55,761 nucleotides of DNA. Origin: a virus (Duplodnaviria; Caudoviricetes). Both the position numbers and the translations under genes were made by a program. The notes beneath the pieces were generated by a model. It had not been told where the DNA came from and ran no database searches. It was given only the letters and a program-made list of their open reading frames with translations. This document shows positions 1 through 55,761 of the stretch, in pieces. Each line of letters starts with the position of its first letter. Position 1 is the first letter of the stretch. The stretch covers positions 1 through 55,761 of IMG/VR virus record IMGVR_UViG_3300033148_004574. The stretch is one strand, 5' to 3'.

Positions 1-49
1 ATTGCTAGAACCCCAGGGGCGGGTATCTCGATTGCAGTAGATCGAGGCA
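1..49. repeat. Terminal direct repeat (identical to 55713-55761 and to internal 54871-54919)
   Basis: ATTGCTAGAACCCCAGGGGCGGGTATCTCGATTGCAGTAGATCGAGGCA at both ends. The continuation at 50-150 matches what follows the internal repeat copy at ~53101-53170, consistent with a circular assembly. Confidence 0.9.
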
Positions 50-153
50 CTGTCCGAGAAGCTGGGCAGCCAGGCGCGGAGCTGGAGGCAGAGCGGGACG
101 CGAGAAGATATGGGGAAGGACAGAGAAGCAGTGCCTGGAGAGGCAGGGAGGGA

Positions 154-1083
154 ATGATGCCTAGCTGCGTGCAGATGCTGGAGAAACGCGGGCTGATCGC
201 ACCGCCGGGATTTGTGGCGGGGTCGGTGCAGTACGAGGCCATCACGGGCAGCGTTGCCTTTGGCGTCTCGACGGATACGAGCGACATGGATGTGTATGGC
301 TTCTGTATCCCGCCACGCGATCTCGTGTTCCCCCACCTGCGCGGCGAGATACCGGGCTTTGGCCGCCAGACGCAGCGGTTCAATCAGTACCAGCGCCATC
401 ATATCTACTGGGCCGATGCGCAGGGCGGCAAAGGGCGGAGCTATGATCTGGCCATCTACAATATCGTCCGCTATTTCGACCTGTGTATGCAGGGCAACCC
501 GAACATGGTGGACAGTCTCTTCGGGCCGGCCAACTGTGTGCTCCACTGCACCGGGATCGGGCAGCTGGTCCGTGACAACCGGAAGTTGTTTTTGCACAAG
601 GGCTGCTGGCCGCGATACAAAGGCTACGCCTACTCGCAGTTGCACAAGATCAAGACCAAAGAGCCAGAGGGCAAACGACTGGAGGTTGTGGAGCGGTACG
701 GTTGGGACGTGAAGTTTGGATATCACCTCGTGCGCCTGCTCAACGAGGCAGAGCAGATGCTCACTGAGCACGACCTGGACCTGACGCGGAACAGTGAACA
801 GCTCAAAGCCATTCGGCGTGGCGAGTGGTCGCTGGAGCAGGTCGAGACGTACTTTGTGGACAAGGAGCGCGAGCTGGAGGCGATCTATGCCAAGAGCACA
901 TTGCGGCAAGGGCCAGACGAAGAGGCAATCAAGGCGTTGCTGCTGACTTGCCTAGAGCGATTTTGGGGATCGTTGCCGGTGGTGTCTGAGGGGCGAGACC
1001 GCCAGGCGTTGCGCGAGATACGGGACGTGTTGGATCGGTGTGGAGTGGGAGCCAATGAGCGAACAGCCGCCGGTCTATGGTAA
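154..1083 (+). CDS. Pol-beta superfamily nucleotidyltransferase (YcgL/RlaP-like)
   Basis: GSVAFGVSTDTSDMDVYG motif; NPNMVDSLF; KFGYHLVRLL and LKAIRRGEW helical C-domain; SD GGAGG upstream. Confidence 0.8.
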   Translation: MMPSCVQMLEKRGLIAPPGFVAGSVQYEAITGSVAFGVSTDTSDMDVYGFCIPPRDLVFPHLRGEIPGFGRQTQRFNQYQRHHIYWADAQGGKGRSYDLAIYNIVRYFDLCMQGNPNMVDSLFGPANCVLHCTGIGQLVRDNRKLFLHKGCWPRYKGYAYSQLHKIKTKEPEGKRLEVVERYGWDVKFGYHLVRLLNEAEQMLTEHDLDLTRNSEQLKAIRRGEWSLEQVETYFVDKERELEAIYAKSTLRQGPDEEAIKALLLTCLERFWGSLPVVSEGRDRQALREIRDVLDRCGVGANERTAAGLW

Positions 1084-1486
1084 AAAGCGGTCCCGGATCG
1101 AGGTGGTGCCGGTGATTGGCACCGATAACGTCGCCGTGCGGATGCCGCGCGAGAGATGGCAAGAGCTGGCGATGTTTGACGAGGTTCTTGAGGCCCTCAT
1201 CAACACCGTCAATCAGGCGTGCCAGGTGAAGGTCGAGGACGGCAAGTGGATCATGGACCATATGGCCTTGAGCACCTACGAAGACGCGCTGTTCTTGCTG
1301 GAGCGTATGGGATACGCCAGAGAGATCGGGCACCGGCAGTATGAGCTGTTCTGGGTGAAGCAAGACGAAAGGATGACGCGTGGTCGAGACGAAGGGCGAG
1401 CCGATGGGGACCAAGGCGGCGGTGGCGTTCCTCCTGCGCATGGTGGCGGAATGGCACAGGAAGGAGCGAAGCGGTGTGCAAGCTGA
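1055..1486 (+). CDS. Hypothetical protein
   Basis: ORF overlapping the upstream stop; phage-like composition. Confidence 0.5.
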   Translation: MSEQPPVYGKKRSRIEVVPVIGTDNVAVRMPRERWQELAMFDEVLEALINTVNQACQVKVEDGKWIMDHMALSTYEDALFLLERMGYAREIGHRQYELFWVKQDERMTRGRDEGRADGDQGGGGVPPAHGGGMAQEGAKRCAS

Positions 1487-1561
1487 CGGAGATCGGGGCT
1501 GAGGCCATCTGTTGTGCCGCGCTGTGCTGGGCGCTGGGCGAGCGTGAGGTCGAAATTGTCA

Positions 1562-2416
1562 ATGAGCACCAGGGATAGAAGGTTCGCGACTCAGATGCTT
1601 TACTCCGCAGCCGGGCGGCCAGCAATAGCTGGCATTGAGCCGCATAGCGGGCGTTGCATTATCTGTGGCCGATCAATTTCATCTGGCGCACGCGCAGTAT
1701 TCCCCGACACGTTCATGGACTATGACAAGTTCATGGCGCCGGGAGAGACGCATATCTGTGACGCTTGCCTGTTCTCCATGACCGAGCGATCGGAAGATCT
1801 CGCGCTGCGTGTGGGCAAGGATAAACCACAGTGTATGCGTAACTACTCGCATTTCGTGCTCAGCGGCGATTGGCTGCCATTGAGCAAGGGGCAGAAGCGC
1901 GAGCAATATGAGACGCTCCTGAAAAAACCGGAGCTGGCTGTCATTGCGGTGAGTGGCCAGAAGCACCTGGTATTCCGCGCGCAACCGGGGACGTGGCAAG
2001 TGGAGGAACATCACGTGGTGCCGGATATTGCGAGGTTGCAGAGAATGACGGTCTGCTTGCAACCGTTATATGATGGTGGATTCAGCAAGGCAGAGATTGA
2101 GAGCGGCAATTATCGCTCGTATCGCATCCGGAAATACGGGGTAGATCGTTGGTATCACGATGACTTGCCGCTACGGACATGGCGCGGGAGTTCGCTTTTT
2201 GAGCTGGCGGTCTTTCTATTGCAGAAGGGGGATATCGGTGGAGGAGACGATTCGGGACAAGTGTGTAGTGCTGGCCTGGGCGCTGTGGCGCGGGATGGAC
2301 AGCGACTACAAGCGCAAGTACGCGCGGGTGATCTGGGACCAGTTTCAGGTCAGGATCGCGGGCGAGGCACAGACGACCAACAGCCTGAGCAAGTACGTCA
2401 ATCAGCTTTGTTCTAA
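1562..2416 (+). CDS. csf1: Type IV CRISPR-Cas large subunit Csf1 (Cas8-like)
   Basis: CIICG...CDAC zinc motifs, SGQKHL, FSKAEIESGNY, RGSSLFELAVFL; first gene of the csf operon; C-terminal tail overlaps cas11. Confidence 0.8.
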   Translation: MSTRDRRFATQMLYSAAGRPAIAGIEPHSGRCIICGRSISSGARAVFPDTFMDYDKFMAPGETHICDACLFSMTERSEDLALRVGKDKPQCMRNYSHFVLSGDWLPLSKGQKREQYETLLKKPELAVIAVSGQKHLVFRAQPGTWQVEEHHVVPDIARLQRMTVCLQPLYDGGFSKAEIESGNYRSYRIRKYGVDRWYHDDLPLRTWRGSSLFELAVFLLQKGDIGGGDDSGQVCSAGLGAVARDGQRLQAQVRAGDLGPVSGQDRGRGTDDQQPEQVRQSALF

Positions 2417-2642
2417 GCTTGGCGTTGGACAACTCGGGGATGGTGACGAGCTAGCAGAACTAGATGCGATTCTCAATTGTGGCCAGGATCGTGCGATTCT
2501 GCGCGCCATGCGTGAGGACACGGCGCTGATTGTGCTCAAGGTGCGGCTCCTAAATGAGGAACGAAAAGAGGAACGCGAGCAACGCTATCAACTTTGGCTG
2601 GAGGAGCAAGGGATTGGGGAGGATATCCAGGATGCGGAATGA
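2238..2642 (+). CDS. cas11: Type IV-B small subunit Cas11-like
   Basis: Helical ~134 aa protein (IWDQFQVRI...SLSKYVNQLCSKL) between csf1 and csf2. Confidence 0.7.
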   Translation: MEETIRDKCVVLAWALWRGMDSDYKRKYARVIWDQFQVRIAGEAQTTNSLSKYVNQLCSKLGVGQLGDGDELAELDAILNCGQDRAILRAMREDTALIVLKVRLLNEERKEEREQRYQLWLEEQGIGEDIQDAE

Positions 2643-3615
2643 GTGGTATGCGGGGGTGGTGACGGCCCTATCGAGTATCAGCCACATTGGGCCGGACGAG
2701 CGCGGCAAGCAGAGCGTGACAAGCTACTTTCGGCGAGAGAAGGTTGTACAGCCAGATGGCATGATAGAAGAGGTGCCGGTGGTTTCTGGCAACGGTATGC
2801 GCGGTCTCTTGCGCGACTGCGGTATGTGGCAGATGTGCCGTGCACTCGGCTATGGAGAGGAAGGTGGCAAGGTAAGCGGGCTGTCGCTGGAAGCGTTTCA
2901 CTTTCTCTTTTCGGGCGGCACGCTCACCAGCACAGGCGCGCGGGCTTTGGATGTAGGTCAGGCGCGTAGAATCCGTGAGCTACTCCCCCTCGTAGGGCTT
3001 CTGGGCGGTGCGGTGGGGAACCAGATCATGCCGGGGAAACTGCGAGTCGGCAAAATGCTCATAATCTGTCAGGAGACGGCACACCTTCTACCGACGTGGT
3101 GCCATACTGAGCCGCTGCTTTCGTTCTATGATTGTGTGCAGCAGGAGGCATTTACGCGCAAAGATGACGAGAAGGACGAGCGGCTACGGCAGATGATCGC
3201 GCCCGAAACGCGGAAATTGATTGAGGCCTCTACTGTTGCTAAGCAGCGCACGAAAGGAACCGACGCCGAAAAGCCGGACGCCGAGGTCGGGCAACACCAG
3301 CAAATGCGGTACTTTGTCGAGACCCTTGCCGCGGGGACACCGTTTTTCTGGGAGTTGGCTCTTGAAGATGTGACAGATGTGGAATACGATGCTTTCTGGT
3401 CGATGATGGTTGCTTTTGCACAGAAGCCATACATCGGCGGCAAGGCGGGTACGGGTCATGGCAAGGTGCAGATCGATTTTCGCAACTGGTTACGCATTGA
3501 TCCGAACCTAGCCGAGACCGAGCGGCTACCGGACGTGCCGCTTGGCACGCGCTATGAGACGCATTTGAAAGAGCATGGTGATGCTATTCGTGAGATGCTG
3601 GCGAAATGGGACTAG
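2632..3615 (+). CDS. csf2: Type IV backbone RAMP Csf2 (Cas7-like)
   Basis: TALSSISH; VPVVSGNGMRGLLRD; LFSGGTL; LPLVGLLGG; QMRYFVETLAAGT; G-loop IGGKAGTGHG. Confidence 0.9.
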   Translation: MRNEWYAGVVTALSSISHIGPDERGKQSVTSYFRREKVVQPDGMIEEVPVVSGNGMRGLLRDCGMWQMCRALGYGEEGGKVSGLSLEAFHFLFSGGTLTSTGARALDVGQARRIRELLPLVGLLGGAVGNQIMPGKLRVGKMLIICQETAHLLPTWCHTEPLLSFYDCVQQEAFTRKDDEKDERLRQMIAPETRKLIEASTVAKQRTKGTDAEKPDAEVGQHQQMRYFVETLAAGTPFFWELALEDVTDVEYDAFWSMMVAFAQKPYIGGKAGTGHGKVQIDFRNWLRIDPNLAETERLPDVPLGTRYETHLKEHGDAIREMLAKWD

Positions 3616-4274
3616 AACCACTCCAGGTACGGGCGTGGCTGCGCGCGCCGGTAGTCAGTGACGACTACCTACCACTGGATGGCATCTTGCTCTATCAGGC
3701 GAAGCGGCATGTGCTGATGCCAGAAGCGGCGCGCTTCCCCGGCGTGACGGCGGAATCGGCTAGCGTGCGTGTGCCGTTGGCCTGCCATGGTCATCACGCT
3801 GAGCATTGGTACTATGCCTGCTCTTTTGCGCAGTGGTCACAGCCAGTGGCATACGGCAAAGACCATTGGTCGAAGCGGCTAGACACGGCGCACATCGGCA
3901 TTGTTGATCTTGGCCGCAAGAGCAAGGTCCAGATCGGAAAAGGGCGATATCGCAGTTATCACATGCCAGTATTCTACCGTTCAGCTCTATCCGTTCACTG
4001 GTATTGTGTTGGCGATGCGGAGGATATCCGCGAGCTATTAGCCGACGTGTGGGCGATTGGCAAGAAGACGGCTCAGGGCTGGGGGCGCGTGGCGCGTTGG
4101 GAGGTGAGACCCTGGCCGACGGACTGGAGTGTGGAATGCAAAGGACGGCTCATGCGCGCGATCCCAGTCGGAGATGGCGAGGAACGTAACGCTCAAGTGC
4201 GTTTGCACGGCTTTCGCCCGCCCTACTGGAAAAGGGAGAATCAGACCGCATGCTGGATGCCAGCAAAGGCCTAG
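3606..4274 (+). CDS. csf3: Type IV RAMP Csf3 (Cas5-like)
   Basis: LPLDGILLY; WYYACS; GRYRSYHMP; WYCVGDAEDIRELL; IGKKTAQGWGRV G-loop; RPPYW. Confidence 0.88.
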   Translation: MGLEPLQVRAWLRAPVVSDDYLPLDGILLYQAKRHVLMPEAARFPGVTAESASVRVPLACHGHHAEHWYYACSFAQWSQPVAYGKDHWSKRLDTAHIGIVDLGRKSKVQIGKGRYRSYHMPVFYRSALSVHWYCVGDAEDIRELLADVWAIGKKTAQGWGRVARWEVRPWPTDWSVECKGRLMRAIPVGDGEERNAQVRLHGFRPPYWKRENQTACWMPAKA

Positions 4275-4711
4275 CGCTCTGTACGTGCGCGCTTTGCGGC
4301 CGCGGTTGTCCGGCGTGGCGGTTCTTCTGCTACTGGTGTAAGCAAAGGTGGGGACTCCTGAAACCATTTGGCCAGTGGCCGGAGTGGGCAAGAGAGCTAA
4401 AGCGCGACCATCAGCGGCGGCGGTATCACGAGCGGCAGATGCTAGAGCATGTGACGTTTTTCGCGTCGATGGAGGCTATGGAGCGTGCGCTGGGGCGGGA
4501 GGTGATTGCCGAGCCTGAGCCGATAGCGCCGCCGGAGCTGCGTGCGCGCGCAGATGCTGTGTTGGCCATACTGACCGAGAGACAACAAGACGCCGTGTTG
4601 TTGCGGCTGGGGTGCGGTCTGTCGTGGAGTGAGACGGGCCGAGCGTTGGGCGTAACGTATAGGGCTGCACAGGGCCTTGTGCGACGCGCTATGGAGCGAT
4701 TGGTAGCATGA
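4250..4711 (+). CDS. Zn-ribbon + sigma-70 region 4-like HTH protein
   Basis: CALC...CYWC then WPEWARELKR; C-terminal LTERQQDAVLLRLGCGLSWSETGRALGVT. Confidence 0.7.
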   Translation: MLDASKGLALCTCALCGRGCPAWRFFCYWCKQRWGLLKPFGQWPEWARELKRDHQRRRYHERQMLEHVTFFASMEAMERALGREVIAEPEPIAPPELRARADAVLAILTERQQDAVLLRLGCGLSWSETGRALGVTYRAAQGLVRRAMERLVA

Positions 4712-5517
4712 AAGGAGGTGACAACCATGCAGCAGCCACGCAAGCAAGAGGGCGGTCCAGGCGGCGGCTAGCCGTTACGGAAGTGGATTGCCTTCGGGGG
4801 CGGCTCCGGGCTTTTACGCGCAAGGTCGAGCGTGCCTTGGACGTGATCGCTGGGGCTGCCCCGCCCGTCGGCATTGCTTTCAGCGGGGGCAAGGATTCGA
4901 CGGTTGTGCTAGATCTCGTGCGGCGTGTTTTCCCGGATGCGCCGGCTGGGTTCTTTGATAGTGGCGCGGAACTGCAAGACACGCTGGATCTGGTAGCTGC
5001 CACAACGAATGTTCAGACGATCCCGGCACTTGACGGAGGTCTGATCGAGTTGTGCCGGCAAAATGGCTATTGGGGGCACGAGCCGGAGGCGGATGATCCG
5101 CAGCCGGTAGACTTTGCGGAGGCATTGATCTATGCCCCGGCGCGCGCGTTTGTTGAGCGGAACGGGTTGCAAACCGTTGCTCTTGGTTTGCGTGCGGGGG
5201 AGTCGGTGGGCCGCCGGTTCAATGCCATCAAGAAGGGCGAGCGCTATCGAGTCGCGGACGACGTAGCGCATCTTTGCCCAATTCAATGGTGGTCAGAGGA
5301 CGACGTATGGGCCTACATCGCGACGCGGGAATTGGCATACAACGCGGCATACGACAAGATGACTGCGCTGGGGGTCCCGCGCAAGCATCAGCGTATCTGT
5401 ACGAATCTGGGGACCGATGCGGCATCCTTTGGCCGATACGTATACCTGCGCCAGATAGACCCCGAGCTCTGGAATCGTCTGGCGGGGGAGTTCCCACTGA
5501 TTCGCAAGTATACGTGA
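4708..5517 (+). CDS. cysH: CysH/PAPS-reductase-like protein (type IV-B associated)
   Basis: PP-loop AFSGGKDSTV; LGLRAGES..R; PIQWWSEDDVWAYI; YNAAYDKM. Confidence 0.88.
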   Translation: MKGGDNHAAATQARGRSRRRLAVTEVDCLRGRLRAFTRKVERALDVIAGAAPPVGIAFSGGKDSTVVLDLVRRVFPDAPAGFFDSGAELQDTLDLVAATTNVQTIPALDGGLIELCRQNGYWGHEPEADDPQPVDFAEALIYAPARAFVERNGLQTVALGLRAGESVGRRFNAIKKGERYRVADDVAHLCPIQWWSEDDVWAYIATRELAYNAAYDKMTALGVPRKHQRICTNLGTDAASFGRYVYLRQIDPELWNRLAGEFPLIRKYT

Positions 5518-5633
5518 TCGGAGGCGAGGTGAGCGATGAGGGACAACCTGTTCGCGCCGCGGGCTACACTGTGTCGCTGTGTGCTGAGCTTCCTGCGTGA
5601 GGCGGGCCGCATTTTGAGCAGGTTCGGGGGCGC

Positions 5634-5930
5634 ATGAATCATTCGCTGTCGGCCCTTGGGCGATACGAGGAGCCGCCGCTTGGGGCAGGTGACGGACGCG
5701 ACTGGCTCCGGCACGAGCTGGCCTTCTGGGATTACGTTTCCGACGATTGCCGGCGGTTTCTTGACGTCCTCCCCCTGCGGCAGCGGAATGCGGTTGTGGC
5801 GGTGTACGGCTATCGCTACACGCTGGACCAGGCGGCCTACAAACTGGGCGTATCGCCGCGCACACTACAGCGTGACATAGCATGCGCGGCGGAGCTGGCA
5901 GAGAGGCGAGAAGAGCTACGACCGGGGTGA
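5634..5930 (+). CDS. Sigma-70 region 4-like HTH regulator
   Basis: LPLRQRNAVVAVYGYRYTLDQAAYKLGVSPRTLQRDI. Confidence 0.65.
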   Translation: MNHSLSALGRYEEPPLGAGDGRDWLRHELAFWDYVSDDCRRFLDVLPLRQRNAVVAVYGYRYTLDQAAYKLGVSPRTLQRDIACAAELAERREELRPG

Positions 5931-6055
5931 TCGTGGCTCTTCTGGTTGGGCCGTCGCGAAGACTCTGGATGTTAGGTGCTGTAGATCTCTTTGTCCAGCG
6001 GCGCCGTCCCGAGCAAGGGTTCGATAAACGTGATCATTATCTCATAGCGGTCCAT
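5930..6055 (-). pseudogene. Truncated/frameshifted 5' remnant of a putative phage stand-alone RAMP-like gene
   Basis: SD AAGGAG + ATG 6055: MDRYEIMITFIEPLLGTAPLDKEIYST then TAAC; removing one A gives Y-IQSLRDGPT. Confidence 0.45.
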
Positions 6056-6596
6056 GGTTCTCCTTTCGCAGCGCCTCAATATCTGAGCGCAACACGCGCT
6101 GACGTTTCTGGGGGTTGGGTTCCGTGATGTCAGGGTAGGCCATGATATCGCCCCGCCCGATGCGGTGACTGATGGCCTGTGTGGTGATGCCCAGCAGCCC
6201 GGCGGCCTCTGAGATGGTGATCAACTCGTCGCCCTGCACCTTGGCGAACGCCGCGGCAACCATCGCGCCCAGGTCGGTCTTCCAGAAGGCGCGTGGTATC
6301 TCGTATGACCCCAAGAGCGGCGATGAGAACAGCCGCTCCATCAGGTCTTGTATCCCTTCGTAAACGACTCCTCGATTCCACTCTGTCGGTTGTATGTCCC
6401 CGCTGGCCATACGCGCGATCTCCGCCAACTGGTCGGCCAGTGCGGAGGCGTACAGCACGGTCTCGGGAACGTGGGTGATTTGAATGCCGATAAACGCCTG
6501 CTCCATCTCCCAGCGGCGGCGTCGGTAGTATTGTAGGATGAACGCCTTGATGGCCTCGCGGTACTGCTCCGGTGTACGGCTCAAAACGTCTGTCAT
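6042..6596 (-). CDS. Protein with C-terminal excisionase/MerR-like HTH
   Basis: LITISEAAGLLGITTQAISHRIGRG...RVLRSDIEAL; SD AGGAGG at 6601-6606. Confidence 0.7.
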   Translation of the reverse strand: MTDVLSRTPEQYREAIKAFILQYYRRRRWEMEQAFIGIQITHVPETVLYASALADQLAEIARMASGDIQPTEWNRGVVYEGIQDLMERLFSSPLLGSYEIPRAFWKTDLGAMVAAAFAKVQGDELITISEAAGLLGITTQAISHRIGRGDIMAYPDITEPNPQKRQRVLRSDIEALRKENHGPL

Positions 6597-6627
6597 GATG
6601 CCTCCTACTCCAAAGCCCGCCTGAACT

Positions 6628-6951
6628 TCAGCTTTCCCAATCCCACGCCGAGCCGTCTTCCAACATCTTCGACCACTCTGCGATAGTGAATCGCGCCAAC
6701 TCGCGCGTAGGCCGGATGCGGTAGCCATCGTAGATTTCCGCTAGCACCTCGCCTTCAAGAATGACGAGATCGTCATCGTTATCCATCGCGTCCCAGGCCC
6801 CACCGAAACGGGATCCGCCGTCGCGACCGTCGGGACTCATTGAAACGGCCAGGCCTTCGCTTGCTCCATCGCCACCATCTGCGCTGTTCCAGGTTCTCAT
6901 CTCGTCGAAGCTGATGCCCTTGGTCTGGACCCTGAAAAAATGCTTTGCCAT
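6628..6951 (-). CDS. Hypothetical protein
   Basis: SD GGAGG and a consensus promoter directly upstream. Confidence 0.65.
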   Translation of the reverse strand: MAKHFFRVQTKGISFDEMRTWNSADGGDGASEGLAVSMSPDGRDGGSRFGGAWDAMDNDDDLVILEGEVLAEIYDGYRIRPTRELARFTIAEWSKMLEDGSAWDWES

Positions 6952-6987
6952 CTCGTGCCTCCCTCTGTCTCTCTGCCTTACATTGAT

Positions 6988-7016
6988 ATCATATCATAAC
7001 GTGCTCACGTTGTCAA
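6988..7016 (-). promoter_or_regulatory. Sigma-70 promoter with palindromic operator
   Basis: TTGACA-17-TATGAT on the minus strand; palindrome AACGTGCTCACGTT at 6998-7011 in the spacer. Confidence 0.7.
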
Positions 7017-7105
7017 GAGATTCTGAGAATGCAACGAAACCTGCAACCCGCCCGATTCTGCAAGGCATCCTGCACGGATTCTGCCGGATCCCGATCAGAA
7101 TCCTG

Positions 7106-7140
7106 TGTCGTGTTTGTCGTGTTTGTCGCGTCTGTCGTGC
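7106..7140 (+). repeat. Four tandem 9-nt repeats (TGTCGTGTT) upstream of a rightward operon
   Basis: TGTCGTGTT TGTCGTGTT TGTCGCGTC TGTCGTGC followed by a -10-like TGCTACGCT. Confidence 0.6.
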
Positions 7141-7181
7141 CAGGTGGTGCTACGCTGCGAGAGAGCACAATCGGAGGTGAC

Positions 7182-7400
7182 ATGCACACATACACATACG
7201 ATCCACGCGACCAGCTCGACAGCCGGATCGACCTGCAACGTGCCGTGGCCAGGTTGGACGCCATCGACCGGACGATTCTGGAGATGACGGTCGCCGGGTA
7301 CACGCAGGCTGAGATCGGAGAGCGGGTGGGAATGACGCATCAGGCGGTCGCGCTGCGGCTGGCATCAGTTCAGGGCAAGTTGGTGTGTTGGTTGACATAA
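7182..7400 (+). CDS. Sigma-70 region 4-like HTH regulator
   Basis: IDLQRAVARLDAIDRTILEMTVAGYTQAEIGERVGMTHQAV; SD GGAGGT. Confidence 0.75.
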   Translation: MHTYTYDPRDQLDSRIDLQRAVARLDAIDRTILEMTVAGYTQAEIGERVGMTHQAVALRLASVQGKLVCWLT

Positions 7401-7446
7401 CGCCTTGCAAAAGAGGGCGTTTTTGTGCTGTAGAAAGTGAGGGGGT

Positions 7447-7704
7447 ATGGCGTCTTTGGGCCGGTGCATGATCTGTGACAAGCGGATTGCGTGTGCGCAT
7501 GTCATATGTGCTGGCTGCGAGCGCGACTATGGGTTGGGTGGGCCGCGACGAGACTGGCCCGCTTGGGCCAAGGCCCTCTATCGAGAGTATCGCCAACAGC
7601 GGCGGTTGGAGAAGGATCGTCTTGCACACGAAGATGCCACCGAGCGGGGGGACGCAGTCTATAACATCTCTTGCTACGGGAACTTCAATGACGACGGGTG
7701 TTGA
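7447..7704 (+). CDS. Zn-ribbon protein, paralog of the N-terminal half of 4250-4711
   Basis: CMIC...CAGC then WPAWAKALYREYRQQRR. Confidence 0.6.
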   Translation: MASLGRCMICDKRIACAHVICAGCERDYGLGGPRRDWPAWAKALYREYRQQRRLEKDRLAHEDATERGDAVYNISCYGNFNDDGC

Positions 7705-7880
7705 TTCTCGGGTTGCAGCGCTCCGCGAGGGGCGGGCGTGGCCGATCTTTACGAGACAAGAGCCGCGGGCAACGGGTGATGCCTGGACGCGGCTGCTTGC
7801 TCTCTTGGATGACGCGAGCTGACCGGCCCAGAGCCGGCACAGTATACGGCCGCGTCATGCGCGGCTAGCCGAGTTGTTTT

Positions 7881-8064
7881 CCGAGTTTCTGACCGTTCAT
7901 CAGCGAGGGGGCGTCGTCACTAAGACGTTTGCGCGAGGTGCGGATGACTGCCGCGTAAACATCGCGCGCGCTAGCGACCTGGCGTGGACGGTCAAAAGCC
8001 CGTAAGGCCCGGAGTGCCTGGCCGTCACAGCGGTGACCTAGAGACCGTGACAGACTGAAATCGG
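7881..8064 (+). ncRNA. Candidate structured non-coding RNA
   Basis: Nested helices: CCGAGTTTC/GAAATCGG, TGACCGTTCA/TGGACGGTCA, GCGCGA/TCGCGC, GTCAC/GTGAC in an ORF-free gap. Confidence 0.4.
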
Positions 8065-8094
8065 GTGCCGGGGTGGCCCAGGGTGGAGGTGGAC

Positions 8095-8487
8095 GTGACT
8101 GACCACGCCGATGACCTGGTACGGTATGGCCCCGACGCCGTTGCTACGCGCGTGATCCAACGCCAGGGTGGCGCGTTAGAGTGGTTGGGGGCGGACGCGA
8201 TGATTACTGACTTCTACGCTCAGCCGCCAGCCGAGGCAGAAGAGTACGGAGGGCCGGTCATCGTTGAGAGTGTGGAAGAGATGGCCGTGCCTGTAGTTGA
8301 CGTTGGCAGGGATGCCAGTAGCGAGACGACGGCCATGTGGCAGCCCGAGGCAGACGACACCATGAGCTTGCCCGAGGGATACGTGCAGGACGCGGTGGAG
8401 CGGGTGCTTGCGCCCAGCAGGGCCGTCGTGATCAAGGAGGTTCTGCGCGAGGACGCGGAGCTGTGGCAGAGGCTGGCGGATGCCTAA
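8095..8487 (+). CDS. Hypothetical protein with antitoxin-like C-terminus
   Basis: SD GGAGGT; ends EVLREDAELWQRLADA. Confidence 0.5.
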   Translation: MTDHADDLVRYGPDAVATRVIQRQGGALEWLGADAMITDFYAQPPAEAEEYGGPVIVESVEEMAVPVVDVGRDASSETTAMWQPEADDTMSLPEGYVQDAVERVLAPSRAVVIKEVLREDAELWQRLADA

Positions 8488-8546
8488 GCGGCTGGTTGCC
8501 GCATTGCGGCGGCGCGCTCGGTTCTTGCGGGCGCGGTGACGCTGGC

Positions 8547-8855
8547 ATGACCCATGCCCAGCTTTGGCTTGCGGTGCTGGAGCGCGACGACAGGACGTGC
8601 CAGGATTGCGGCTGTTATGCGGTCGAGACGCACCACATTGTTGGCAGGCGACGCGAGGGCGCATGGGACGTGCGCAACATGATCACGCTGTGCCCAATGT
8701 GCCATCGTGGCCGCGACAAGGGCGCCGGCGCGCACACACACGCGGCGCGGCTGCGGCACATCGCGTTGCTGCGGGCCAAGCATGGGTACGACTACAGCGA
8801 CATGGGCGGGCGGTGGACGGAACTGGTGAGGGAGCTTGGCGAAACAAATCACTGA
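8547..8855 (+). CDS. HNH endonuclease (packaging-associated)
   Basis: VLERDDRTCQDCG...ETHHIVGR...NMITLCPMCH. Confidence 0.85.
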   Translation: MTHAQLWLAVLERDDRTCQDCGCYAVETHHIVGRRREGAWDVRNMITLCPMCHRGRDKGAGAHTHAARLRHIALLRAKHGYDYSDMGGRWTELVRELGETNH

Positions 8856-10128
8856 TATCGCGGACCTGACACCCGACGCGAAGAACGCCAACCGGGGCAC
8901 AGAGCGCGGGCGGTATATGATCGAGCAGAGCCTCCGCAAGCTGGGCGCTGGTCGGTCCATCGTCGTTGACGCTGACGGCCAAGTGGTTGCGGGCAACAAG
9001 ACGCTGGAAGCCGCCGCCGAGCTGGACCTGCCGGTGCGTGTGGTGCGGACCAACGGCCAGGAGTTGGTAGTCGTCCAGCGCGAGGACTGGCACCTCGACG
9101 CGGACGGCCCGGCGAGAGAGTACGCCTACGCCGACAACAGAGCGAGTGAGATTGGCCTGGACTGGGATCCCGCGCAGGTGGCGTTGGACCTTGACGCCGG
9201 CCTGGACCTGTCGGACATGTTCCGCGAGGACGAGCTGCAAGCGGTGCTGGAGCAGGCGGCGAATGAGATGCTTGCGGCGGATGGTGCCGAAGCACCGGAG
9301 CCACAGATCGACAAGGCCGCCGAGTTGCAGGAGAAGTGGCAGATCGAGCGTGGGCAGATATGGGAGATCCCGAGCAAGACCGTCAACGGCAGATGTCATC
9401 GTGTTATGTGCGGCGACAGCACAAGCGCAGATGATGTGGCGCGGTTGTATGGCGATGCCCGTCTCTCTGTTGTGTGGACTGATCCGCCATATGGTGTGAG
9501 CTATGGCAAAAAGAACCGCTATCTCCAAACGATCGGTCGGGCCGATCGTTTGCTTGGCGATATCGAGGGTGATGACCTGAAGCCCGAGCAGGTTTTTGTG
9601 TTAGTGCGCGATGCGTTGGCCGCGCTGGCGACGCTCGCGGTGCCGGGCGCGGTGGCATATGTAGCGGCCCCGCCGGGGCCGCTACACCGCTTCTTCATCG
9701 ATGCCATGAATGCGTCGGGCTTCCAGTATCGGCACCAGCTCATTTGGTTGAAAAACCAGCTAGTCTTTGGGCGCAGCGATTACATGTACAAGCATGAGCC
9801 GATCTTGTATGGCTGGCTGCAGAATGGGGCGCATTTCTTCGAGCCGCGAACCAGCAACTGCTCGGTGTTTGAGTTTGACCGGCCTCGGGCCTCAAAGATG
9901 CATCCGACCGAGAAGCCGGTGGAGCTGGTCGCTGCGATGATTCAGAATAGCTGTCAGCCCGGAGATACTGTGGGCGAGGCTTTTGCGGGTAGCGGGACGG
10001 ATTTCGTTGCTGCTGAGCGGACGGGTCGCCTTTGCTATGGCATGGAGATTGAGCCGAAGTACGTTGCCGTCACGCTCCAGCGGCTTGTCGATATGGCCCT
10101 AGAGCCTCGGTTGGCGGGGACGAGCTGA
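8836..10128 (+). CDS. ParB-like N-domain + N6/N4 DNA methyltransferase
   Basis: LTPDAKNAN...GRSIVVD...AGN...YADNR; TDPPYGV; HPTEKPVEL; FAGSGT; GMEIEPKY. Confidence 0.88.
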   Translation: MAKQITDIADLTPDAKNANRGTERGRYMIEQSLRKLGAGRSIVVDADGQVVAGNKTLEAAAELDLPVRVVRTNGQELVVVQREDWHLDADGPAREYAYADNRASEIGLDWDPAQVALDLDAGLDLSDMFREDELQAVLEQAANEMLAADGAEAPEPQIDKAAELQEKWQIERGQIWEIPSKTVNGRCHRVMCGDSTSADDVARLYGDARLSVVWTDPPYGVSYGKKNRYLQTIGRADRLLGDIEGDDLKPEQVFVLVRDALAALATLAVPGAVAYVAAPPGPLHRFFIDAMNASGFQYRHQLIWLKNQLVFGRSDYMYKHEPILYGWLQNGAHFFEPRTSNCSVFEFDRPRASKMHPTEKPVELVAAMIQNSCQPGDTVGEAFAGSGTDFVAAERTGRLCYGMEIEPKYVAVTLQRLVDMALEPRLAGTS

Positions 10129-10130
10129 AT

Positions 10131-10631
10131 GTGGTCAGGCAAGGCACGCACGAAACACTTGACACACTTGGCCCAACTATGGACGCCTTTTGCGAGGCAC
10201 TGCGCAAGTGGGGCATCGTGCGGCATGCCTGCGAGCAGGCCAAGATCGGGCGGACGACCGCCTACCGTTGGCGCAAGAAGTACAAGACTTTTGCCGACCG
10301 ATGGGACGACGCGCTGGAAGACGCGACCGACAGTTTGGAGATGATCGCGCGGGCGCGGGCGGTGCGCAAGGTCAACCCGAGCGACCGGCTGCTGGTGCTG
10401 CTGCTGAAGGCGCATAGGCCGGAGAAGTTCGGCGACACGCAGCGACACGAGCACACAGGCAAGGACGGCGGGCCAATTGAGGCGAAGGTAACAATAAGTG
10501 CCGAGGAGCGAGACCGAGCGATTGCTGCGCTCGCAGAGTACATTGAGAGCGGGCTATGCAAGCGCAATGATGAGGCGGACGGCGCTTTGGGTGCCACAGA
10601 GCGCGGCGCAGTGGGCGGGCTATCTGAGTAA
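10131..10631 (+). CDS. Terminase small subunit
   Basis: HTH ACEQAKIGRTTAYRWR; SDRLLVLLLKAHRPEKF; EHTGKDGGPI. Confidence 0.8.
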   Translation: MVRQGTHETLDTLGPTMDAFCEALRKWGIVRHACEQAKIGRTTAYRWRKKYKTFADRWDDALEDATDSLEMIARARAVRKVNPSDRLLVLLLKAHRPEKFGDTQRHEHTGKDGGPIEAKVTISAEERDRAIAALAEYIESGLCKRNDEADGALGATERGAVGGLSE

Positions 10632-11967
10632 GGCCGACGAGCTGTTCTACGGCGGCGCGGCTGGTGGGGGAAAGAGCGATCTCCTGCTGGGCCTAGCCGC
10701 AACTGCGCACCGGCGCAGCATCATCTTTCGGCGCGAGTACCCGCAACTGATGGGGATCATAGACCGGGGGAAGCAGATCATCACGGCCGAGTACGGGACA
10801 TATAACGGTCAGGATCACGTTTGGCGGATGAAAGACGGCCGCCAGATCGAGCTTGGCGCCGTGCAGTATGAGGGCGACGTGCAGAAATACCAGGGGCGGC
10901 CGCACGATTTGGTAGCATTCGATGAGGGTCCGCAGTTCACCGAGGCGCAGTACAGGTTTCTCAATGGATGGAAGCGTACCGAAGACCCGAACCAGCGAAC
11001 GCGGACGGTGTTGACAGGCAATCCGCCGGTGACGGCAGAGGGGCGCTGGGTGATCGATTATTGGGCGCCGTGGCTAGACCCAGCGCACGACAACCCAGCG
11101 CTGCCGGGCGAGCTACGATGGTTCGCGGTGCTTGGGGGTGAGGACGTAGAGGTAGACGGGCCGGAGCCGATCGTACACGACGGCGAGACGATCCACCCCA
11201 AGAGCAGGACGTTCATCCCGGCGCGCGTCGAGGACAACCCGTTCTATATGGCCACAGGATACAAGAGCCAGCTCCAGGCGTTGCCGGAGCCGCTGCGGAG
11301 TGCACTGCTGCATGGTGACTTTCGTGTTGCTGTTGAGGACGACCCGTGGCAGATCATCCCGCGCGCGTGGGTGCGGGCGGCGATGGATCGCTGGCAGGAT
11401 GGGCCGGTGGGGCCGATGACGGCGTTGGGCGTAGACGTGGCGCGCGGAGGCAGGGACAGAACGGTGCTGGTCGCACGACATGGGCAGTGGTTCGCGCCGT
11501 TACGAGTGTATCCGGGCAGTAGGACGCCCGACGGGCCGGCGGTGGCGGCGCTAGTGACGGGTGCCGTAGGCGATGCCAACCCGGTGGTCAACGTTGACGT
11601 GATTGGTGTGGGAGCGTCGGTTTACGATCACCTGCGTGACAGGTTCGACACGGTAGGGGTGAACTTTGGTGAGGGGAGCGATGAACTAGACCGCTCGGGC
11701 CGGCTGACATTTGCCAATGTGCGCGCACAGGCATACTGGCAGATGCGTGAGGCGCTGGACCCGGCGAATGGTGCGGAGATCGCGCTGCCGGACGATCCGG
11801 CGCTCTTGGCGGAGCTTTGCACGCCACGCTGGACGATGCGCGCGCGGGGGATTCAGGTGGAGAGCAAGGTCGAGATAGTGAAGCGCACGGGCCGATCGCC
11901 GGACCTTGCAGACGCCGTTGTGCTGGCGTTGCTGCCCACGGCTACGGCCTCAATTATCCTCATATGA
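10567..11967 (+). CDS. terL: Terminase large subunit (start uncertain)
   Basis: Walker A YGGAAGGGKS; Walker B VAFDEG; TGNP; nuclease LGVDVARGGRD...SPDLADA. Confidence 0.92.
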   Translation: MMRRTALWVPQSAAQWAGYLSKADELFYGGAAGGGKSDLLLGLAATAHRRSIIFRREYPQLMGIIDRGKQIITAEYGTYNGQDHVWRMKDGRQIELGAVQYEGDVQKYQGRPHDLVAFDEGPQFTEAQYRFLNGWKRTEDPNQRTRTVLTGNPPVTAEGRWVIDYWAPWLDPAHDNPALPGELRWFAVLGGEDVEVDGPEPIVHDGETIHPKSRTFIPARVEDNPFYMATGYKSQLQALPEPLRSALLHGDFRVAVEDDPWQIIPRAWVRAAMDRWQDGPVGPMTALGVDVARGGRDRTVLVARHGQWFAPLRVYPGSRTPDGPAVAALVTGAVGDANPVVNVDVIGVGASVYDHLRDRFDTVGVNFGEGSDELDRSGRLTFANVRAQAYWQMREALDPANGAEIALPDDPALLAELCTPRWTMRARGIQVESKVEIVKRTGRSPDLADAVVLALLPTATASIILI

Positions 11968-14030
11968 TGATGAATAAAGCTCTCCGAGATACGTATGTCG
12001 CCGGCGGCGTGACCGAGAAGGCCATGTCGTTGGACCAGTTGGATGCGCAGATCAGGCAGCAGTCGGCGGAGAAGACCGAAGCACACGCCTATGGTGCTGT
12101 GCCCTACGTCTGGCGCGCTATGCGACTGCGCTGCAATGCGCTCGCTGGCCTTCCGTGGTCGCTGTACAACGACGCTGGTGAGGAGGTCGATCACCCATGG
12201 GATCTTGACTTCTCCTGGTTGTTGTGGCGTACCGAGGCAGCGCTGTGCCTGGCCGGGGCGTCGTACTGGCGCAAGTACAAGGTCAAGCCCTTCCTGCAAT
12301 GGCTCAACCCGTTCACGATGACGGTGGAGCCGGCGCCGAATGTGCGCGTTGCGCCTGACGGCGTGGCGGGGTTCACGCAGCGCGTGAAGGCCGAAGAGGT
12401 CAAGTTCCGGCGTGACCAGGTGGTATATGTGCCACTGTTTGACCCGCGCGACGACATTGGCGCGGGCGTGGCGCCAGTGCAGGTGGCGCTCAATGCGGCT
12501 GGGGTCGCGGAGAATGTGACGACTTGGGCCAGCCAGTTCTTTGAGAAGGGTGCGATCCCATACTTTGTGCTTACGACCGAGGGACGGATCAACGACGCGG
12601 ACCAGAAGCGCGTGCGCGACTTCTGGGATCGGCTGTTCGGCGGCGTGCGCAGGATGTGGAAGACCGCCGTGTTGCAGAACGGTCTCAAGCCCACCACCAT
12701 CGGTCATCCGGTCAAAGAGCTAGCCATGACAGAGCTGGATGACCAGGTGCTGCGCAAGATCGCGGCGGCACTGGAAGTGCCGTTGACGATGGTCAACCAG
12801 TCGGCAGCTAACTATGCCACGGCTAAGGCTGACCGGCAGAGCTTCTACTATGAGACCGTGTTCCCCGAGGCGCGGCGCATCGAGTCAGCGACCAACGCAC
12901 AGCTCTGGAGCGACATGGGCCTGCGGTTCGAGTTCAAGTATGGGGACGTTGAGGCGGTCCAGCAGGACGAGGCAGAGAAAGCCGGCGGGATCACGCAATT
13001 GATGGACCAAGCGCTGGCACAGCACACCTCGGGCATTCTGGCGCGCAATCAGGCGCAGTACATCGTAACCTCGCTTTGGGGGCAGATGGGACTCGATCTT
13101 GAGGACGTGCCGGCGATCCCCGACGACGAGGAAGAGGAAGAGTCAGGCGAGACGGAGCTGGCCGAGAATCTGGAACAGGAAGAGCCGGATGACGAGACGC
13201 CCGACACCGAGGAGATGATCGGTGAGCTACGCAAGTGGCGGCGCAAGGTGCGCAATCGCGGCGCAGGCTGCGAGTTTGCGAGCGAAGCTATTCCTGGCTG
13301 GGTCAAGACGGCCGTGGCGCAGCGGTTGGCGCTGGATGCCGATACGGCCTTTGACCCGTGGCTGAAGGCCGATGCGCTTCAAGTCTCGCTTGAGGATCGG
13401 CTGCGTGAGGTGCTGAATACTATCTATGCCAGCCATCTGCCGCGGATCATACGCGCGGTGTTACAGCAGGAGCGGCCGGATATGGAGCCCGTGTATTTGG
13501 CGACGCGCAGTGCGATTATCCCGCTCTATCAGGAAGCGATCATCAACGCCACGCTGGAGCAGGCGTCGGCCATGGGCTACGGCGTAGACTATGACGACCT
13601 GATGACCGACGCCGCGCAGTGGGCCAGCAACAACGCGGCCCGGCTAGTACGGCAGATCAGCGAGACGGATCGCAAGCATCTCCAGAAGATCATCACGCAA
13701 CTGGCCAACGGCGAGATTGATAATGATGCGGCCCAGGCGCTGCTGGCCACGGTGTTCGGCAAGACACGCGCCGACATGATCACGACAACGGAGATCACCC
13801 AGGCGCTACACGAGGCATCGGTGCAATTGCAGGATCGGCTCGCGGTGCAAGGGGTCAAGACGGTGATCCGCTGGCTGACAGCTGAGGACGAACGGGTGTG
13901 CCCAATCTGCGAGCCGTTGGATCACACGACGGAAGCGGTGTGGGCGGCGGAGTTCCCCGATGGGCCACCGGCGCATGTCCGGTGCCGGTGCCGAACGGTT
14001 GTGGAGGTGGCCCGTGAGCATGATCGTTAG
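11964..14030 (+). CDS. Portal protein fused to MuF/SPP1-gp7-like head morphogenesis domain
   Basis: HK97-type portal motifs (FFEKGAIP, IAAALEVP, ANYATA) then RADMITTTE...WLTAEDERVCPICEPL...PPAHVRCRC. Confidence 0.85.
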   Translation: MMMNKALRDTYVAGGVTEKAMSLDQLDAQIRQQSAEKTEAHAYGAVPYVWRAMRLRCNALAGLPWSLYNDAGEEVDHPWDLDFSWLLWRTEAALCLAGASYWRKYKVKPFLQWLNPFTMTVEPAPNVRVAPDGVAGFTQRVKAEEVKFRRDQVVYVPLFDPRDDIGAGVAPVQVALNAAGVAENVTTWASQFFEKGAIPYFVLTTEGRINDADQKRVRDFWDRLFGGVRRMWKTAVLQNGLKPTTIGHPVKELAMTELDDQVLRKIAAALEVPLTMVNQSAANYATAKADRQSFYYETVFPEARRIESATNAQLWSDMGLRFEFKYGDVEAVQQDEAEKAGGITQLMDQALAQHTSGILARNQAQYIVTSLWGQMGLDLEDVPAIPDDEEEEESGETELAENLEQEEPDDETPDTEEMIGELRKWRRKVRNRGAGCEFASEAIPGWVKTAVAQRLALDADTAFDPWLKADALQVSLEDRLREVLNTIYASHLPRIIRAVLQQERPDMEPVYLATRSAIIPLYQEAIINATLEQASAMGYGVDYDDLMTDAAQWASNNAARLVRQISETDRKHLQKIITQLANGEIDNDAAQALLATVFGKTRADMITTTEITQALHEASVQLQDRLAVQGVKTVIRWLTAEDERVCPICEPLDHTTEAVWAAEFPDGPPAHVRCRCRTVVEVAREHDR

Positions 14031-14490
14031 GCTCCACGTCGAGGGGCTGGGCCAGTTCGCCGCGCTGACCTCCGCGGCGGTGCAGCGTGCGGCCAGGCGC
14101 GCGGTAGACCAGGTTGCTCAGATTGTTCAAGACAAGATGGCCGTCTACCCGCCCGAGGGCGACTACAACCGGCCTGGCCCGTATCCGAAGCGGTGGTATC
14201 AGCGACATTGGGGACCACGCTGGGCGCGCGCCGATGGCACTGTGGGCGGGCGCAACACGTCGCAGATGCTACAGAAGCACTGGCGGAATCAATGGATTGC
14301 GCCCCTGACGCGCAAGGTTTTCAACACCGTCACATATGCGCCATATGTGCAGGCGGCGGAGCACCAGACGACGACTCACAGGCGGCATGGATGGCAGACG
14401 GATGAGGACGTGGCGAACGAGTTGGAGCGGGGCATAGAGGTGGATCAGATCATCAGCCGCGAGCTAGACAAGGAGTTGATGCTACTGTGA
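14014..14490 (+). CDS. HK97 gp10-like neck/tail-completion protein
   Basis: SQMLQKHW...VFNTVTYAPYVQ...HRRHGWQT; position in the head module. Confidence 0.55.
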   Translation: MSMIVRLHVEGLGQFAALTSAAVQRAARRAVDQVAQIVQDKMAVYPPEGDYNRPGPYPKRWYQRHWGPRWARADGTVGGRNTSQMLQKHWRNQWIAPLTRKVFNTVTYAPYVQAAEHQTTTHRRHGWQTDEDVANELERGIEVDQIISRELDKELMLL

Positions 14491-14622
14491 ATGACGCCGA
14501 CCGCGCGCTGCTACTGGCTCGGCGCCAAGCGCTGCTGATCGAGTTGGGGGCCATCGAGGATCGGCTCGGGATGCCGCGGAGCGTAGTGCCGAAGCACAAG
14601 CGAGACAGAAAGGGCACCGATA

Positions 14623-14802
14623 ATGCCAAGACGTGACGGAACAGGACCGAATGGACAAGGACCGCTGACGGGCCGTGGGCTGGGGCCATGTGCCTCTGGG
14701 CCGATTGTACGCCAACCGATGCGTTTTGGACGCGGGGACCGGCGGCAGTGGCCGCGCTGGGGCATGGGGCGACGCAGATCACCCAGGGGGTGGTGGCGGT
14801 GA
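14623..14802 (+). CDS. DUF5320-like small Gly/Arg-rich protein
   Basis: MPRRDGTGPNGQGPLTGRGLGPC signature; 59 aa, absent from the supplied ORF track. Confidence 0.65.
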   Translation: MPRRDGTGPNGQGPLTGRGLGPCASGPIVRQPMRFGRGDRRQWPRWGMGRRRSPRGWWR

Positions 14803-14996
14803 TGGGTGAGTGCGGCGTGACCCGCGAGATGCTGGCGGGGTCCGAGCGATACGCGTTGATGGTGCAATGGGCAGAGAATCTACACGCCATACGCGCGGCG
14901 CTAGGCGCAGGCTTTCAGTTCCTGACCTCCCGTGCTTTTGAGTGTCTGTTCATGGAAACAGAGTTCACGACGGACACGGTACGGGAGATGGGATAG
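14802..14996 (+). CDS. Hypothetical protein
   Basis: TGATG coupling to the upstream ORF. Confidence 0.4.
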   Translation: MGECGVTREMLAGSERYALMVQWAENLHAIRAALGAGFQFLTSRAFECLFMETEFTTDTVREMG

Positions 14997-15074
14997 CACG
15001 ATAGCGCGTGGGATGGTCTAGCCGGTTCGACTCCGGCACCGCGCACTGATAACTGAATAAGCCACCGGGAAACC

Positions 15075-15135
15075 AGCGGCGCTTTTTCTGGGACAGCGGA
15101 CAACCACCGTCCTGGGGAGAGCGCCGCTTTTTGTT
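15075..15135 (+). terminator. Long hairpin + U-tract upstream of the capsid gene
   Basis: AGCGGCGCT...AGCGCCGCT followed by TTTTGTTT. Confidence 0.55.
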
Positions 15136-15165
15136 TGCCGAGGATAGTGACGACGAGGGATAGCT

Positions 15166-17244
15166 ATGCCCTACCAGATTGTATCACAAGAGGATGAGTT
15201 CTGCATTTACAAAGAGGATACTGAAGGCCAGCCAGCGGGCGAGGCCATAGCCTGCCATGAGACGCGGGAGGCGGCCGAGGAACAGATGGCCGCGTTGTAT
15301 GCCGCTGAGGAAGACGACGACACCAAGATGGTTGGCTGGGGCGGCAAGGTCAAGGCGTTGGGGGGTGGTCGCATCGGTGGCCAGCTCGTGCGCTATGGCA
15401 GCCCCGAGGACCGGGACCTGGAGGGCGAGTATTTCACCGCCGAGACCTACTACGGCCCGCATAAGGGGGATGGTGCTGATGTGCTGGTGCATCATGGCCA
15501 TCCGATCATCCCCGGCGAGGCGGGCAGAGAGCTCGCCGATCGCCTGCTGACACCAATGAAGGTGACCGAGAATGACCTTGGCCTTTGGGCCGAGACAGTG
15601 CTCGACATGGCCGACAGCTATGAGCGCATGGTCTACGGCATGGTGGAGCGGGGCAAGATGGGTTGGTCCAGTGCAACGGCGGGCCATCTGTACAAAGCCA
15701 CAGACGAAGGCGCGATCATACGTTGGCCCATCATCGAGGGTAGTTTGACGCCGACGCCAGCAGAGCCGCGTAACAGCGCGATGACTCTGAAGGCATACAT
15801 GCTCGAAACGGAAGAGGCGATCAAGGCGCTAGCGGCAGAGGACGTATCCAGGGATACGTCGCCCGGCGAGATAGCCGAACCGGTAAGGGCAAACCCCAGC
15901 GAGAAAGCAAGCAAACGATATGGAGGCAACACCATGTTGAAGGTATTTGAATCTGGCGGCCAGTTCCACGTCTGTGAGGTGGACGAGGCCGGTGAGCCGC
16001 AGGGGGTCCCGGTGCGCAGCTACGATAACGACCGGGATGCCTACTATCACGCAGGATCGGGCAAGGCGGTGTCTGCCGAGCCAGCCCCCGAGCCAGAACC
16101 CGTGATGGACCCCGACATCGTGGCGCAAAAGGCCGTAGACGCGGCTATGGAGAAGGTCACTGCCTGGATGCAGGAGATGGCCGAGGATGGCACCGCGGGC
16201 AAGTTCCTGAGCGAGAAACCGCCCGAGAAGGTGGCCGACAAGTACGAGTTCAACGATTTCATCAAGGCCGTGGCGGGGCGGGACATCAAGGCGCTCAAGG
16301 CGATGGGCTCGGTAAAGGTCATGGGCGAGGACGGTTCGAGCGGCAACTTCTTGGTGCCGGTCGAGTTCCGCCCCGACCTGATCCGCACGGCAACCGAGGA
16401 ATCGATCGTGAGACAGCGGGCCTTTGTGGTGCCAGCCACGACCGGGGCGGTGGCGTTCCCCGCGTTGGACATGACTGGCTCAACCGCCGGCCAGCCACAT
16501 ACTACCGGTGGTGTGGTCGCAACGCCGACCGAGACCTCGACCAGCAAGACCGAGACCGAAGCCGATTTCGCGATGATCGAGCTGATCGCCAACGAGATTT
16601 CCGGCATCACCTACGTCAAGAACTCTCTCCTGCACGACAGCCCGATCTCGGTGAGTGTGCTCTTGCAGCGGCTCTTTGGCGAGGCCATCGCCTGGGAAGA
16701 GGACTATCTCTTCCTGCGTGGCACGGGTGCGGGCCAGCCGCTGGGCGTCCTGAACGCTGGCGCATTGCTAACAGTCAACCGTGAGGCGGCCAACAGCATC
16801 GCGTATAAGGATGTGGTACGCATGGCGGCCAAGCTGATGCCTCGTGCTGACCAGGGCGCGGTGTGGGTCTGTAACCGGCTGGGGCTGGAGTTCCTGATGC
16901 AGCTTCAGGACGGCGCGGGGAACATCATCTGGGCACCGAATGCGCGCGACGTAAACGGGCTATCGATGCCGTTGCTGGGCTATCCCGTTCTCTGGTCCGA
17001 GAAGCTCCCGGCGGTGGGCACCACGGGTGACCTGATCTTGTGTAACTTTGGCTGGTACTATATCGCCGACTGTGAGCAGTTGTCGATTGGCAGTTCGGAG
17101 CATTATCTGTTCACGGCGAACCAGACCACGTTCCGTTTCAGTGAGCGCATTGATGGCCAGCCAGCGCTCAAGTCGGCGGTCTACATGGCCGACGGTAGCA
17201 ACCAGGTCAGCCCGTTCGTCGCGCTCAGCTCTACGGTGAGCTAA
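15166..17244 (+). CDS. Prohead protease - scaffold - HK97-fold major capsid fusion
   Basis: Protease RDLEGEYF, HH, GWSSA, IEGSLTPTPAEPR; capsid GNFLVPVEF, GTGAGQPLGVLN, LLGYPVLWSE, FRFSERIDGQP. Confidence 0.9.
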   Translation: MPYQIVSQEDEFCIYKEDTEGQPAGEAIACHETREAAEEQMAALYAAEEDDDTKMVGWGGKVKALGGGRIGGQLVRYGSPEDRDLEGEYFTAETYYGPHKGDGADVLVHHGHPIIPGEAGRELADRLLTPMKVTENDLGLWAETVLDMADSYERMVYGMVERGKMGWSSATAGHLYKATDEGAIIRWPIIEGSLTPTPAEPRNSAMTLKAYMLETEEAIKALAAEDVSRDTSPGEIAEPVRANPSEKASKRYGGNTMLKVFESGGQFHVCEVDEAGEPQGVPVRSYDNDRDAYYHAGSGKAVSAEPAPEPEPVMDPDIVAQKAVDAAMEKVTAWMQEMAEDGTAGKFLSEKPPEKVADKYEFNDFIKAVAGRDIKALKAMGSVKVMGEDGSSGNFLVPVEFRPDLIRTATEESIVRQRAFVVPATTGAVAFPALDMTGSTAGQPHTTGGVVATPTETSTSKTETEADFAMIELIANEISGITYVKNSLLHDSPISVSVLLQRLFGEAIAWEEDYLFLRGTGAGQPLGVLNAGALLTVNREAANSIAYKDVVRMAAKLMPRADQGAVWVCNRLGLEFLMQLQDGAGNIIWAPNARDVNGLSMPLLGYPVLWSEKLPAVGTTGDLILCNFGWYYIADCEQLSIGSSEHYLFTANQTTFRFSERIDGQPALKSAVYMADGSNQVSPFVALSSTVS

Positions 17245-17258
17245 GGAGGTAAGTAGCC

Positions 17259-17702
17259 ATGACCTATAAGGCCAAGCTCTATGAGATCCTGTATCCGCTC
17301 GACGTGATCCACGCCGATAGCGAGGGGGCGGGATCGGTGACTGGCTCGTATGTCTCGATCCGGGACTATGAGCAGATTCTTGCGGTTGTCGACGTTGGTG
17401 ATCTACAAGCCAGCGCGACGTTCGATTTTGCGATCTACCAGGCCACCGACACCAGTGGCACCAGTGCCAAGGCCATCAGCGGCAAGTCGATCACGCAGCT
17501 TACGCAGGCTGATGGTGACGGCGACGACCTGGTGTGCATCAACGTGCGCGCCGAGGAGCTGGACGCGGCAAACAACTTTGACTGTGTACGTATGCAGGCC
17601 ACCGTTGCCAATGCCGCGGTCGAGTTCTCGGCTGTGCTCTACGGATTCAATCCGCGTTACATGCCGACGCCCACGACCAACTGGACGGAGACCGTGAGCT
17701 AG
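17259..17702 (+). CDS. Capsid decoration/head accessory protein
   Basis: Beta-rich ORF directly after the capsid gene; SD AGGAGG. Confidence 0.65.
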   Translation: MTYKAKLYEILYPLDVIHADSEGAGSVTGSYVSIRDYEQILAVVDVGDLQASATFDFAIYQATDTSGTSAKAISGKSITQLTQADGDGDDLVCINVRAEELDAANNFDCVRMQATVANAAVEFSAVLYGFNPRYMPTPTTNWTETVS

Positions 17703-17716
17703 AGGAGCAAGCATCA

Positions 17717-18316
17717 GTGCGCATCAAGCTACTCAAGTATCGTCGCTTTCTAGAGAACGGACGTGAGCGGCTGCGCTATCCGGGCGAGATTATCGATGTC
17801 AAGAACAAGGCCCTGATCAGCCAGTTGGTCGATCAAGGTGTCGCGCTGGTGCTAGTCCCCAAGGTTTCCGAGATACCAGAAGATGCGGGGCTGGTGCTCA
17901 CCCGGCCCCGCGAAGTGCCGCCTGGTTTTGCGCGGCATCAGGTCAGTGATCCGTGTGTGCCCTATGCCAAGACCATGATCTGGTACCCGCAGGCCGACGT
18001 GCGGCTGGACCTTGTGTCGGTGGGGCTTCGCCTGTTGGAGAGGTGGGAAATTGCCGTGCCGCTGGTGAGCTACACGGTCCTGGCCAACACGGTCGGAACA
18101 GATGAAGACCGCGAGCGTACTGAGGCGGTGATCCGCGACCTAAGAGTGCCGGTGTACGATCCGCGGTTGGTATTTGTGCGCAAGGGCACAGCCGGAGAGG
18201 AAACGATCATGCGCTGGCAGGCGGACAATGGCAACATGCTGCTAGCTTTCCTCCGGGCACTGTACGCCGTCAAGCCACTGGTCTGCGCGTTGCCGCAGGA
18301 GTGGATCAACGCATGA
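17717..18316 (+). CDS. Small N-domain + degenerate GT-A-like domain
   Basis: C-terminal half aligns by eye with neighbouring GTs (WEIAV...RERT...AFLRALY...LP). Confidence 0.5.
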   Translation: MRIKLLKYRRFLENGRERLRYPGEIIDVKNKALISQLVDQGVALVLVPKVSEIPEDAGLVLTRPREVPPGFARHQVSDPCVPYAKTMIWYPQADVRLDLVSVGLRLLERWEIAVPLVSYTVLANTVGTDEDRERTEAVIRDLRVPVYDPRLVFVRKGTAGEETIMRWQADNGNMLLAFLRALYAVKPLVCALPQEWINA

Positions 18317-18924
18317 GAGGGGTTGTGTACGTGGCCTATGGGGCGCCGGCCCGGCGTGAGGCTGGGTACAGCATTGAGAGCCTGCGCCGATACCATGACT
18401 GGCCGGTGACGGTGATCGGGGAGCGGGTGGCGGAGGCCGCCCACATCCCGGAGCCACGGCAGGACCATGGCGGGCGCTGGGCCAAGGTGCGGTTGGATAC
18501 GCTGTCACCGTATGACGAGACGTTATATCTCGACGCCGATACCCGGGTACACGCCCCGATCGAGCTGGGCTTTGACCTCCTGGCCGATGGCTGGGATATG
18601 GTGCTAACGGCCAGCGAGTGCCAGGGCAGCGATTGGCTGGGGCATGTGGAGGCAGAAGAGCGAGACGCAACGCGCGCCGAGTTGCGCACCGATCTTTTGC
18701 AGCTACAGGCGGGGGTGTTCTGGTTTGCCAAGAACGCGCGCACGGCGGCGCTGTTCGCAGTGTGGCGGGAGGAATGGCAGCGTTGGGGGGCAAATGACCA
18801 GGGGGCATTGTTGCGCGCCATCAACAAGGCACCGATCAAACTGTGGCTGTTGGGCCGGCACTGGAACACGGGGCGGCGGGACCCGATCATCGAGCACCGT
18901 TTCGGCATGGCGAGGGAGAGATGA
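18313..18924 (+). CDS. GT-A fold glycosyltransferase (GT8/nucleotide-diphosphosugar transferase-like)
   Basis: GVVYVAYG; SPYDETLYLDADT (DxD); DQGALLRA; WNT. Confidence 0.8.
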   Translation: MRGVVYVAYGAPARREAGYSIESLRRYHDWPVTVIGERVAEAAHIPEPRQDHGGRWAKVRLDTLSPYDETLYLDADTRVHAPIELGFDLLADGWDMVLTASECQGSDWLGHVEAEERDATRAELRTDLLQLQAGVFWFAKNARTAALFAVWREEWQRWGANDQGALLRAINKAPIKLWLLGRHWNTGRRDPIIEHRFGMARER

Positions 18925-20531
18925 CGGTACACATCGTTGTCCCGCAACCCGAAAGCGACTGGGTCTGTGCGCGGCTAGCGCGGTATCTCGCCGTGGGCAA
19001 TGAGTGGAGCATCAGTGAGAAACCGCGGGCTGACGCGGAATGGAATGTGTTTATCCCCTATCTGATGTGGGAGCGCTCGTGTTGGGACAAGACCAAGACC
19101 GCGGCGTGGTTCACACACAAAGAGACTGGAACTAAGGGCCAAATATGGGACAGGACAGCGCCGCGCGTGGACCTGCGCGGATCGCAAGCGGCCATGTACG
19201 TAACCGAGCTGGCGGAGCATGGCCCGACGCGGCAGATCAGGCAACCGGTGGACCTCGACAAGTTCCGGCTACGGCCCAAAGGTGATGGATTCGTCGTTGG
19301 TACGGCAGGCACGGTCTACGACAGTGGGCGCAAGGGCGAGGCGTTGCTGTGTCGGTTGATGGAGGAGAAGCGATACACGCTACGCTGTGCCGGTCGCGGC
19401 TGGCCAGGGGCGCGCTGGTATCACTGGGGGGAGATGCAGGGATTCTACCAGGGGCTGCACTGCTATGTCTGTACCTCGACGATCGAGGGCGGGCCGTGCG
19501 GCGTGTTCGAGGCGCTGGCCTGCGGCTGCCAGGTGGTGATCCCCTGGGGCGTGGGGCAGATGGACGAGCTGCCTGAGCGGCCGGGCGTCTGGCACTATCG
19601 CGCCGGCGACTATGACGACATGCTGCGCGCGCTGGCTTATGCCGAGTGCTGCCATGTATCGGGAGAGCAACTGCGCGCGCTGGTCGAGAGTCACACGATC
19701 GCGCAATGGTGCCAGGACTGGGCAGATTTTCTGGACGATGCGCGGCCTGAGCCAGAGACAGAGAGCGCGTCAGGGACAGGGCAAGCCGGCGTGTACATCG
19801 TCGCCTTTGGCAAGCCATCGCGGGATTGCGCGCAGCGGTGCATTCGCTCGGTTCATCGCCACATGCCAGGGGTACCGGTGGCGCTGGTTTCCGATAGGCC
19901 GCTGGGTACAGAGGATGTGTTCATTGAGCACGCAGACGGTCCTGGAGTGGAAGGCGCAGACATTGGCGGGCGCTCGGTCAAGACGCGCATCTATGACCTG
20001 GCACCAGGGGAATGGGAGTATGTGCTGTATCTCGACGCCGATACAGAGTTGACCGCACCGGTGCCGTTCCTGTTTGACCTACTGCGTGACGGTTGGGACA
20101 TGGCCATCTGTGAGAATCCGGGCAAGTATCACATCGCCACAAACATGATCCGGCCTGACAATCAGCCTGAAATGGAGACGACTGAGGCCGAGATCGGCAC
20201 GCTGGAGTTGCTGCAATTGCAGGGTGGCGTGTTTTCTTTCCGGCGCAACGAACGCACGGCGACACTTTTCCATGCCTGGCACGACGAATGGCAGCGATGG
20301 GGCAAACGAGACCAAGGGGCACTACTGAGAGCCATGTACAAACACCCGGTCAAGCTCTACCTCCTGGGCATCGAGTGGAACACCAGCAATCGCTACCCGG
20401 CGCCCAACGGCACCGCGGGGATCATGCACTACCAGATGGAGGCGCGGCGACACTCGGGACTGGTGTGGGGCCGCAACGATTCGGACGAGGCATGGCGGGC
20501 CGTCGAGCACTGGGGGCGCGATCATGGCTAG
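18921..20531 (+). CDS. Bifunctional GT4 (GT-B) + GT-A glycosyltransferase
   Basis: RKGE; STIEGGPCGVFEALACG (EX7E); second domain YLDADT...DQGALLRA. Confidence 0.82.
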   Translation: MTVHIVVPQPESDWVCARLARYLAVGNEWSISEKPRADAEWNVFIPYLMWERSCWDKTKTAAWFTHKETGTKGQIWDRTAPRVDLRGSQAAMYVTELAEHGPTRQIRQPVDLDKFRLRPKGDGFVVGTAGTVYDSGRKGEALLCRLMEEKRYTLRCAGRGWPGARWYHWGEMQGFYQGLHCYVCTSTIEGGPCGVFEALACGCQVVIPWGVGQMDELPERPGVWHYRAGDYDDMLRALAYAECCHVSGEQLRALVESHTIAQWCQDWADFLDDARPEPETESASGTGQAGVYIVAFGKPSRDCAQRCIRSVHRHMPGVPVALVSDRPLGTEDVFIEHADGPGVEGADIGGRSVKTRIYDLAPGEWEYVLYLDADTELTAPVPFLFDLLRDGWDMAICENPGKYHIATNMIRPDNQPEMETTEAEIGTLELLQLQGGVFSFRRNERTATLFHAWHDEWQRWGKRDQGALLRAMYKHPVKLYLLGIEWNTSNRYPAPNGTAGIMHYQMEARRHSGLVWGRNDSDEAWRAVEHWGRDHG

Positions 20532-21183
20532 TGTCTGGGTCTGCGTAACGACGCGTAACGAGGTCGAGACGATCGGCGAGCTGGTGCGCTGTGTGGCGCC
20601 GCTGCCGATCATCGTCTCGGACGCGGCCAGCACAGACGGCACGCCAGAGGTGGCGCGCAAGGCCGGGGCGCATGTCATCGAGCACGAGAAGCGCATCGGC
20701 ATCGGGCCGGCGCTGATAGAAGCCTGGCAGTACGCCCTCGATCACGGTGCGGAGCGGATTGCGCAGCTCGATGCCGGCGGCTCACATGACCCCAATGCGC
20801 TGCCCTGGTTGCTGGCCGAGAGCGCGGACGTAGTCATTGGCTCGCGGTTCTGCGAGGGCGGGCAGAGCCACGGGCGCGGCTGGCGGGCGTGGTGTTCGCG
20901 GCTGGCGGCCATGGCCTGCAACCTGGCACAAGCGGGGCCTTGGGTCCACGACTGGACCAGTGGCTATCGGGTGTTCACAGCGGACGCGGCGCGGCGGCTG
21001 CTGAGGTACGGATACACGGTGCAGATGCACGGCTGGCAGATCGAGACGTTGGGGCGGGCGCGACAGGAGGGCATGACCATTGCCGAGGTGCCGATCACCT
21101 ACCGGGCCGGGCGCAGTAGCCTGACCTTGGCAGGGGTACGGGAGGCGATGTTGGCGTGGGCGTTGCTGTTCCATCACATGTGA
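20524..21183 (+). CDS. GT2 family glycosyltransferase (DPM1-like)
   Basis: RNEVETI; DAASTDGT; QLDAGGSHDP; DVVIGSRF; DWTSGYR; EVPITY. Confidence 0.88.
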   Translation: MASVWVCVTTRNEVETIGELVRCVAPLPIIVSDAASTDGTPEVARKAGAHVIEHEKRIGIGPALIEAWQYALDHGAERIAQLDAGGSHDPNALPWLLAESADVVIGSRFCEGGQSHGRGWRAWCSRLAAMACNLAQAGPWVHDWTSGYRVFTADAARRLLRYGYTVQMHGWQIETLGRARQEGMTIAEVPITYRAGRSSLTLAGVREAMLAWALLFHHM

Positions 21184-21191
21184 GGGGGATC

Positions 21192-21857
21192 ATGCAGATT
21201 CTCGTTACGGGGAGTGCGGGCAAGATCGGGAGTGTCGTTGTGCCGGCGTTGGAAGGTGCGGGACACGAGGTTGTGACATACGACACAGCCAACGGGCAGG
21301 ATATCCACGATACGGCCAAGCTGGGTGCGGCGATGGTTGGTTGTGACCAGGTGGTGCATCTGGCCGGCATCCCTGGACCAACGCCCGACACGCCATTCGC
21401 GCGCTTTTACTGGTCCAACGTGCAGGGCACCTACAACGTCGCCTGGCTCGCGGTGGCACACGGGGTCAAGCGGCTGACCTACGCCGGCAGCACGGCATTC
21501 TACGGCGTCGAGCCGGGCATTCCGTTCCGCTCACCGGTGAAAGAGGGCGATCCGCCTTTCACCTGCTACGTGCAGGCCGACGAGCTGAACTGTCAGGCCC
21601 AGCACCTGGCCTATGACGTAAGCAAAATCATGGCGGAGCAGATACTCGCCTATTTCGGCCTGAGCAAGCAGATCGAGGTAGCCGTACCACGGTTCGGCCC
21701 CGTCAAGCCGGGGCGGGGCACAACGTTGCCGGCCGTAGCCGAGGCCATCTTGCGCATCGTCGAGCATCCGGGGCCATTCTGGTACGAGATCTACAACATC
21801 GTCGACGAGAACATCAGTTGGGCTGATGGGAGCAAGGGCAGGGAGTTGCTGGGGTGA
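21192..21857 (+). CDS. NAD-dependent epimerase/dehydratase (extended SDR)
   Basis: ILVTGSAGKIG; VVHLAG; NVQGTYN; YDVSK (YxxxK). Confidence 0.88.
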   Translation: MQILVTGSAGKIGSVVVPALEGAGHEVVTYDTANGQDIHDTAKLGAAMVGCDQVVHLAGIPGPTPDTPFARFYWSNVQGTYNVAWLAVAHGVKRLTYAGSTAFYGVEPGIPFRSPVKEGDPPFTCYVQADELNCQAQHLAYDVSKIMAEQILAYFGLSKQIEVAVPRFGPVKPGRGTTLPAVAEAILRIVEHPGPFWYEIYNIVDENISWADGSKGRELLG

Positions 21858-22510
21858 ACATCGCCGTTGCCGTGCTGACCTACAACCGCAAGTCGCTCTT
21901 TGAGCGGACACTGGCAAGCCTGAAGCGCACAAGTGTGCCATACGATCTCGTGCTGGTTGATGGCGGCTCAACGGACGGTACGGCGGAGATGGTCGCCGGC
22001 ATGGGCGGGTACTGCTACACCGAACAGCCCTCGTGGATCGGGGCCACGTTCCATGTGGCGGTCGAGCTGGCGCTAGAGACCAAGCCGGACCTGATCATGT
22101 TCACAGGCGATGACTACGAATACCGGATAGGGTGGCTCGAAGACCTGGCTGCGTTCTGGCGCAAGACGCTGCCGGCGATGGCGTTGGTGAGCTGCCACAT
22201 CGAGCCGGCGTTTCGTTGGAACAAAGTATACGGGATGCTGGAACTGAACAACCGGCGGGCACTGGTGCGGGCGACGTTGGGCGGGGCCAATTGGTCATTT
22301 CGGCCCGAGCTGTGGCCGCTGCTCAAGGAGTTGGTGCCTAAGGGCAGCCACAAATACGACAAGGACGTATGCCGCAAGCTGTATCAGCAACGGTATCTCT
22401 GTTGCGCGATGGACCTGGCAGAGCACATTGGCGAGGGGCATCGGGTCTGGATGGACGGGCCGGAGCCACAGGGCGAGCCGGTAGACCTGGTCTACTGGGG
22501 GTTGGTGTGA
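21854..22510 (+). CDS. GT2 family glycosyltransferase
   Basis: VLTYNR; VDGGSTDGT; FTGDD; EHIG. Confidence 0.82.
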   Translation: MNIAVAVLTYNRKSLFERTLASLKRTSVPYDLVLVDGGSTDGTAEMVAGMGGYCYTEQPSWIGATFHVAVELALETKPDLIMFTGDDYEYRIGWLEDLAAFWRKTLPAMALVSCHIEPAFRWNKVYGMLELNNRRALVRATLGGANWSFRPELWPLLKELVPKGSHKYDKDVCRKLYQQRYLCCAMDLAEHIGEGHRVWMDGPEPQGEPVDLVYWGLV

Positions 22511-22737
22511 TGGACATTCTCAACCTGGGCTGTGGCAACAAGATCATCACGCCGCATGCCTCGCGCATGGTAGTCAACCACGACGTGACCAAACGCCGGG
22601 TGGAGATTGACGTGGCGCACGACCGCAACGACATGCCCTGGCCGTGGGCGGATGAATCGTTCGACCCGATCTGCGCGTGGTCGGTGCTGAACAAGTGCGG
22701 CTCCTCAATTGCTGCCAAGTTGGAGCCGCGCAAGTGA
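22510..22737 (+). pseudogene. Internally deleted class I SAM methyltransferase
   Basis: ILNLGCG...VAHDRNDMPWPWADESFD...SVL then an abrupt end at 75 aa. Confidence 0.6.
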
Positions 22738-23582
22738 ACGTACACATCATCTGCCAGCGGCCAAGGGCTGATCGGGTGTTGCCGCGCATGGCGCGCTATT
22801 TGGCCGACAGTCTGAGTTGGACGGTGAGCGATGCGCCGGACCCGGCGGCGGATGTGCAGTACATGATCAACTACATTGACGGCTGGAGCCGCTATCCCGA
22901 TTGCCCTGGTAAGCTGGCTGGATGGTTCACGCACCGAGAGATGGGTGAGCGGGCACGGATTTGGGACGAAGCGGCGGAAGCCATGACGCTACGAGTGTCA
23001 CAGTGTGAGTTGTACGCCGAGGGCCTGCGTACCTATGGCCCAACCGTCGTGATGGGTTCGCCCGTCGAGCGTGAGCGATTCACCATCACAGATCGGCCCA
23101 CCGGCAAGCCGGTTGTGGGCCTGGGCGGCTTTGCGCGGGGCGACGGCTACCGCAAGGGACGGTTCCTGCTCGACGAGCTGCTGGTGCAAGGCTGGGCAGA
23201 GCGCGTGCGGTTTGCCGCCTCGGGCGAGGGCTGGCCGGTAGAAACGTGCGGCTATCCCTGGGTGCTGATGCCAGAGTTTTACCAGGGCCTCAGCGTGTAC
23301 CTCTGTACCTCGATGGCCGAGGGGGGGCCGATGGGGCCGTTGGAGGCACTGAGCTGCGGCGTACCGGTGGTGATCCCGCACGGCGTGGGGATGTTAGACG
23401 AACTGCGGGACATGGACGGCATCTACCGCTATGAGCGCGGCGACTATGAGACGCTGTGTGAGGCGCTGGAGCGAGCGATAGAGGGTGAGCCGGATCGCGA
23501 GGCGCTGCGGGCGGTCACCGAGCTATACAGCGTCGAGGCGTGGGTCGAGAGACACCGGGAGGCATTCGAGAGATGGTTCTGA
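22734..23582 (+). CDS. GT4 family glycosyltransferase (paralog of the N-half of 18921-20531)
   Basis: RKGR; SMAEGGPMGPLEALSCGVPVVIP. Confidence 0.82.
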   Translation: MNVHIICQRPRADRVLPRMARYLADSLSWTVSDAPDPAADVQYMINYIDGWSRYPDCPGKLAGWFTHREMGERARIWDEAAEAMTLRVSQCELYAEGLRTYGPTVVMGSPVERERFTITDRPTGKPVVGLGGFARGDGYRKGRFLLDELLVQGWAERVRFAASGEGWPVETCGYPWVLMPEFYQGLSVYLCTSMAEGGPMGPLEALSCGVPVVIPHGVGMLDELRDMDGIYRYERGDYETLCEALERAIEGEPDREALRAVTELYSVEAWVERHREAFERWF

Positions 23583-24190
23583 TGCGAGGTACGCAGCAAC
23601 AGATCATGGGGCAGATTGCGGCCAAGTGCCCCAAGGCGTGCGACGTGCTTGACACCATCGGCGGGCTCGGTGGGCAGATGATGCCATACCAGTATGCGGC
23701 GCTATACATGTTGGCCCAGCCATTCGACGGCGGGCGTATTCTGGAGATCGGCTGCTACAAAGGCAAGAGCGCGCTGGTCATGTGCTTGGCTGCGCCACAC
23801 GCGCACATCACGACCATGTCGCCCAGCAGCAGCGAGGCCCACACGACCATGAGAACACTGCGCGAACGGCGGGCACAGGTGCTGGTGACGCGGTCGGTGG
23901 ACTATCTGGCCGCGTATGACGGACCGGCGTTCGACATGATCTATGTTGATGGTGACCACAAGCGTGTTGTCGCGGACCTGCCGTGGTTCAACTGGCTGCG
24001 CGTCGGCGGGCTGATGCTCTTTCACGACTATGCGCCCGAGGGCGCGCGCGTGCCCTGCCCGCCGGTGTATGTCGGGGTCAACCTGTTGGCGCAAGCGTTA
24101 GGCCGGCCGCTTGACGTGCTGATCGTAGACGATGGGCAGGTGGGCATGGCGGGGATGTATCGCGGGGCGGGGGAGACGTGGGAGAGCTGA
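23582..24190 (+). CDS. Class I SAM methyltransferase (Methyltransf_24-like)
   Basis: ILEIGCYKGKSA; FDMIYVDGDH; LRVGGLMLFHDY. Confidence 0.85.
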   Translation: MRGTQQQIMGQIAAKCPKACDVLDTIGGLGGQMMPYQYAALYMLAQPFDGGRILEIGCYKGKSALVMCLAAPHAHITTMSPSSSEAHTTMRTLRERRAQVLVTRSVDYLAAYDGPAFDMIYVDGDHKRVVADLPWFNWLRVGGLMLFHDYAPEGARVPCPPVYVGVNLLAQALGRPLDVLIVDDGQVGMAGMYRGAGETWES

Positions 24191-24299
24191 GAGCACATCC
24201 GGATATTGTCAACAAAATGCCGCTGTCACTGGGCAGAACAGCAGGGACAGCCGGTGTGCCTGATGGAGCTTATACGCGAGTACAACGAGGAGATGCGTG

Positions 24300-24887
24300 A
24301 TGGCCTACATCACGAGCACTGAACTCAAGCGATATCTGGATATCAGCGGGGACGGCGACGACATACTGCTTGGTGAGTGCATCACGCGTGCACAAAAGAG
24401 CATCGAGGTATTGACCGGGCGCTGCTTTGAGGCTAGCACGGCCACGCGCTTCTATGATGCCGAGCCGCCCACGGTGAGCGACGATCTGCTGACACTTTAC
24501 CTTGACGACGACTCGCTGAGTGTGACCAGCATCACCAACGGCGACGATACGGCTGTGGCCAGCACGAGCTATGTGCTGCTGCCGGCGAACGAATCGCCCA
24601 AGTATGCGGTCAAGCTCAAGGCTAGCAAGGGGCTCGTGTGGACCTATAGCGACGACCCGGAGCAGGCCATTAGTGTCACCGGTTCTTGGGGGTACAGCAC
24701 TACAGCCGATGACTACTGCAAGCAAGCGACGTTGCGGCTGGCCGGTTACTTTTACAAGGAGAAGGATGCGCAGAACTACGAGACCGCAGGGCTGATGGAA
24801 GGCGGGGTGATGATTATCCCTCAGGGTTTGCCGCGGTTCGTGCTCGACTTTGTACGGGCGCGCACGCGATACACCTTTGCGGGGTAG
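24300..24887 (+). CDS. Head-tail connector (gp6/gp15-like)
   Basis: YITSTELKRYL; IEVLTGRCF; ISVTGSWGY; QATLRLAGYFY. Confidence 0.8.
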   Translation: MAYITSTELKRYLDISGDGDDILLGECITRAQKSIEVLTGRCFEASTATRFYDAEPPTVSDDLLTLYLDDDSLSVTSITNGDDTAVASTSYVLLPANESPKYAVKLKASKGLVWTYSDDPEQAISVTGSWGYSTTADDYCKQATLRLAGYFYKEKDAQNYETAGLMEGGVMIIPQGLPRFVLDFVRARTRYTFAG

Positions 24888-24893
24888 GCGATC

Positions 24894-25298
24894 ATGCTAG
24901 TAGGGTACAAGGACTTTGCGGATGGCATCGCGGCGCTGAGCATCACAGGCGTGACGCGGAATTATGGCACCGAGCCGCCGGCGTCGCTGAAAACGGCGGA
25001 CCTGCCGGCATCGTTTGTCATTTCGCCGCGAGGCCAGAACGACCCGTTCGCCTTCACGGGTGGGGCAACCACTGCCATGCTCACGGTGCAACTCGTCGTT
25101 TGCATCGAGCCGGTGGGGCAGAATCTAGCTTCGCAGAACGCGGCCGACACGCTCACGCTGATCGACGCGACAGTCACAGCACTGGCCGGCACCAACGTGG
25201 GGATCAGCAAGAGCGAGTTCGAGATACGGCAGGTGATCTATGACGTAGGGGGCGAATCGTATTGGGCGCTGATTGCAAATGTAAGTGCGCGCGGATAG
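24894..25298 (+). CDS. Tail terminator-like protein
   Basis: Position and size between the connector and tail tube genes. Confidence 0.55.
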   Translation: MLVGYKDFADGIAALSITGVTRNYGTEPPASLKTADLPASFVISPRGQNDPFAFTGGATTAMLTVQLVVCIEPVGQNLASQNAADTLTLIDATVTALAGTNVGISKSEFEIRQVIYDVGGESYWALIANVSARG

Positions 25299-25316
25299 TA
25301 CAGGAGTGACACGAAA

Positions 25317-25769
25317 ATGGCACAGACAACAGGGCACATGACCGGCAAAGACCTGACGATTCAGGTCAGTACGGACGATTCGACGTGGACAGACATCGGT
25401 GGCAGTAGCAGCTCGGTTTCCCCAGACGGCGGAGCGCGGGGCACGGGATCAGCACACACCTTTGCCACGGCGTTGCCGCTGATCGGGATCGGACCCAAGG
25501 AGCCTGTGACGCTGACGCTACGGATGGTCTACACCGAGACGGATAGCGAGGCTGTGGATCTGGTCGACGGCTACTTTGACAATGGGACGCTGATCTACCT
25601 TCGCTACCGACCGACCGGCGACGTGGGGTCGGGCGGTTGGCAGTTCCACGGGCACGGCTACTTTACCAAGCCCATCGCGCCGGCAGTTGACGCGGACAGC
25701 AGCGACATCCTGAGTGTCGAGACCGAGTGGTTCGGTGTCGAGCTTGAGAAGGAAGCGCAGACCAGCTAG
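25317..25769 (+). CDS. Major tail tube protein
   Basis: Beta-rich 150 aa protein before the chaperone and tape measure genes; SD AGGAG. Confidence 0.7.
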   Translation: MAQTTGHMTGKDLTIQVSTDDSTWTDIGGSSSSVSPDGGARGTGSAHTFATALPLIGIGPKEPVTLTLRMVYTETDSEAVDLVDGYFDNGTLIYLRYRPTGDVGSGGWQFHGHGYFTKPIAPAVDADSSDILSVETEWFGVELEKEAQTS

Positions 25770-25788
25770 CAGGTAGGGGGAGGGGATA

Positions 25789-26037
25789 ATGACGGACAAG
25801 CAGGCTATAGCGGTTGAGGCGCCCGAAGCCCTGGAGATGAATGTCAACCTGGACATGTTGACCTGGGGCGATCTGGCAGACCTGGAAAGCACGGCATCGG
25901 CAGCGGAGCAAATCGACCTGCTCCAGCCGGCAGTCGACGTGGACCTCCGGCAGTTGCCGGTGACCAAGATTCGCCAGGCCATCGCGGCTATCATCGCGGC
26001 CATCCAGGGGGAAATGAACGAAAAAAACGCGAGCTAG
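25789..26037 (+). CDS. Tail assembly chaperone (gpG)
   Basis: Position; slippery site at the 3' end. Confidence 0.7.
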   Translation: MTDKQAIAVEAPEALEMNVNLDMLTWGDLADLESTASAAEQIDLLQPAVDVDLRQLPVTKIRQAIAAIIAAIQGEMNEKNAS

Positions 26038-26246
26038 CTCTGGCCAAGTGCCTCTGGACAGAGAGCGCAGGGGCACCGCCAGAGCTGATCGAGTTGCGGC
26101 TGTGTCGGGATGTGTACCACTGCTTACCCGACGAGCTGCGGCGGCAGGACGTGCGAACCATCATGGCGCATATGCAATGTGCCAGGGCAGAGGTCAAGTA
26201 CAGGCATGGCAGACAAGATAGTCCGGATCATCGTCACAGCGAGTGA
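26022..26246 (+). other. Programmed -1 frameshift (A AAA AAC) producing the gpGT extension
   Basis: -1 frame is open: KRELALAKCLWTESAGAPPELIELRLCRDVYHCLPDELRRQD... to TGA at 26246. Confidence 0.75.
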
Positions 26247-28908
26247 CCAGACGCAGGCCGCTTTTGCCAGCGTGCAGGGGCGGCTGACGACGCTGGGCCA
26301 GGGCATGATGACCTGGGGCACACGGCTAACGATTGGCGTGACGGCGCCGATCGTGGCTGCATTCACGGCTGTGACCAAGCAAGCCATCAGCGTCGAGTCT
26401 GCTTTTGCTGGCGTGACCAAGACCACCGATGGCCTGACGACCGACATGGGCGAGCTGAACGATGCCGGCAAGGCGCTCAAGGACGAGTTCCTTGCCCTGT
26501 CTGAGACCAAGCCCTTTGATGTTCAAGAGCTGATGCGCATTGGCGAGCTGGCCGGGCAGCTCGGCATACCGAAAGAGGCGCTGATCGACTTTACAGCGGT
26601 TGTGGCCGATCTGGGCGCAACGACGGACCTGAGCACCGAAGACGCCGCCATGGGCTTTGCGCGCATCATCAACATCATGGGGCTGGCGCAAACCGATGTA
26701 GACAAGATGGGCGCGTCCATCGTTGACCTCGGCAACAACTTTGCCACGACCGAGCCGGAAATCCTCAACTTTGCCTTGCGCATCGCTGGTGCGGCCAGTG
26801 TCGCCGGCATGACGACGGCCGACATCTTTGGTATCGCTACGGCCTTCTCCTCAGTTGGCCTCCAAGCCGAAGCGGGCGGCTCGTCAGTACAGCGAGTGAT
26901 TCTGGAGATGAACGCAGCGGTTGCCGATGGTGGGGACAAGCTCAAGCTGTTTGCCTCAACCGCGGGCATGAGCGCCGAGGAGTTTGCTTCGGTCTGGCGG
27001 ACTGACCCAGGCGCGGCATTCGCGGCGTTTGCTGAAGGACTGGGGCGCGAAGGCGTGGACGCCGCCGGCGTGCTGGACGACCTAGAGCTGTCCAACATTC
27101 GTGTTACGCGCGCCTTCTTGTCTATTGGGGAGGCGGGGGGTCTGCTGACGAGATCGCTCAACACCAGCAAGACTGCGTGGAAGGAAAACTCTGCTCTGAC
27201 CAAAGAGGCAAACATCCGCTACACCACGGGTGAATCGCAACTGAAGCTGCTGCGAAATCAGCTCAACAATGTTACGCTCAAGTTCGGCACCCTGATTCGA
27301 AACACCCTACCCTCGTTTATCGAGATGATCGATCCGGTGCTCGACAAGATCAACGATCTGGCCGAGAACCACGGGACGCTTGCCCTCAAGATCGGGCTGG
27401 TCGCCGCGGCGGTGGGGCCAGCGCTGACACTGCTGGGCGGGATCATCACCGTAGTCGGGCCACTGGTCTCGCCCGTTGGCGCAGCCGCAGTTGCAATCGG
27501 CTTGCTCGCTGCCGCGTTCATCAAGAGCAACGGTGGGATCAAGGGTACAAGAAACAAGCTGGAAGAGTTTGCCGCCGAGGTCTCTACGCGAGTACAGCCC
27601 ACCTTGAAGGACCTACAAGAGACCTGGGCATGGCTGTGGCCCCAATTGCAGGATACGTTTGGCCCGATTATCACGGACATCGGAGGCAAGCTGCAAGAAA
27701 AGGTCACCATGATGGCCAAGGTATTTGGGAAGAACATGGGATGGATCAAGGGCTGGGTCGATGAAAACATGCCTCTTATCAAAGAGACGATCACAACCAT
27801 ACTAACAGCGATAAAAAAGGCTTGGGACGTAGTGTGGCCGTATCTTTCAAAGGTAATTGATATAACATGGGGGGCTATGAGCGTCGTGGTTGACACCACA
27901 ATACGCGCCATGGCTGGGTATATCAAGGTTATCATGTTGGCCATCAACGGGGATTGGGAGGCCGCGTGGACTGAACTCAAGGGTGTCGGGGAAACGATAT
28001 GGAATGGGACAAAGAGGGCAATTGACAAAGTTCTGCGGGGTATTCTGGGGCTCTTTGGTACAAACTTGCATCAGATCAAGGAAACGTGGTCAACCAAGTT
28101 AGATGAAATGTGGACAAAGGTCTCGACATGGTGGACCGACACCAAAACCGGCCTACAGACGTGGTGGTCCGATACGATCACGGCATTCAACACTAACGCC
28201 CGGGCCATGGACACCGCCATCACCAAACCGTTCAAAGACGCCAAGACGTTCATTAGCGTAACATGGAGCCGTCTCCCTGGGTGGTGGACCGGCGCGCGGG
28301 GCTGGTGGACGGTAACCATCACAAAGCTGGGCGAGAAGAAGCAGGAAGTGATCGACGCCATCACCAAACCGTTCAAAGACGCCAAGACGTTCATTAGCGT
28401 AGCATGGAGCCGTCTCCCTGGGTGGTGGACCAGCGCGCGGGGCTGGTGGACGACGATGATCACCAGTCTGCAAGAGAAGAAGCAGCGCGTGATCGACGCT
28501 ATCACGGCACCGTTCAAGGCGGCTAAAGACTTGGTTGTGGCCTACTGGGCGGATGTGCAGGCGGTCCTTGACTCGATCAAAGTGCCGCACATCCCGACGC
28601 CACACTTTTCACTGACAACCGAGAACCAGAGTATTGCCGGCATCAGTGTCCCGGTGCCAAAGCTCAACGTGAGTTGGTACGCCAAGGGCATCGACGCGAT
28701 CTTTGACCAGCCGACGCTGATCGGCGTCGGCGAAGCGGGGCCGGAACGCGTGGTGGTGCAGCCATTGGGCAAGGGGGGCACGGCCAAGGGCGGGCAGGGG
28801 GGTGACCAGGTGACGAACAACTACAACCTGAACGTCACCTACCCAATTCTGGAGACGCAGGACAACATACGGGACACGCTGCGGATGCTACAGATGGTCA
28901 CAGCATGA
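26206..28908 (+). CDS. Tape measure protein (TP901-like)
   Basis: SAFAGVTKT; GELAGQLGI; LGNNFATTEPEI; AEAGGSS; Trp-periodic C-terminal region; WYAKG...GVGEAGPE. Confidence 0.92.
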   Translation: MADKIVRIIVTASDQTQAAFASVQGRLTTLGQGMMTWGTRLTIGVTAPIVAAFTAVTKQAISVESAFAGVTKTTDGLTTDMGELNDAGKALKDEFLALSETKPFDVQELMRIGELAGQLGIPKEALIDFTAVVADLGATTDLSTEDAAMGFARIINIMGLAQTDVDKMGASIVDLGNNFATTEPEILNFALRIAGAASVAGMTTADIFGIATAFSSVGLQAEAGGSSVQRVILEMNAAVADGGDKLKLFASTAGMSAEEFASVWRTDPGAAFAAFAEGLGREGVDAAGVLDDLELSNIRVTRAFLSIGEAGGLLTRSLNTSKTAWKENSALTKEANIRYTTGESQLKLLRNQLNNVTLKFGTLIRNTLPSFIEMIDPVLDKINDLAENHGTLALKIGLVAAAVGPALTLLGGIITVVGPLVSPVGAAAVAIGLLAAAFIKSNGGIKGTRNKLEEFAAEVSTRVQPTLKDLQETWAWLWPQLQDTFGPIITDIGGKLQEKVTMMAKVFGKNMGWIKGWVDENMPLIKETITTILTAIKKAWDVVWPYLSKVIDITWGAMSVVVDTTIRAMAGYIKVIMLAINGDWEAAWTELKGVGETIWNGTKRAIDKVLRGILGLFGTNLHQIKETWSTKLDEMWTKVSTWWTDTKTGLQTWWSDTITAFNTNARAMDTAITKPFKDAKTFISVTWSRLPGWWTGARGWWTVTITKLGEKKQEVIDAITKPFKDAKTFISVAWSRLPGWWTSARGWWTTMITSLQEKKQRVIDAITAPFKAAKDLVVAYWADVQAVLDSIKVPHIPTPHFSLTTENQSIAGISVPVPKLNVSWYAKGIDAIFDQPTLIGVGEAGPERVVVQPLGKGGTAKGGQGGDQVTNNYNLNVTYPILETQDNIRDTLRMLQMVTA

Positions 28909-29804
28909 CGGCGACACGACTCTCGTTTTCACTCAGCAACAGCGCGGGCGACACTGTGTCGCTCGCGGGTAGCACGATCTACGTCACGGCATACGACGGC
29001 CTGGGGCTGGTGAAGCCACAACGGTTCACGCGCACGGGGCCACAACAGCACGGGCAGACGCTCGGGGCAGCGCTATTGGGCGAGCGTGTGGTGACGCTGC
29101 ACCTGGTCTATCAGAGCACGACCGAAGCGCTGCTAGAAGCGGCGCAGCAGGAACTACAGCAGTTACTCAACGAGCTGACAACGGCCGTGTATCTCGACGT
29201 AACCATGCCCAGCGGAATGACGTTTCGGCTGGACTGCTACCACAAAGACGGGCTCAAAGGCACACGGCGGGCGAGTGGGCCGTTCTACTGGGCCGAGGAA
29301 GTGCTGCAACTCGTGGCCGACGAGCCGACGTTCTACAACGGCACGCCGGTTGTAGAGCAGTTCGCTCTTGGTGGTGGGGGCACAGGGATGCCGATACCGC
29401 TGCTGATTCCGATGACGTTGGGAGCCTCGTCGGCCGACGTAACGCAGCCGGTGACATACGCGGGGACCTGGCGTTCAGAGCCACAAGTGCGGATCACGGG
29501 GCCGATCACTGATGCGGTTATCGAGAACCTGACCACCGACGAAAAGTTGGATTTCACCGGGACGACCATTGCCGATGGCGACTACTATGATATTGACTGT
29601 CGCTACGGATACAAAACAGTAACAGATAAAAACGGTGACTCACAGCTTGACGATCTGACAAACGATTCTGATCTGGCGACCTTTCATCTGGCACCACACG
29701 CAGAGGCGCCAGACGGCATCAATGACATACGAGTAGCGGGCGCGGGCATCAACAGTAACGCCAAGGTCAGCGTGACCTACTACACGCGCTATATCGGTAT
29801 CTAG
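28905..29804 (+). CDS. Distal tail protein (Dit-like)
   Basis: Follows the tape measure gene; GPQQHGQT...ERVVTL; PQVRITGP...IENLTT. Confidence 0.75.
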   Translation: MTATRLSFSLSNSAGDTVSLAGSTIYVTAYDGLGLVKPQRFTRTGPQQHGQTLGAALLGERVVTLHLVYQSTTEALLEAAQQELQQLLNELTTAVYLDVTMPSGMTFRLDCYHKDGLKGTRRASGPFYWAEEVLQLVADEPTFYNGTPVVEQFALGGGGTGMPIPLLIPMTLGASSADVTQPVTYAGTWRSEPQVRITGPITDAVIENLTTDEKLDFTGTTIADGDYYDIDCRYGYKTVTDKNGDSQLDDLTNDSDLATFHLAPHAEAPDGINDIRVAGAGINSNAKVSVTYYTRYIGI

Positions 29805-29813
29805 GAGGATAGG

Positions 29814-30902
29814 ATGGCAGAGGATTCTCTGTTCTGGACAACCAGTGGCACCGGGGACGGGGCCTCGGGCGGATACACCATGGCAGAGTTCGTTGGGTTC
29901 CTGCGCCGGCTGTTCCTGAGCGACGAAACCGACGAGGGGGTGCTCAAGAACTATGCCAATGAGCTGGAAGTCACCAACCCCTCGGGCCGCAACCTACAGG
30001 TGGACACGGGCGGGGCCTTTGTTTATGGCTATTGGTACTGGAACACCTCGGCCGAGACCAAGGAACTGACGCATCCAACAGTAGGCACGACGGGTTGGCG
30101 AATGGTGTTGCGTGCCGACTGGTCGGCTCAGACGGTGCGGATCGTACTCAAGGAATCGAGCGACGGTACCGCGACGGCGCCTGCACTAACGCAAACGGCC
30201 AGTACGACATGGGAGATAAGCCTAGCCACAGGCACAATTGCCACAGATGACACGGTGGTCATCACTGACACGCGCGTGTATATACACCCCAACATCGAGA
30301 TTGAGGGGGCAATGTTGGCCGCGGCCATTGTGGATGATAGCACGCTAGAGATCAATAGTGGCGTACTGCGTGTCAAAGATGCCGGGATCACGCTGGCCAA
30401 GATGGGCGCTGACTCGGTCAATGTCTCCAAGACCGTCGACCGCACGCGCAAGCTGTGGGTGCCATGTGTCAACATTTTCAACAGCACCGACAGTGCCTAC
30501 GACCAGAACTACACCTATCGTCGTGGCTGGTGGCTCACGGACAACAAGAGCGTTACGGCCCACGGCACATTCTGCATACCCAGCGACTTTGTCTCGGGCA
30601 TGACGGTGACACCGATTGGCGTTGTAGGGGGAACGGGCAACGCCTACACCTACTCTGAAGCAACCTATGGGGCGCTGGGCCAGGCGAACACGACACACAC
30701 GGATACCAGCGCCTATGCAGCCACGGGCGTTGTGGGCACATTGTACTTTGACGACCTCCACGCCGCGCTTTCTCTGACCAGCGCGGCGGCAGGCGACTAT
30801 GTCAACCTGACCTTTGTACGTGACGCAACAAACGCGGCCGATACAGTCGATACAGACATTTACTTCATGGGCTGGCTCGTATCCTACACGGCGGATAGCT
30901 GA
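29814..30902 (+). CDS. Minor tail/baseplate protein
   Basis: LQVDTGGAFVYGYWY; PALTQT...WEISLA. Confidence 0.7.
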   Translation: MAEDSLFWTTSGTGDGASGGYTMAEFVGFLRRLFLSDETDEGVLKNYANELEVTNPSGRNLQVDTGGAFVYGYWYWNTSAETKELTHPTVGTTGWRMVLRADWSAQTVRIVLKESSDGTATAPALTQTASTTWEISLATGTIATDDTVVITDTRVYIHPNIEIEGAMLAAAIVDDSTLEINSGVLRVKDAGITLAKMGADSVNVSKTVDRTRKLWVPCVNIFNSTDSAYDQNYTYRRGWWLTDNKSVTAHGTFCIPSDFVSGMTVTPIGVVGGTGNAYTYSEATYGALGQANTTHTDTSAYAATGVVGTLYFDDLHAALSLTSAAAGDYVNLTFVRDATNAADTVDTDIYFMGWLVSYTADS

Positions 30903-32017
30903 TGCCGAACGTATGGCAGGTGCGCGTGAAGGGGGGAGACGGCGCGCTAGCTGCGTTGCTCACGGGGGAGCGCGGCGGCTTTGCGGGGTTCTCATTCATG
31001 CGCAACGTGAACAGCGCCGGGGCCTTTGCGCTGTACATGATGCGACGCGCCGATGAGACGACAACGGAGTTCATCGACCGAACGGACCTCTTTGAGCTAG
31101 ATGGGCAGATCGAGTTCCGCCGTCGCTGGCCGGAGCAAGGCGTCAACTGGCAAATGGAGTTTGAGGGGCTGGTGCGCTCGCGAGAATGGTACGTCAACGA
31201 GAACAACGTGCTGATGTTTGCCGCGTCGGGGCGTGGGTATCTGGACCTGCTACACCGGCGGCATATTGACGCCGCTTCGGGCAGCCCCGAGGCCGCCAAG
31301 ACTGGACCTGCCGAGACAATCGCCAAGGCATACGTGACAGAGCAAGCGGGGAGTGGGGCGGCGGCAGCGCGGCAGATCACGGGGCTATCGGTGCAGGCCG
31401 ACGGCGCAGCAGGAAGCACGGTACATATCACGGCGCCATACAAGAACTTGCTGGGGACATTACGGGAGATCGCGCGGCTAGGCGACGGCGACTTTGACGT
31501 TGTGGGCACCGGCGCGGCGACATATGAGTTTCGCTGGTACGACGGACAGCGCGGCACGGACCGCAGCAGCACCGTAGAGTTCTCATATGAGCGGGGGAAT
31601 ATGGGCGCACCGCGTCTGACGCGCGCGCGACACGACGAAATCAACGCCGTGTTGGTGGCTGGTCAGGGGCATGCCTCGGACCGCGAGACCGTATGGCGTA
31701 CAACGGACACGTTGATCGACGATAGCACATGGAACCGTATTGAGGGATTCAAAGACCAACGCGATGAACCGAACACCGATGGTCTAAACGATGCTGGTGA
31801 CGTAGTGCTTGATGAACACAAACCGCGCGCGGTGCTGAGCTTCGAGCCGCTACAGACGCCGGGGATGCTCCTGGGCAAACACTACTTCTTTGGGGACAAG
31901 GTAGCGGTGCAATTCTTAGAATACAGCGCGACACAGAAAGTCAAAGGCTATACCTGGACCGTCAATGAGAGCACCGGACCGGGGGGGCAGGTGACCGTGG
32001 AGCTGGCCGATGTCTGA
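30902..32017 (+). CDS. Tail hub protein (ReqiPepy6 Gp37-like)
   Basis: NAVLVAGQG; RIEGFKDQR; GKHYFFGDKV. Confidence 0.75.
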   Translation: MPNVWQVRVKGGDGALAALLTGERGGFAGFSFMRNVNSAGAFALYMMRRADETTTEFIDRTDLFELDGQIEFRRRWPEQGVNWQMEFEGLVRSREWYVNENNVLMFAASGRGYLDLLHRRHIDAASGSPEAAKTGPAETIAKAYVTEQAGSGAAAARQITGLSVQADGAAGSTVHITAPYKNLLGTLREIARLGDGDFDVVGTGAATYEFRWYDGQRGTDRSSTVEFSYERGNMGAPRLTRARHDEINAVLVAGQGHASDRETVWRTTDTLIDDSTWNRIEGFKDQRDEPNTDGLNDAGDVVLDEHKPRAVLSFEPLQTPGMLLGKHYFFGDKVAVQFLEYSATQKVKGYTWTVNESTGPGGQVTVELADV

Positions 32018-34094
32018 CGTGCTTGTGGACAACCTGATCAGCACCGTCAACCGCTTGGAGCAGCGCGTTGCGCACCTGGAAGCGGCCGACCCGCCCACCC
32101 GCTGGGTGTTTGACCCGTTCGACTATGGCGCGGTGGCTGACGGTAGCTCGCATCCATTGAGCGACTACTATAGTACACTGGCCGAAGCACAGGAGGTATA
32201 CACACACGCGCTTGCGCTGACGGATGAAATTGACTGGTGCGCGCTCCAGGCGGCGATCAACGCGGCAGAGGACGCGAATGGTGGCACGGTGCTGGTCAAT
32301 GGTCGGTTTATCATCAACCGGCCCTTGCTATTGCCGCCAGAGCACGTTCACATGATGGGAGACAGCGGCGGCCAGGCGGACTATGTCACGTGTTACGCCT
32401 CGATTCGCAAAACTAGCCACACAACCGGAACACATACGCGCACCGTTACCTATACCATTGATTACCAAGTTGACTCGATCATCAGCATTGATGTCAACGC
32501 CACACAGAAACTCGCTAGCAACATCATCTTGCGCGGGTTTTCGATCTGGGGACCAAGCCGTACGGATCGTTGCCGCTACGGTATTTATGCACCGTTGATC
32601 AAGTACAGCGAGTTCACCGACGTGCGTATCGTCTGGACTGATCTCGCCGTGTTCACGTACTACACCTGGCTGCTAGCCCTACGCCGGTTGCGCATCCAGT
32701 ACTGCGATGTAGGCATCTGGGTCAACTGGTGGTACAGCGTCAGCACTTCGGTCCTTTGTGACTGTTGCTATGTCAATCACTTTGAGCTGAACGGGTACTG
32801 GTTCCAAAAGAGCTACTACAGCTCATGCGTGGGCTGCGCCTGCGATGGCGAGGAGGAACGCGGCTCGCACACCGGTAGCAACGGAGCGTCAACGCTGACC
32901 GACAGCGCCAACACGTTCACCGATCCAGCCGGGAACAGCGTGCCACTTGTGGGCAAGGCGGTGGTGAACCTCACCGACGGCAGTTGGGGGCTGGTGACGG
33001 CCTACACCGACCACACGCTCAGTGCAACGCTGGCCTATGGCACAGACAACGACTGGGACACGGGCGACGAGTATCGCGTTGTCGCCACACGAACGGGAAC
33101 ACATACAGGAGGTGATGCAGAGGCCGCGCTGACCGACGAAGATGCCGCATTCCATGACGGCTTGATCGGTCTGTATGTATACAACACAACCGACGGTAGC
33201 TATGGGCAGATCACCGCCACAACCGAGACGACACTGACAGCAATACTAGCGGGCGGCACAGATAATGCCTGGGACAACGGCGACGAGTATGTCGTCGTCA
33301 TGCTCGCAGCGGGCTACCTGGCCGAAAAGAGCGAGCTGACCGTCACGGGCGGGAGCGCCGAAGGGCTGTGGACCAAGCTCGCGGCGCGCGACGGTGTCGG
33401 CGCCTGGTCGGGGGGCGCGCTACTGGTCTACAGTTCGGCCGGAGACGCCGAGTACAACGCCGACGTAACCGGCAACTCGAAACTACTAGCACTCACGCCA
33501 GATTCTAGTGCTAGCGGCACCGATGACGACCTGATGATTGCGCGCTGGCAGGACGCCAGTGGCTGTGTGGACATTGGCGGGGTGGCCGGCAAGTATCACA
33601 CGTTTAGCGGACACCAACGGCTAGGGGCAAGCGGCCTGTTATACACATTCCAGGGCCAGCCCTCGTGGGCGGAGAATATCGCCGACAACACGTTCGAGGA
33701 TGTGTTGACGTTCACCTGTTCTGGCGGATCGTATTCCTCTGATCGTGGCATTTGCTCGGGGGTCTTACTGCTCAACGTCAACGGCAAGACCAGCGGGGGC
33801 AACGAGGAGTTTGTGTCGCAGCGGTGGTTCGTGAGCATCTACAAGCTCTCGACCGACAACCTGCAAAGCGACATTCAGCAGATTGGTAGCGATAACGCCT
33901 ACAACAACGTGGGCTATACCATGACCGTGCAGGAAAAAGCGGGGACCAGTGCCACGTTGCTGACCATCGAGGCCAAGATTCAGTACGCCAGCAATTTCCC
34001 GTCGCCGAGCGACATAGACATGTCGTGGTCCTGGGAGTTCACCAGCCAGGCAACGACGGCGACGACATTCATCACGCCGGAGAACGCGCAATGA
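32010..34094 (+). CDS. Tail spike with pectin-lyase-like beta-helix and duplicated insert domain
   Basis: DYGAVADG...DEIDWCALQAAINAA; two copies of an HTG...LTD...NxTDGS...GTDNxWDxGDEY module. Confidence 0.72.
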   Translation: MSDVLVDNLISTVNRLEQRVAHLEAADPPTRWVFDPFDYGAVADGSSHPLSDYYSTLAEAQEVYTHALALTDEIDWCALQAAINAAEDANGGTVLVNGRFIINRPLLLPPEHVHMMGDSGGQADYVTCYASIRKTSHTTGTHTRTVTYTIDYQVDSIISIDVNATQKLASNIILRGFSIWGPSRTDRCRYGIYAPLIKYSEFTDVRIVWTDLAVFTYYTWLLALRRLRIQYCDVGIWVNWWYSVSTSVLCDCCYVNHFELNGYWFQKSYYSSCVGCACDGEEERGSHTGSNGASTLTDSANTFTDPAGNSVPLVGKAVVNLTDGSWGLVTAYTDHTLSATLAYGTDNDWDTGDEYRVVATRTGTHTGGDAEAALTDEDAAFHDGLIGLYVYNTTDGSYGQITATTETTLTAILAGGTDNAWDNGDEYVVVMLAAGYLAEKSELTVTGGSAEGLWTKLAARDGVGAWSGGALLVYSSAGDAEYNADVTGNSKLLALTPDSSASGTDDDLMIARWQDASGCVDIGGVAGKYHTFSGHQRLGASGLLYTFQGQPSWAENIADNTFEDVLTFTCSGGSYSSDRGICSGVLLLNVNGKTSGGNEEFVSQRWFVSIYKLSTDNLQSDIQQIGSDNAYNNVGYTMTVQEKAGTSATLLTIEAKIQYASNFPSPSDIDMSWSWEFTSQATTATTFITPENAQ

Positions 34095-34615
34095 TCCGCC
34101 GCTGCATACTCACGCTCATCATAAGCCTGATTCTACTCTGCCCCGTGTCGGCGCAGGCGTTGGTCCACGTTTCAGTACGCAGCGATGTGGCCGTGACCAT
34201 CCGTAACCCATCGGGGCGCGAGTGGACGGTGGCGCCGAACCCGGCGGGGTACGCGGTGCTGTCGGTGATCTATTCGCCGGGCGAGTGGCGGCTGTCGGCG
34301 GGCTGCCAGCGCATCGAGGGGCCAGGGCGCTGGGATGGCTGCGGGCTGTGGGTGACGTTGCCGACCTCGGGCGGGGTGTCGAGCTGGGTGGTGGTAGCGC
34401 CGACGCCGACCGCAGGACCAGCGGCGACAGGGACACCAATAGTGACACCATCGGCAACGGCAACACCACACGACGCGCTGGAGGGAATCCGGCTGCCGCC
34501 GGCGCCACCGGGCCATGTCTGGGTGCTGGTGGTGATCGAGCGGGGGGATGGGAGCCGGATGGTGGCGAGCAAGGCGCTGGTGGCGGTGGAGGATCTGAGG
34601 GGGTTTGTGGACTGA
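34091..34615 (+). CDS. Secreted hypothetical protein with Pro/Thr linker
   Basis: Signal peptide MIRRCILTLIISLILLCPVSA; PTPT...TPSATATP. Confidence 0.6.
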   Translation: MIRRCILTLIISLILLCPVSAQALVHVSVRSDVAVTIRNPSGREWTVAPNPAGYAVLSVIYSPGEWRLSAGCQRIEGPGRWDGCGLWVTLPTSGGVSSWVVVAPTPTAGPAATGTPIVTPSATATPHDALEGIRLPPAPPGHVWVLVVIERGDGSRMVASKALVAVEDLRGFVD

Positions 34616-34620
34616 GCAAG

Positions 34621-34812
34621 GTGCTGAAGCTTCTCGTTGAGCGCGACGACGATGGCCGCTACGTGGTGAGTCTCCCCGACGGGCTGATGCACGCGGTGGG
34701 GGACACGGTGCCGGATGCGCTACGCGACATGGCGGCAACGATGGAAAGCTATGCCAAGATTGTGGATGACGAGGAGCTAGGGCAGTTGCGGGAGTTGGGG
34801 GTGATCAAGTGA
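34621..34812 (+). CDS. HicB-like N-terminal domain protein
   Basis: LLVERDDDGRYVVSLPD...AVGDTVPDALRDM. Confidence 0.55.
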   Translation: MLKLLVERDDDGRYVVSLPDGLMHAVGDTVPDALRDMAATMESYAKIVDDEELGQLRELGVIK

Positions 34813-36065
34813 GCTTTGCCAAGTTTGGACCGCACATCCTGTACAGCTATCGCGGCAGCCTGGGCACGCCCAGGGCGCTCAAGGTCGTCGAGCCGTCGGT
34901 GGCCTACGTGCGGCAACTGAGGGCCGAGACACACCCGGACACGTTGATCATCGTGCGCTGGGACGACCCGCTGCGGCTCGATGACCCCGAGGCTGGCGCG
35001 CGCGCCTGGTTTGACCAACGATTGCCGCACATGCGCGCCATGACCGACTATGGCCGCGATGACCGAATCGTCTTTGAGCTGGGCAATGAGCCACACCGCA
35101 ACCTGATTGCGCCGCTAACGCGGTACACGATGGTGCTGCAAGTGCTGATGCACGACCGGGGCCTGCACGCGGGCATCGGGTCATTCTCCGTAGGCCAGCC
35201 GGAGCTTGTCGACTGGCGTGTGTTCATGCCAGCAATCCAGGCCATGGCGCCGGGTGACTGGCTCTGTGACCACGACTATGCCAAGGATGAAGCCGACCTG
35301 GACAACATCTGGCATGTTGGTCGGTTCGCGCTAGCCCCCGAGCTGGCCGGCGTGCCCATTCTGATCACCGAGTTCGGCAGTGACGTGACCGAGCTGGGCG
35401 GCACCATGGGCTACCCCGGCTGGTCAGATGACCGCAAGATGGCGTTCTTTGAGAAAGCCGGGGCGATCTACGATCAGTACGACCAGGTGTATGCCGTGCT
35501 GTGCTACACCGTCGGCCAATACTGGGACACCAAGTGGCGGCCATTCAGTTTGGACAGCATGTGGCCGCGCATGATCGCCGCGCAGGGCACGCCTGGCTGG
35601 TCGCCGCCAGTAGCGGAGCCGGAGCCGGTCGTGTGGCCAGTCGAGGGGCGCATCTCGCAGGGATTCGGCGAACGGCCAGAGGTTTATGGCGCAGGCGGGC
35701 ATCGTGGCGTAGACATTGCGCCACCGCGGGGCGTCGAGCACCGCGACTGGTACGGGACGCCGGTGCGGGCCACGGTGGCGGGCGACGCCTGGGCGTTGGG
35801 CAACGAGACCGAGGGGTACGGGCGGTACGTCTACACCTTTGGCGAGCGCGAGGACGAGCTGGTGGCACATCTCTGCCAGACGGCATGGTTCGGCAAGAGA
35901 CGCGTCGAGGTCGGCGACGTGTTGGGCTGGGTGGGACATTCTGGCAACTGCGAGCCGGTGGGGGTACTGGGCACGCACGTTCACTGGGGCATTCGACCAT
36001 CTAGCCCGTATCGGTGGGGCAATGGCCACGGAGGCTATGTTGATCCGCTGGAGGGCAGGACGTGA
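34809..36065 (+). CDS. Endolysin-like: TIM-barrel glycoside hydrolase + M23 peptidase
   Basis: ELGNEP; HDY; ILITEFG; WPVEGRISQGFG...HRGVDIA...AHL...GTHVHWG. Confidence 0.78.
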   Translation: MSFAKFGPHILYSYRGSLGTPRALKVVEPSVAYVRQLRAETHPDTLIIVRWDDPLRLDDPEAGARAWFDQRLPHMRAMTDYGRDDRIVFELGNEPHRNLIAPLTRYTMVLQVLMHDRGLHAGIGSFSVGQPELVDWRVFMPAIQAMAPGDWLCDHDYAKDEADLDNIWHVGRFALAPELAGVPILITEFGSDVTELGGTMGYPGWSDDRKMAFFEKAGAIYDQYDQVYAVLCYTVGQYWDTKWRPFSLDSMWPRMIAAQGTPGWSPPVAEPEPVVWPVEGRISQGFGERPEVYGAGGHRGVDIAPPRGVEHRDWYGTPVRATVAGDAWALGNETEGYGRYVYTFGEREDELVAHLCQTAWFGKRRVEVGDVLGWVGHSGNCEPVGVLGTHVHWGIRPSSPYRWGNGHGGYVDPLEGRT

Positions 36066-36241
36066 GCTGGGAGATACGCTGCGGCGATTATCTGAAACTG
36101 ATAGCCGCGATGCCAGACAACAGCGTGACGGGGTTGGGGTGAGAGTTTATCGATATGGAAAAGAGTGCGTATTGGTGTGCCGTAGCCGAGAAGCGTATCC
36201 GTGAGGCTGCGATGCAACCGGCACTGGAGTTGGCATCATGA
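36062..36241 (+). pseudogene. DNA methyltransferase remnant (N- and C-termini joined, core deleted)
   Basis: SWEIRCGDYLKLIAAMPDNSV then, in another frame, LG*EFIDMEKSAYWCAVAEKRIREAAMQPALEL. Confidence 0.65.
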
Positions 36242-36486
36242 CCTTCCGCGCCATCTACTCTGCCGAGGATGGCGAGTGGGTCGGGCTGTGCGCGCAGTAC
36301 CCGAGTCTCAGTTGGCTTGCGCCGACACAGGCTGATGCACTTGACGGAATCCGCCGGCTAGTAGCGGCCATCGAGCAACGGCTGGGGCTGGATCAGACCA
36401 GCATGCCACCACCGGAAGCAGAGGAGCAGACGGTGAGCGATCCGCACGTCAAGCTGAGCCACGGTTGGACACGGCCACAAGACTAG
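36238..36486 (+). CDS. HicB-like N-terminal domain protein
   Basis: YSAEDGEWVGLCAQYPSLSWLAPTQADALDGIRRLV. Confidence 0.7.
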   Translation: MTFRAIYSAEDGEWVGLCAQYPSLSWLAPTQADALDGIRRLVAAIEQRLGLDQTSMPPPEAEEQTVSDPHVKLSHGWTRPQD

Positions 36487-36607
36487 CGAGCTATCTGACC
36501 GCGCGCGCATAGGGCTGCCAGGACCAACACGCGCACGGCCGCGCATTGAGATGATACGCGAAGCAGCGAAGATATGTCAACCTTCTGGCTGGAATCAGGG
36601 GTAGTAC

Positions 36608-36892
36608 ATGACTGCACCGGGCACCGAAAACGGTCGCGTGACGCTGGCCATTCTGGGCATCAAGTTGGACACGGTGATCGAGAAACTGGAGAACATTGAG
36701 GAACGCCAGAGTGATGACCATGATCGACTGGGCAAGGTCGAGTCGCTAGCTGACAGCAACCAACACGAGACGAAGCGCAACGCCAGATATATCGAGAAAA
36801 TTGATGCGCGTAGCAAGGCATGGAACGGCCTGAACTCGCTCGGGGCGGTCGTGGCTGGGGTGCTTGCGGGAATCTGGGGCAACACGTCATGA
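36608..36892 (+). CDS. Coiled-coil protein with C-terminal TM helix (lysis accessory)
   Basis: Coiled-coil then SLGAVVAGVLAGIWG. Confidence 0.6.
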   Translation: MTAPGTENGRVTLAILGIKLDTVIEKLENIEERQSDDHDRLGKVESLADSNQHETKRNARYIEKIDARSKAWNGLNSLGAVVAGVLAGIWGNTS

Positions 36893-37791
36893 GACAACCC
36901 TGGACGCCAGCCGAGGAGGCCCTGCTGCTCGACAAAGTCCAAGGGGGATGGCAACCATTCGACATTTACAACCTGTTCAAGGAGCGGGGCATACGGCGCA
37001 CACAGAAGAGCATCGTGCGCAAGCTCCAGAACATGCGGCGCAAAGACTGCGCCACCTGGTCGGCGCAGGTGCCGGCGTCACCAATGCGCAAGTACAACAA
37101 GCCGCTGGTCGTCGAGGGCGACGCGCTGGTGCTGGCCGACATTCACGCGCCGTTCCATGACGCGGCATGGATCAATCGCGTATCGGCGTTGGCGCTGCGC
37201 ATGGGCATCGAGCGGTGCATCATCGCCGGCGACCTGGCGGACTTTTCCGCCTTCAGCGTCTTTGGCCGCGAGGTAGACGCCGACGTGGAGCTGGACGTGC
37301 TGAGCCGGGTGATGGACACGCTCAGTGCCAACTTTGAGGTGTGGTACTTTGCCGGCAACCATGACGTGCGTCCGGTGCGGCGACTGCGAGACGCGGGTCT
37401 CAATGTAAAGTGGATCATGCAGATGTTTGTGCCGAGCCAGCGGTGCCACATCAGCGACTACTTTTGGTGTGACCTGGTGAGCGGCGGGCGCAAGTTTCGG
37501 ATCGAGCACCCAAAGAACACCAGCATCAACGCGGGTGTGGTGCCGGCCAAGCTGGCAGCCAAGTACCGTTGTTCGGTCATCGGCGCACACGGGCATGTGT
37601 GGGGCATGAGCCGCGACGTATCGGGCAGAGATTGGGCCATTGACAGCGGGGTGTGCTGCGATCCCGACCGGGTGGCATATGTCTCGCAGCGGCACAACAC
37701 GCGGCCGGCATTGTATCGCGGCGCAGTGATCGTGACAGACGGCATCCCGCTGTTATTGGGGCCGGACAACATCAGGTTCTATGAGCGATAA
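36889..37791 (+). CDS. N-terminal HTH/Myb-like + calcineurin-like metallophosphoesterase
   Basis: WTPAEEALL; ADIHAP; AGDLAD; GNHD; AHGH. Confidence 0.85.
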   Translation: MRQPWTPAEEALLLDKVQGGWQPFDIYNLFKERGIRRTQKSIVRKLQNMRRKDCATWSAQVPASPMRKYNKPLVVEGDALVLADIHAPFHDAAWINRVSALALRMGIERCIIAGDLADFSAFSVFGREVDADVELDVLSRVMDTLSANFEVWYFAGNHDVRPVRRLRDAGLNVKWIMQMFVPSQRCHISDYFWCDLVSGGRKFRIEHPKNTSINAGVVPAKLAAKYRCSVIGAHGHVWGMSRDVSGRDWAIDSGVCCDPDRVAYVSQRHNTRPALYRGAVIVTDGIPLLLGPDNIRFYER

Positions 37792-37803
37792 GGAGCGATA
37801 GAG

Positions 37804-38409
37804 ATGGCAGACTCGGTACTGAGACTATATAGCTATGAGGTAGGTGCGGTTGACATCAAGATTGTGGACAACAGCGACGGCACGTATTCATTGTCATCGG
37901 CCTTTGCGGCTGACCCGACGGTGGTGTTGGGAGCGGGAACGGCAGAGATCGGCAAGGTTGATGCCGGCCGCACGCATACCATCAGCCAGCAACCAACCAT
38001 CACTGCCGGGGCGTACAGCGCGGGCGATGCGGTGGGCGGCAAGCTGACTTTTGCTAACGCCGCGCGGACGTCGGGTGGGGGCGGCATCATCACCAACCTG
38101 CGGATCATTGACGACGCCGGACAGGACGCCGAGTTGGAACTGTGGCTGTTTGACCAGGATTTTACCGCCATGAGTGACAACGCGGCCTGGGCGCCGAGCG
38201 AGGCTGACCTGGAGAACTGGGTCATGACCATCAGTACGACTGGGGACACCTGGCGGAGCGCAGGGACGCCATCGACTATCGACATTGATTTCGTCAAGGG
38301 CTACGTTTGCAACGGCACCGCGCTGTATGGCCAGCTTGTGACGCGGGGGACGCCGACGTTTGCCGCAACGGACGATCTCACGGCTAAGCTGACCATGATT
38401 CGCGACTAG
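37804..38409 (+). CDS. Putative virion structural protein
   Basis: GAYSAGDAVGG; LELWLF; LYGQLVTRG; beta-rich. Confidence 0.55.
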   Translation: MADSVLRLYSYEVGAVDIKIVDNSDGTYSLSSAFAADPTVVLGAGTAEIGKVDAGRTHTISQQPTITAGAYSAGDAVGGKLTFANAARTSGGGGIITNLRIIDDAGQDAELELWLFDQDFTAMSDNAAWAPSEADLENWVMTISTTGDTWRSAGTPSTIDIDFVKGYVCNGTALYGQLVTRGTPTFAATDDLTAKLTMIRD

Positions 38410-38417
38410 GAGGGAGC

Positions 38418-39878
38418 ATGATAGGAGCAGGGCGCGTCGCGGTGCTGGGGCAGCGGGGCAGGACATTCCATACGACGTTCCAGAGCATGGGCGGTCTCAC
38501 CAACCTCCTGGGCACGATGGCGGTGTCCGGGGGGTATGCGCAGGGGAGCGCGCTACGAGGCTACGATTACGCATGGCTCGTCCAGCGACTTGGTAGCGAG
38601 ACATACGCGTGGGCGTTGGCACCATGTGCGGACGGCTCGATGATTGCGGGAACGGCCCCAAATGGTCAAGTGTACCGCTCGACGGACAATGGCGCATCAT
38701 GGTCATTCGTTCAACAGCTCGGTAGCGAGGAGTACGTGTTTGCGTTGGCGCCATGTGCGGACGGCTCGATGGTCGCGGGAACGCACCCAAATGGTCAAGT
38801 GTACCGCTCGACGGACAATGGCGCATCATGGTCGTTCGTCCAGCAACTTGGTAGTGCGACATACGTGAATGCATTGGCGCCATGTGCGGACGGCTCGATG
38901 ATTGCGGGAACGTACCCAAATGGTCAAGTGTACCGCTCGACGGACAATGGCGCATCATGGTCATTCGTTCAACAGCTCGGTAGCGAGACGCAGGTGCTTG
39001 CATTGGCGCCATGTACGGACGGCTCGATGATCGCGGGAACGGCCCCAAATGGTCAAGTGTACCGCTCGACGGACAATGGCGCATCATGGTCGTTCGTTCA
39101 ACAGCTCGGTAGCGAGGAGTACGTGCGTGCATTGGCGCCATGTACGGACGGCTCGATGGTCGCGGGAACGCGCCCGACTGGTCAAATCTACCGCTCGACG
39201 GACAATGGCGCATCATGGTCATTCGTTCAACAGCTCGGTAGCGAGGAGTACGTGAATGCGTTGGCGCCATGTGCGGACGGCTCGATGGTCGCGGGAACGT
39301 ACCCAAATGGTCAAGTGTACCGCTCGACGGACAATGGCGCATCATGGTCGTTCGTCCAGCAACTTGGTAGCGAGACGCAGGTGCGTGCATTGGCGCCATG
39401 TGCGGACGGCTCGATGATTGCGGGAACGGCCCCAAATGGCCAGGTGTACCATTTGGGCACGGCTATCGCCTACCACGAGTTCGCCGCCAGCGCCACTATC
39501 GACTGGGGCGTGGTCATGCCGGCAGCCGGTACAACGCCGCGGCTGTTGCCGTTTCGCATCAGTGACGCAATCAACTTGTGGCAAGTGCGGATTCTACCAA
39601 ACACGACACCCGACTGCTATCTGATCGAGCGCAACGCTGGTGTGGAAACCGTGCGGGCCAGCGCCGATGTAGACTGGTCTGTCGGTGCTACTGATGAGGT
39701 ACGTGTGGTGGCAAGGGGCGCGACGATCACCGTCTATCACCGCAAGAGTGGCGCAGGATCGTGGACCGAAGCCTGCTCGTATGGCAGCGCGACGTTCCAG
39801 CAGACAGCGACTCGGCACGGCGTCGCAGCATACGATACAAGCGCCAACCTGTTTTCCTATCTGAGGATGGCAGCATGA
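38418..39878 (+). CDS. Seven-bladed BNR/Asp-box beta-propeller protein (putative receptor-binding)
   Basis: Seven 43-aa repeats with YRSTDNGASW Asp-boxes. Confidence 0.8.
   Translation: MIGAGRVAVLGQRGRTFHTTFQSMGGLTNLLGTMAVSGGYAQGSALRGYDYAWLVQRLGSETYAWALAPCADGSMIAGTAPNGQVYRSTDNGASWSFVQQLGSEEYVFALAPCADGSMVAGTHPNGQVYRSTDNGASWSFVQQLGSATYVNALAPCADGSMIAGTYPNGQVYRSTDNGASWSFVQQLGSETQVLALAPCTDGSMIAGTAPNGQVYRSTDNGASWSFVQQLGSEEYVRALAPCTDGSMVAGTRPTGQIYRSTDNGASWSFVQQLGSEEYVNALAPCADGSMVAGTYPNGQVYRSTDNGASWSFVQQLGSETQVRALAPCADGSMIAGTAPNGQVYHLGTAIAYHEFAASATIDWGVVMPAAGTTPRLLPFRISDAINLWQVRILPNTTPDCYLIERNAGVETVRASADVDWSVGATDEVRVVARGATITVYHRKSGAGSWTEACSYGSATFQQTATRHGVAAYDTSANLFSYLRMAA
38574..39452 (+). repeat. 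Coding tandem repeat, 129 nt x ~6.8
   Basis: Near-identical 129-nt units starting at 38574, 38703, 38832, 38961, 39090, 39219, 39348. Confidence 0.95.
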
Positions 39879-40123
39879 CGATCTATGTGATGGACGTGGA
39901 GACGCCGTGGCTGGATATTGACGTAACAGAGGTTGTTATGGACGAGGAAGGTCACGAGAGCGAGGTAACAACGCATGTTACGACTGGCCCGGGCGGGCGC
40001 AGCATGAGCAGTTGATTCCAGAGCCCAACCTGACCATGCGCCGCGTGTGGGTGGAGAATGAAGTGGCGGCGAAGATACAGGCAGACGAGGACCTGACGGT
40101 GTACGTTTGCGAGGAGGTAGAGC

Positions 40124-40366
40124 ATGTCGGGCAAGAGCCAAGTGCCTGACAAGGGCCAGCAGCCTGTTGCCGCCAAGGTCGCGATCGAGCGTGGTGATGC
40201 CAAGGCTAGCGCAGGCAAGGTTGCCAAGGCGCGGAATGGAGTGGCGGACAAGACCGTGGCGGACAAGATAGACGCGCGCGACGTGACCAACGGTGCGCTG
40301 CGGGATGCGCGGATTGAGTACCTGAACGAGCTACCGAAACGCGGCGTTGCCGTGAGAGAGGAGTAA
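40124..40366 (+). CDS. Hypothetical protein
   Basis: SD GGAGGT; Lys/Ala-rich. Confidence 0.5.
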   Translation: MSGKSQVPDKGQQPVAAKVAIERGDAKASAGKVAKARNGVADKTVADKIDARDVTNGALRDARIEYLNELPKRGVAVREE

Positions 40367-40367
40367 G

Positions 40368-40643
40368 ATGGATTTCGAGTTGCTAGGTGCTGCGGCCATT
40401 GCTGCGTTCGTGATCATGCGCGTTGTCGATGCGCTGATCAAGCCGTTTTTTGAGCGATACGAGCTGGACAAATTTTGGTTGCAATACATTGCCGCCGGTA
40501 TCGGGGCGCCGTTGGGTTGGTTCACGGGTATCAACGCCTTCCCGGTGTTCGCAACGGCGCCGATGGTCGGGCGCGTGATCACCTGCCTGGTGATTGGCCT
40601 GGGGCCGTCGTTCATCTACGATCTGACCGATACGAGTAGCTAA
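40368..40643 (+). CDS. Holin-like membrane protein
   Basis: Three hydrophobic segments; GLGPSFIYDL ending; last gene of the late operon. Confidence 0.7.
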   Translation: MDFELLGAAAIAAFVIMRVVDALIKPFFERYELDKFWLQYIAAGIGAPLGWFTGINAFPVFATAPMVGRVITCLVIGLGPSFIYDLTDTSS

Positions 40644-40816
40644 CTACCGCCCCGCCTCGGCTCGTCCCACCGAAGCGGGGGTTTCTCTCCTCCCCCGGCG
40701 GTGCTGGTGGATGCTAACGCAGAAGTCAGCACCGACCGGGGATAGTTTGACCTACAGTTGCGTGTTTGTGTCGGTGATACTATCCGTATTCGTGACAATC
40801 CCGCTTGAAAACAAGA

Positions 40817-40838
40817 ACGGCGGGGAGGGTCCCGCCGT
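40817..40838. terminator. GC-rich hairpin between convergent operons
   Basis: ACGGCGGG-GAGGGT-CCCGCCGT; on the minus strand followed by TCTTGTTTT. Confidence 0.55.
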
Positions 40839-40866
40839 CCGTGGCGCACTTTGACAAGTGAATAGC

Positions 40867-41058
40867 TCAGGTTTTCGGTGGCCGCCCGCGCTTGGGTGGC
40901 ACAAACGCATCAACGTCCTCGGGACGGATGAGCCATTGCTTCCGCCGGCCCTCGCCGACGAACTCGGCAGGGAGCCGTCCCTGTCTGCACCAGAGCCGCA
41001 CGGTGCGGGGTGAAACCCCCATCCGTGCGGCTACTTGGGTGACGGTGAGGTAGATCAC
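40867..41058 (-). CDS. Excisionase-like HTH_17 protein with AT-hook
   Basis: YLTVTQVAARMGVSPRTVRLWCRQGRLPA...WLIRPEDV...KRGRP. Confidence 0.8.
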   Translation of the reverse strand: MIYLTVTQVAARMGVSPRTVRLWCRQGRLPAEFVGEGRRKQWLIRPEDVDAFVPPKRGRPPKT

Positions 41059-41366
41059 TAGACGACCGGCCAGAGGTAGAGGTCTTCGACCTCACGCAGA
41101 GCTTCGGCCGTGCCAGGCAACTCTGCCTGGGCCGGGATCAGGTTCCGATCCTCACGCATTCCCGCTCTGCGCGCGCTGATAGTGTTGTGCAACCCTGCGC
41201 AAGTGCCGTCGCGCAGGTCGCTCGTACGGTGCCGTGACCAGCACGGCCCGTCCTCGTGCTCGACCGCTGCTATCGCTACCTCCTTGGTTGCATACGGACC
41301 AAAGAACACCGACCGGGAATGTTCGTAGTATGTGTCTACCTCGACGTACCACTTTGCTTTTGCCAT
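41058..41366 (-). CDS. Hypothetical protein
   Basis: SD GGAGG; coupled to the HTH gene. Confidence 0.55.
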   Translation of the reverse strand: MAKAKWYVEVDTYYEHSRSVFFGPYATKEVAIAAVEHEDGPCWSRHRTSDLRDGTCAGLHNTISARRAGMREDRNLIPAQAELPGTAEALREVEDLYLWPVV

Positions 41367-41436
41367 CTCAGTCCTCCTTTGTTTTGGCCTCCTCGCTGGC
41401 TCCGAGGCTCGGAGCCAGCGAGCGGGCCAAAGCCCG

Positions 41437-41640
41437 CTAGGCCGTCTGATTCAGCATGCTCGCCTTGAGCCAGCACCGTTGCCATTGTTCATATGCCCGC
41501 CCCCGGCCCAGGGCCACGTTGTAGGCCGAGCGACGATCCACACCCATCTCATCTGCCGTTACGAACAGCGTCCCGTTGCCGTTCGCGCGAATCAGCTCCA
41601 CCGCCTGTGTGTCTGTGAGTCCGGTCGCTCTGTCTCTCAT
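41437..41640 (-). CDS. Hypothetical protein
   Basis: SD GGAGG before MRDRATG; first gene after the promoter. Confidence 0.5.
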   Translation of the reverse strand: MRDRATGLTDTQAVELIRANGNGTLFVTADEMGVDRRSAYNVALGRGRAYEQWQRCWLKASMLNQTA

Positions 41641-41676
41641 CTCTGTGCCTCCCTCGTGTTCCCTATCTCTAGAGAT

Positions 41677-41705
41677 ATCATACCACACGTGGCAACATTT
41701 GTCAA
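41677..41705 (-). promoter_or_regulatory. Sigma-70 promoter
   Basis: TTGACA-17-TATGAT on the minus strand. Confidence 0.7.
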
Positions 41706-41828
41706 GGAGTTGGGGAGACCAATTTCAAAACTCGTTGCGCCATGTTGCCAAAGTGGCCCAGTTGTGGCAATAGGAAGGGGGTGGTAAAACGCAAAGATTT
41801 ACAGAGCGAACGCAATCCAATAGCGGGG

Positions 41829-41876
41829 AGTGTCTACTTTATCTGGTCCTGTCGAAGACGAGATAAAGGCGACACT
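41829..41876. other. Candidate attP for the serine integrase
   Basis: 48-bp imperfect inverted repeat AGTGTC-TA-CTTTATCT...AGATAAAG-GC-GACACT abutting the integrase stop. Confidence 0.5.
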
Positions 41877-43326
41877 AGAGCCAGCGGATTGTGAGCCGAA
41901 CCGGGTCTTTGTAGAGATCGATGCGAGCAATGAGCGCCCCGTACAGCTCGCGGAGTTCGGGCGGGGGTAGGTCATCGAGAGAGCCGAGCATATCATGGAG
42001 ATCGGCCAGGGTCTGCGCGGTCTTGCCAAAGTCCACGACAGACGCGGCCAGCTCGTCGCGGCGCCGGATGAGGTCAGCCAGGTCTGAGCCAAGTCGCTGC
42101 CGGTGTGCCATCAGCTCTGCCGCATCGATGCCGCCACGCTCAAAGAGCCGGTCCCAGCGCGCCCGACCGTTCTCTACCTCCGCAATCTGGCTGTTGAGCG
42201 CGACCAGCTCGGTGTGACCGTTGCCATTGTGGGCCTCCTCCTGTGCTTGTCGCCAAGCGCCGGGGTTGTCCAGGGCATCACGTACAGCGGCCAGCACGGC
42301 CTGCTCGATCTCGTCGACGCGCCATCGGCCGGCGTCACACAGCTCACGCGAGCGGCCATAGTGGTTGCAGCGCAGGTAGTCGCAGTGACCCGGCCCCCGA
42401 TGGGCATAGGAGACACCGGCGCCGCACTGGCCGCACTTGACCAGGCCGGTGAGGGCATAGGGCGACGCGATGGGCACCGTCGCACGGTTCTCGTTGACAG
42501 ATTGCACCTGCTGCCAGAGTGCGTCGTCGATGATTGCCTCGTGCTCGGCGTTTGGGTTGTAAGCCGTACCCCAACGCACGCCGCCACGGTATAGGTCGTT
42601 GTGAAGAATGCTGCGTACACTCGTGTAGGCCCAGCGCCCGCCGAGTGCCGTGGGCGCATGGCGCTCATTGAGCCCGGCGACGATACGATCATAGCCCCAG
42701 CCCTTGGCGCGCTGTTCGTAGACCCACCGTATCCACACGGCCTCGGTCTCATTGACCACGAGCAGACCATCTGGATCGCGGCGATAGCCATAGGCGGGGC
42801 GACCGGCGTTGTACTGGCCGGCCCGAATGCGCGCCTCCATGCCGGTGCGGTGGCGCTTGGAGCGGATGATATTCTCCTGCTCTGCGAGCCAGGACATGAT
42901 GAGCGGACTTAGCGCCGTGCCGCGCCGGGCCAGCGACTCAGGCGGCAGCGGCTCCTCGCGGTGGTTGAGCGCATACACCTGGACGCCGTGTTGACGGCAG
43001 AGGGCCATCAGTTGCGATTGCAGCGAGACGGTGCGCCAGAGACGGTCATAGTCGCGGCAGCAGAGCAGGTCAACCTCCTCGCGCTCGATCAGGCCGACCA
43101 TCGCCGCATAGTCGGGACAGTCGTTCATCAGTGCATGGAGCCATTCGTAGTTGCGCGAGTGGTGGATCACCACCTCGCGGACAATCATCCAGCCGTGATC
43201 GTTGCAGGCGGCGCGGTTGTCGGCGAGCTGTTGGGGCAAGCTGGCTTTGTCGTCCGTCGCTTGGGCATCGGTGCTGACGGCGGCGACGGACAGAACGCGG
43301 TAGGTTGTTGGCTTTGGTATGGACAT
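41875..43326 (-). CDS. Large serine recombinase (integrase)
   Basis: AVSTDAQ...SLPQQ; DRLWR; PAYGY; HEAIID; LTGLVKCGQCG Zn-ribbon; coiled-coil. Confidence 0.92.
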   Translation of the reverse strand: MSIPKPTTYRVLSVAAVSTDAQATDDKASLPQQLADNRAACNDHGWMIVREVVIHHSRNYEWLHALMNDCPDYAAMVGLIEREEVDLLCCRDYDRLWRTVSLQSQLMALCRQHGVQVYALNHREEPLPPESLARRGTALSPLIMSWLAEQENIIRSKRHRTGMEARIRAGQYNAGRPAYGYRRDPDGLLVVNETEAVWIRWVYEQRAKGWGYDRIVAGLNERHAPTALGGRWAYTSVRSILHNDLYRGGVRWGTAYNPNAEHEAIIDDALWQQVQSVNENRATVPIASPYALTGLVKCGQCGAGVSYAHRGPGHCDYLRCNHYGRSRELCDAGRWRVDEIEQAVLAAVRDALDNPGAWRQAQEEAHNGNGHTELVALNSQIAEVENGRARWDRLFERGGIDAAELMAHRQRLGSDLADLIRRRDELAASVVDFGKTAQTLADLHDMLGSLDDLPPPELRELYGALIARIDLYKDPVRLTIRWL

Positions 43327-43355
43327 TGCTGCTACTCGGTGGTATAATGCGTCAG

Positions 43356-43373
43356 ATAGAACATATGTTCTAT
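43356..43373. promoter_or_regulatory. LexA (SOS) box
   Basis: Perfect palindrome ATAGAACATATGTTCTAT (AGAAC-N4-GTTCT) between TGGTATAAT (+, -10 at 43343) and TTGACA-18-TAGAAT (-, 43372-43401). Confidence 0.75.
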
Positions 43374-43400
43374 TCTATCACCACTCTCGGGGGGCTGTCA

Positions 43401-43508
43401 ATGCCGAAGCGTCTGGACGAGTCCGACCGCAAGCGTCTCTGCTGTCTCATTGCCATTATCGAGCGGTGCCTCCGGTTAATACGAGAGATTCTGGCTCCCC
43501 GGGCCTAG
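43401..43508 (+). CDS. Small putative SOS-controlled protein (antirepressor/RDF candidate)
   Basis: 35-aa ORF downstream of the rightward -10 and the LexA box. Confidence 0.35.
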   Translation: MPKRLDESDRKRLCCLIAIIERCLRLIREILAPRA

Positions 43509-44272
43509 CGCAAGCCCTCGCAGGCGACCCCGTCATCATCGCTGTCCAGGCGGTGAATGTCATAGCCGACCACGTCCAGGCAGTGCTCATAGCAGACCTG
43601 CGCCTCGTACCACGAGTCAAAGTCAGAGCAGTTGTAGAGATTGCCGGCACAGGAGCAGGGCGCACATGAGCCCGGCGTGGCTGTCGGCTCAGGTGTGAAA
43701 CACGCGATCCACAACCCACGCCCGGCGTTGCGGGCCTCTTGTTGCAGGGCCAGGAACGTGTCAGCATAGCGCACGTCCGGCGGGTAGGTGTAGACCATGG
43801 CATAGCCGTCGGCCACGAGCGCGGCGTTGACAAAGTACTCACCGATCCAAACGTAGCGCAGCAGCCGCCCGTAGCGGTCGGTTTCGCTCACGTCTCTCTC
43901 CAGCCGCACACGCTGGCCCAGGACCAGGGTCTCGTTCTGCGCCTTGGCCTCGGCATAGTAACAGGCGCCCCGCTCCGGCGTGTCGATGCCGATGTAGCGC
44001 ACGCGGTAGGTGACACCATTGATTTGCACGTCGATGGTATCGCCGTCGATAACCCCAACCACCAGCGGCGGCGCCGGGGTGCTGGTCGGCCTGGGCGTTG
44101 GCGTGACGGTCGGCCTCGGGGTGTGCGTTGACGTTGCCGTGGCCGTGGGCTGGGCGGGGCGGCGGATCAGGGGCAGGTAAGCGCCGGGGGCCTGCATGGC
44201 CAGGCCGACGATACAGGCCAGGAGCAATGGGGCGAGTGGACGGCGTGCCCGGACTAGTCCAATGCGAACCAT
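43505..44272 (-). CDS. Exported thermonuclease (SNase) with Excalibur-like Ca-binding domain
   Basis: VIDGDTI; VRYIGIDTPE; DRYGRLLRYV; NCSDF...LDSDDDGVACE; YLPLI motif and Pro/Thr linker. Confidence 0.9.
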   Translation of the reverse strand: MVRIGLVRARRPLAPLLLACIVGLAMQAPGAYLPLIRRPAQPTATATSTHTPRPTVTPTPRPTSTPAPPLVVGVIDGDTIDVQINGVTYRVRYIGIDTPERGACYYAEAKAQNETLVLGQRVRLERDVSETDRYGRLLRYVWIGEYFVNAALVADGYAMVYTYPPDVRYADTFLALQQEARNAGRGLWIACFTPEPTATPGSCAPCSCAGNLYNCSDFDSWYEAQVCYEHCLDVVGYDIHRLDSDDDGVACEGLR

Positions 44273-45075
44273 GTCATATGCCCATCGCGAGACATGTAGG
44301 CGATTCCGGCGGGATGTGTGCCCTCAGGGATCGAAAAGGTGATGTAACCCGTCATCTCGGCACCGGGAAAGTACTCGCCGTGAATCTCCTCAGTGTACTG
44401 GTACGCGCCGATCCCGCTATGAAGCCGATGGTTTGTCTCTGTACGCCAGTGAGCCCCGGTGAAGTCGCGCGGGTACTCCTCATTCCCCGACACGTACACG
44501 AGATGTATCTGGACCACCAGCGCCTCAAGATCAAAGCGCTCCAAGAGTTCCCGCATTCTGTCGCCCACCATCTCAAAGGCCTCATCACCCGATTTCTGGC
44601 CCACGATCTGCACAGTGAACTCGGCGTCGCCGTCCACCACGGTGCCCGCGGTGCCCAGGAGGTAGGGGTTCATGCGAGCGCCGGGCGCGGGGGTGGCGTC
44701 AGGGGCCGGCGGTAGCGTGGGTGGGGCCAACCACGTGCCCGCAACCCAACCCGTCTCTCCAGTCTCGTCGCGCAGCTGCCACCAGGTGTAGCCGCCCGTC
44801 TCCTGAGGACCATCGAGGACCTCGACGACAGCACCGCCGGGCAGCGTCTTGACTCTCTCTTGGTCGGTGCCCGGCGCGGTGAACATGTTCAGCCCCATGT
44901 CGGCGATCACGACCATGGTTGCGCCGAGGTAGAGCTGGGTGGGGGAAGGCTTGGTTAGCGGCACGGCCGCAGACGAACAGGGGACACACGTCGGGCAAGG
45001 AGTCTGAGGAACGGTGACGATACAGCTCGTACACAGCATCGCGCCCACGACCAGCAGGAGCAGACAACGCGGCAT
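44254..45075 (-). CDS. Lipoprotein with bacterial SH3 domain
   Basis: Hydrophobic leader with Cys; GLNMFTAPG...VEVLDGP...YTWWQLR...GWVAGTWL. Confidence 0.72.
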   Translation of the reverse strand: MPRCLLLLVVGAMLCTSCIVTVPQTPCPTCVPCSSAAVPLTKPSPTQLYLGATMVVIADMGLNMFTAPGTDQERVKTLPGGAVVEVLDGPQETGGYTWWQLRDETGETGWVAGTWLAPPTLPPAPDATPAPGARMNPYLLGTAGTVVDGDAEFTVQIVGQKSGDEAFEMVGDRMRELLERFDLEALVVQIHLVYVSGNEEYPRDFTGAHWRTETNHRLHSGIGAYQYTEEIHGEYFPGAEMTGYITFSIPEGTHPAGIAYMSRDGHMTWFALD

Positions 45076-45144
45076 GGAGCCTCCATGTATTGACCGTTGC
45101 GCCGCTTCTCCCAGTGCGGCGCGGTGTAGTTGTCAACAATTGCT

Positions 45145-45498
45145 CTACTCTGGCAACTCCCCGCCTTCATACTTGCCCTGTAGAGACACAACCATGTCGC
45201 GCACGATGGCTTTGGCAAAGTCCGGCAGCGCACGGTACACGGCCAGTAACTGGTCCTCATCTTCGGTGAGGTCGGTGTCGAGGCCAAGCAACCAATCAAC
45301 CGAACGCCCCAGAAGTCGCGACAGCTCCACAAGCTGAGTCGGCAGGAACCGCCCATGCGTCTCGTAGGGGTTGTATCCTTGCTTGCTCAACCCGAGGGCA
45401 TCCGCCACCTCGGTCTGCATCAGCCCCAGCGACTCACGGGCCGACACAACCCGTTGTGCAACCAATCTCTCTATGTTTTCGGTGGGTTTCTTCATCAC
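45145..45498 (-). CDS. CI-like XRE repressor (no S24 autopeptidase domain)
   Basis: ARESLGLMQTEVADALGLSKQGYNPYE...LGRSVDWLLG; TGGTACAAT just upstream suggests a leaderless mRNA. Confidence 0.85.
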   Translation of the reverse strand: MMKKPTENIERLVAQRVVSARESLGLMQTEVADALGLSKQGYNPYETHGRFLPTQLVELSRLLGRSVDWLLGLDTDLTEDEDQLLAVYRALPDFAKAIVRDMVVSLQGKYEGGELPE

Positions 45499-45540
45499 AC
45501 GTATTGTACCATGAATCTTGACGCTTAGTCCGAAAAGTGC

Positions 45541-45569
45541 TTGACAAGGGTACGTTTCTGTGATACTAT
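45541..45569 (+). promoter_or_regulatory. Rightward early promoter (PR-like)
   Basis: TTGACA-17-TACTAT with extended TG. Confidence 0.7.
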
Positions 45570-45722
45570 GGTTCCGACGTTACGGACAGCTCTTTTTTTG
45601 CCCACAGAGTCCCAAAATCACGGACAGGCGTACGAAAGGAGGGGACGATGCAGCAGGTCCGGGAAAGCCGGGAGGATGGGATGGGCGGGGATCGTAGGTT
45701 ACTCGAAACGAGGGGAGGATCC

Positions 45723-45956
45723 ATGGATTTCCGAGTGAGGCTCCGCACGATGCGTGCGGTGCAGGGAGTGAGTCAGCGGAGCCTGGAAAAGCTGACCGCC
45801 ATTCCCAACACATACCTGTCCGACTTTGAGACAGGGAAGAGCTACCCCAACGCTGACTGGGACCAGCGTATCCGCGAGGCCCTGGGCTGGACCCCCGAGG
45901 TGGATGCAGCGCTCGACCAGTTGGCGGCGGCGCTGGGCGAGAAGGTAGCGGTATGA
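45723..45956 (+). CDS. Cro-like XRE protein
   Basis: LRTMRAVQGVSQRSLEKLTAIPNTYLSDFETGKSYP; SD GGAGG. Confidence 0.8.
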   Translation: MDFRVRLRTMRAVQGVSQRSLEKLTAIPNTYLSDFETGKSYPNADWDQRIREALGWTPEVDAALDQLAAALGEKVAV

Positions 45957-45962
45957 CCCCCA

Positions 45963-46081
45963 CACAGAACAAGGCCCGGGCTTGCACCCGAGCCTTGCCG
46001 AGGAAACAGGACAGCTCCCTGTGTCCTCCCTTTGCTGGACGCTCCGCGAACGCGGTTCGTGTCTCCAGCCGTGTGATAAGC
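45963..46081 (-). ncRNA. Small RNA A, 5' end antisense to the allo-tRNA anticodon arm
   Basis: Promoter at 46088-46115 (TTGACT, TGcTATAAT); begins GCUUAUCACACGGCU; terminator CAAGGCTCGGG...CCCGGGCCTTGTTCT at 45966-45997. Confidence 0.65.
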
Positions 46082-46127
46082 ATCCCCATTATAGCAGAGC
46101 ACTTGCAGAAGTCAATGGGGGCGAGGA

Positions 46128-46212
46128 CGGAGGGGAGCGGAGTTGAACCGCATGCGCAGGGCGCACAGCACGCTTATCACACGGCTCCTGGTACCGACCA
46201 GAGTTCCCCTCC
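46128..46212 (-). tRNA. 8/4 allo-tRNA-like gene, GAU anticodon, long variable arm
   Basis: GGAGGGGA/TCCCCTCC 8-bp acceptor; TCTGGT-CGGT-ACCAGG D-arm; loop GTGATAA; GTGCGC-CCT-GCGCAT V-arm; GCGG-TTCAACT-CCGC 4-bp T-stem; G discriminator; promoter TTGCAT-17-TACAAT at 46220-46248. Confidence 0.8.
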
Positions 46213-46276
46213 GTTCACCATTGTATCACCTGGCACTGCCGGATGCAATGGTGTTACGGAGGGGGCTCGGGACGTC

Positions 46277-46441
46277 ACAAAGAACAAGGCCCGGATGGTA
46301 TGCACCCGAGCCTTGTCTGGGAACCCAAAGAGCGCCTCCTCCCATGAGCCCGCGTCACAACGGACTGCAACGGGCTTGGTGCCGCTCTTTGGCCCCGGTC
46401 GTCGATTCGCCCTGTTTGTTCAGGGTGAAGGCAACTCTCGC
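46277..46441 (-). ncRNA. Small RNA B, 5' end antisense to the second tRNA's anticodon arm
   Basis: Promoter TTGCAC-17-TATAAT at 46448-46476; begins GCGAGAGUUGC; terminator at 46281-46316 homologous to that of RNA A. Confidence 0.65.
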
Positions 46442-46484
46442 ATCCCCATTATAGCACAGCCGGTGATGCTGTGCAACGTGCAGG

Positions 46485-46558
46485 TGCCCCGGGTGGGAGT
46501 CGAACCCACGGCCACAAGCTTCGCGAGAGTTGCGTTCTATCCACTGAACTACCGGGGC
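46485..46558 (-). tRNA. tRNA-like gene with Arg-type D-loop and aberrant 18-nt anticodon arm
   Basis: GCCCCGG/CCGGGGC acceptor; GTTC-AGTGGATA-GAAC; CAACT-CTCGCGA-AGCTTG; GTGGG-TTCGACT-CCCAC; promoter TTGTAT-17-TAGAAT at 46569-46597. Confidence 0.82.
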
Positions 46559-46603
46559 ACCTGGACCCATTCTAGTCACGAGCGACGAGAGATACAAGGA
46601 GAC

Positions 46604-46900
46604 ATGATCATGTTGGGCACACCCGAGCTGGACGCCTACCAGGCGCTGGTTGACGAGTATGACGACGTACCCAAGGCCGACGAGCCGGCGCATATCGAGG
46701 ACATGATGGAGAGCCGGCTCGCCGCCGAGGTGGAGGCAGAGCGGAACGTTCGTTTTTTCCGGATGTACCGCGAGGGTGGGGTGAGCGAGGCAGACGCGGC
46801 GCACATAACGGACTATGGCCTGTGCGCGCGCTGGCTCGCCCGAAGGCTAGGCCGCCCCCCGACGGACCGAGAGGTGATGCAGAGGATGGCAATGATATGA
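46604..46900 (+). CDS. Hypothetical protein
   Basis: SD AAGGAG before ATG 46604. Confidence 0.55.
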   Translation: MIMLGTPELDAYQALVDEYDDVPKADEPAHIEDMMESRLAAEVEAERNVRFFRMYREGGVSEADAAHITDYGLCARWLARRLGRPPTDREVMQRMAMI

Positions 46901-47238
46901 GTCACGTTGAGGTTCTGGCCCGCGGCGCGCCCAGCCACGAGGCTCTGGTCCGTGCGCTGCGGTTCTTGGCACAGCGGTTCACAAAGCTGGGGAGGGATCA
47001 TGTGCAGACAGAGGAGGATCGAGGAGTTGACGCCGATCTCCGCGTATCTGCTCGGGACGCAGAAAGCGGTCGAGTGGTACACGGCGCAGGGACTCACGCA
47101 GAGCCAGGCCCGAGCGCGGCTGCTGCGGCTGGGTGAGTATGTGGACGAGCAGACGGTGATGGCCGCCAGGCGGCAGCGGGCCGCGGCGATGGTGGCGGCG
47201 TAGGGACAGAGGACAGGGGATATGGGAAGGACGGGGAA

Positions 47239-47484
47239 GTGAACATAGAGAAACAGATCATGGCCCTGAAGCGGCGGATGGACAGCAGGTTGAAGGCTCT
47301 CTCTGCCGCTGTGGCACAGATGCAGGCCAGCATAGTGGTACTAAACGACAAGGCGACCAAGCTCGAACAGCGCGCCCCACTGGTGCTCCAGCCCCGGCAA
47401 TGGGCCAGCGACGAGGAGCACGCCGCGAGCGTGGCTGAGGAGCAGGAACGCATCAACGAGCTGAGCGATGACCGCACGAGCTGA
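47239..47484 (+). CDS. Coiled-coil hypothetical protein
   Basis: ORF in the early operon. Confidence 0.5.
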   Translation: MNIEKQIMALKRRMDSRLKALSAAVAQMQASIVVLNDKATKLEQRAPLVLQPRQWASDEEHAASVAEEQERINELSDDRTS

Positions 47485-47920
47485 CTACGCCAACCGTGAC
47501 GGCGTCCCTGGTGCCGGTGGCTGCCTGCTAATGGCTGTCGGCCTGGCCGTCGCTGCCATCATCGCCCTAGGCGCGGTGTCGGCGCCGTTGGACCAGATCG
47601 TGGTCGGCGAAACCGACCTGCAAATGGGCACGCACGCCACGGAGAAGCACGGGATGGACGCCGTCACGGTGCGAAATCAGTTCATCAGCAAGATGGATCA
47701 AGCCACGTTCCAGAGGCCGCCATGCCGCGATGGGCGGTGGCGGTTCATCGACCAAGTCGCGGACGGGACGTGGGCAATCACGGTCTGGGAGCAAGTGCCG
47801 GGACGAGCAAACACATTCAGGGAGGTGACGAGCTTCACAACGCGTGACCAGGCGTATGTACGCCAAGTCGCGGAGCAGTGCGGCAACGGGCAGTGGCTGG
47901 GCCACGCCTACGGAAACTAG
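47468..47920 (+). CDS. Membrane-anchored hypothetical protein
   Basis: N-terminal TM helix; HATEKHG motif. Confidence 0.55.
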   Translation: MTARADYANRDGVPGAGGCLLMAVGLAVAAIIALGAVSAPLDQIVVGETDLQMGTHATEKHGMDAVTVRNQFISKMDQATFQRPPCRDGRWRFIDQVADGTWAITVWEQVPGRANTFREVTSFTTRDQAYVRQVAEQCGNGQWLGHAYGN

Positions 47921-48656
47921 GACATGGAGGCAAACATGCACACAGAGTCTCGCCGATGGGGGGCGTATGGCAGGAAGGAGGTCGTGCGCTGACGAACGTC
48001 AGCTTCGCCTTGTTGAGAGGCCGCTGTTTGCGCTAGGCATGATCCGAGTGCGGATCGCAAATGCGATGGCGTTGGCCACAGCAGGAGGGGAGGGGTGGGC
48101 TAAGGAGCTCGCTCAGGCGGAAATGCAACTGGTAGAGGCACAGGAGTTTATCGCCAACTGGTCACAGTACCAGTACAGGAGAAACCGGTGAGATACAAGA
48201 ATGAGCTGCGGGAATGGCAGTGGCGGCAAAGCGATGGGCCGCATCTGGTCGAGGTAGTGATCTGCGCGGTCATCTGCGGCGGTCTGTTGATCGCTGGTCT
48301 GACCGTATTGGGCTGGGTGATGCCGTGAACGTCGTGTGGGCTTTGCTGGGTTTCTGGGCCGTCATCACGGCGCTGTTCGCCGCGATGGCCTGGGCTGATC
48401 GGAGGATGTATGGGCATACCAGAGGAGCAGCTTCGGGAGCCACGGAGCCTGGTGTTCGGCCTGTTGGGCGGGGCTCTGCTGTGGGCGCTCGCCCTGGGCC
48501 TGAGCGCGTTGGCCCGGCTGCTGACTATGTGAGGGACTAACGGGAGGATAGAGTGTCACAGATGACGCGGCGGGAGATGCTAACGACGACATCGAGGCAA
48601 ACAGCACATCCGGCGGCGGCCAAGGTGGTCGCCGCGACAGAGAAGGGAGGAAGCAA

Positions 48657-49712
48657 GTGACGGACCTACCGGCAACACAAACGGGCATCTTGGAGAAAGT
48701 GGTCATCCAGGGCGACTTGTCACGCCTGAGTGAGCAAGAGCGGGTCACGTACTATGCGCGGGTCTGCGAGAGCATCGGCGTCAACCCGCTAACCCGGCCA
48801 TTCGACTATATCAAGCTCAACGGACGGCTGGTGCTCTATGCTCGCCGCGACGCCGCAGATCAGTTGCGGAAGATCCACGATATCAGCCTGACGATCCCCA
48901 GCCGCGAGATGATCAACGATCTGTACATCGTCACAGCGCGCGGCACGACACCAGAAGGCCGCACCGACGAAAGCACCGGCGTGGTGAGCGTTGCGGGTCT
49001 CAAAGGCGACAGCCTGGCGAATGCGCTGATGAAAGCAGAGACCAAGGCCAAGCGCCGGGTCACGCTGTCCATTGTGGGCCTGGGGTGGCTCGACGAAACC
49101 GAGGTGGCGACCGTGCCCGGGGCCGTTGAACAGGAGCCAGACGCCAAGGACAACGGCGGGGAAGCAGAGACGCCCAGGTCTTTCTGGGACAAGCACCCCG
49201 AGAAGAAGCAGGGCATCTATGATCGCTGCGCCGAGGTCTACAGCCTGAACCACGACCAGGTAGACCAGATCGTGGGCGACTGGGCGCGGTTTGGCGGCAT
49301 CACCGCCGTGGGCAACCACATCAAGGCCAACGTCGACAAGCTGGTCAAGAAAGAGGAGGCGGCCGCCAGTGGCCGCCCCTACTCGCCGGCGCAGCTCAAG
49401 GCGCATCTGGTCGCCATGGCGGAGCAGAACCACGGCGTGGCGCCACTGACCGACGGCGCCAAAGGTGCGATCGTGGGGGCGCTGGACGCGCTCTCGCCCG
49501 ATCGCGACCCGGTTGTGCGCAAGGCCAAGCGATACAGCCTGTTCCGGTTTGTGAACGGCGTTGACAGCAGCAAGAAGCTCGACGACGCCTGGCTGCGGGC
49601 CTATGGCGACTGGGCGCAGAGCGAGCATGCCGCCGCAGAACTGGCCGCCGTGATCGAGGTAGCAGACGTGGCCGCGGGGCAGCAACGAATGCCAGCAATG
49701 GCGGCGGCATAG
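48657..49712 (+). CDS. Phage single-strand annealing recombinase (RecT/Bet-like)
   Basis: GDLSRLSEQERVTYYARVCESIGVNPLTRPF...ANALMKAETKAKRRVTLS; adjacent to ssb. Confidence 0.65.
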   Translation: MTDLPATQTGILEKVVIQGDLSRLSEQERVTYYARVCESIGVNPLTRPFDYIKLNGRLVLYARRDAADQLRKIHDISLTIPSREMINDLYIVTARGTTPEGRTDESTGVVSVAGLKGDSLANALMKAETKAKRRVTLSIVGLGWLDETEVATVPGAVEQEPDAKDNGGEAETPRSFWDKHPEKKQGIYDRCAEVYSLNHDQVDQIVGDWARFGGITAVGNHIKANVDKLVKKEEAAASGRPYSPAQLKAHLVAMAEQNHGVAPLTDGAKGAIVGALDALSPDRDPVVRKAKRYSLFRFVNGVDSSKKLDDAWLRAYGDWAQSEHAAAELAAVIEVADVAAGQQRMPAMAAA

Positions 49713-50104
49713 TGTACCAGAAGGTGATCATCATCGGGAGGCTTGGGGCGGACCCCGAGATGCGCTACACGCCCAGCGGACAGTCCGTGACGAACTTTAG
49801 CGTGGCCACCGACCGGCGCTGGACGGACGCTAACGGCCAGCAGCAGCAGCGGACGACGTGGTTTCGGGTCTCGGCATGGGGCAAGCTCGCGGAGACGTGC
49901 AACAAGTTTCTGGCCAAAGGACGGCTGGTTCTTGTGGAGGGAGAGATACAAGAGCCGCGAGTGTACCAAGGCCGTGACGGCAAGTGGCGCGCGAGCCTGA
50001 ACATGAACGCGCGCGAGGTCAAGTTTCTCGGCAGCAAGAGAGATGATAGCGGGGCGATGGCAACTGAGAAACCGCCAGAGGATACGGAAGAAATCCCGTT
50101 CTGA
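49712..50104 (+). CDS. ssb: Single-stranded DNA-binding protein
   Basis: IIGRLGADPEMRYTPSG; TTWFRVSAWG; acidic tail EEIPF. Confidence 0.95.
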   Translation: MYQKVIIIGRLGADPEMRYTPSGQSVTNFSVATDRRWTDANGQQQQRTTWFRVSAWGKLAETCNKFLAKGRLVLVEGEIQEPRVYQGRDGKWRASLNMNAREVKFLGSKRDDSGAMATEKPPEDTEEIPF

Positions 50105-50292
50105 TGACATGCCATGCAGGGGCGCGGCGTGAAAGGAGAGGCATGACCGCCACACAGCTCGTGACCATCGAGGCATTCGGGAAGGGCAAGCGCCTCATTA
50201 CGGATTGAGGAGATGGCATGGCCGACATCTTTCCTCACATCTGGCGGGGGAGGGGTGGCTTGGCGAAACAACAAGTAATGGGGAGGGGCTGA

Positions 50293-51210
50293 GTGGCAAG
50301 CAAGTATTGGATCAAGCTCTATCACGAAATCCTGCACGATCCGAAGATGGGCCGCCTGCCCGATCGGACTTGGCGTCGAGCGATCGAGATATTCCTGATA
50401 GCGGGCGAGCTGGGCGACGACGGCCACCTGCCCGATGTTGCCGATATGGCCTGGACGTTGCGTGTCCCAGAAGAGACGATTCTTGAGGACTTGCGCATTC
50501 TGGCGGAGGCCGAGATCGTCGAGGAGATCGAGACCGGCTGGCTCGTCACGCACTTTGCCGCGCGGCAAGCACCATCGCCAGGGGCAGAGCGCATCCAGCG
50601 TTACCGGGATCGGAAACGAAAGCAGCAGTATGACGGTAACAATGGTGTAACGGTTTCTGGCGATGGCTGTAACGAATCGTTACAGGATCGTTACGATGAT
50701 GGTAACGATTCGTTGGTAGAACCAGAACCAGAACCAGATACAGATACAGAAGCAGATGCAGAAGCAGAACCAGAGCGTGCGGGCGCGGCCGACCCCGACG
50801 CCGCGTTCCTGTTCGGGCTAATCGATCGGGCAGGCATCATCATCAGCAGCACCATGCAGTCAGAGCGCTGGTTGGATTTACTGGAACTCACGCGGGATCA
50901 TGACCTGCTTCGGGAAGCATTCGAGGCCGCCGCCGGGCAACCGGGGCAAAAGGGGGCGAACTACATACGTGCGATACTGGAGCGGTGTCTTGCGGAAGGC
51001 AGGCGGCCAGGAGAACGACCGAAGGGCAAGGGGCCGCCAAGGCGCGAGACGACACGGGATCACAACGAAAGTGTGCTAGAGCGCTATCTGAAAGGAGCCA
51101 ATGGCAACACCGGAGGCGGTGGGGAAGGCGTTCGCGTTGTGGATGGCCAACTGGCCAACGCGGCAGGTGCCAGACGAGGCGCCAAGGCTATACGAGCTGG
51201 CCCTAGCTGA
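50293..51210 (+). CDS. Replisome organizer / replication initiator
   Basis: YWIKLYHEILHDPK; ERIQRYRDRK; EPEPEPDTDTE linker; NYIRAILERC (DnaD-like). Confidence 0.8.
   Translation: MASKYWIKLYHEILHDPKMGRLPDRTWRRAIEIFLIAGELGDDGHLPDVADMAWTLRVPEETILEDLRILAEAEIVEEIETGWLVTHFAARQAPSPGAERIQRYRDRKRKQQYDGNNGVTVSGDGCNESLQDRYDDGNDSLVEPEPEPDTDTEADAEAEPERAGAADPDAAFLFGLIDRAGIIISSTMQSERWLDLLELTRDHDLLREAFEAAAGQPGQKGANYIRAILERCLAEGRRPGERPKGKGPPRRETTRDHNESVLERYLKGANGNTGGGGEGVRVVDGQLANAAGARRGAKAIRAGPS
50635..50773. promoter_or_regulatory. Putative replication origin iterons inside the initiator gene
   Basis: GTAAC/GTTAC repeats, palindrome CTGTAACGAATCGTTACAG at 50667-50685, then AGAnnC hexamer run. Confidence 0.55.
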
Positions 51211-51547
51211 CGTGCCAGACGTGGCGCTGATGCGCGCAGCGGTGCGGTGCCTCAACGAATGCACGTTCTGGCCGACGGTGGCGGAGGTGCGCAAGGCGGT
51301 TGGGGTTGTGGCCCCGTCGGCACTGATGCCACTAGTGACGCCAGCGCCCGAGGTAGACGAGGCCAGGCTAGCGGAACAGATACGGGAGATGTGGGCGATG
51401 CAGCCGGATGCGGGACCGGGCTGGTATCAGATATGTGCGGGGTACGCAGTTCTCGGGACACGAGCGGAAGCCCTGCAAGCGTGGAGGGCATGGTACATAC
51501 CGGGGGCAGAGGAGCCGGAGGCATTGCGAGAAGGGGAGGCAAGATGA
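51101..51547 (+). CDS. Helicase loader/inhibitor-like protein
   Basis: LADVPDVALMRAAVRCLNECTFWPTVAEVR. Confidence 0.6.
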   Translation: MATPEAVGKAFALWMANWPTRQVPDEAPRLYELALADVPDVALMRAAVRCLNECTFWPTVAEVRKAVGVVAPSALMPLVTPAPEVDEARLAEQIREMWAMQPDAGPGWYQICAGYAVLGTRAEALQAWRAWYIPGAEEPEALREGEAR

Positions 51548-52395
51548 GACCAAGTAAGATCGGGTGGACCGACTACTCGGGGGGGATGCTCAATTTCGTG
51601 GTGGGCTGTACGCCGGTGTCTCGTGGCTGCGCCTATTGCTATGCGAGGACGATCTATGGGCGGCATGATAAGGATTCCCCGATCGTCCAGTGCCATGAGG
51701 ACAAACTGGAGCGGTTGCTGGAGCGCGACTTTCCCATAGACAGCCGGAAGCACCCGGGGCATCCCCCTATGGCCTTCGTCTGCGATACGGGCGACCTCTT
51801 CCATGAGGACGTGCCAACCGAGTTCATCACACATGCCTTTGAGGTCATGGCTGCGCGGCAAGACGTGACCTGGCAGATACTCACCAAGCGCCCGCAGCGG
51901 GTTGCAGACGCGCTGTATGGCTCGAGCTACCTTGGCGGTGGCGACTATCTTCCGTCTGTCTGGCTCGGCGTATCCGTCGAGGACCAGGTCACAGCAGACA
52001 AGCGAATCCCGCTGTTGCTGGAGACGCCGGCGGCGGTGCGGTTCGTGTCAGTGGGGCCGATGCTGGAGCCGGTGGACCTGAGCAAGTGGCTGGGGCCGGT
52101 ATGCGGCGAGACCTTTTGTGAGCAGTGCGGCGATTGTCTCGCCTGCTACGGGGAGGATCCCTGTGTCAATGGGGGGGAGCATGTATGCCCCCCGTTTCTT
52201 GACTGGGTGATCTGCGGTGGGGAGAGCGGCCCGATTCGACGCCCGTTTGACGTGGCCTGGGCGGTGGACCTGTACGGGCAATGCAAAGAGGCGGGCGTAC
52301 CGTTCTTCGGGAAGCAGGATTCTGGGCTGTATCCGGGGAAGCCGTTGCTGATTGATGGTCGCGAGATCAAGGAGTGGCCGGAGGAGGTGGTGTGA
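51544..52395 (+). CDS. DUF5131 / phage Gp37-Gp68 family (radical-SAM-like)
   Basis: SKIGWTD; GCTPVSRGCAYCYA; GDLFHE; QILTKRP; DWVICGGESG; PFFGKQ. Confidence 0.88.
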   Translation: MRPSKIGWTDYSGGMLNFVVGCTPVSRGCAYCYARTIYGRHDKDSPIVQCHEDKLERLLERDFPIDSRKHPGHPPMAFVCDTGDLFHEDVPTEFITHAFEVMAARQDVTWQILTKRPQRVADALYGSSYLGGGDYLPSVWLGVSVEDQVTADKRIPLLLETPAAVRFVSVGPMLEPVDLSKWLGPVCGETFCEQCGDCLACYGEDPCVNGGEHVCPPFLDWVICGGESGPIRRPFDVAWAVDLYGQCKEAGVPFFGKQDSGLYPGKPLLIDGREIKEWPEEVV

Positions 52396-52504
52396 TGGAC
52401 GAATGGCTGTTGCTGGCGGCATTGTTCGTGGTGGCCGTGCCTGTCGGCTACTTGCTGGGGCGGGGGTTGGGACTCCTCGTCAACTGGTTGGGCGGGAGAG
52501 GGCG

Positions 52505-52801
52505 GTGAGCACGACCTGGAAAGCGTGTGAGCGAGCCATCGCCCGCTTTCTCGGTGGACACCGGATCAGCAACCACGCGCTGGGTATGCAGACGCCGGAT
52601 GTGGAGACTGACACCTACCACATCGAGGTCAAGCACCGCAAGGCACTGCCCAAATGGCTGATCGGGGCGCTGGACCAGTCAGTGGCCAACGCCAGCGACG
52701 GCAAGCTGCCGCTGGTTGTGCTGCATGAGGCGGGGCGACGACATGACGATGACCTGGCCGTGATACGACTGAGCGATTTACGGGAGTGGTTTGGATCATG
52801 A
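52505..52801 (+). CDS. PD-(D/E)xK nuclease, Holliday junction resolvase-like
   Basis: WKACERAIA...PDV...IEVKHRK...PLVVLH. Confidence 0.72.
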   Translation: MSTTWKACERAIARFLGGHRISNHALGMQTPDVETDTYHIEVKHRKALPKWLIGALDQSVANASDGKLPLVVLHEAGRRHDDDLAVIRLSDLREWFGS

Positions 52802-53178
52802 GCGGAGGACGGCCACCCGTACTGACCGAGAAGCAGCGCACTGAGGTATATCAGCGTTGGCGAGCGGGGGAGATACAGAGCGCATTGGCGCGAGTGTATG
52901 GTGTGAGTGAGAGGACGATATGGCAAGCATGTCGGGAGGGGAAGGGGGATGAGGGTATGGCCAGCACCAAAGGTATGAACAGCAAAGAGGTCAAGATGCG
53001 GTACGAATACCTGCGCGAGACGGTGAAGCTGCTCAACATGTACTCCGCTAGATTGCTAGAACCCCAGGGGCGGGTATCCCGATTGCAGCAGATCGAGGCG
53101 CTGTCCGAGAAGCTGGGCAGCCAGGCGCGGAGCTGGAGGCAGAGCGAGACGCGAGAGAATATGGGGAAGGCAGAATAG
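52798..53178 (+). CDS. HTH fused to the repeated MNSKEVK module
   Basis: GRPPVLTEKQR...GEIQSALARVYGVSERTIW then MNSKEVKMRYEYLRE... Confidence 0.55.
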   Translation: MSGGRPPVLTEKQRTEVYQRWRAGEIQSALARVYGVSERTIWQACREGKGDEGMASTKGMNSKEVKMRYEYLRETVKLLNMYSARLLEPQGRVSRLQQIEALSEKLGSQARSWRQSETRENMGKAE

Positions 53179-53181
53179 AGC

Positions 53182-53983
53182 ATGATGGACAGAACAACAT
53201 TGGATCGCATTCTAGCTGCGCATGCTAGATGGCGGGCTGGGGATAAGGACGGGGAGAGGGCCGACCTGAGCGGGGCTGGACGGGGAGAGGGCCGACCTGA
53301 GCGGGGCTAGCCTGGGCGGAGCCAACCTGACCGGGGCCGATTTGACTGAAGCCAACCTGAGTTGCGCCTATCTCTATGGAGCCAAGCTGAGCGGAGCCAA
53401 CCTGAGCGGGGCTGATCTGACCGAAGCTACTCTGATCGGGGCGAACCTGAGCAGGGCTGACCTGAGTGAGGCGAATCTGAGCTGGGCTGACCTGAGCAGG
53501 GCCGACCTGCGCAGGGCCGACCTGAACGGGGCGAACCCGAGCAGGGCGAACCTGGGCGGGACGAATCTGAACGGGGCGAACCTGAGCGGAGCTCAAGGGC
53601 TACTCAATGCCCGCGACTGGCTGGCAGAGCACTTCGAACGCACAGACGAAGGGATTGTAGTCTACAAGGCGATTGGGGTGACGGAGTATCAGATACCCGA
53701 CTACTGGCAGATCGAGCCCGGCGCATACCTGGTGGAAACTGTGAATCCGCTCCCAACGGTTGCGTGCGGATGCGGCGTGAACTTTGGGACGCGAGAATGG
53801 GTTGCGCAGAACTACGCCAATGCCACACTTTGGCGCTGCCTGATCGAATGGATGGACCTCGCCACGGTCGTGGTGCCATACAACACTGATGGGAAGGCCC
53901 GGTGCGGGCGCCTGAGGCTGTTGGAGATAGTGCGGGACGCGAGGAGATGTGGGGAGGGCAGAGAAGCAGTGCCTGGAGAGTGA
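53182..53983 (+). pseudogene. Pentapeptide-repeat protein, frameshifted by a 31-nt tandem duplication
   Basis: GGACGGGGAGAGGGCCGACCTGAGCGGGGCT twice (53247-53277, 53278-53308); A(N/D)LxG repeats; C-domain shared with 54932-55639. Confidence 0.75.
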
Positions 53984-54083
53984 GGGAGGGGAATGATGGT
54001 ATGTGCGGGATTCTGCTGGAAAAGGTCGGTGACGTGCCGGATGCGATGCGATGCTCGATATGCAGGGAAGGCTACGGGGAGCT

Positions 54084-54797
54084 GTGACCTACATCCTCGA
54101 TGACAACGCTATCGTTAGTTATGGTGGCGGGGTGAACAGTACTGGATTGGTGATTCACCTGGTCAATATGAGCTGGCGCGGGCGGATCATCATGGCAGAT
54201 ACCGGCGCCGAGTGGCCCGAAACGGAGGAGTTTGTCGCGCTGTTTGAGCGCGAATGGCTGGCTCCGCGGGGACTGTGCGTTGAGCACGTCGGAGCGGAAT
54301 GGCGAGCGGGGGGTCGGAAGAAATGGGCTTTGCCGGAATACTGTGAGAAGCGCAATATTATTCCGTTGGCATCGCGGCGCTGGTGTACCATCGAATACAA
54401 GGTCTCTCCTATCGCTCGCTGGTGCGAGGCGCATGGCGTGACGACACAATACCTTGGCATATCAGCGGATGAGAGCCACCGGATGCCGGATGCTGTGAGA
54501 CCTCTCTGTGATGACTGGCTGACACGGCGCGATTGTGTGCGGATCATCAAGGCTGAAAGGTTGCCGATACCTCCTAGATCAAAGTGCTGGCTATGTACGT
54601 TTCAGACGGAAGCGGAGTGGCGGCGATTGTGGCAAAGGCATCCCGATCTATATGCGCGAGCGGAGGCGCTAGAGGCGGGAGCGAAGCGGACGGGTACAGG
54701 ACGGTATCGTGCCACGCTGGACCCTGGCGGCAAGGTGACGCTAGCAGACAGGCGAGCGAAGTTTGAGCGCGAGATGGTGCTGGAGGCGCCAGGATGA
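54084..54797 (+). CDS. Second PAPS-reductase-like (PP-loop) protein
   Basis: VSYGGGVNST; ADTGAEWPET; RWCTIEYK; GISADE; PPRSKCWLC. Confidence 0.8.
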   Translation: MTYILDDNAIVSYGGGVNSTGLVIHLVNMSWRGRIIMADTGAEWPETEEFVALFEREWLAPRGLCVEHVGAEWRAGGRKKWALPEYCEKRNIIPLASRRWCTIEYKVSPIARWCEAHGVTTQYLGISADESHRMPDAVRPLCDDWLTRRDCVRIIKAERLPIPPRSKCWLCTFQTEAEWRRLWQRHPDLYARAEALEAGAKRTGTGRYRATLDPGGKVTLADRRAKFEREMVLEAPG

Positions 54798-54931
54798 ACA
54801 GCAAAGAGGTCAAGATGCGGTACGAATACCTCCGCGAGACGACGAAACTGCTCAACATGTACTCCGCTAGATTGCTAGAACCCCAGGGGCGGGTATCTCG
54901 ATTGCAGTAGATCGAGGCAGACGAGAACACA

Positions 54932-55639
54932 TTGAGCCACATTCTGGCTGCGCATGGCAGATGGCTGGCTGGAGAAGGGGATGGAGAGAAGGCCAACCTG
55001 GCCGGGGCTGATCTGTGCTGGGCCGACCTGTATGGGGCGAACCTGAGCAGGGCCGACCTGCGCGGGGCCAATCTGTATGGGGCGAACCTGCGCTGGGCCA
55101 ACCTGGGGAGGGCGAACCTGGGCAGGGCCGACCTGCGCGGGGCCAATCTGTATGGGGCGAACCTGCGCTGGGCCAACCTGAGCTGGGCCAACCTGAGCGG
55201 GGCCGATTTGAGTAGGGCCGACCTGCGCGGGGCGAACCTGAGTGAGACCATCTTGAACGGGGCCAACCTGATCGGAACGAATCTGAGCGGAGCCCAAGGG
55301 CCAGTCAATACCCGTGACTGGCTGGCAGAGCACTTCGAGCGCGCAGACGAGGGGATTGTAGTCTATAAGGCGATTGGGATTACGGACTACCCGGTACCTG
55401 ACTACTGGCAGATCGAGCCCGGCGCGTATCTGGTGGAAACTGTGAATCCACTCCCGACGGTTGCATGCGGATGCGGCGTGAACTTTGGGACGCGAGAATG
55501 GGTTGCGCAGAACTACCCCAATGCCACCATTTGGCGGTGTCTGATCGAGTGGATGGACCTCGCCACTGTCGTGGTGCCATACAATACCAACGGCAGGGCG
55601 CGGTGCGGGCGGCTGAAGCTGCTGAAGGCGCTAGAATGA
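54932..55639 (+). CDS. Pentapeptide-repeat protein with conserved C-terminal domain
   Basis: ANL/ADL pentapeptides; VYKAIG...CGCGVNFGT...VPYNTNGRARC. Confidence 0.8.
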   Translation: MSHILAAHGRWLAGEGDGEKANLAGADLCWADLYGANLSRADLRGANLYGANLRWANLGRANLGRADLRGANLYGANLRWANLSWANLSGADLSRADLRGANLSETILNGANLIGTNLSGAQGPVNTRDWLAEHFERADEGIVVYKAIGITDYPVPDYWQIEPGAYLVETVNPLPTVACGCGVNFGTREWVAQNYPNATIWRCLIEWMDLATVVVPYNTNGRARCGRLKLLKALE

Positions 55640-55761
55640 ACAGCAAGGAGGTCAAGATGCGGTACGAATACCTCCGCGAGACGACGAAACTGCTCAACAT
55701 GTACTCCGCTAGATTGCTAGAACCCCAGGGGCGGGTATCTCGATTGCAGTAGATCGAGGCA

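Follow-up and report, generated by a model that had tools for sequence, protein, structure and literature searches.

An intact type IV-B CRISPR-Cas effector operon in a complete, array-less temperate phage genome

Positions 1562-5517 of the window, by which we mean the whole analysed stretch of 55,761 nt, hold an intact type IV-B CRISPR-Cas effector operon with the gene order csf1-cas11-csf2-csf3-X-cysH. Taken together, the data are probably best explained by an intact and, as we propose, working operon of this type in a complete, array-less temperate phage. The record (IMGVR_UViG_3300033148_004574) is classed by IMG/VR as a whole virus genome with direct terminal repeats and a CheckV completeness of 100%; the repeat is 49 nt long and the contig closes on itself, in line with the apparently complete genome described in a first-pass annotation of this DNA. 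The genome of about 55.7 kb is that of a siphovirus-like phage and encodes terminase, portal, major head protein, tape measure and integrase. Since the integrase is a large serine integrase (41875-43326, − strand), we regard the phage as temperate, and the lytic-phase role previously suggested for the operon was a mere inference from gene order. Upstream, the operon is flanked by a phage-family nucleotidyltransferase gene (phrog_388), and downstream by HNH, methylase and terminase genes. It is located between the early genes and the methylase/HNH/terminase genes, on the same strand as both groups and opposite to the integrase block, and the GC content is level throughout the region. A fusion of host or plasmid DNA to the phage contig, by which the operon would not truly be phage-borne, is extremely improbable. 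The record does derive from a metagenome, and two related contigs carry CRISPR arrays at their ends through probable chimeric joins, but here the operon is internal, with phage genes on either side and even GC, in a contig that closes on itself, and a further 14 near-complete viral records and one cultured phage contain the same module.

All six genes are located on the + strand with open frames, and they are co-directional and translationally coupled, with overlaps of 179 nt (csf1/cas11), 11 nt (cas11/csf2), 10 nt (csf2/csf3), 25 nt (csf3/X) and 4 nt (X/cysH). Gene boundaries were refined from the sequence and ORF lists. For csf1 (1562-2416), which encodes the Cas8-like large subunit with a zinc finger, we took ATG 1562 as the start, as had been done before; a longer ORF opens at GTG 1514. 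This gene matches the PADLOC profile Csf1_0_IV (E 1.1e-26, profile positions 8-216 of 227), and the cysteines of its CxxC...CxxC motif are kept in 36 aligned sequences. The small subunit gene cas11 (2238-2642) matches Cas11_1_IV (E 6.3e-19), csf2 (2632-3615; Cas7-like backbone subunit) matches Csf2_0_IV (E 1.1e-75), and csf3 (3606-4274; Cas5-like subunit) matches Csf3_0_IV (E 2.6e-50). The csf2 start is an ATG with GGGGAGGA just before it, and the PADLOC match opens at residue 32 of the longer ORF. With a profile of 22 Csf2 homologues, the best solved structure was the type IV-B Csf2 of PDB 7jhy (E 2e-32), and 817 Csf2 homologues were found at E <= 1e-3 among 4144 candidates. Scores against the NCBIfam equivalogs were below the cut-offs for csf1 (TIGR03114, E 3.4e-8, 33.4 bits, cut-off 140), csf2 (TIGR03115, 67.8 bits, cut-off 130) and csf3 (TIGR03116, E 8.2e-19, 68.1 bits, cut-off 140), and the three proteins are therefore relatives of these equivalogs rather than members as the equivalogs define them. 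The window thus shows the defining type IV-B features, namely csf1, cas11 between csf1 and csf2, csf2 together with csf3, and an adjacent cysH-like gene, in a genome without DinG, Cas6, CRISPR array or adaptation genes. The type IV-B order of overlapping genes given in the first-pass annotation was borne out by the PADLOC and Pfam matches, all on the + strand.

The csf1/cas11 overlap covers the last ~60 codons of csf1, and cas11 is read in the +1 frame relative to csf1. Its start is GTG 2238, with GAAGGGGG just before it, and tblastn matches to cas11 in relatives open at residues 1-16 counted from this GTG. In the window and in 36 related locus entries the csf1 tail lies over cas11 in the same +1 arrangement, and the csf1 frame is open across the overlap in all of them (median per-locus chance 0.054). 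This overlap, the helix-turn-helix (HTH) genes that recur between csf3 and cysH, and the presence of Cas6 in a few viral relatives, without an array in the two complete cases (see below), are features that we had not met before.

The cysH-like gene (4708-5517, + strand) encodes a putative PP-loop adenine-nucleotide alpha-hydrolase of the CasCysH kind and matches Pfam PAPS_reduct (PF01507; E 3e-16) and phrog_2302 (E 1.4e-31). The PP-loop named by the first-pass annotation reads SGGKDS and is invariant across 38 aligned homologues, the invariant residues being S59, G61, K62, D63, S64, G160, R162 and E165. PAPS reductase has a C-terminal catalytic cysteine, whereas the 38-sequence alignment contains no conserved C-terminal cysteine; the sole C-terminal Cys of the window protein falls in an unconserved column. 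As is characteristic of CasCysH, a PP-loop SGGxDS/T replaces the reductase P-loop and the C-terminal catalytic cysteine is lost. An AF2 model (pLDDT 92) has PAPS/APS reductases as its best folds, followed by TtuA, TilS and FMN adenylyltransferase. The protein shares the fold of PP-loop ATP pyrophosphatases and PAPS reductases (CysH, TtuA, TilS, DndC) with Foldseek E-values from 1.5e-8 to 3.5e-5, but with TM-scores of only about 0.5 against these structures. Its SGGKDS motif agrees with that of the ATP-using members, and TtuA and TilS use ATP to modify RNA bases. The type IV-B CysH-like protein has been put forward as an ATP alpha-hydrolase in the accessible part of PMC8175902, and the modelled fold and the motif of the window protein fit this proposal. 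PAPS-reductase-like genes are also common in phages without Csf genes, as in the PHROG family, a point against the mechanism set out below.

The product of gene X (4250-4711, + strand) has at its N-terminus a zinc ribbon (CxxC...CxxC) that carries a WPxW motif, then a long helix, and at its C-terminus an HTH of the −35-binding sigma-70 region 4 type. Both Pfam matches exceed their cut-offs (Sigma70_r4_2, PF08281, E 5.3e-8, 32.8 bits; Sigma70_r4, PF04545, E 1.3e-6, 28.3 bits), and the sigma factor family phrog_1190 is matched at E 6e-6. In an AF2 model (mean pLDDT 79) the C-terminal 53 residues superpose on region 4 of Mycobacterium tuberculosis SigD with an rmsd of 0.7 Å, at a Foldseek E of only 4.5e-3. 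No match to sigma region 2 was found in X, and TIGR02937 aligns only over positions 59-161 of 165 (29 bits; cut-off 42.9); since the N-terminus is instead a zinc ribbon, X is not a complete sigma factor. Orthologues occupy the same slot in four distinct close relatives only (L002/L072, L003/L073, L070 and L071), and the database search returned no X homologues beyond these. A second small sigma-region-4-like HTH gene follows at 5634-5930 (+ strand; Sigma70_r4_2 E 4.5e-5 and Sigma70_r4 E 9.9e-5, both just under cut-off) and is possibly associated with the csf operon. A homologue with 40% identity follows cysH in L070, and a 35% tblastn match lies 4.4 kb downstream of csf3 in the viral locus L042; none was found in the other 117 of the 119 loci. 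In other subclades the slot between csf3 and cysH holds unrelated small HTH genes with matches above the Pfam cut-offs to GerE (L007), Sigma70_r4_2 (L025) and HTH_23 (L067), the remaining slot matches being weak.

These genes raise the question of transcription control. The complex might bind nucleic acid and block or redirect transcription, as nuclease-free type IV-A does, with X linking it to promoters or RNA polymerase and so switching phage or host genes. The sigma region 4 fold of X inside the operon, the recurrence of unrelated HTH genes in its slot, the position of the operon at the early-to-late boundary upstream of terminase, and the suppression of gene expression by type IV-A described in the available portion of PMC11519345 all speak for such a role. 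We nonetheless consider it quite improbable, because clustering places a slot gene in no more than 9 of the 23 viral loci where csf3 precedes cysH and in none where cysH precedes csf3, because X is an incomplete sigma factor without region 2, and because CysH would be left without a role. X may be an ordinary phage regulator lodged in the operon.

Csf2 relatives were present on 50 IMG/VR records, 14 of which are at least 90% complete, with Csf2 identities of 34-66% across these viral loci and of up to 75% in metagenomes. The rarity implied by the first-pass annotation was accordingly overstated, as virus- and prophage-borne type IV-B systems have also been published (PMC10848311, PMC7038947, as far as their accessible text goes). 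Among 50,697 phage records, only Skermania phage SPI1 gave a Csf2 match, and plasmid Csf2 proteins, from 71 PLSDB records that are mostly of Rhodococcus and Mycobacterium, reach no more than 35.1% identity to that of the window. The complete five-gene core was detected in 40 of the 50 viral loci (33 of the 39 with enough flank), and a cysH-like gene co-occurs in 43. This conservation across loci at 34-75% Csf2 identity indicates that the module is under selective maintenance. A horizontally gained cas remnant without present function in the phage is very improbable in view of this conservation, the six open and translationally coupled frames, the invariant catalytic-type CysH residues and the csf1 frame that stays open over cas11, even though the array, adaptation genes and nuclease are all missing and type IV-B has been suspected to be defective (accessible text of PMC7038947).

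As the first-pass annotation had stated, the genome has neither a CRISPR array nor cas6, dinG, cas1 or cas2, as judged from profile and repeat searches of its whole length. Tandem Repeats Finder, a repeat search and two-copy scans detected no array, the only interspaced repeats being within two pentapeptide-repeat genes. At E <= 1, no match was obtained for Cas6 (PF10040), the PADLOC type IV Cas6 (PDLC01717), Cas1 (PF01867), Cas2 (PF09827), Helicase_C_2 (PF13307) or Csf4/DinG (TIGR03117). Two regions previously proposed as phage ncRNAs proved to be weaker candidates: 7881-8064 is no more structured than shuffled sequences (window 7860-8070, z −1.31) and has no Rfam match, and 45963-46558 simply holds a tRNA-Ala(CGC) gene (46483-46558, − strand). 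No RNA partner for the Csf complex was identified, which counts against the mechanism proposed below. The choice between host RNA and phage ncRNA offered by the first-pass annotation is not exhaustive, as the one type IV-B complex that has been purified, from Mycobacterium, carried a heterogeneous mixture of non-CRISPR RNA of 55-60 nt (PMC7937560, in part). Among the viral relatives, four of the 50 encode Cas6, and no array was found in the two complete ones that do. In one close relative (L003/L073), a mini-array of two repeats (28-nt palindromic repeat, 35-nt spacer) ends up 17 nt away from csf1 on its upstream side; the ownership of this mini-array is ambiguous, since it also abuts a TnpB/Cas12f-like ORF. 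Given this mini-array, the clade of the window may be crRNA-guided after all.

We tentatively propose a mechanism that, as a whole, is less likely than not to be right. Together with Csf1 and Csf3, Csf2 and Cas11 would form a polymer along an RNA other than a phage-supplied crRNA; this could be host crRNA or another cellular or phage RNA. We propose such loading because of the RNA found in the Mycobacterium complex (PMC7937560, in part) and the two array-less, complete, Cas6-bearing relatives. The CysH-like protein could be the enzymatic output, with adenylation-type chemistry on nucleic acid that the complex holds or locates, as the canonical ATP-pyrophosphatase PP-loop is kept and the reductase cysteine is gone. 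X would probably act as a tether between the module and DNA or RNA polymerase, or else just be its regulator, and the module would aid the phage against host defence or rival mobile elements during replication.

A rival reading, in which the complex takes mature crRNAs from the host as an anti-CRISPR sink or for reuse and CysH marks or inactivates the bound material, appears unlikely. It would account for a full Cascade-like subunit set that lacks its own array and Cas6; the idea is discussed in the accessible text of PMC7038947, the mini-array beside csf1 in L003/L073 suggests that crRNA-type RNAs are usable in this clade, and Cas6 is encoded by 4 of the 50 viral relatives. However, the authors of PMC7038947 thought an anti-CRISPR of such complexity unlikely, the Mycobacterium complex left co-expressed type I-E crRNAs unloaded (accessible parts of PMC8175902 and PMC7937560), and the mini-array may be that of the neighbouring TnpB/Cas12f-like gene. 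In a further reading, doubtful to us, the window could belong to a large, mostly virus-borne and little-described type IV-B branch, as suggested by the cultured phage, the 50 IMG/VR records and Csf2 identities of up to 75% to metagenomes against at most 35% to plasmids. Its effectors would have no element-encoded guide and would take up RNA of the host or bulk RNA. Acting jointly with CasCysH and with a DNA-binding protein that recurs between csf3 and cysH, they would mark nucleic acid chemically or rewire transcription in phage development. If so, the Csf module would serve host takeover or counter-defence and not immunity, and the kept overprinting of the csf1 tail on cas11 would help to set subunit stoichiometry or assembly.

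The phage operon is a further example of a known, functionally unsolved system and not a new kind of system. Type IV-B loci have already been published from plasmids, prophages and archaeal viruses (PMC10848311, PMC7038947, in part), and their function and native RNA are described as unknown in the accessible text of PMC7038947, PMC8175902 and PMC7937560, as the first-pass annotation had it. Type IV-A shares homologous Csf1, Csf2 and Csf3 and the lack of a nuclease with the window, but it has DinG (Csf4), the Cas6-like Csf5 and an array, all of which are missing from the window, where Cas11 and CysH are found instead; the window is thus outside type IV-A. The Csf complex of the Mycobacterium sp. 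JS623 plasmid (PDB 7JHY; PMC7937560), for which alone, in the accessible text, an RNA-bound Csf2/Cas11 filament is known, has the same four subunits plus cysH and is likewise without array or Cas6. It is plasmid-borne, however, and the accessible text mentions no HTH gene inside its operon, whereas the phage-borne operon of the window has X. The 'Fuxiviridae' viruses of Bathyarchaeia (PMC10848311) resemble the window in encoding Csf1, Csf2, Csf3 and a CysH-like protein without an adaptation module, but they are archaeal viruses with a two-repeat mini-array at the locus, which the window does not have. Skermania phage SPI1 (KR011061.1), a cultured tailed phage, is close in size to the window phage (55,748 bp) and has the same csf1-cas11-csf2-csf3-cysH-like order in Orf40-Orf44, all of which are annotated as hypothetical. 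Its Csf2 and CysH are only 36.5% and 28% identical to those of the window, and its csf3 is directly followed by cysH, whereas in the window X lies between the two.

Six co-directional, overlapping ORFs occupy positions 1562-5517 of the window (ORF listing), and PADLOC and Pfam matches upheld the csf1-cas11-csf2-csf3-X-cysH operon that the first-pass annotation had proposed there. The PADLOC type IV models matched csf1 (1562-2416; E = 1.1e-26), cas11 (2238-2642, starting with GTG at 2238; E = 6.3e-19), csf2 (2632-3615, starting with ATG at 2632; E = 1.1e-75) and csf3 (3606-4274; E = 2.6e-50). The fifth gene, X (4250-4711), matched two Pfam models of sigma-70 region 4 with scores above the cut-off (E = 5.3e-8 and 1.3e-6), and the last, cysH-like gene (4708-5517) matched Pfam PAPS_reduct (E = 3e-16); all six genes lie on the plus strand. 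Pfam searches with the window Csf1, Cas11, Csf2 and Csf3 returned no match, and the NCBIfam equivalogs for Csf1, Csf2 and Csf3 gave scores of 33-68 bits, all below the cut-offs of 130-140. Judged by these scores, the window Csf1, Csf2 and Csf3 are diverged relatives of the proteins described by the equivalog models. The top solved match for a profile of 22 Csf2 homologues was the type IV-B Csf2 of PDB 7jhy (E = 2e-32). Successive genes overlap by 179, 11, 10, 25 and 4 nt down the operon, and reading of the DNA placed GAAGGGGG before the GTG of cas11 and GGGGAGGA before the ATG of csf2. Promoter and terminator scans of window positions 1-9000 stayed at the level of shuffled sequence (3 versus 2.7 promoters and 6 versus 5.3 terminators). 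All testable defining features of type IV-B are present in the window locus.

Relatives were retrieved with alignments as queries; scans with single proteins found no close relatives in viral contigs or metagenome contigs, and blastn with the operon as query matched none of 50,697 phage records. Among 4144 candidates, 817 were Csf2 homologues at E ≤ 1e-3, the best non-self match being 75% identical. Fifty IMG/VR loci were found (51 of 74 candidate stretches were confirmed). Contigs of metagenome-assembled genomes (Chloroflexi, Bacteroidetes, Acidobacteria, Ignavibacteria and others) contributed another 13, and 56 metagenome loci were added, some of them duplicate entries of a contig. Completeness reaches 90% or more in 14 of the 50 viral records; terminal repeats are present in 7, and 5 carry a provirus classification. 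Matches to all five core window proteins were detected in 40 of 50 viral loci; among the 39 with sufficient flank the count was 33. The order is csf3-then-cysH in 23 viral loci and cysH-then-csf3 in 17. Since few other window genes recur in the related loci, the module resides in largely unrelated phage backbones.

Type IV-B stands alone among CRISPR-Cas subtypes, to our knowledge, in having neither an established RNA partner nor an established role for its signature enzyme. The window covers the whole of an IMG/VR virus record, which has direct terminal repeats and a CheckV completeness of 100%; this bears out the apparent completeness of the genome, and the 49-nt terminal repeat is consistent with a self-closing sequence. 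Because the genome is complete, with about 70 phage genes, everything that the system needs is either phage-encoded or supplied by the host. The lack of cas6, dinG, cas1/2 and an array noted on first inspection held throughout this genome. Tandem Repeats Finder, a repeat search and two-copy scans down to 18-nt repeats detected no CRISPR array in the window, and every CRISPR-like interspaced-repeat match in the genome was accounted for by two pentapeptide-repeat genes (53342-53983 and 54932-55639, plus strand; Pfam E = 6e-37 and 1e-38). Models for Cas6, Cas1, Cas2, the DinG helicase C-domain, type IV Cas6 and Csf4 had no match at E ≤ 1 in the whole genome, the same searches having given matches in control genomes, and a tblastn search with the Cas6 proteins of viral relatives found nothing in the window (best E = 0.4). 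The RNA-partner question is narrowed by a complete genome that has neither array nor Cas6.

Two stretches of the window had been put forward as possible phage non-coding RNAs. The one at 45963-46558 contains a tRNA-Ala(CGC) gene at 46483-46558 (minus strand), the sole RNA gene in the window (the Rfam matches being tRNA only). The stretch at 7881-8064 was rejected as a structured RNA candidate, since folding of 7860-8070 showed it not to be notably structured (z = −1.31). The tRNA gene lies within an opposite-strand ORF of 315 aa (45953-46900, plus strand) that has no family match and is probably not a gene.

Arrays were encountered at three related loci. In the relative entered as both L003 and L073, whose Csf2 is 65% identical to that of the window, two identical 28-nt palindromic repeats with a 35-nt spacer (L003 127-217, equal to L073 890-980) lie 17 nt upstream of csf1. 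A truncated TnpB/Cas12f-like ORF (L073 40-543; PF07282, E = 5e-24) is found just upstream of this mini-array, the ownership of which is ambiguous because it is placed between that ORF and csf1. Searches of the viral contigs with the L003 repeat and spacer matched L003 only; allowing up to 8 mismatches, the repeat has no counterpart in the window or in loci L002-L064. The other two loci, L087 (array at 11449-11677) and L120 (30-126), belong to one phage lineage and have arrays with a 32-nt repeat at contig ends. Their position at the ends, and the lack of an array at the same point of a 99.4% identical contig (L017), led us not to favour the reading that these arrays are phage-encoded; host arrays joined in assembly via a spacer matching the phage are the probable explanation. 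A Cas6 gene was found in or beside the IV-B operon in 4 of the 50 viral relatives (L024 at 9678-10355, L046, L049 and L051), and the two complete Cas6-bearing virus records, G023 (60,000 of 60,396 bases scanned) and G050 (scanned in full), contained no array. A role as a crRNA sponge or hijacker, in which the complex would take up crRNAs of the host, is a reading that we regard as unlikely, ranking it second among those considered.

Over 179 nt (2238-2416), csf1 shares its 3′ end with the 5′ third of cas11. Between 68 and 248 nt of csf1 extend into cas11 in the window and in 36 related locus entries (for instance L004, L007, L025 and L067), which include one contig counted twice, and cas11 is always in the +1 frame relative to csf1 in these overlaps. 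In a more distant subclade csf1 is shorter and its overlap with cas11 is small or lacking. Calculated from the per-locus rate of T before codons starting with AA, AG or GA elsewhere in cas11 and csf2, the chance of the csf1 frame being open through the overlap has a median of 0.054 per locus, which is not a formal probability because the loci are related. The open csf1 frame over cas11 looks maintained. In the alignment, the Csf1 tail follows a common pattern that finishes in a Q-x-x-L-F motif, and the Cas11 frame could impose much of this conservation.

Gene X encodes a protein in which a zinc ribbon (CxxC...CxxC) bearing a WPxW motif is followed by a long helix and then by a helix-turn-helix (HTH) of the sigma region 4 type; sigma region 2 is absent, and X is therefore not a full sigma factor. 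A database homologue search with X as query returned X itself only. Orthologues of X occupy the slot between csf3 and cysH in four distinct close relatives (L002/L072, L003/L073, L070 and L071), and other subclades have different small genes there. In one cluster of slot genes (L007, L012 and L018) a GerE match was above the cut-off in L007 only, L012 being weak and L018 having no match; in another (L011, L013, L015 and L025) Sigma70_r4_2 was above the cut-off in L025 only, the other three being weak, and the slot gene of L067 encodes an HTH_23 protein above the cut-off. By clustering, 9 of the 23 viral loci in which cysH comes after csf3 have a slot gene. The N-terminal zinc-ribbon/WPxW domain of X has a stand-alone paralogue of 85 aa, encoded at 7447-7704 (plus strand). 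Transcription control involving X would draw on the recurrence of HTH matches in this slot, to be read beside the missing region 2 and the loci where the slot is empty; we place it below a crRNA sponge or hijack, as the more improbable of the two.

Alignment of 38 CysH-like sequences showed an invariant S-G-K-D-S in the PP-loop and an invariant G-R-E triad, and no conserved C-terminal cysteine column. The AF2 model of the window protein is confident (pLDDT 92), and its nearest solved folds are PAPS/APS reductases, followed by the ATP-dependent tRNA-base modifiers TtuA, NcsA and TilS and by FMN adenylyltransferase, all with a TM of about 0.5. PMC8175902 describes the type IV-B CysH-like protein, CasCysH, as a probable ATP alpha-hydrolase that is incapable of reductase or phosphorothioation chemistry, and the motif and fold data obtained here agree with that description. 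Complex prediction for Csf1 and Csf3 with CysH as partner gave a score of 0.00 and a mark of 0.32, values that favour neither an interaction nor its absence.

Taken together, the parts list, its conservation and its absences are established. By analogy with 7JHY, the type IV-B complex from a Mycobacterium sp. JS623 plasmid, the Csf proteins would form an RNA-bound filament. The loaded RNA would be host RNA or guide-independent, CysH would adenylate or otherwise modify a nucleic acid, and the module would serve the phage in conflict with its host or with other elements. Tentatively, we rank first the reading in which the RNA is taken from the host or loaded without a guide and CysH provides the output. 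Any model will have to take into account two conserved features, namely the HTH gene in the csf3-cysH slot and the csf1 tail overprinted on cas11.

PHROG matches show the phage to be tailed and temperate: they identified a large terminase (10498-11967), portal, major head protein, tape measure and tail protein, as well as a large serine integrase (41875-43326). The integrase belongs to a minus-strand block (41875-46089) that also encodes an SH3_3 protein and a staphylococcal-nuclease-like protein carrying an Excalibur domain. The operon shares its strand with the early genes, which run from about 47 to 55.7 kb and continue across the ends to 5.9 kb, and HNH, DNA-methylase and terminase genes lie directly downstream of it. 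From this layout a role of the operon in lytic development can reasonably be inferred, nothing more. The HNH endonuclease and N6/N4 DNA methylase genes are at 8337-10128 (plus strand), just upstream of the terminase, and 15 related loci have a methylase homologue downstream of their IV-B operon. An RlaP-like nucleotidyltransferase gene (154-1083, plus strand; PF10127, E = 1e-13; phrog_388, E = 6e-44) precedes csf1 by two genes; a tie to the operon was dropped, since among 119 related loci a single one has a homologue close to csf1. Elsewhere in the early region, a 248-aa gene of unassigned family is located between the two pentapeptide-repeat genes. About seven tandem 129-nt copies, 83-91% alike, are present at 38578-39480, within a gene for a BNR/sortilin-like repeat protein (38418-39878) that is probably a tail-fibre or receptor-binding protein.

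Type IV-B systems have been reported on plasmids and sometimes in prophages (PMC7038947) and, with CysH, on archaeal viruses (PMC10848311); the latter paper refers in addition to lytic phages that have type IV systems. With plasmid, prophage and archaeal-virus examples already published, the window locus represents a known kind of system. The comparison set adds many independent phage carriers and leaves the classification of the system unchanged. The viral breadth, the HTH slot, the overprinted Csf1 tail and the operon of Skermania phage SPI1 were not met in the published text consulted, and we do not claim them as unpublished. SPI1 (KR011061.1) was the sole Csf2 match (36.5%) among 50,697 deposited phage genomes, and none of the papers searched mentions Skermania, SPI1 and CRISPR together. 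Its csf1-cas11-csf2-csf3-cysH-like operon (locus L065, 3822-7455) comprises Orf40-43, identified by PADLOC as Csf1, Cas11, Csf2 and Csf3, and Orf44, a PAPS_reduct protein that is 28% identical to the window CysH and contains SGGKDS. Plasmid Csf2 proteins (71 PLSDB records) are at most 35.1% identical to that of the window. All five operon genes of SPI1 are annotated as hypothetical, and SPI1 is a cultured carrier that permits knock-outs and RNA pull-downs.
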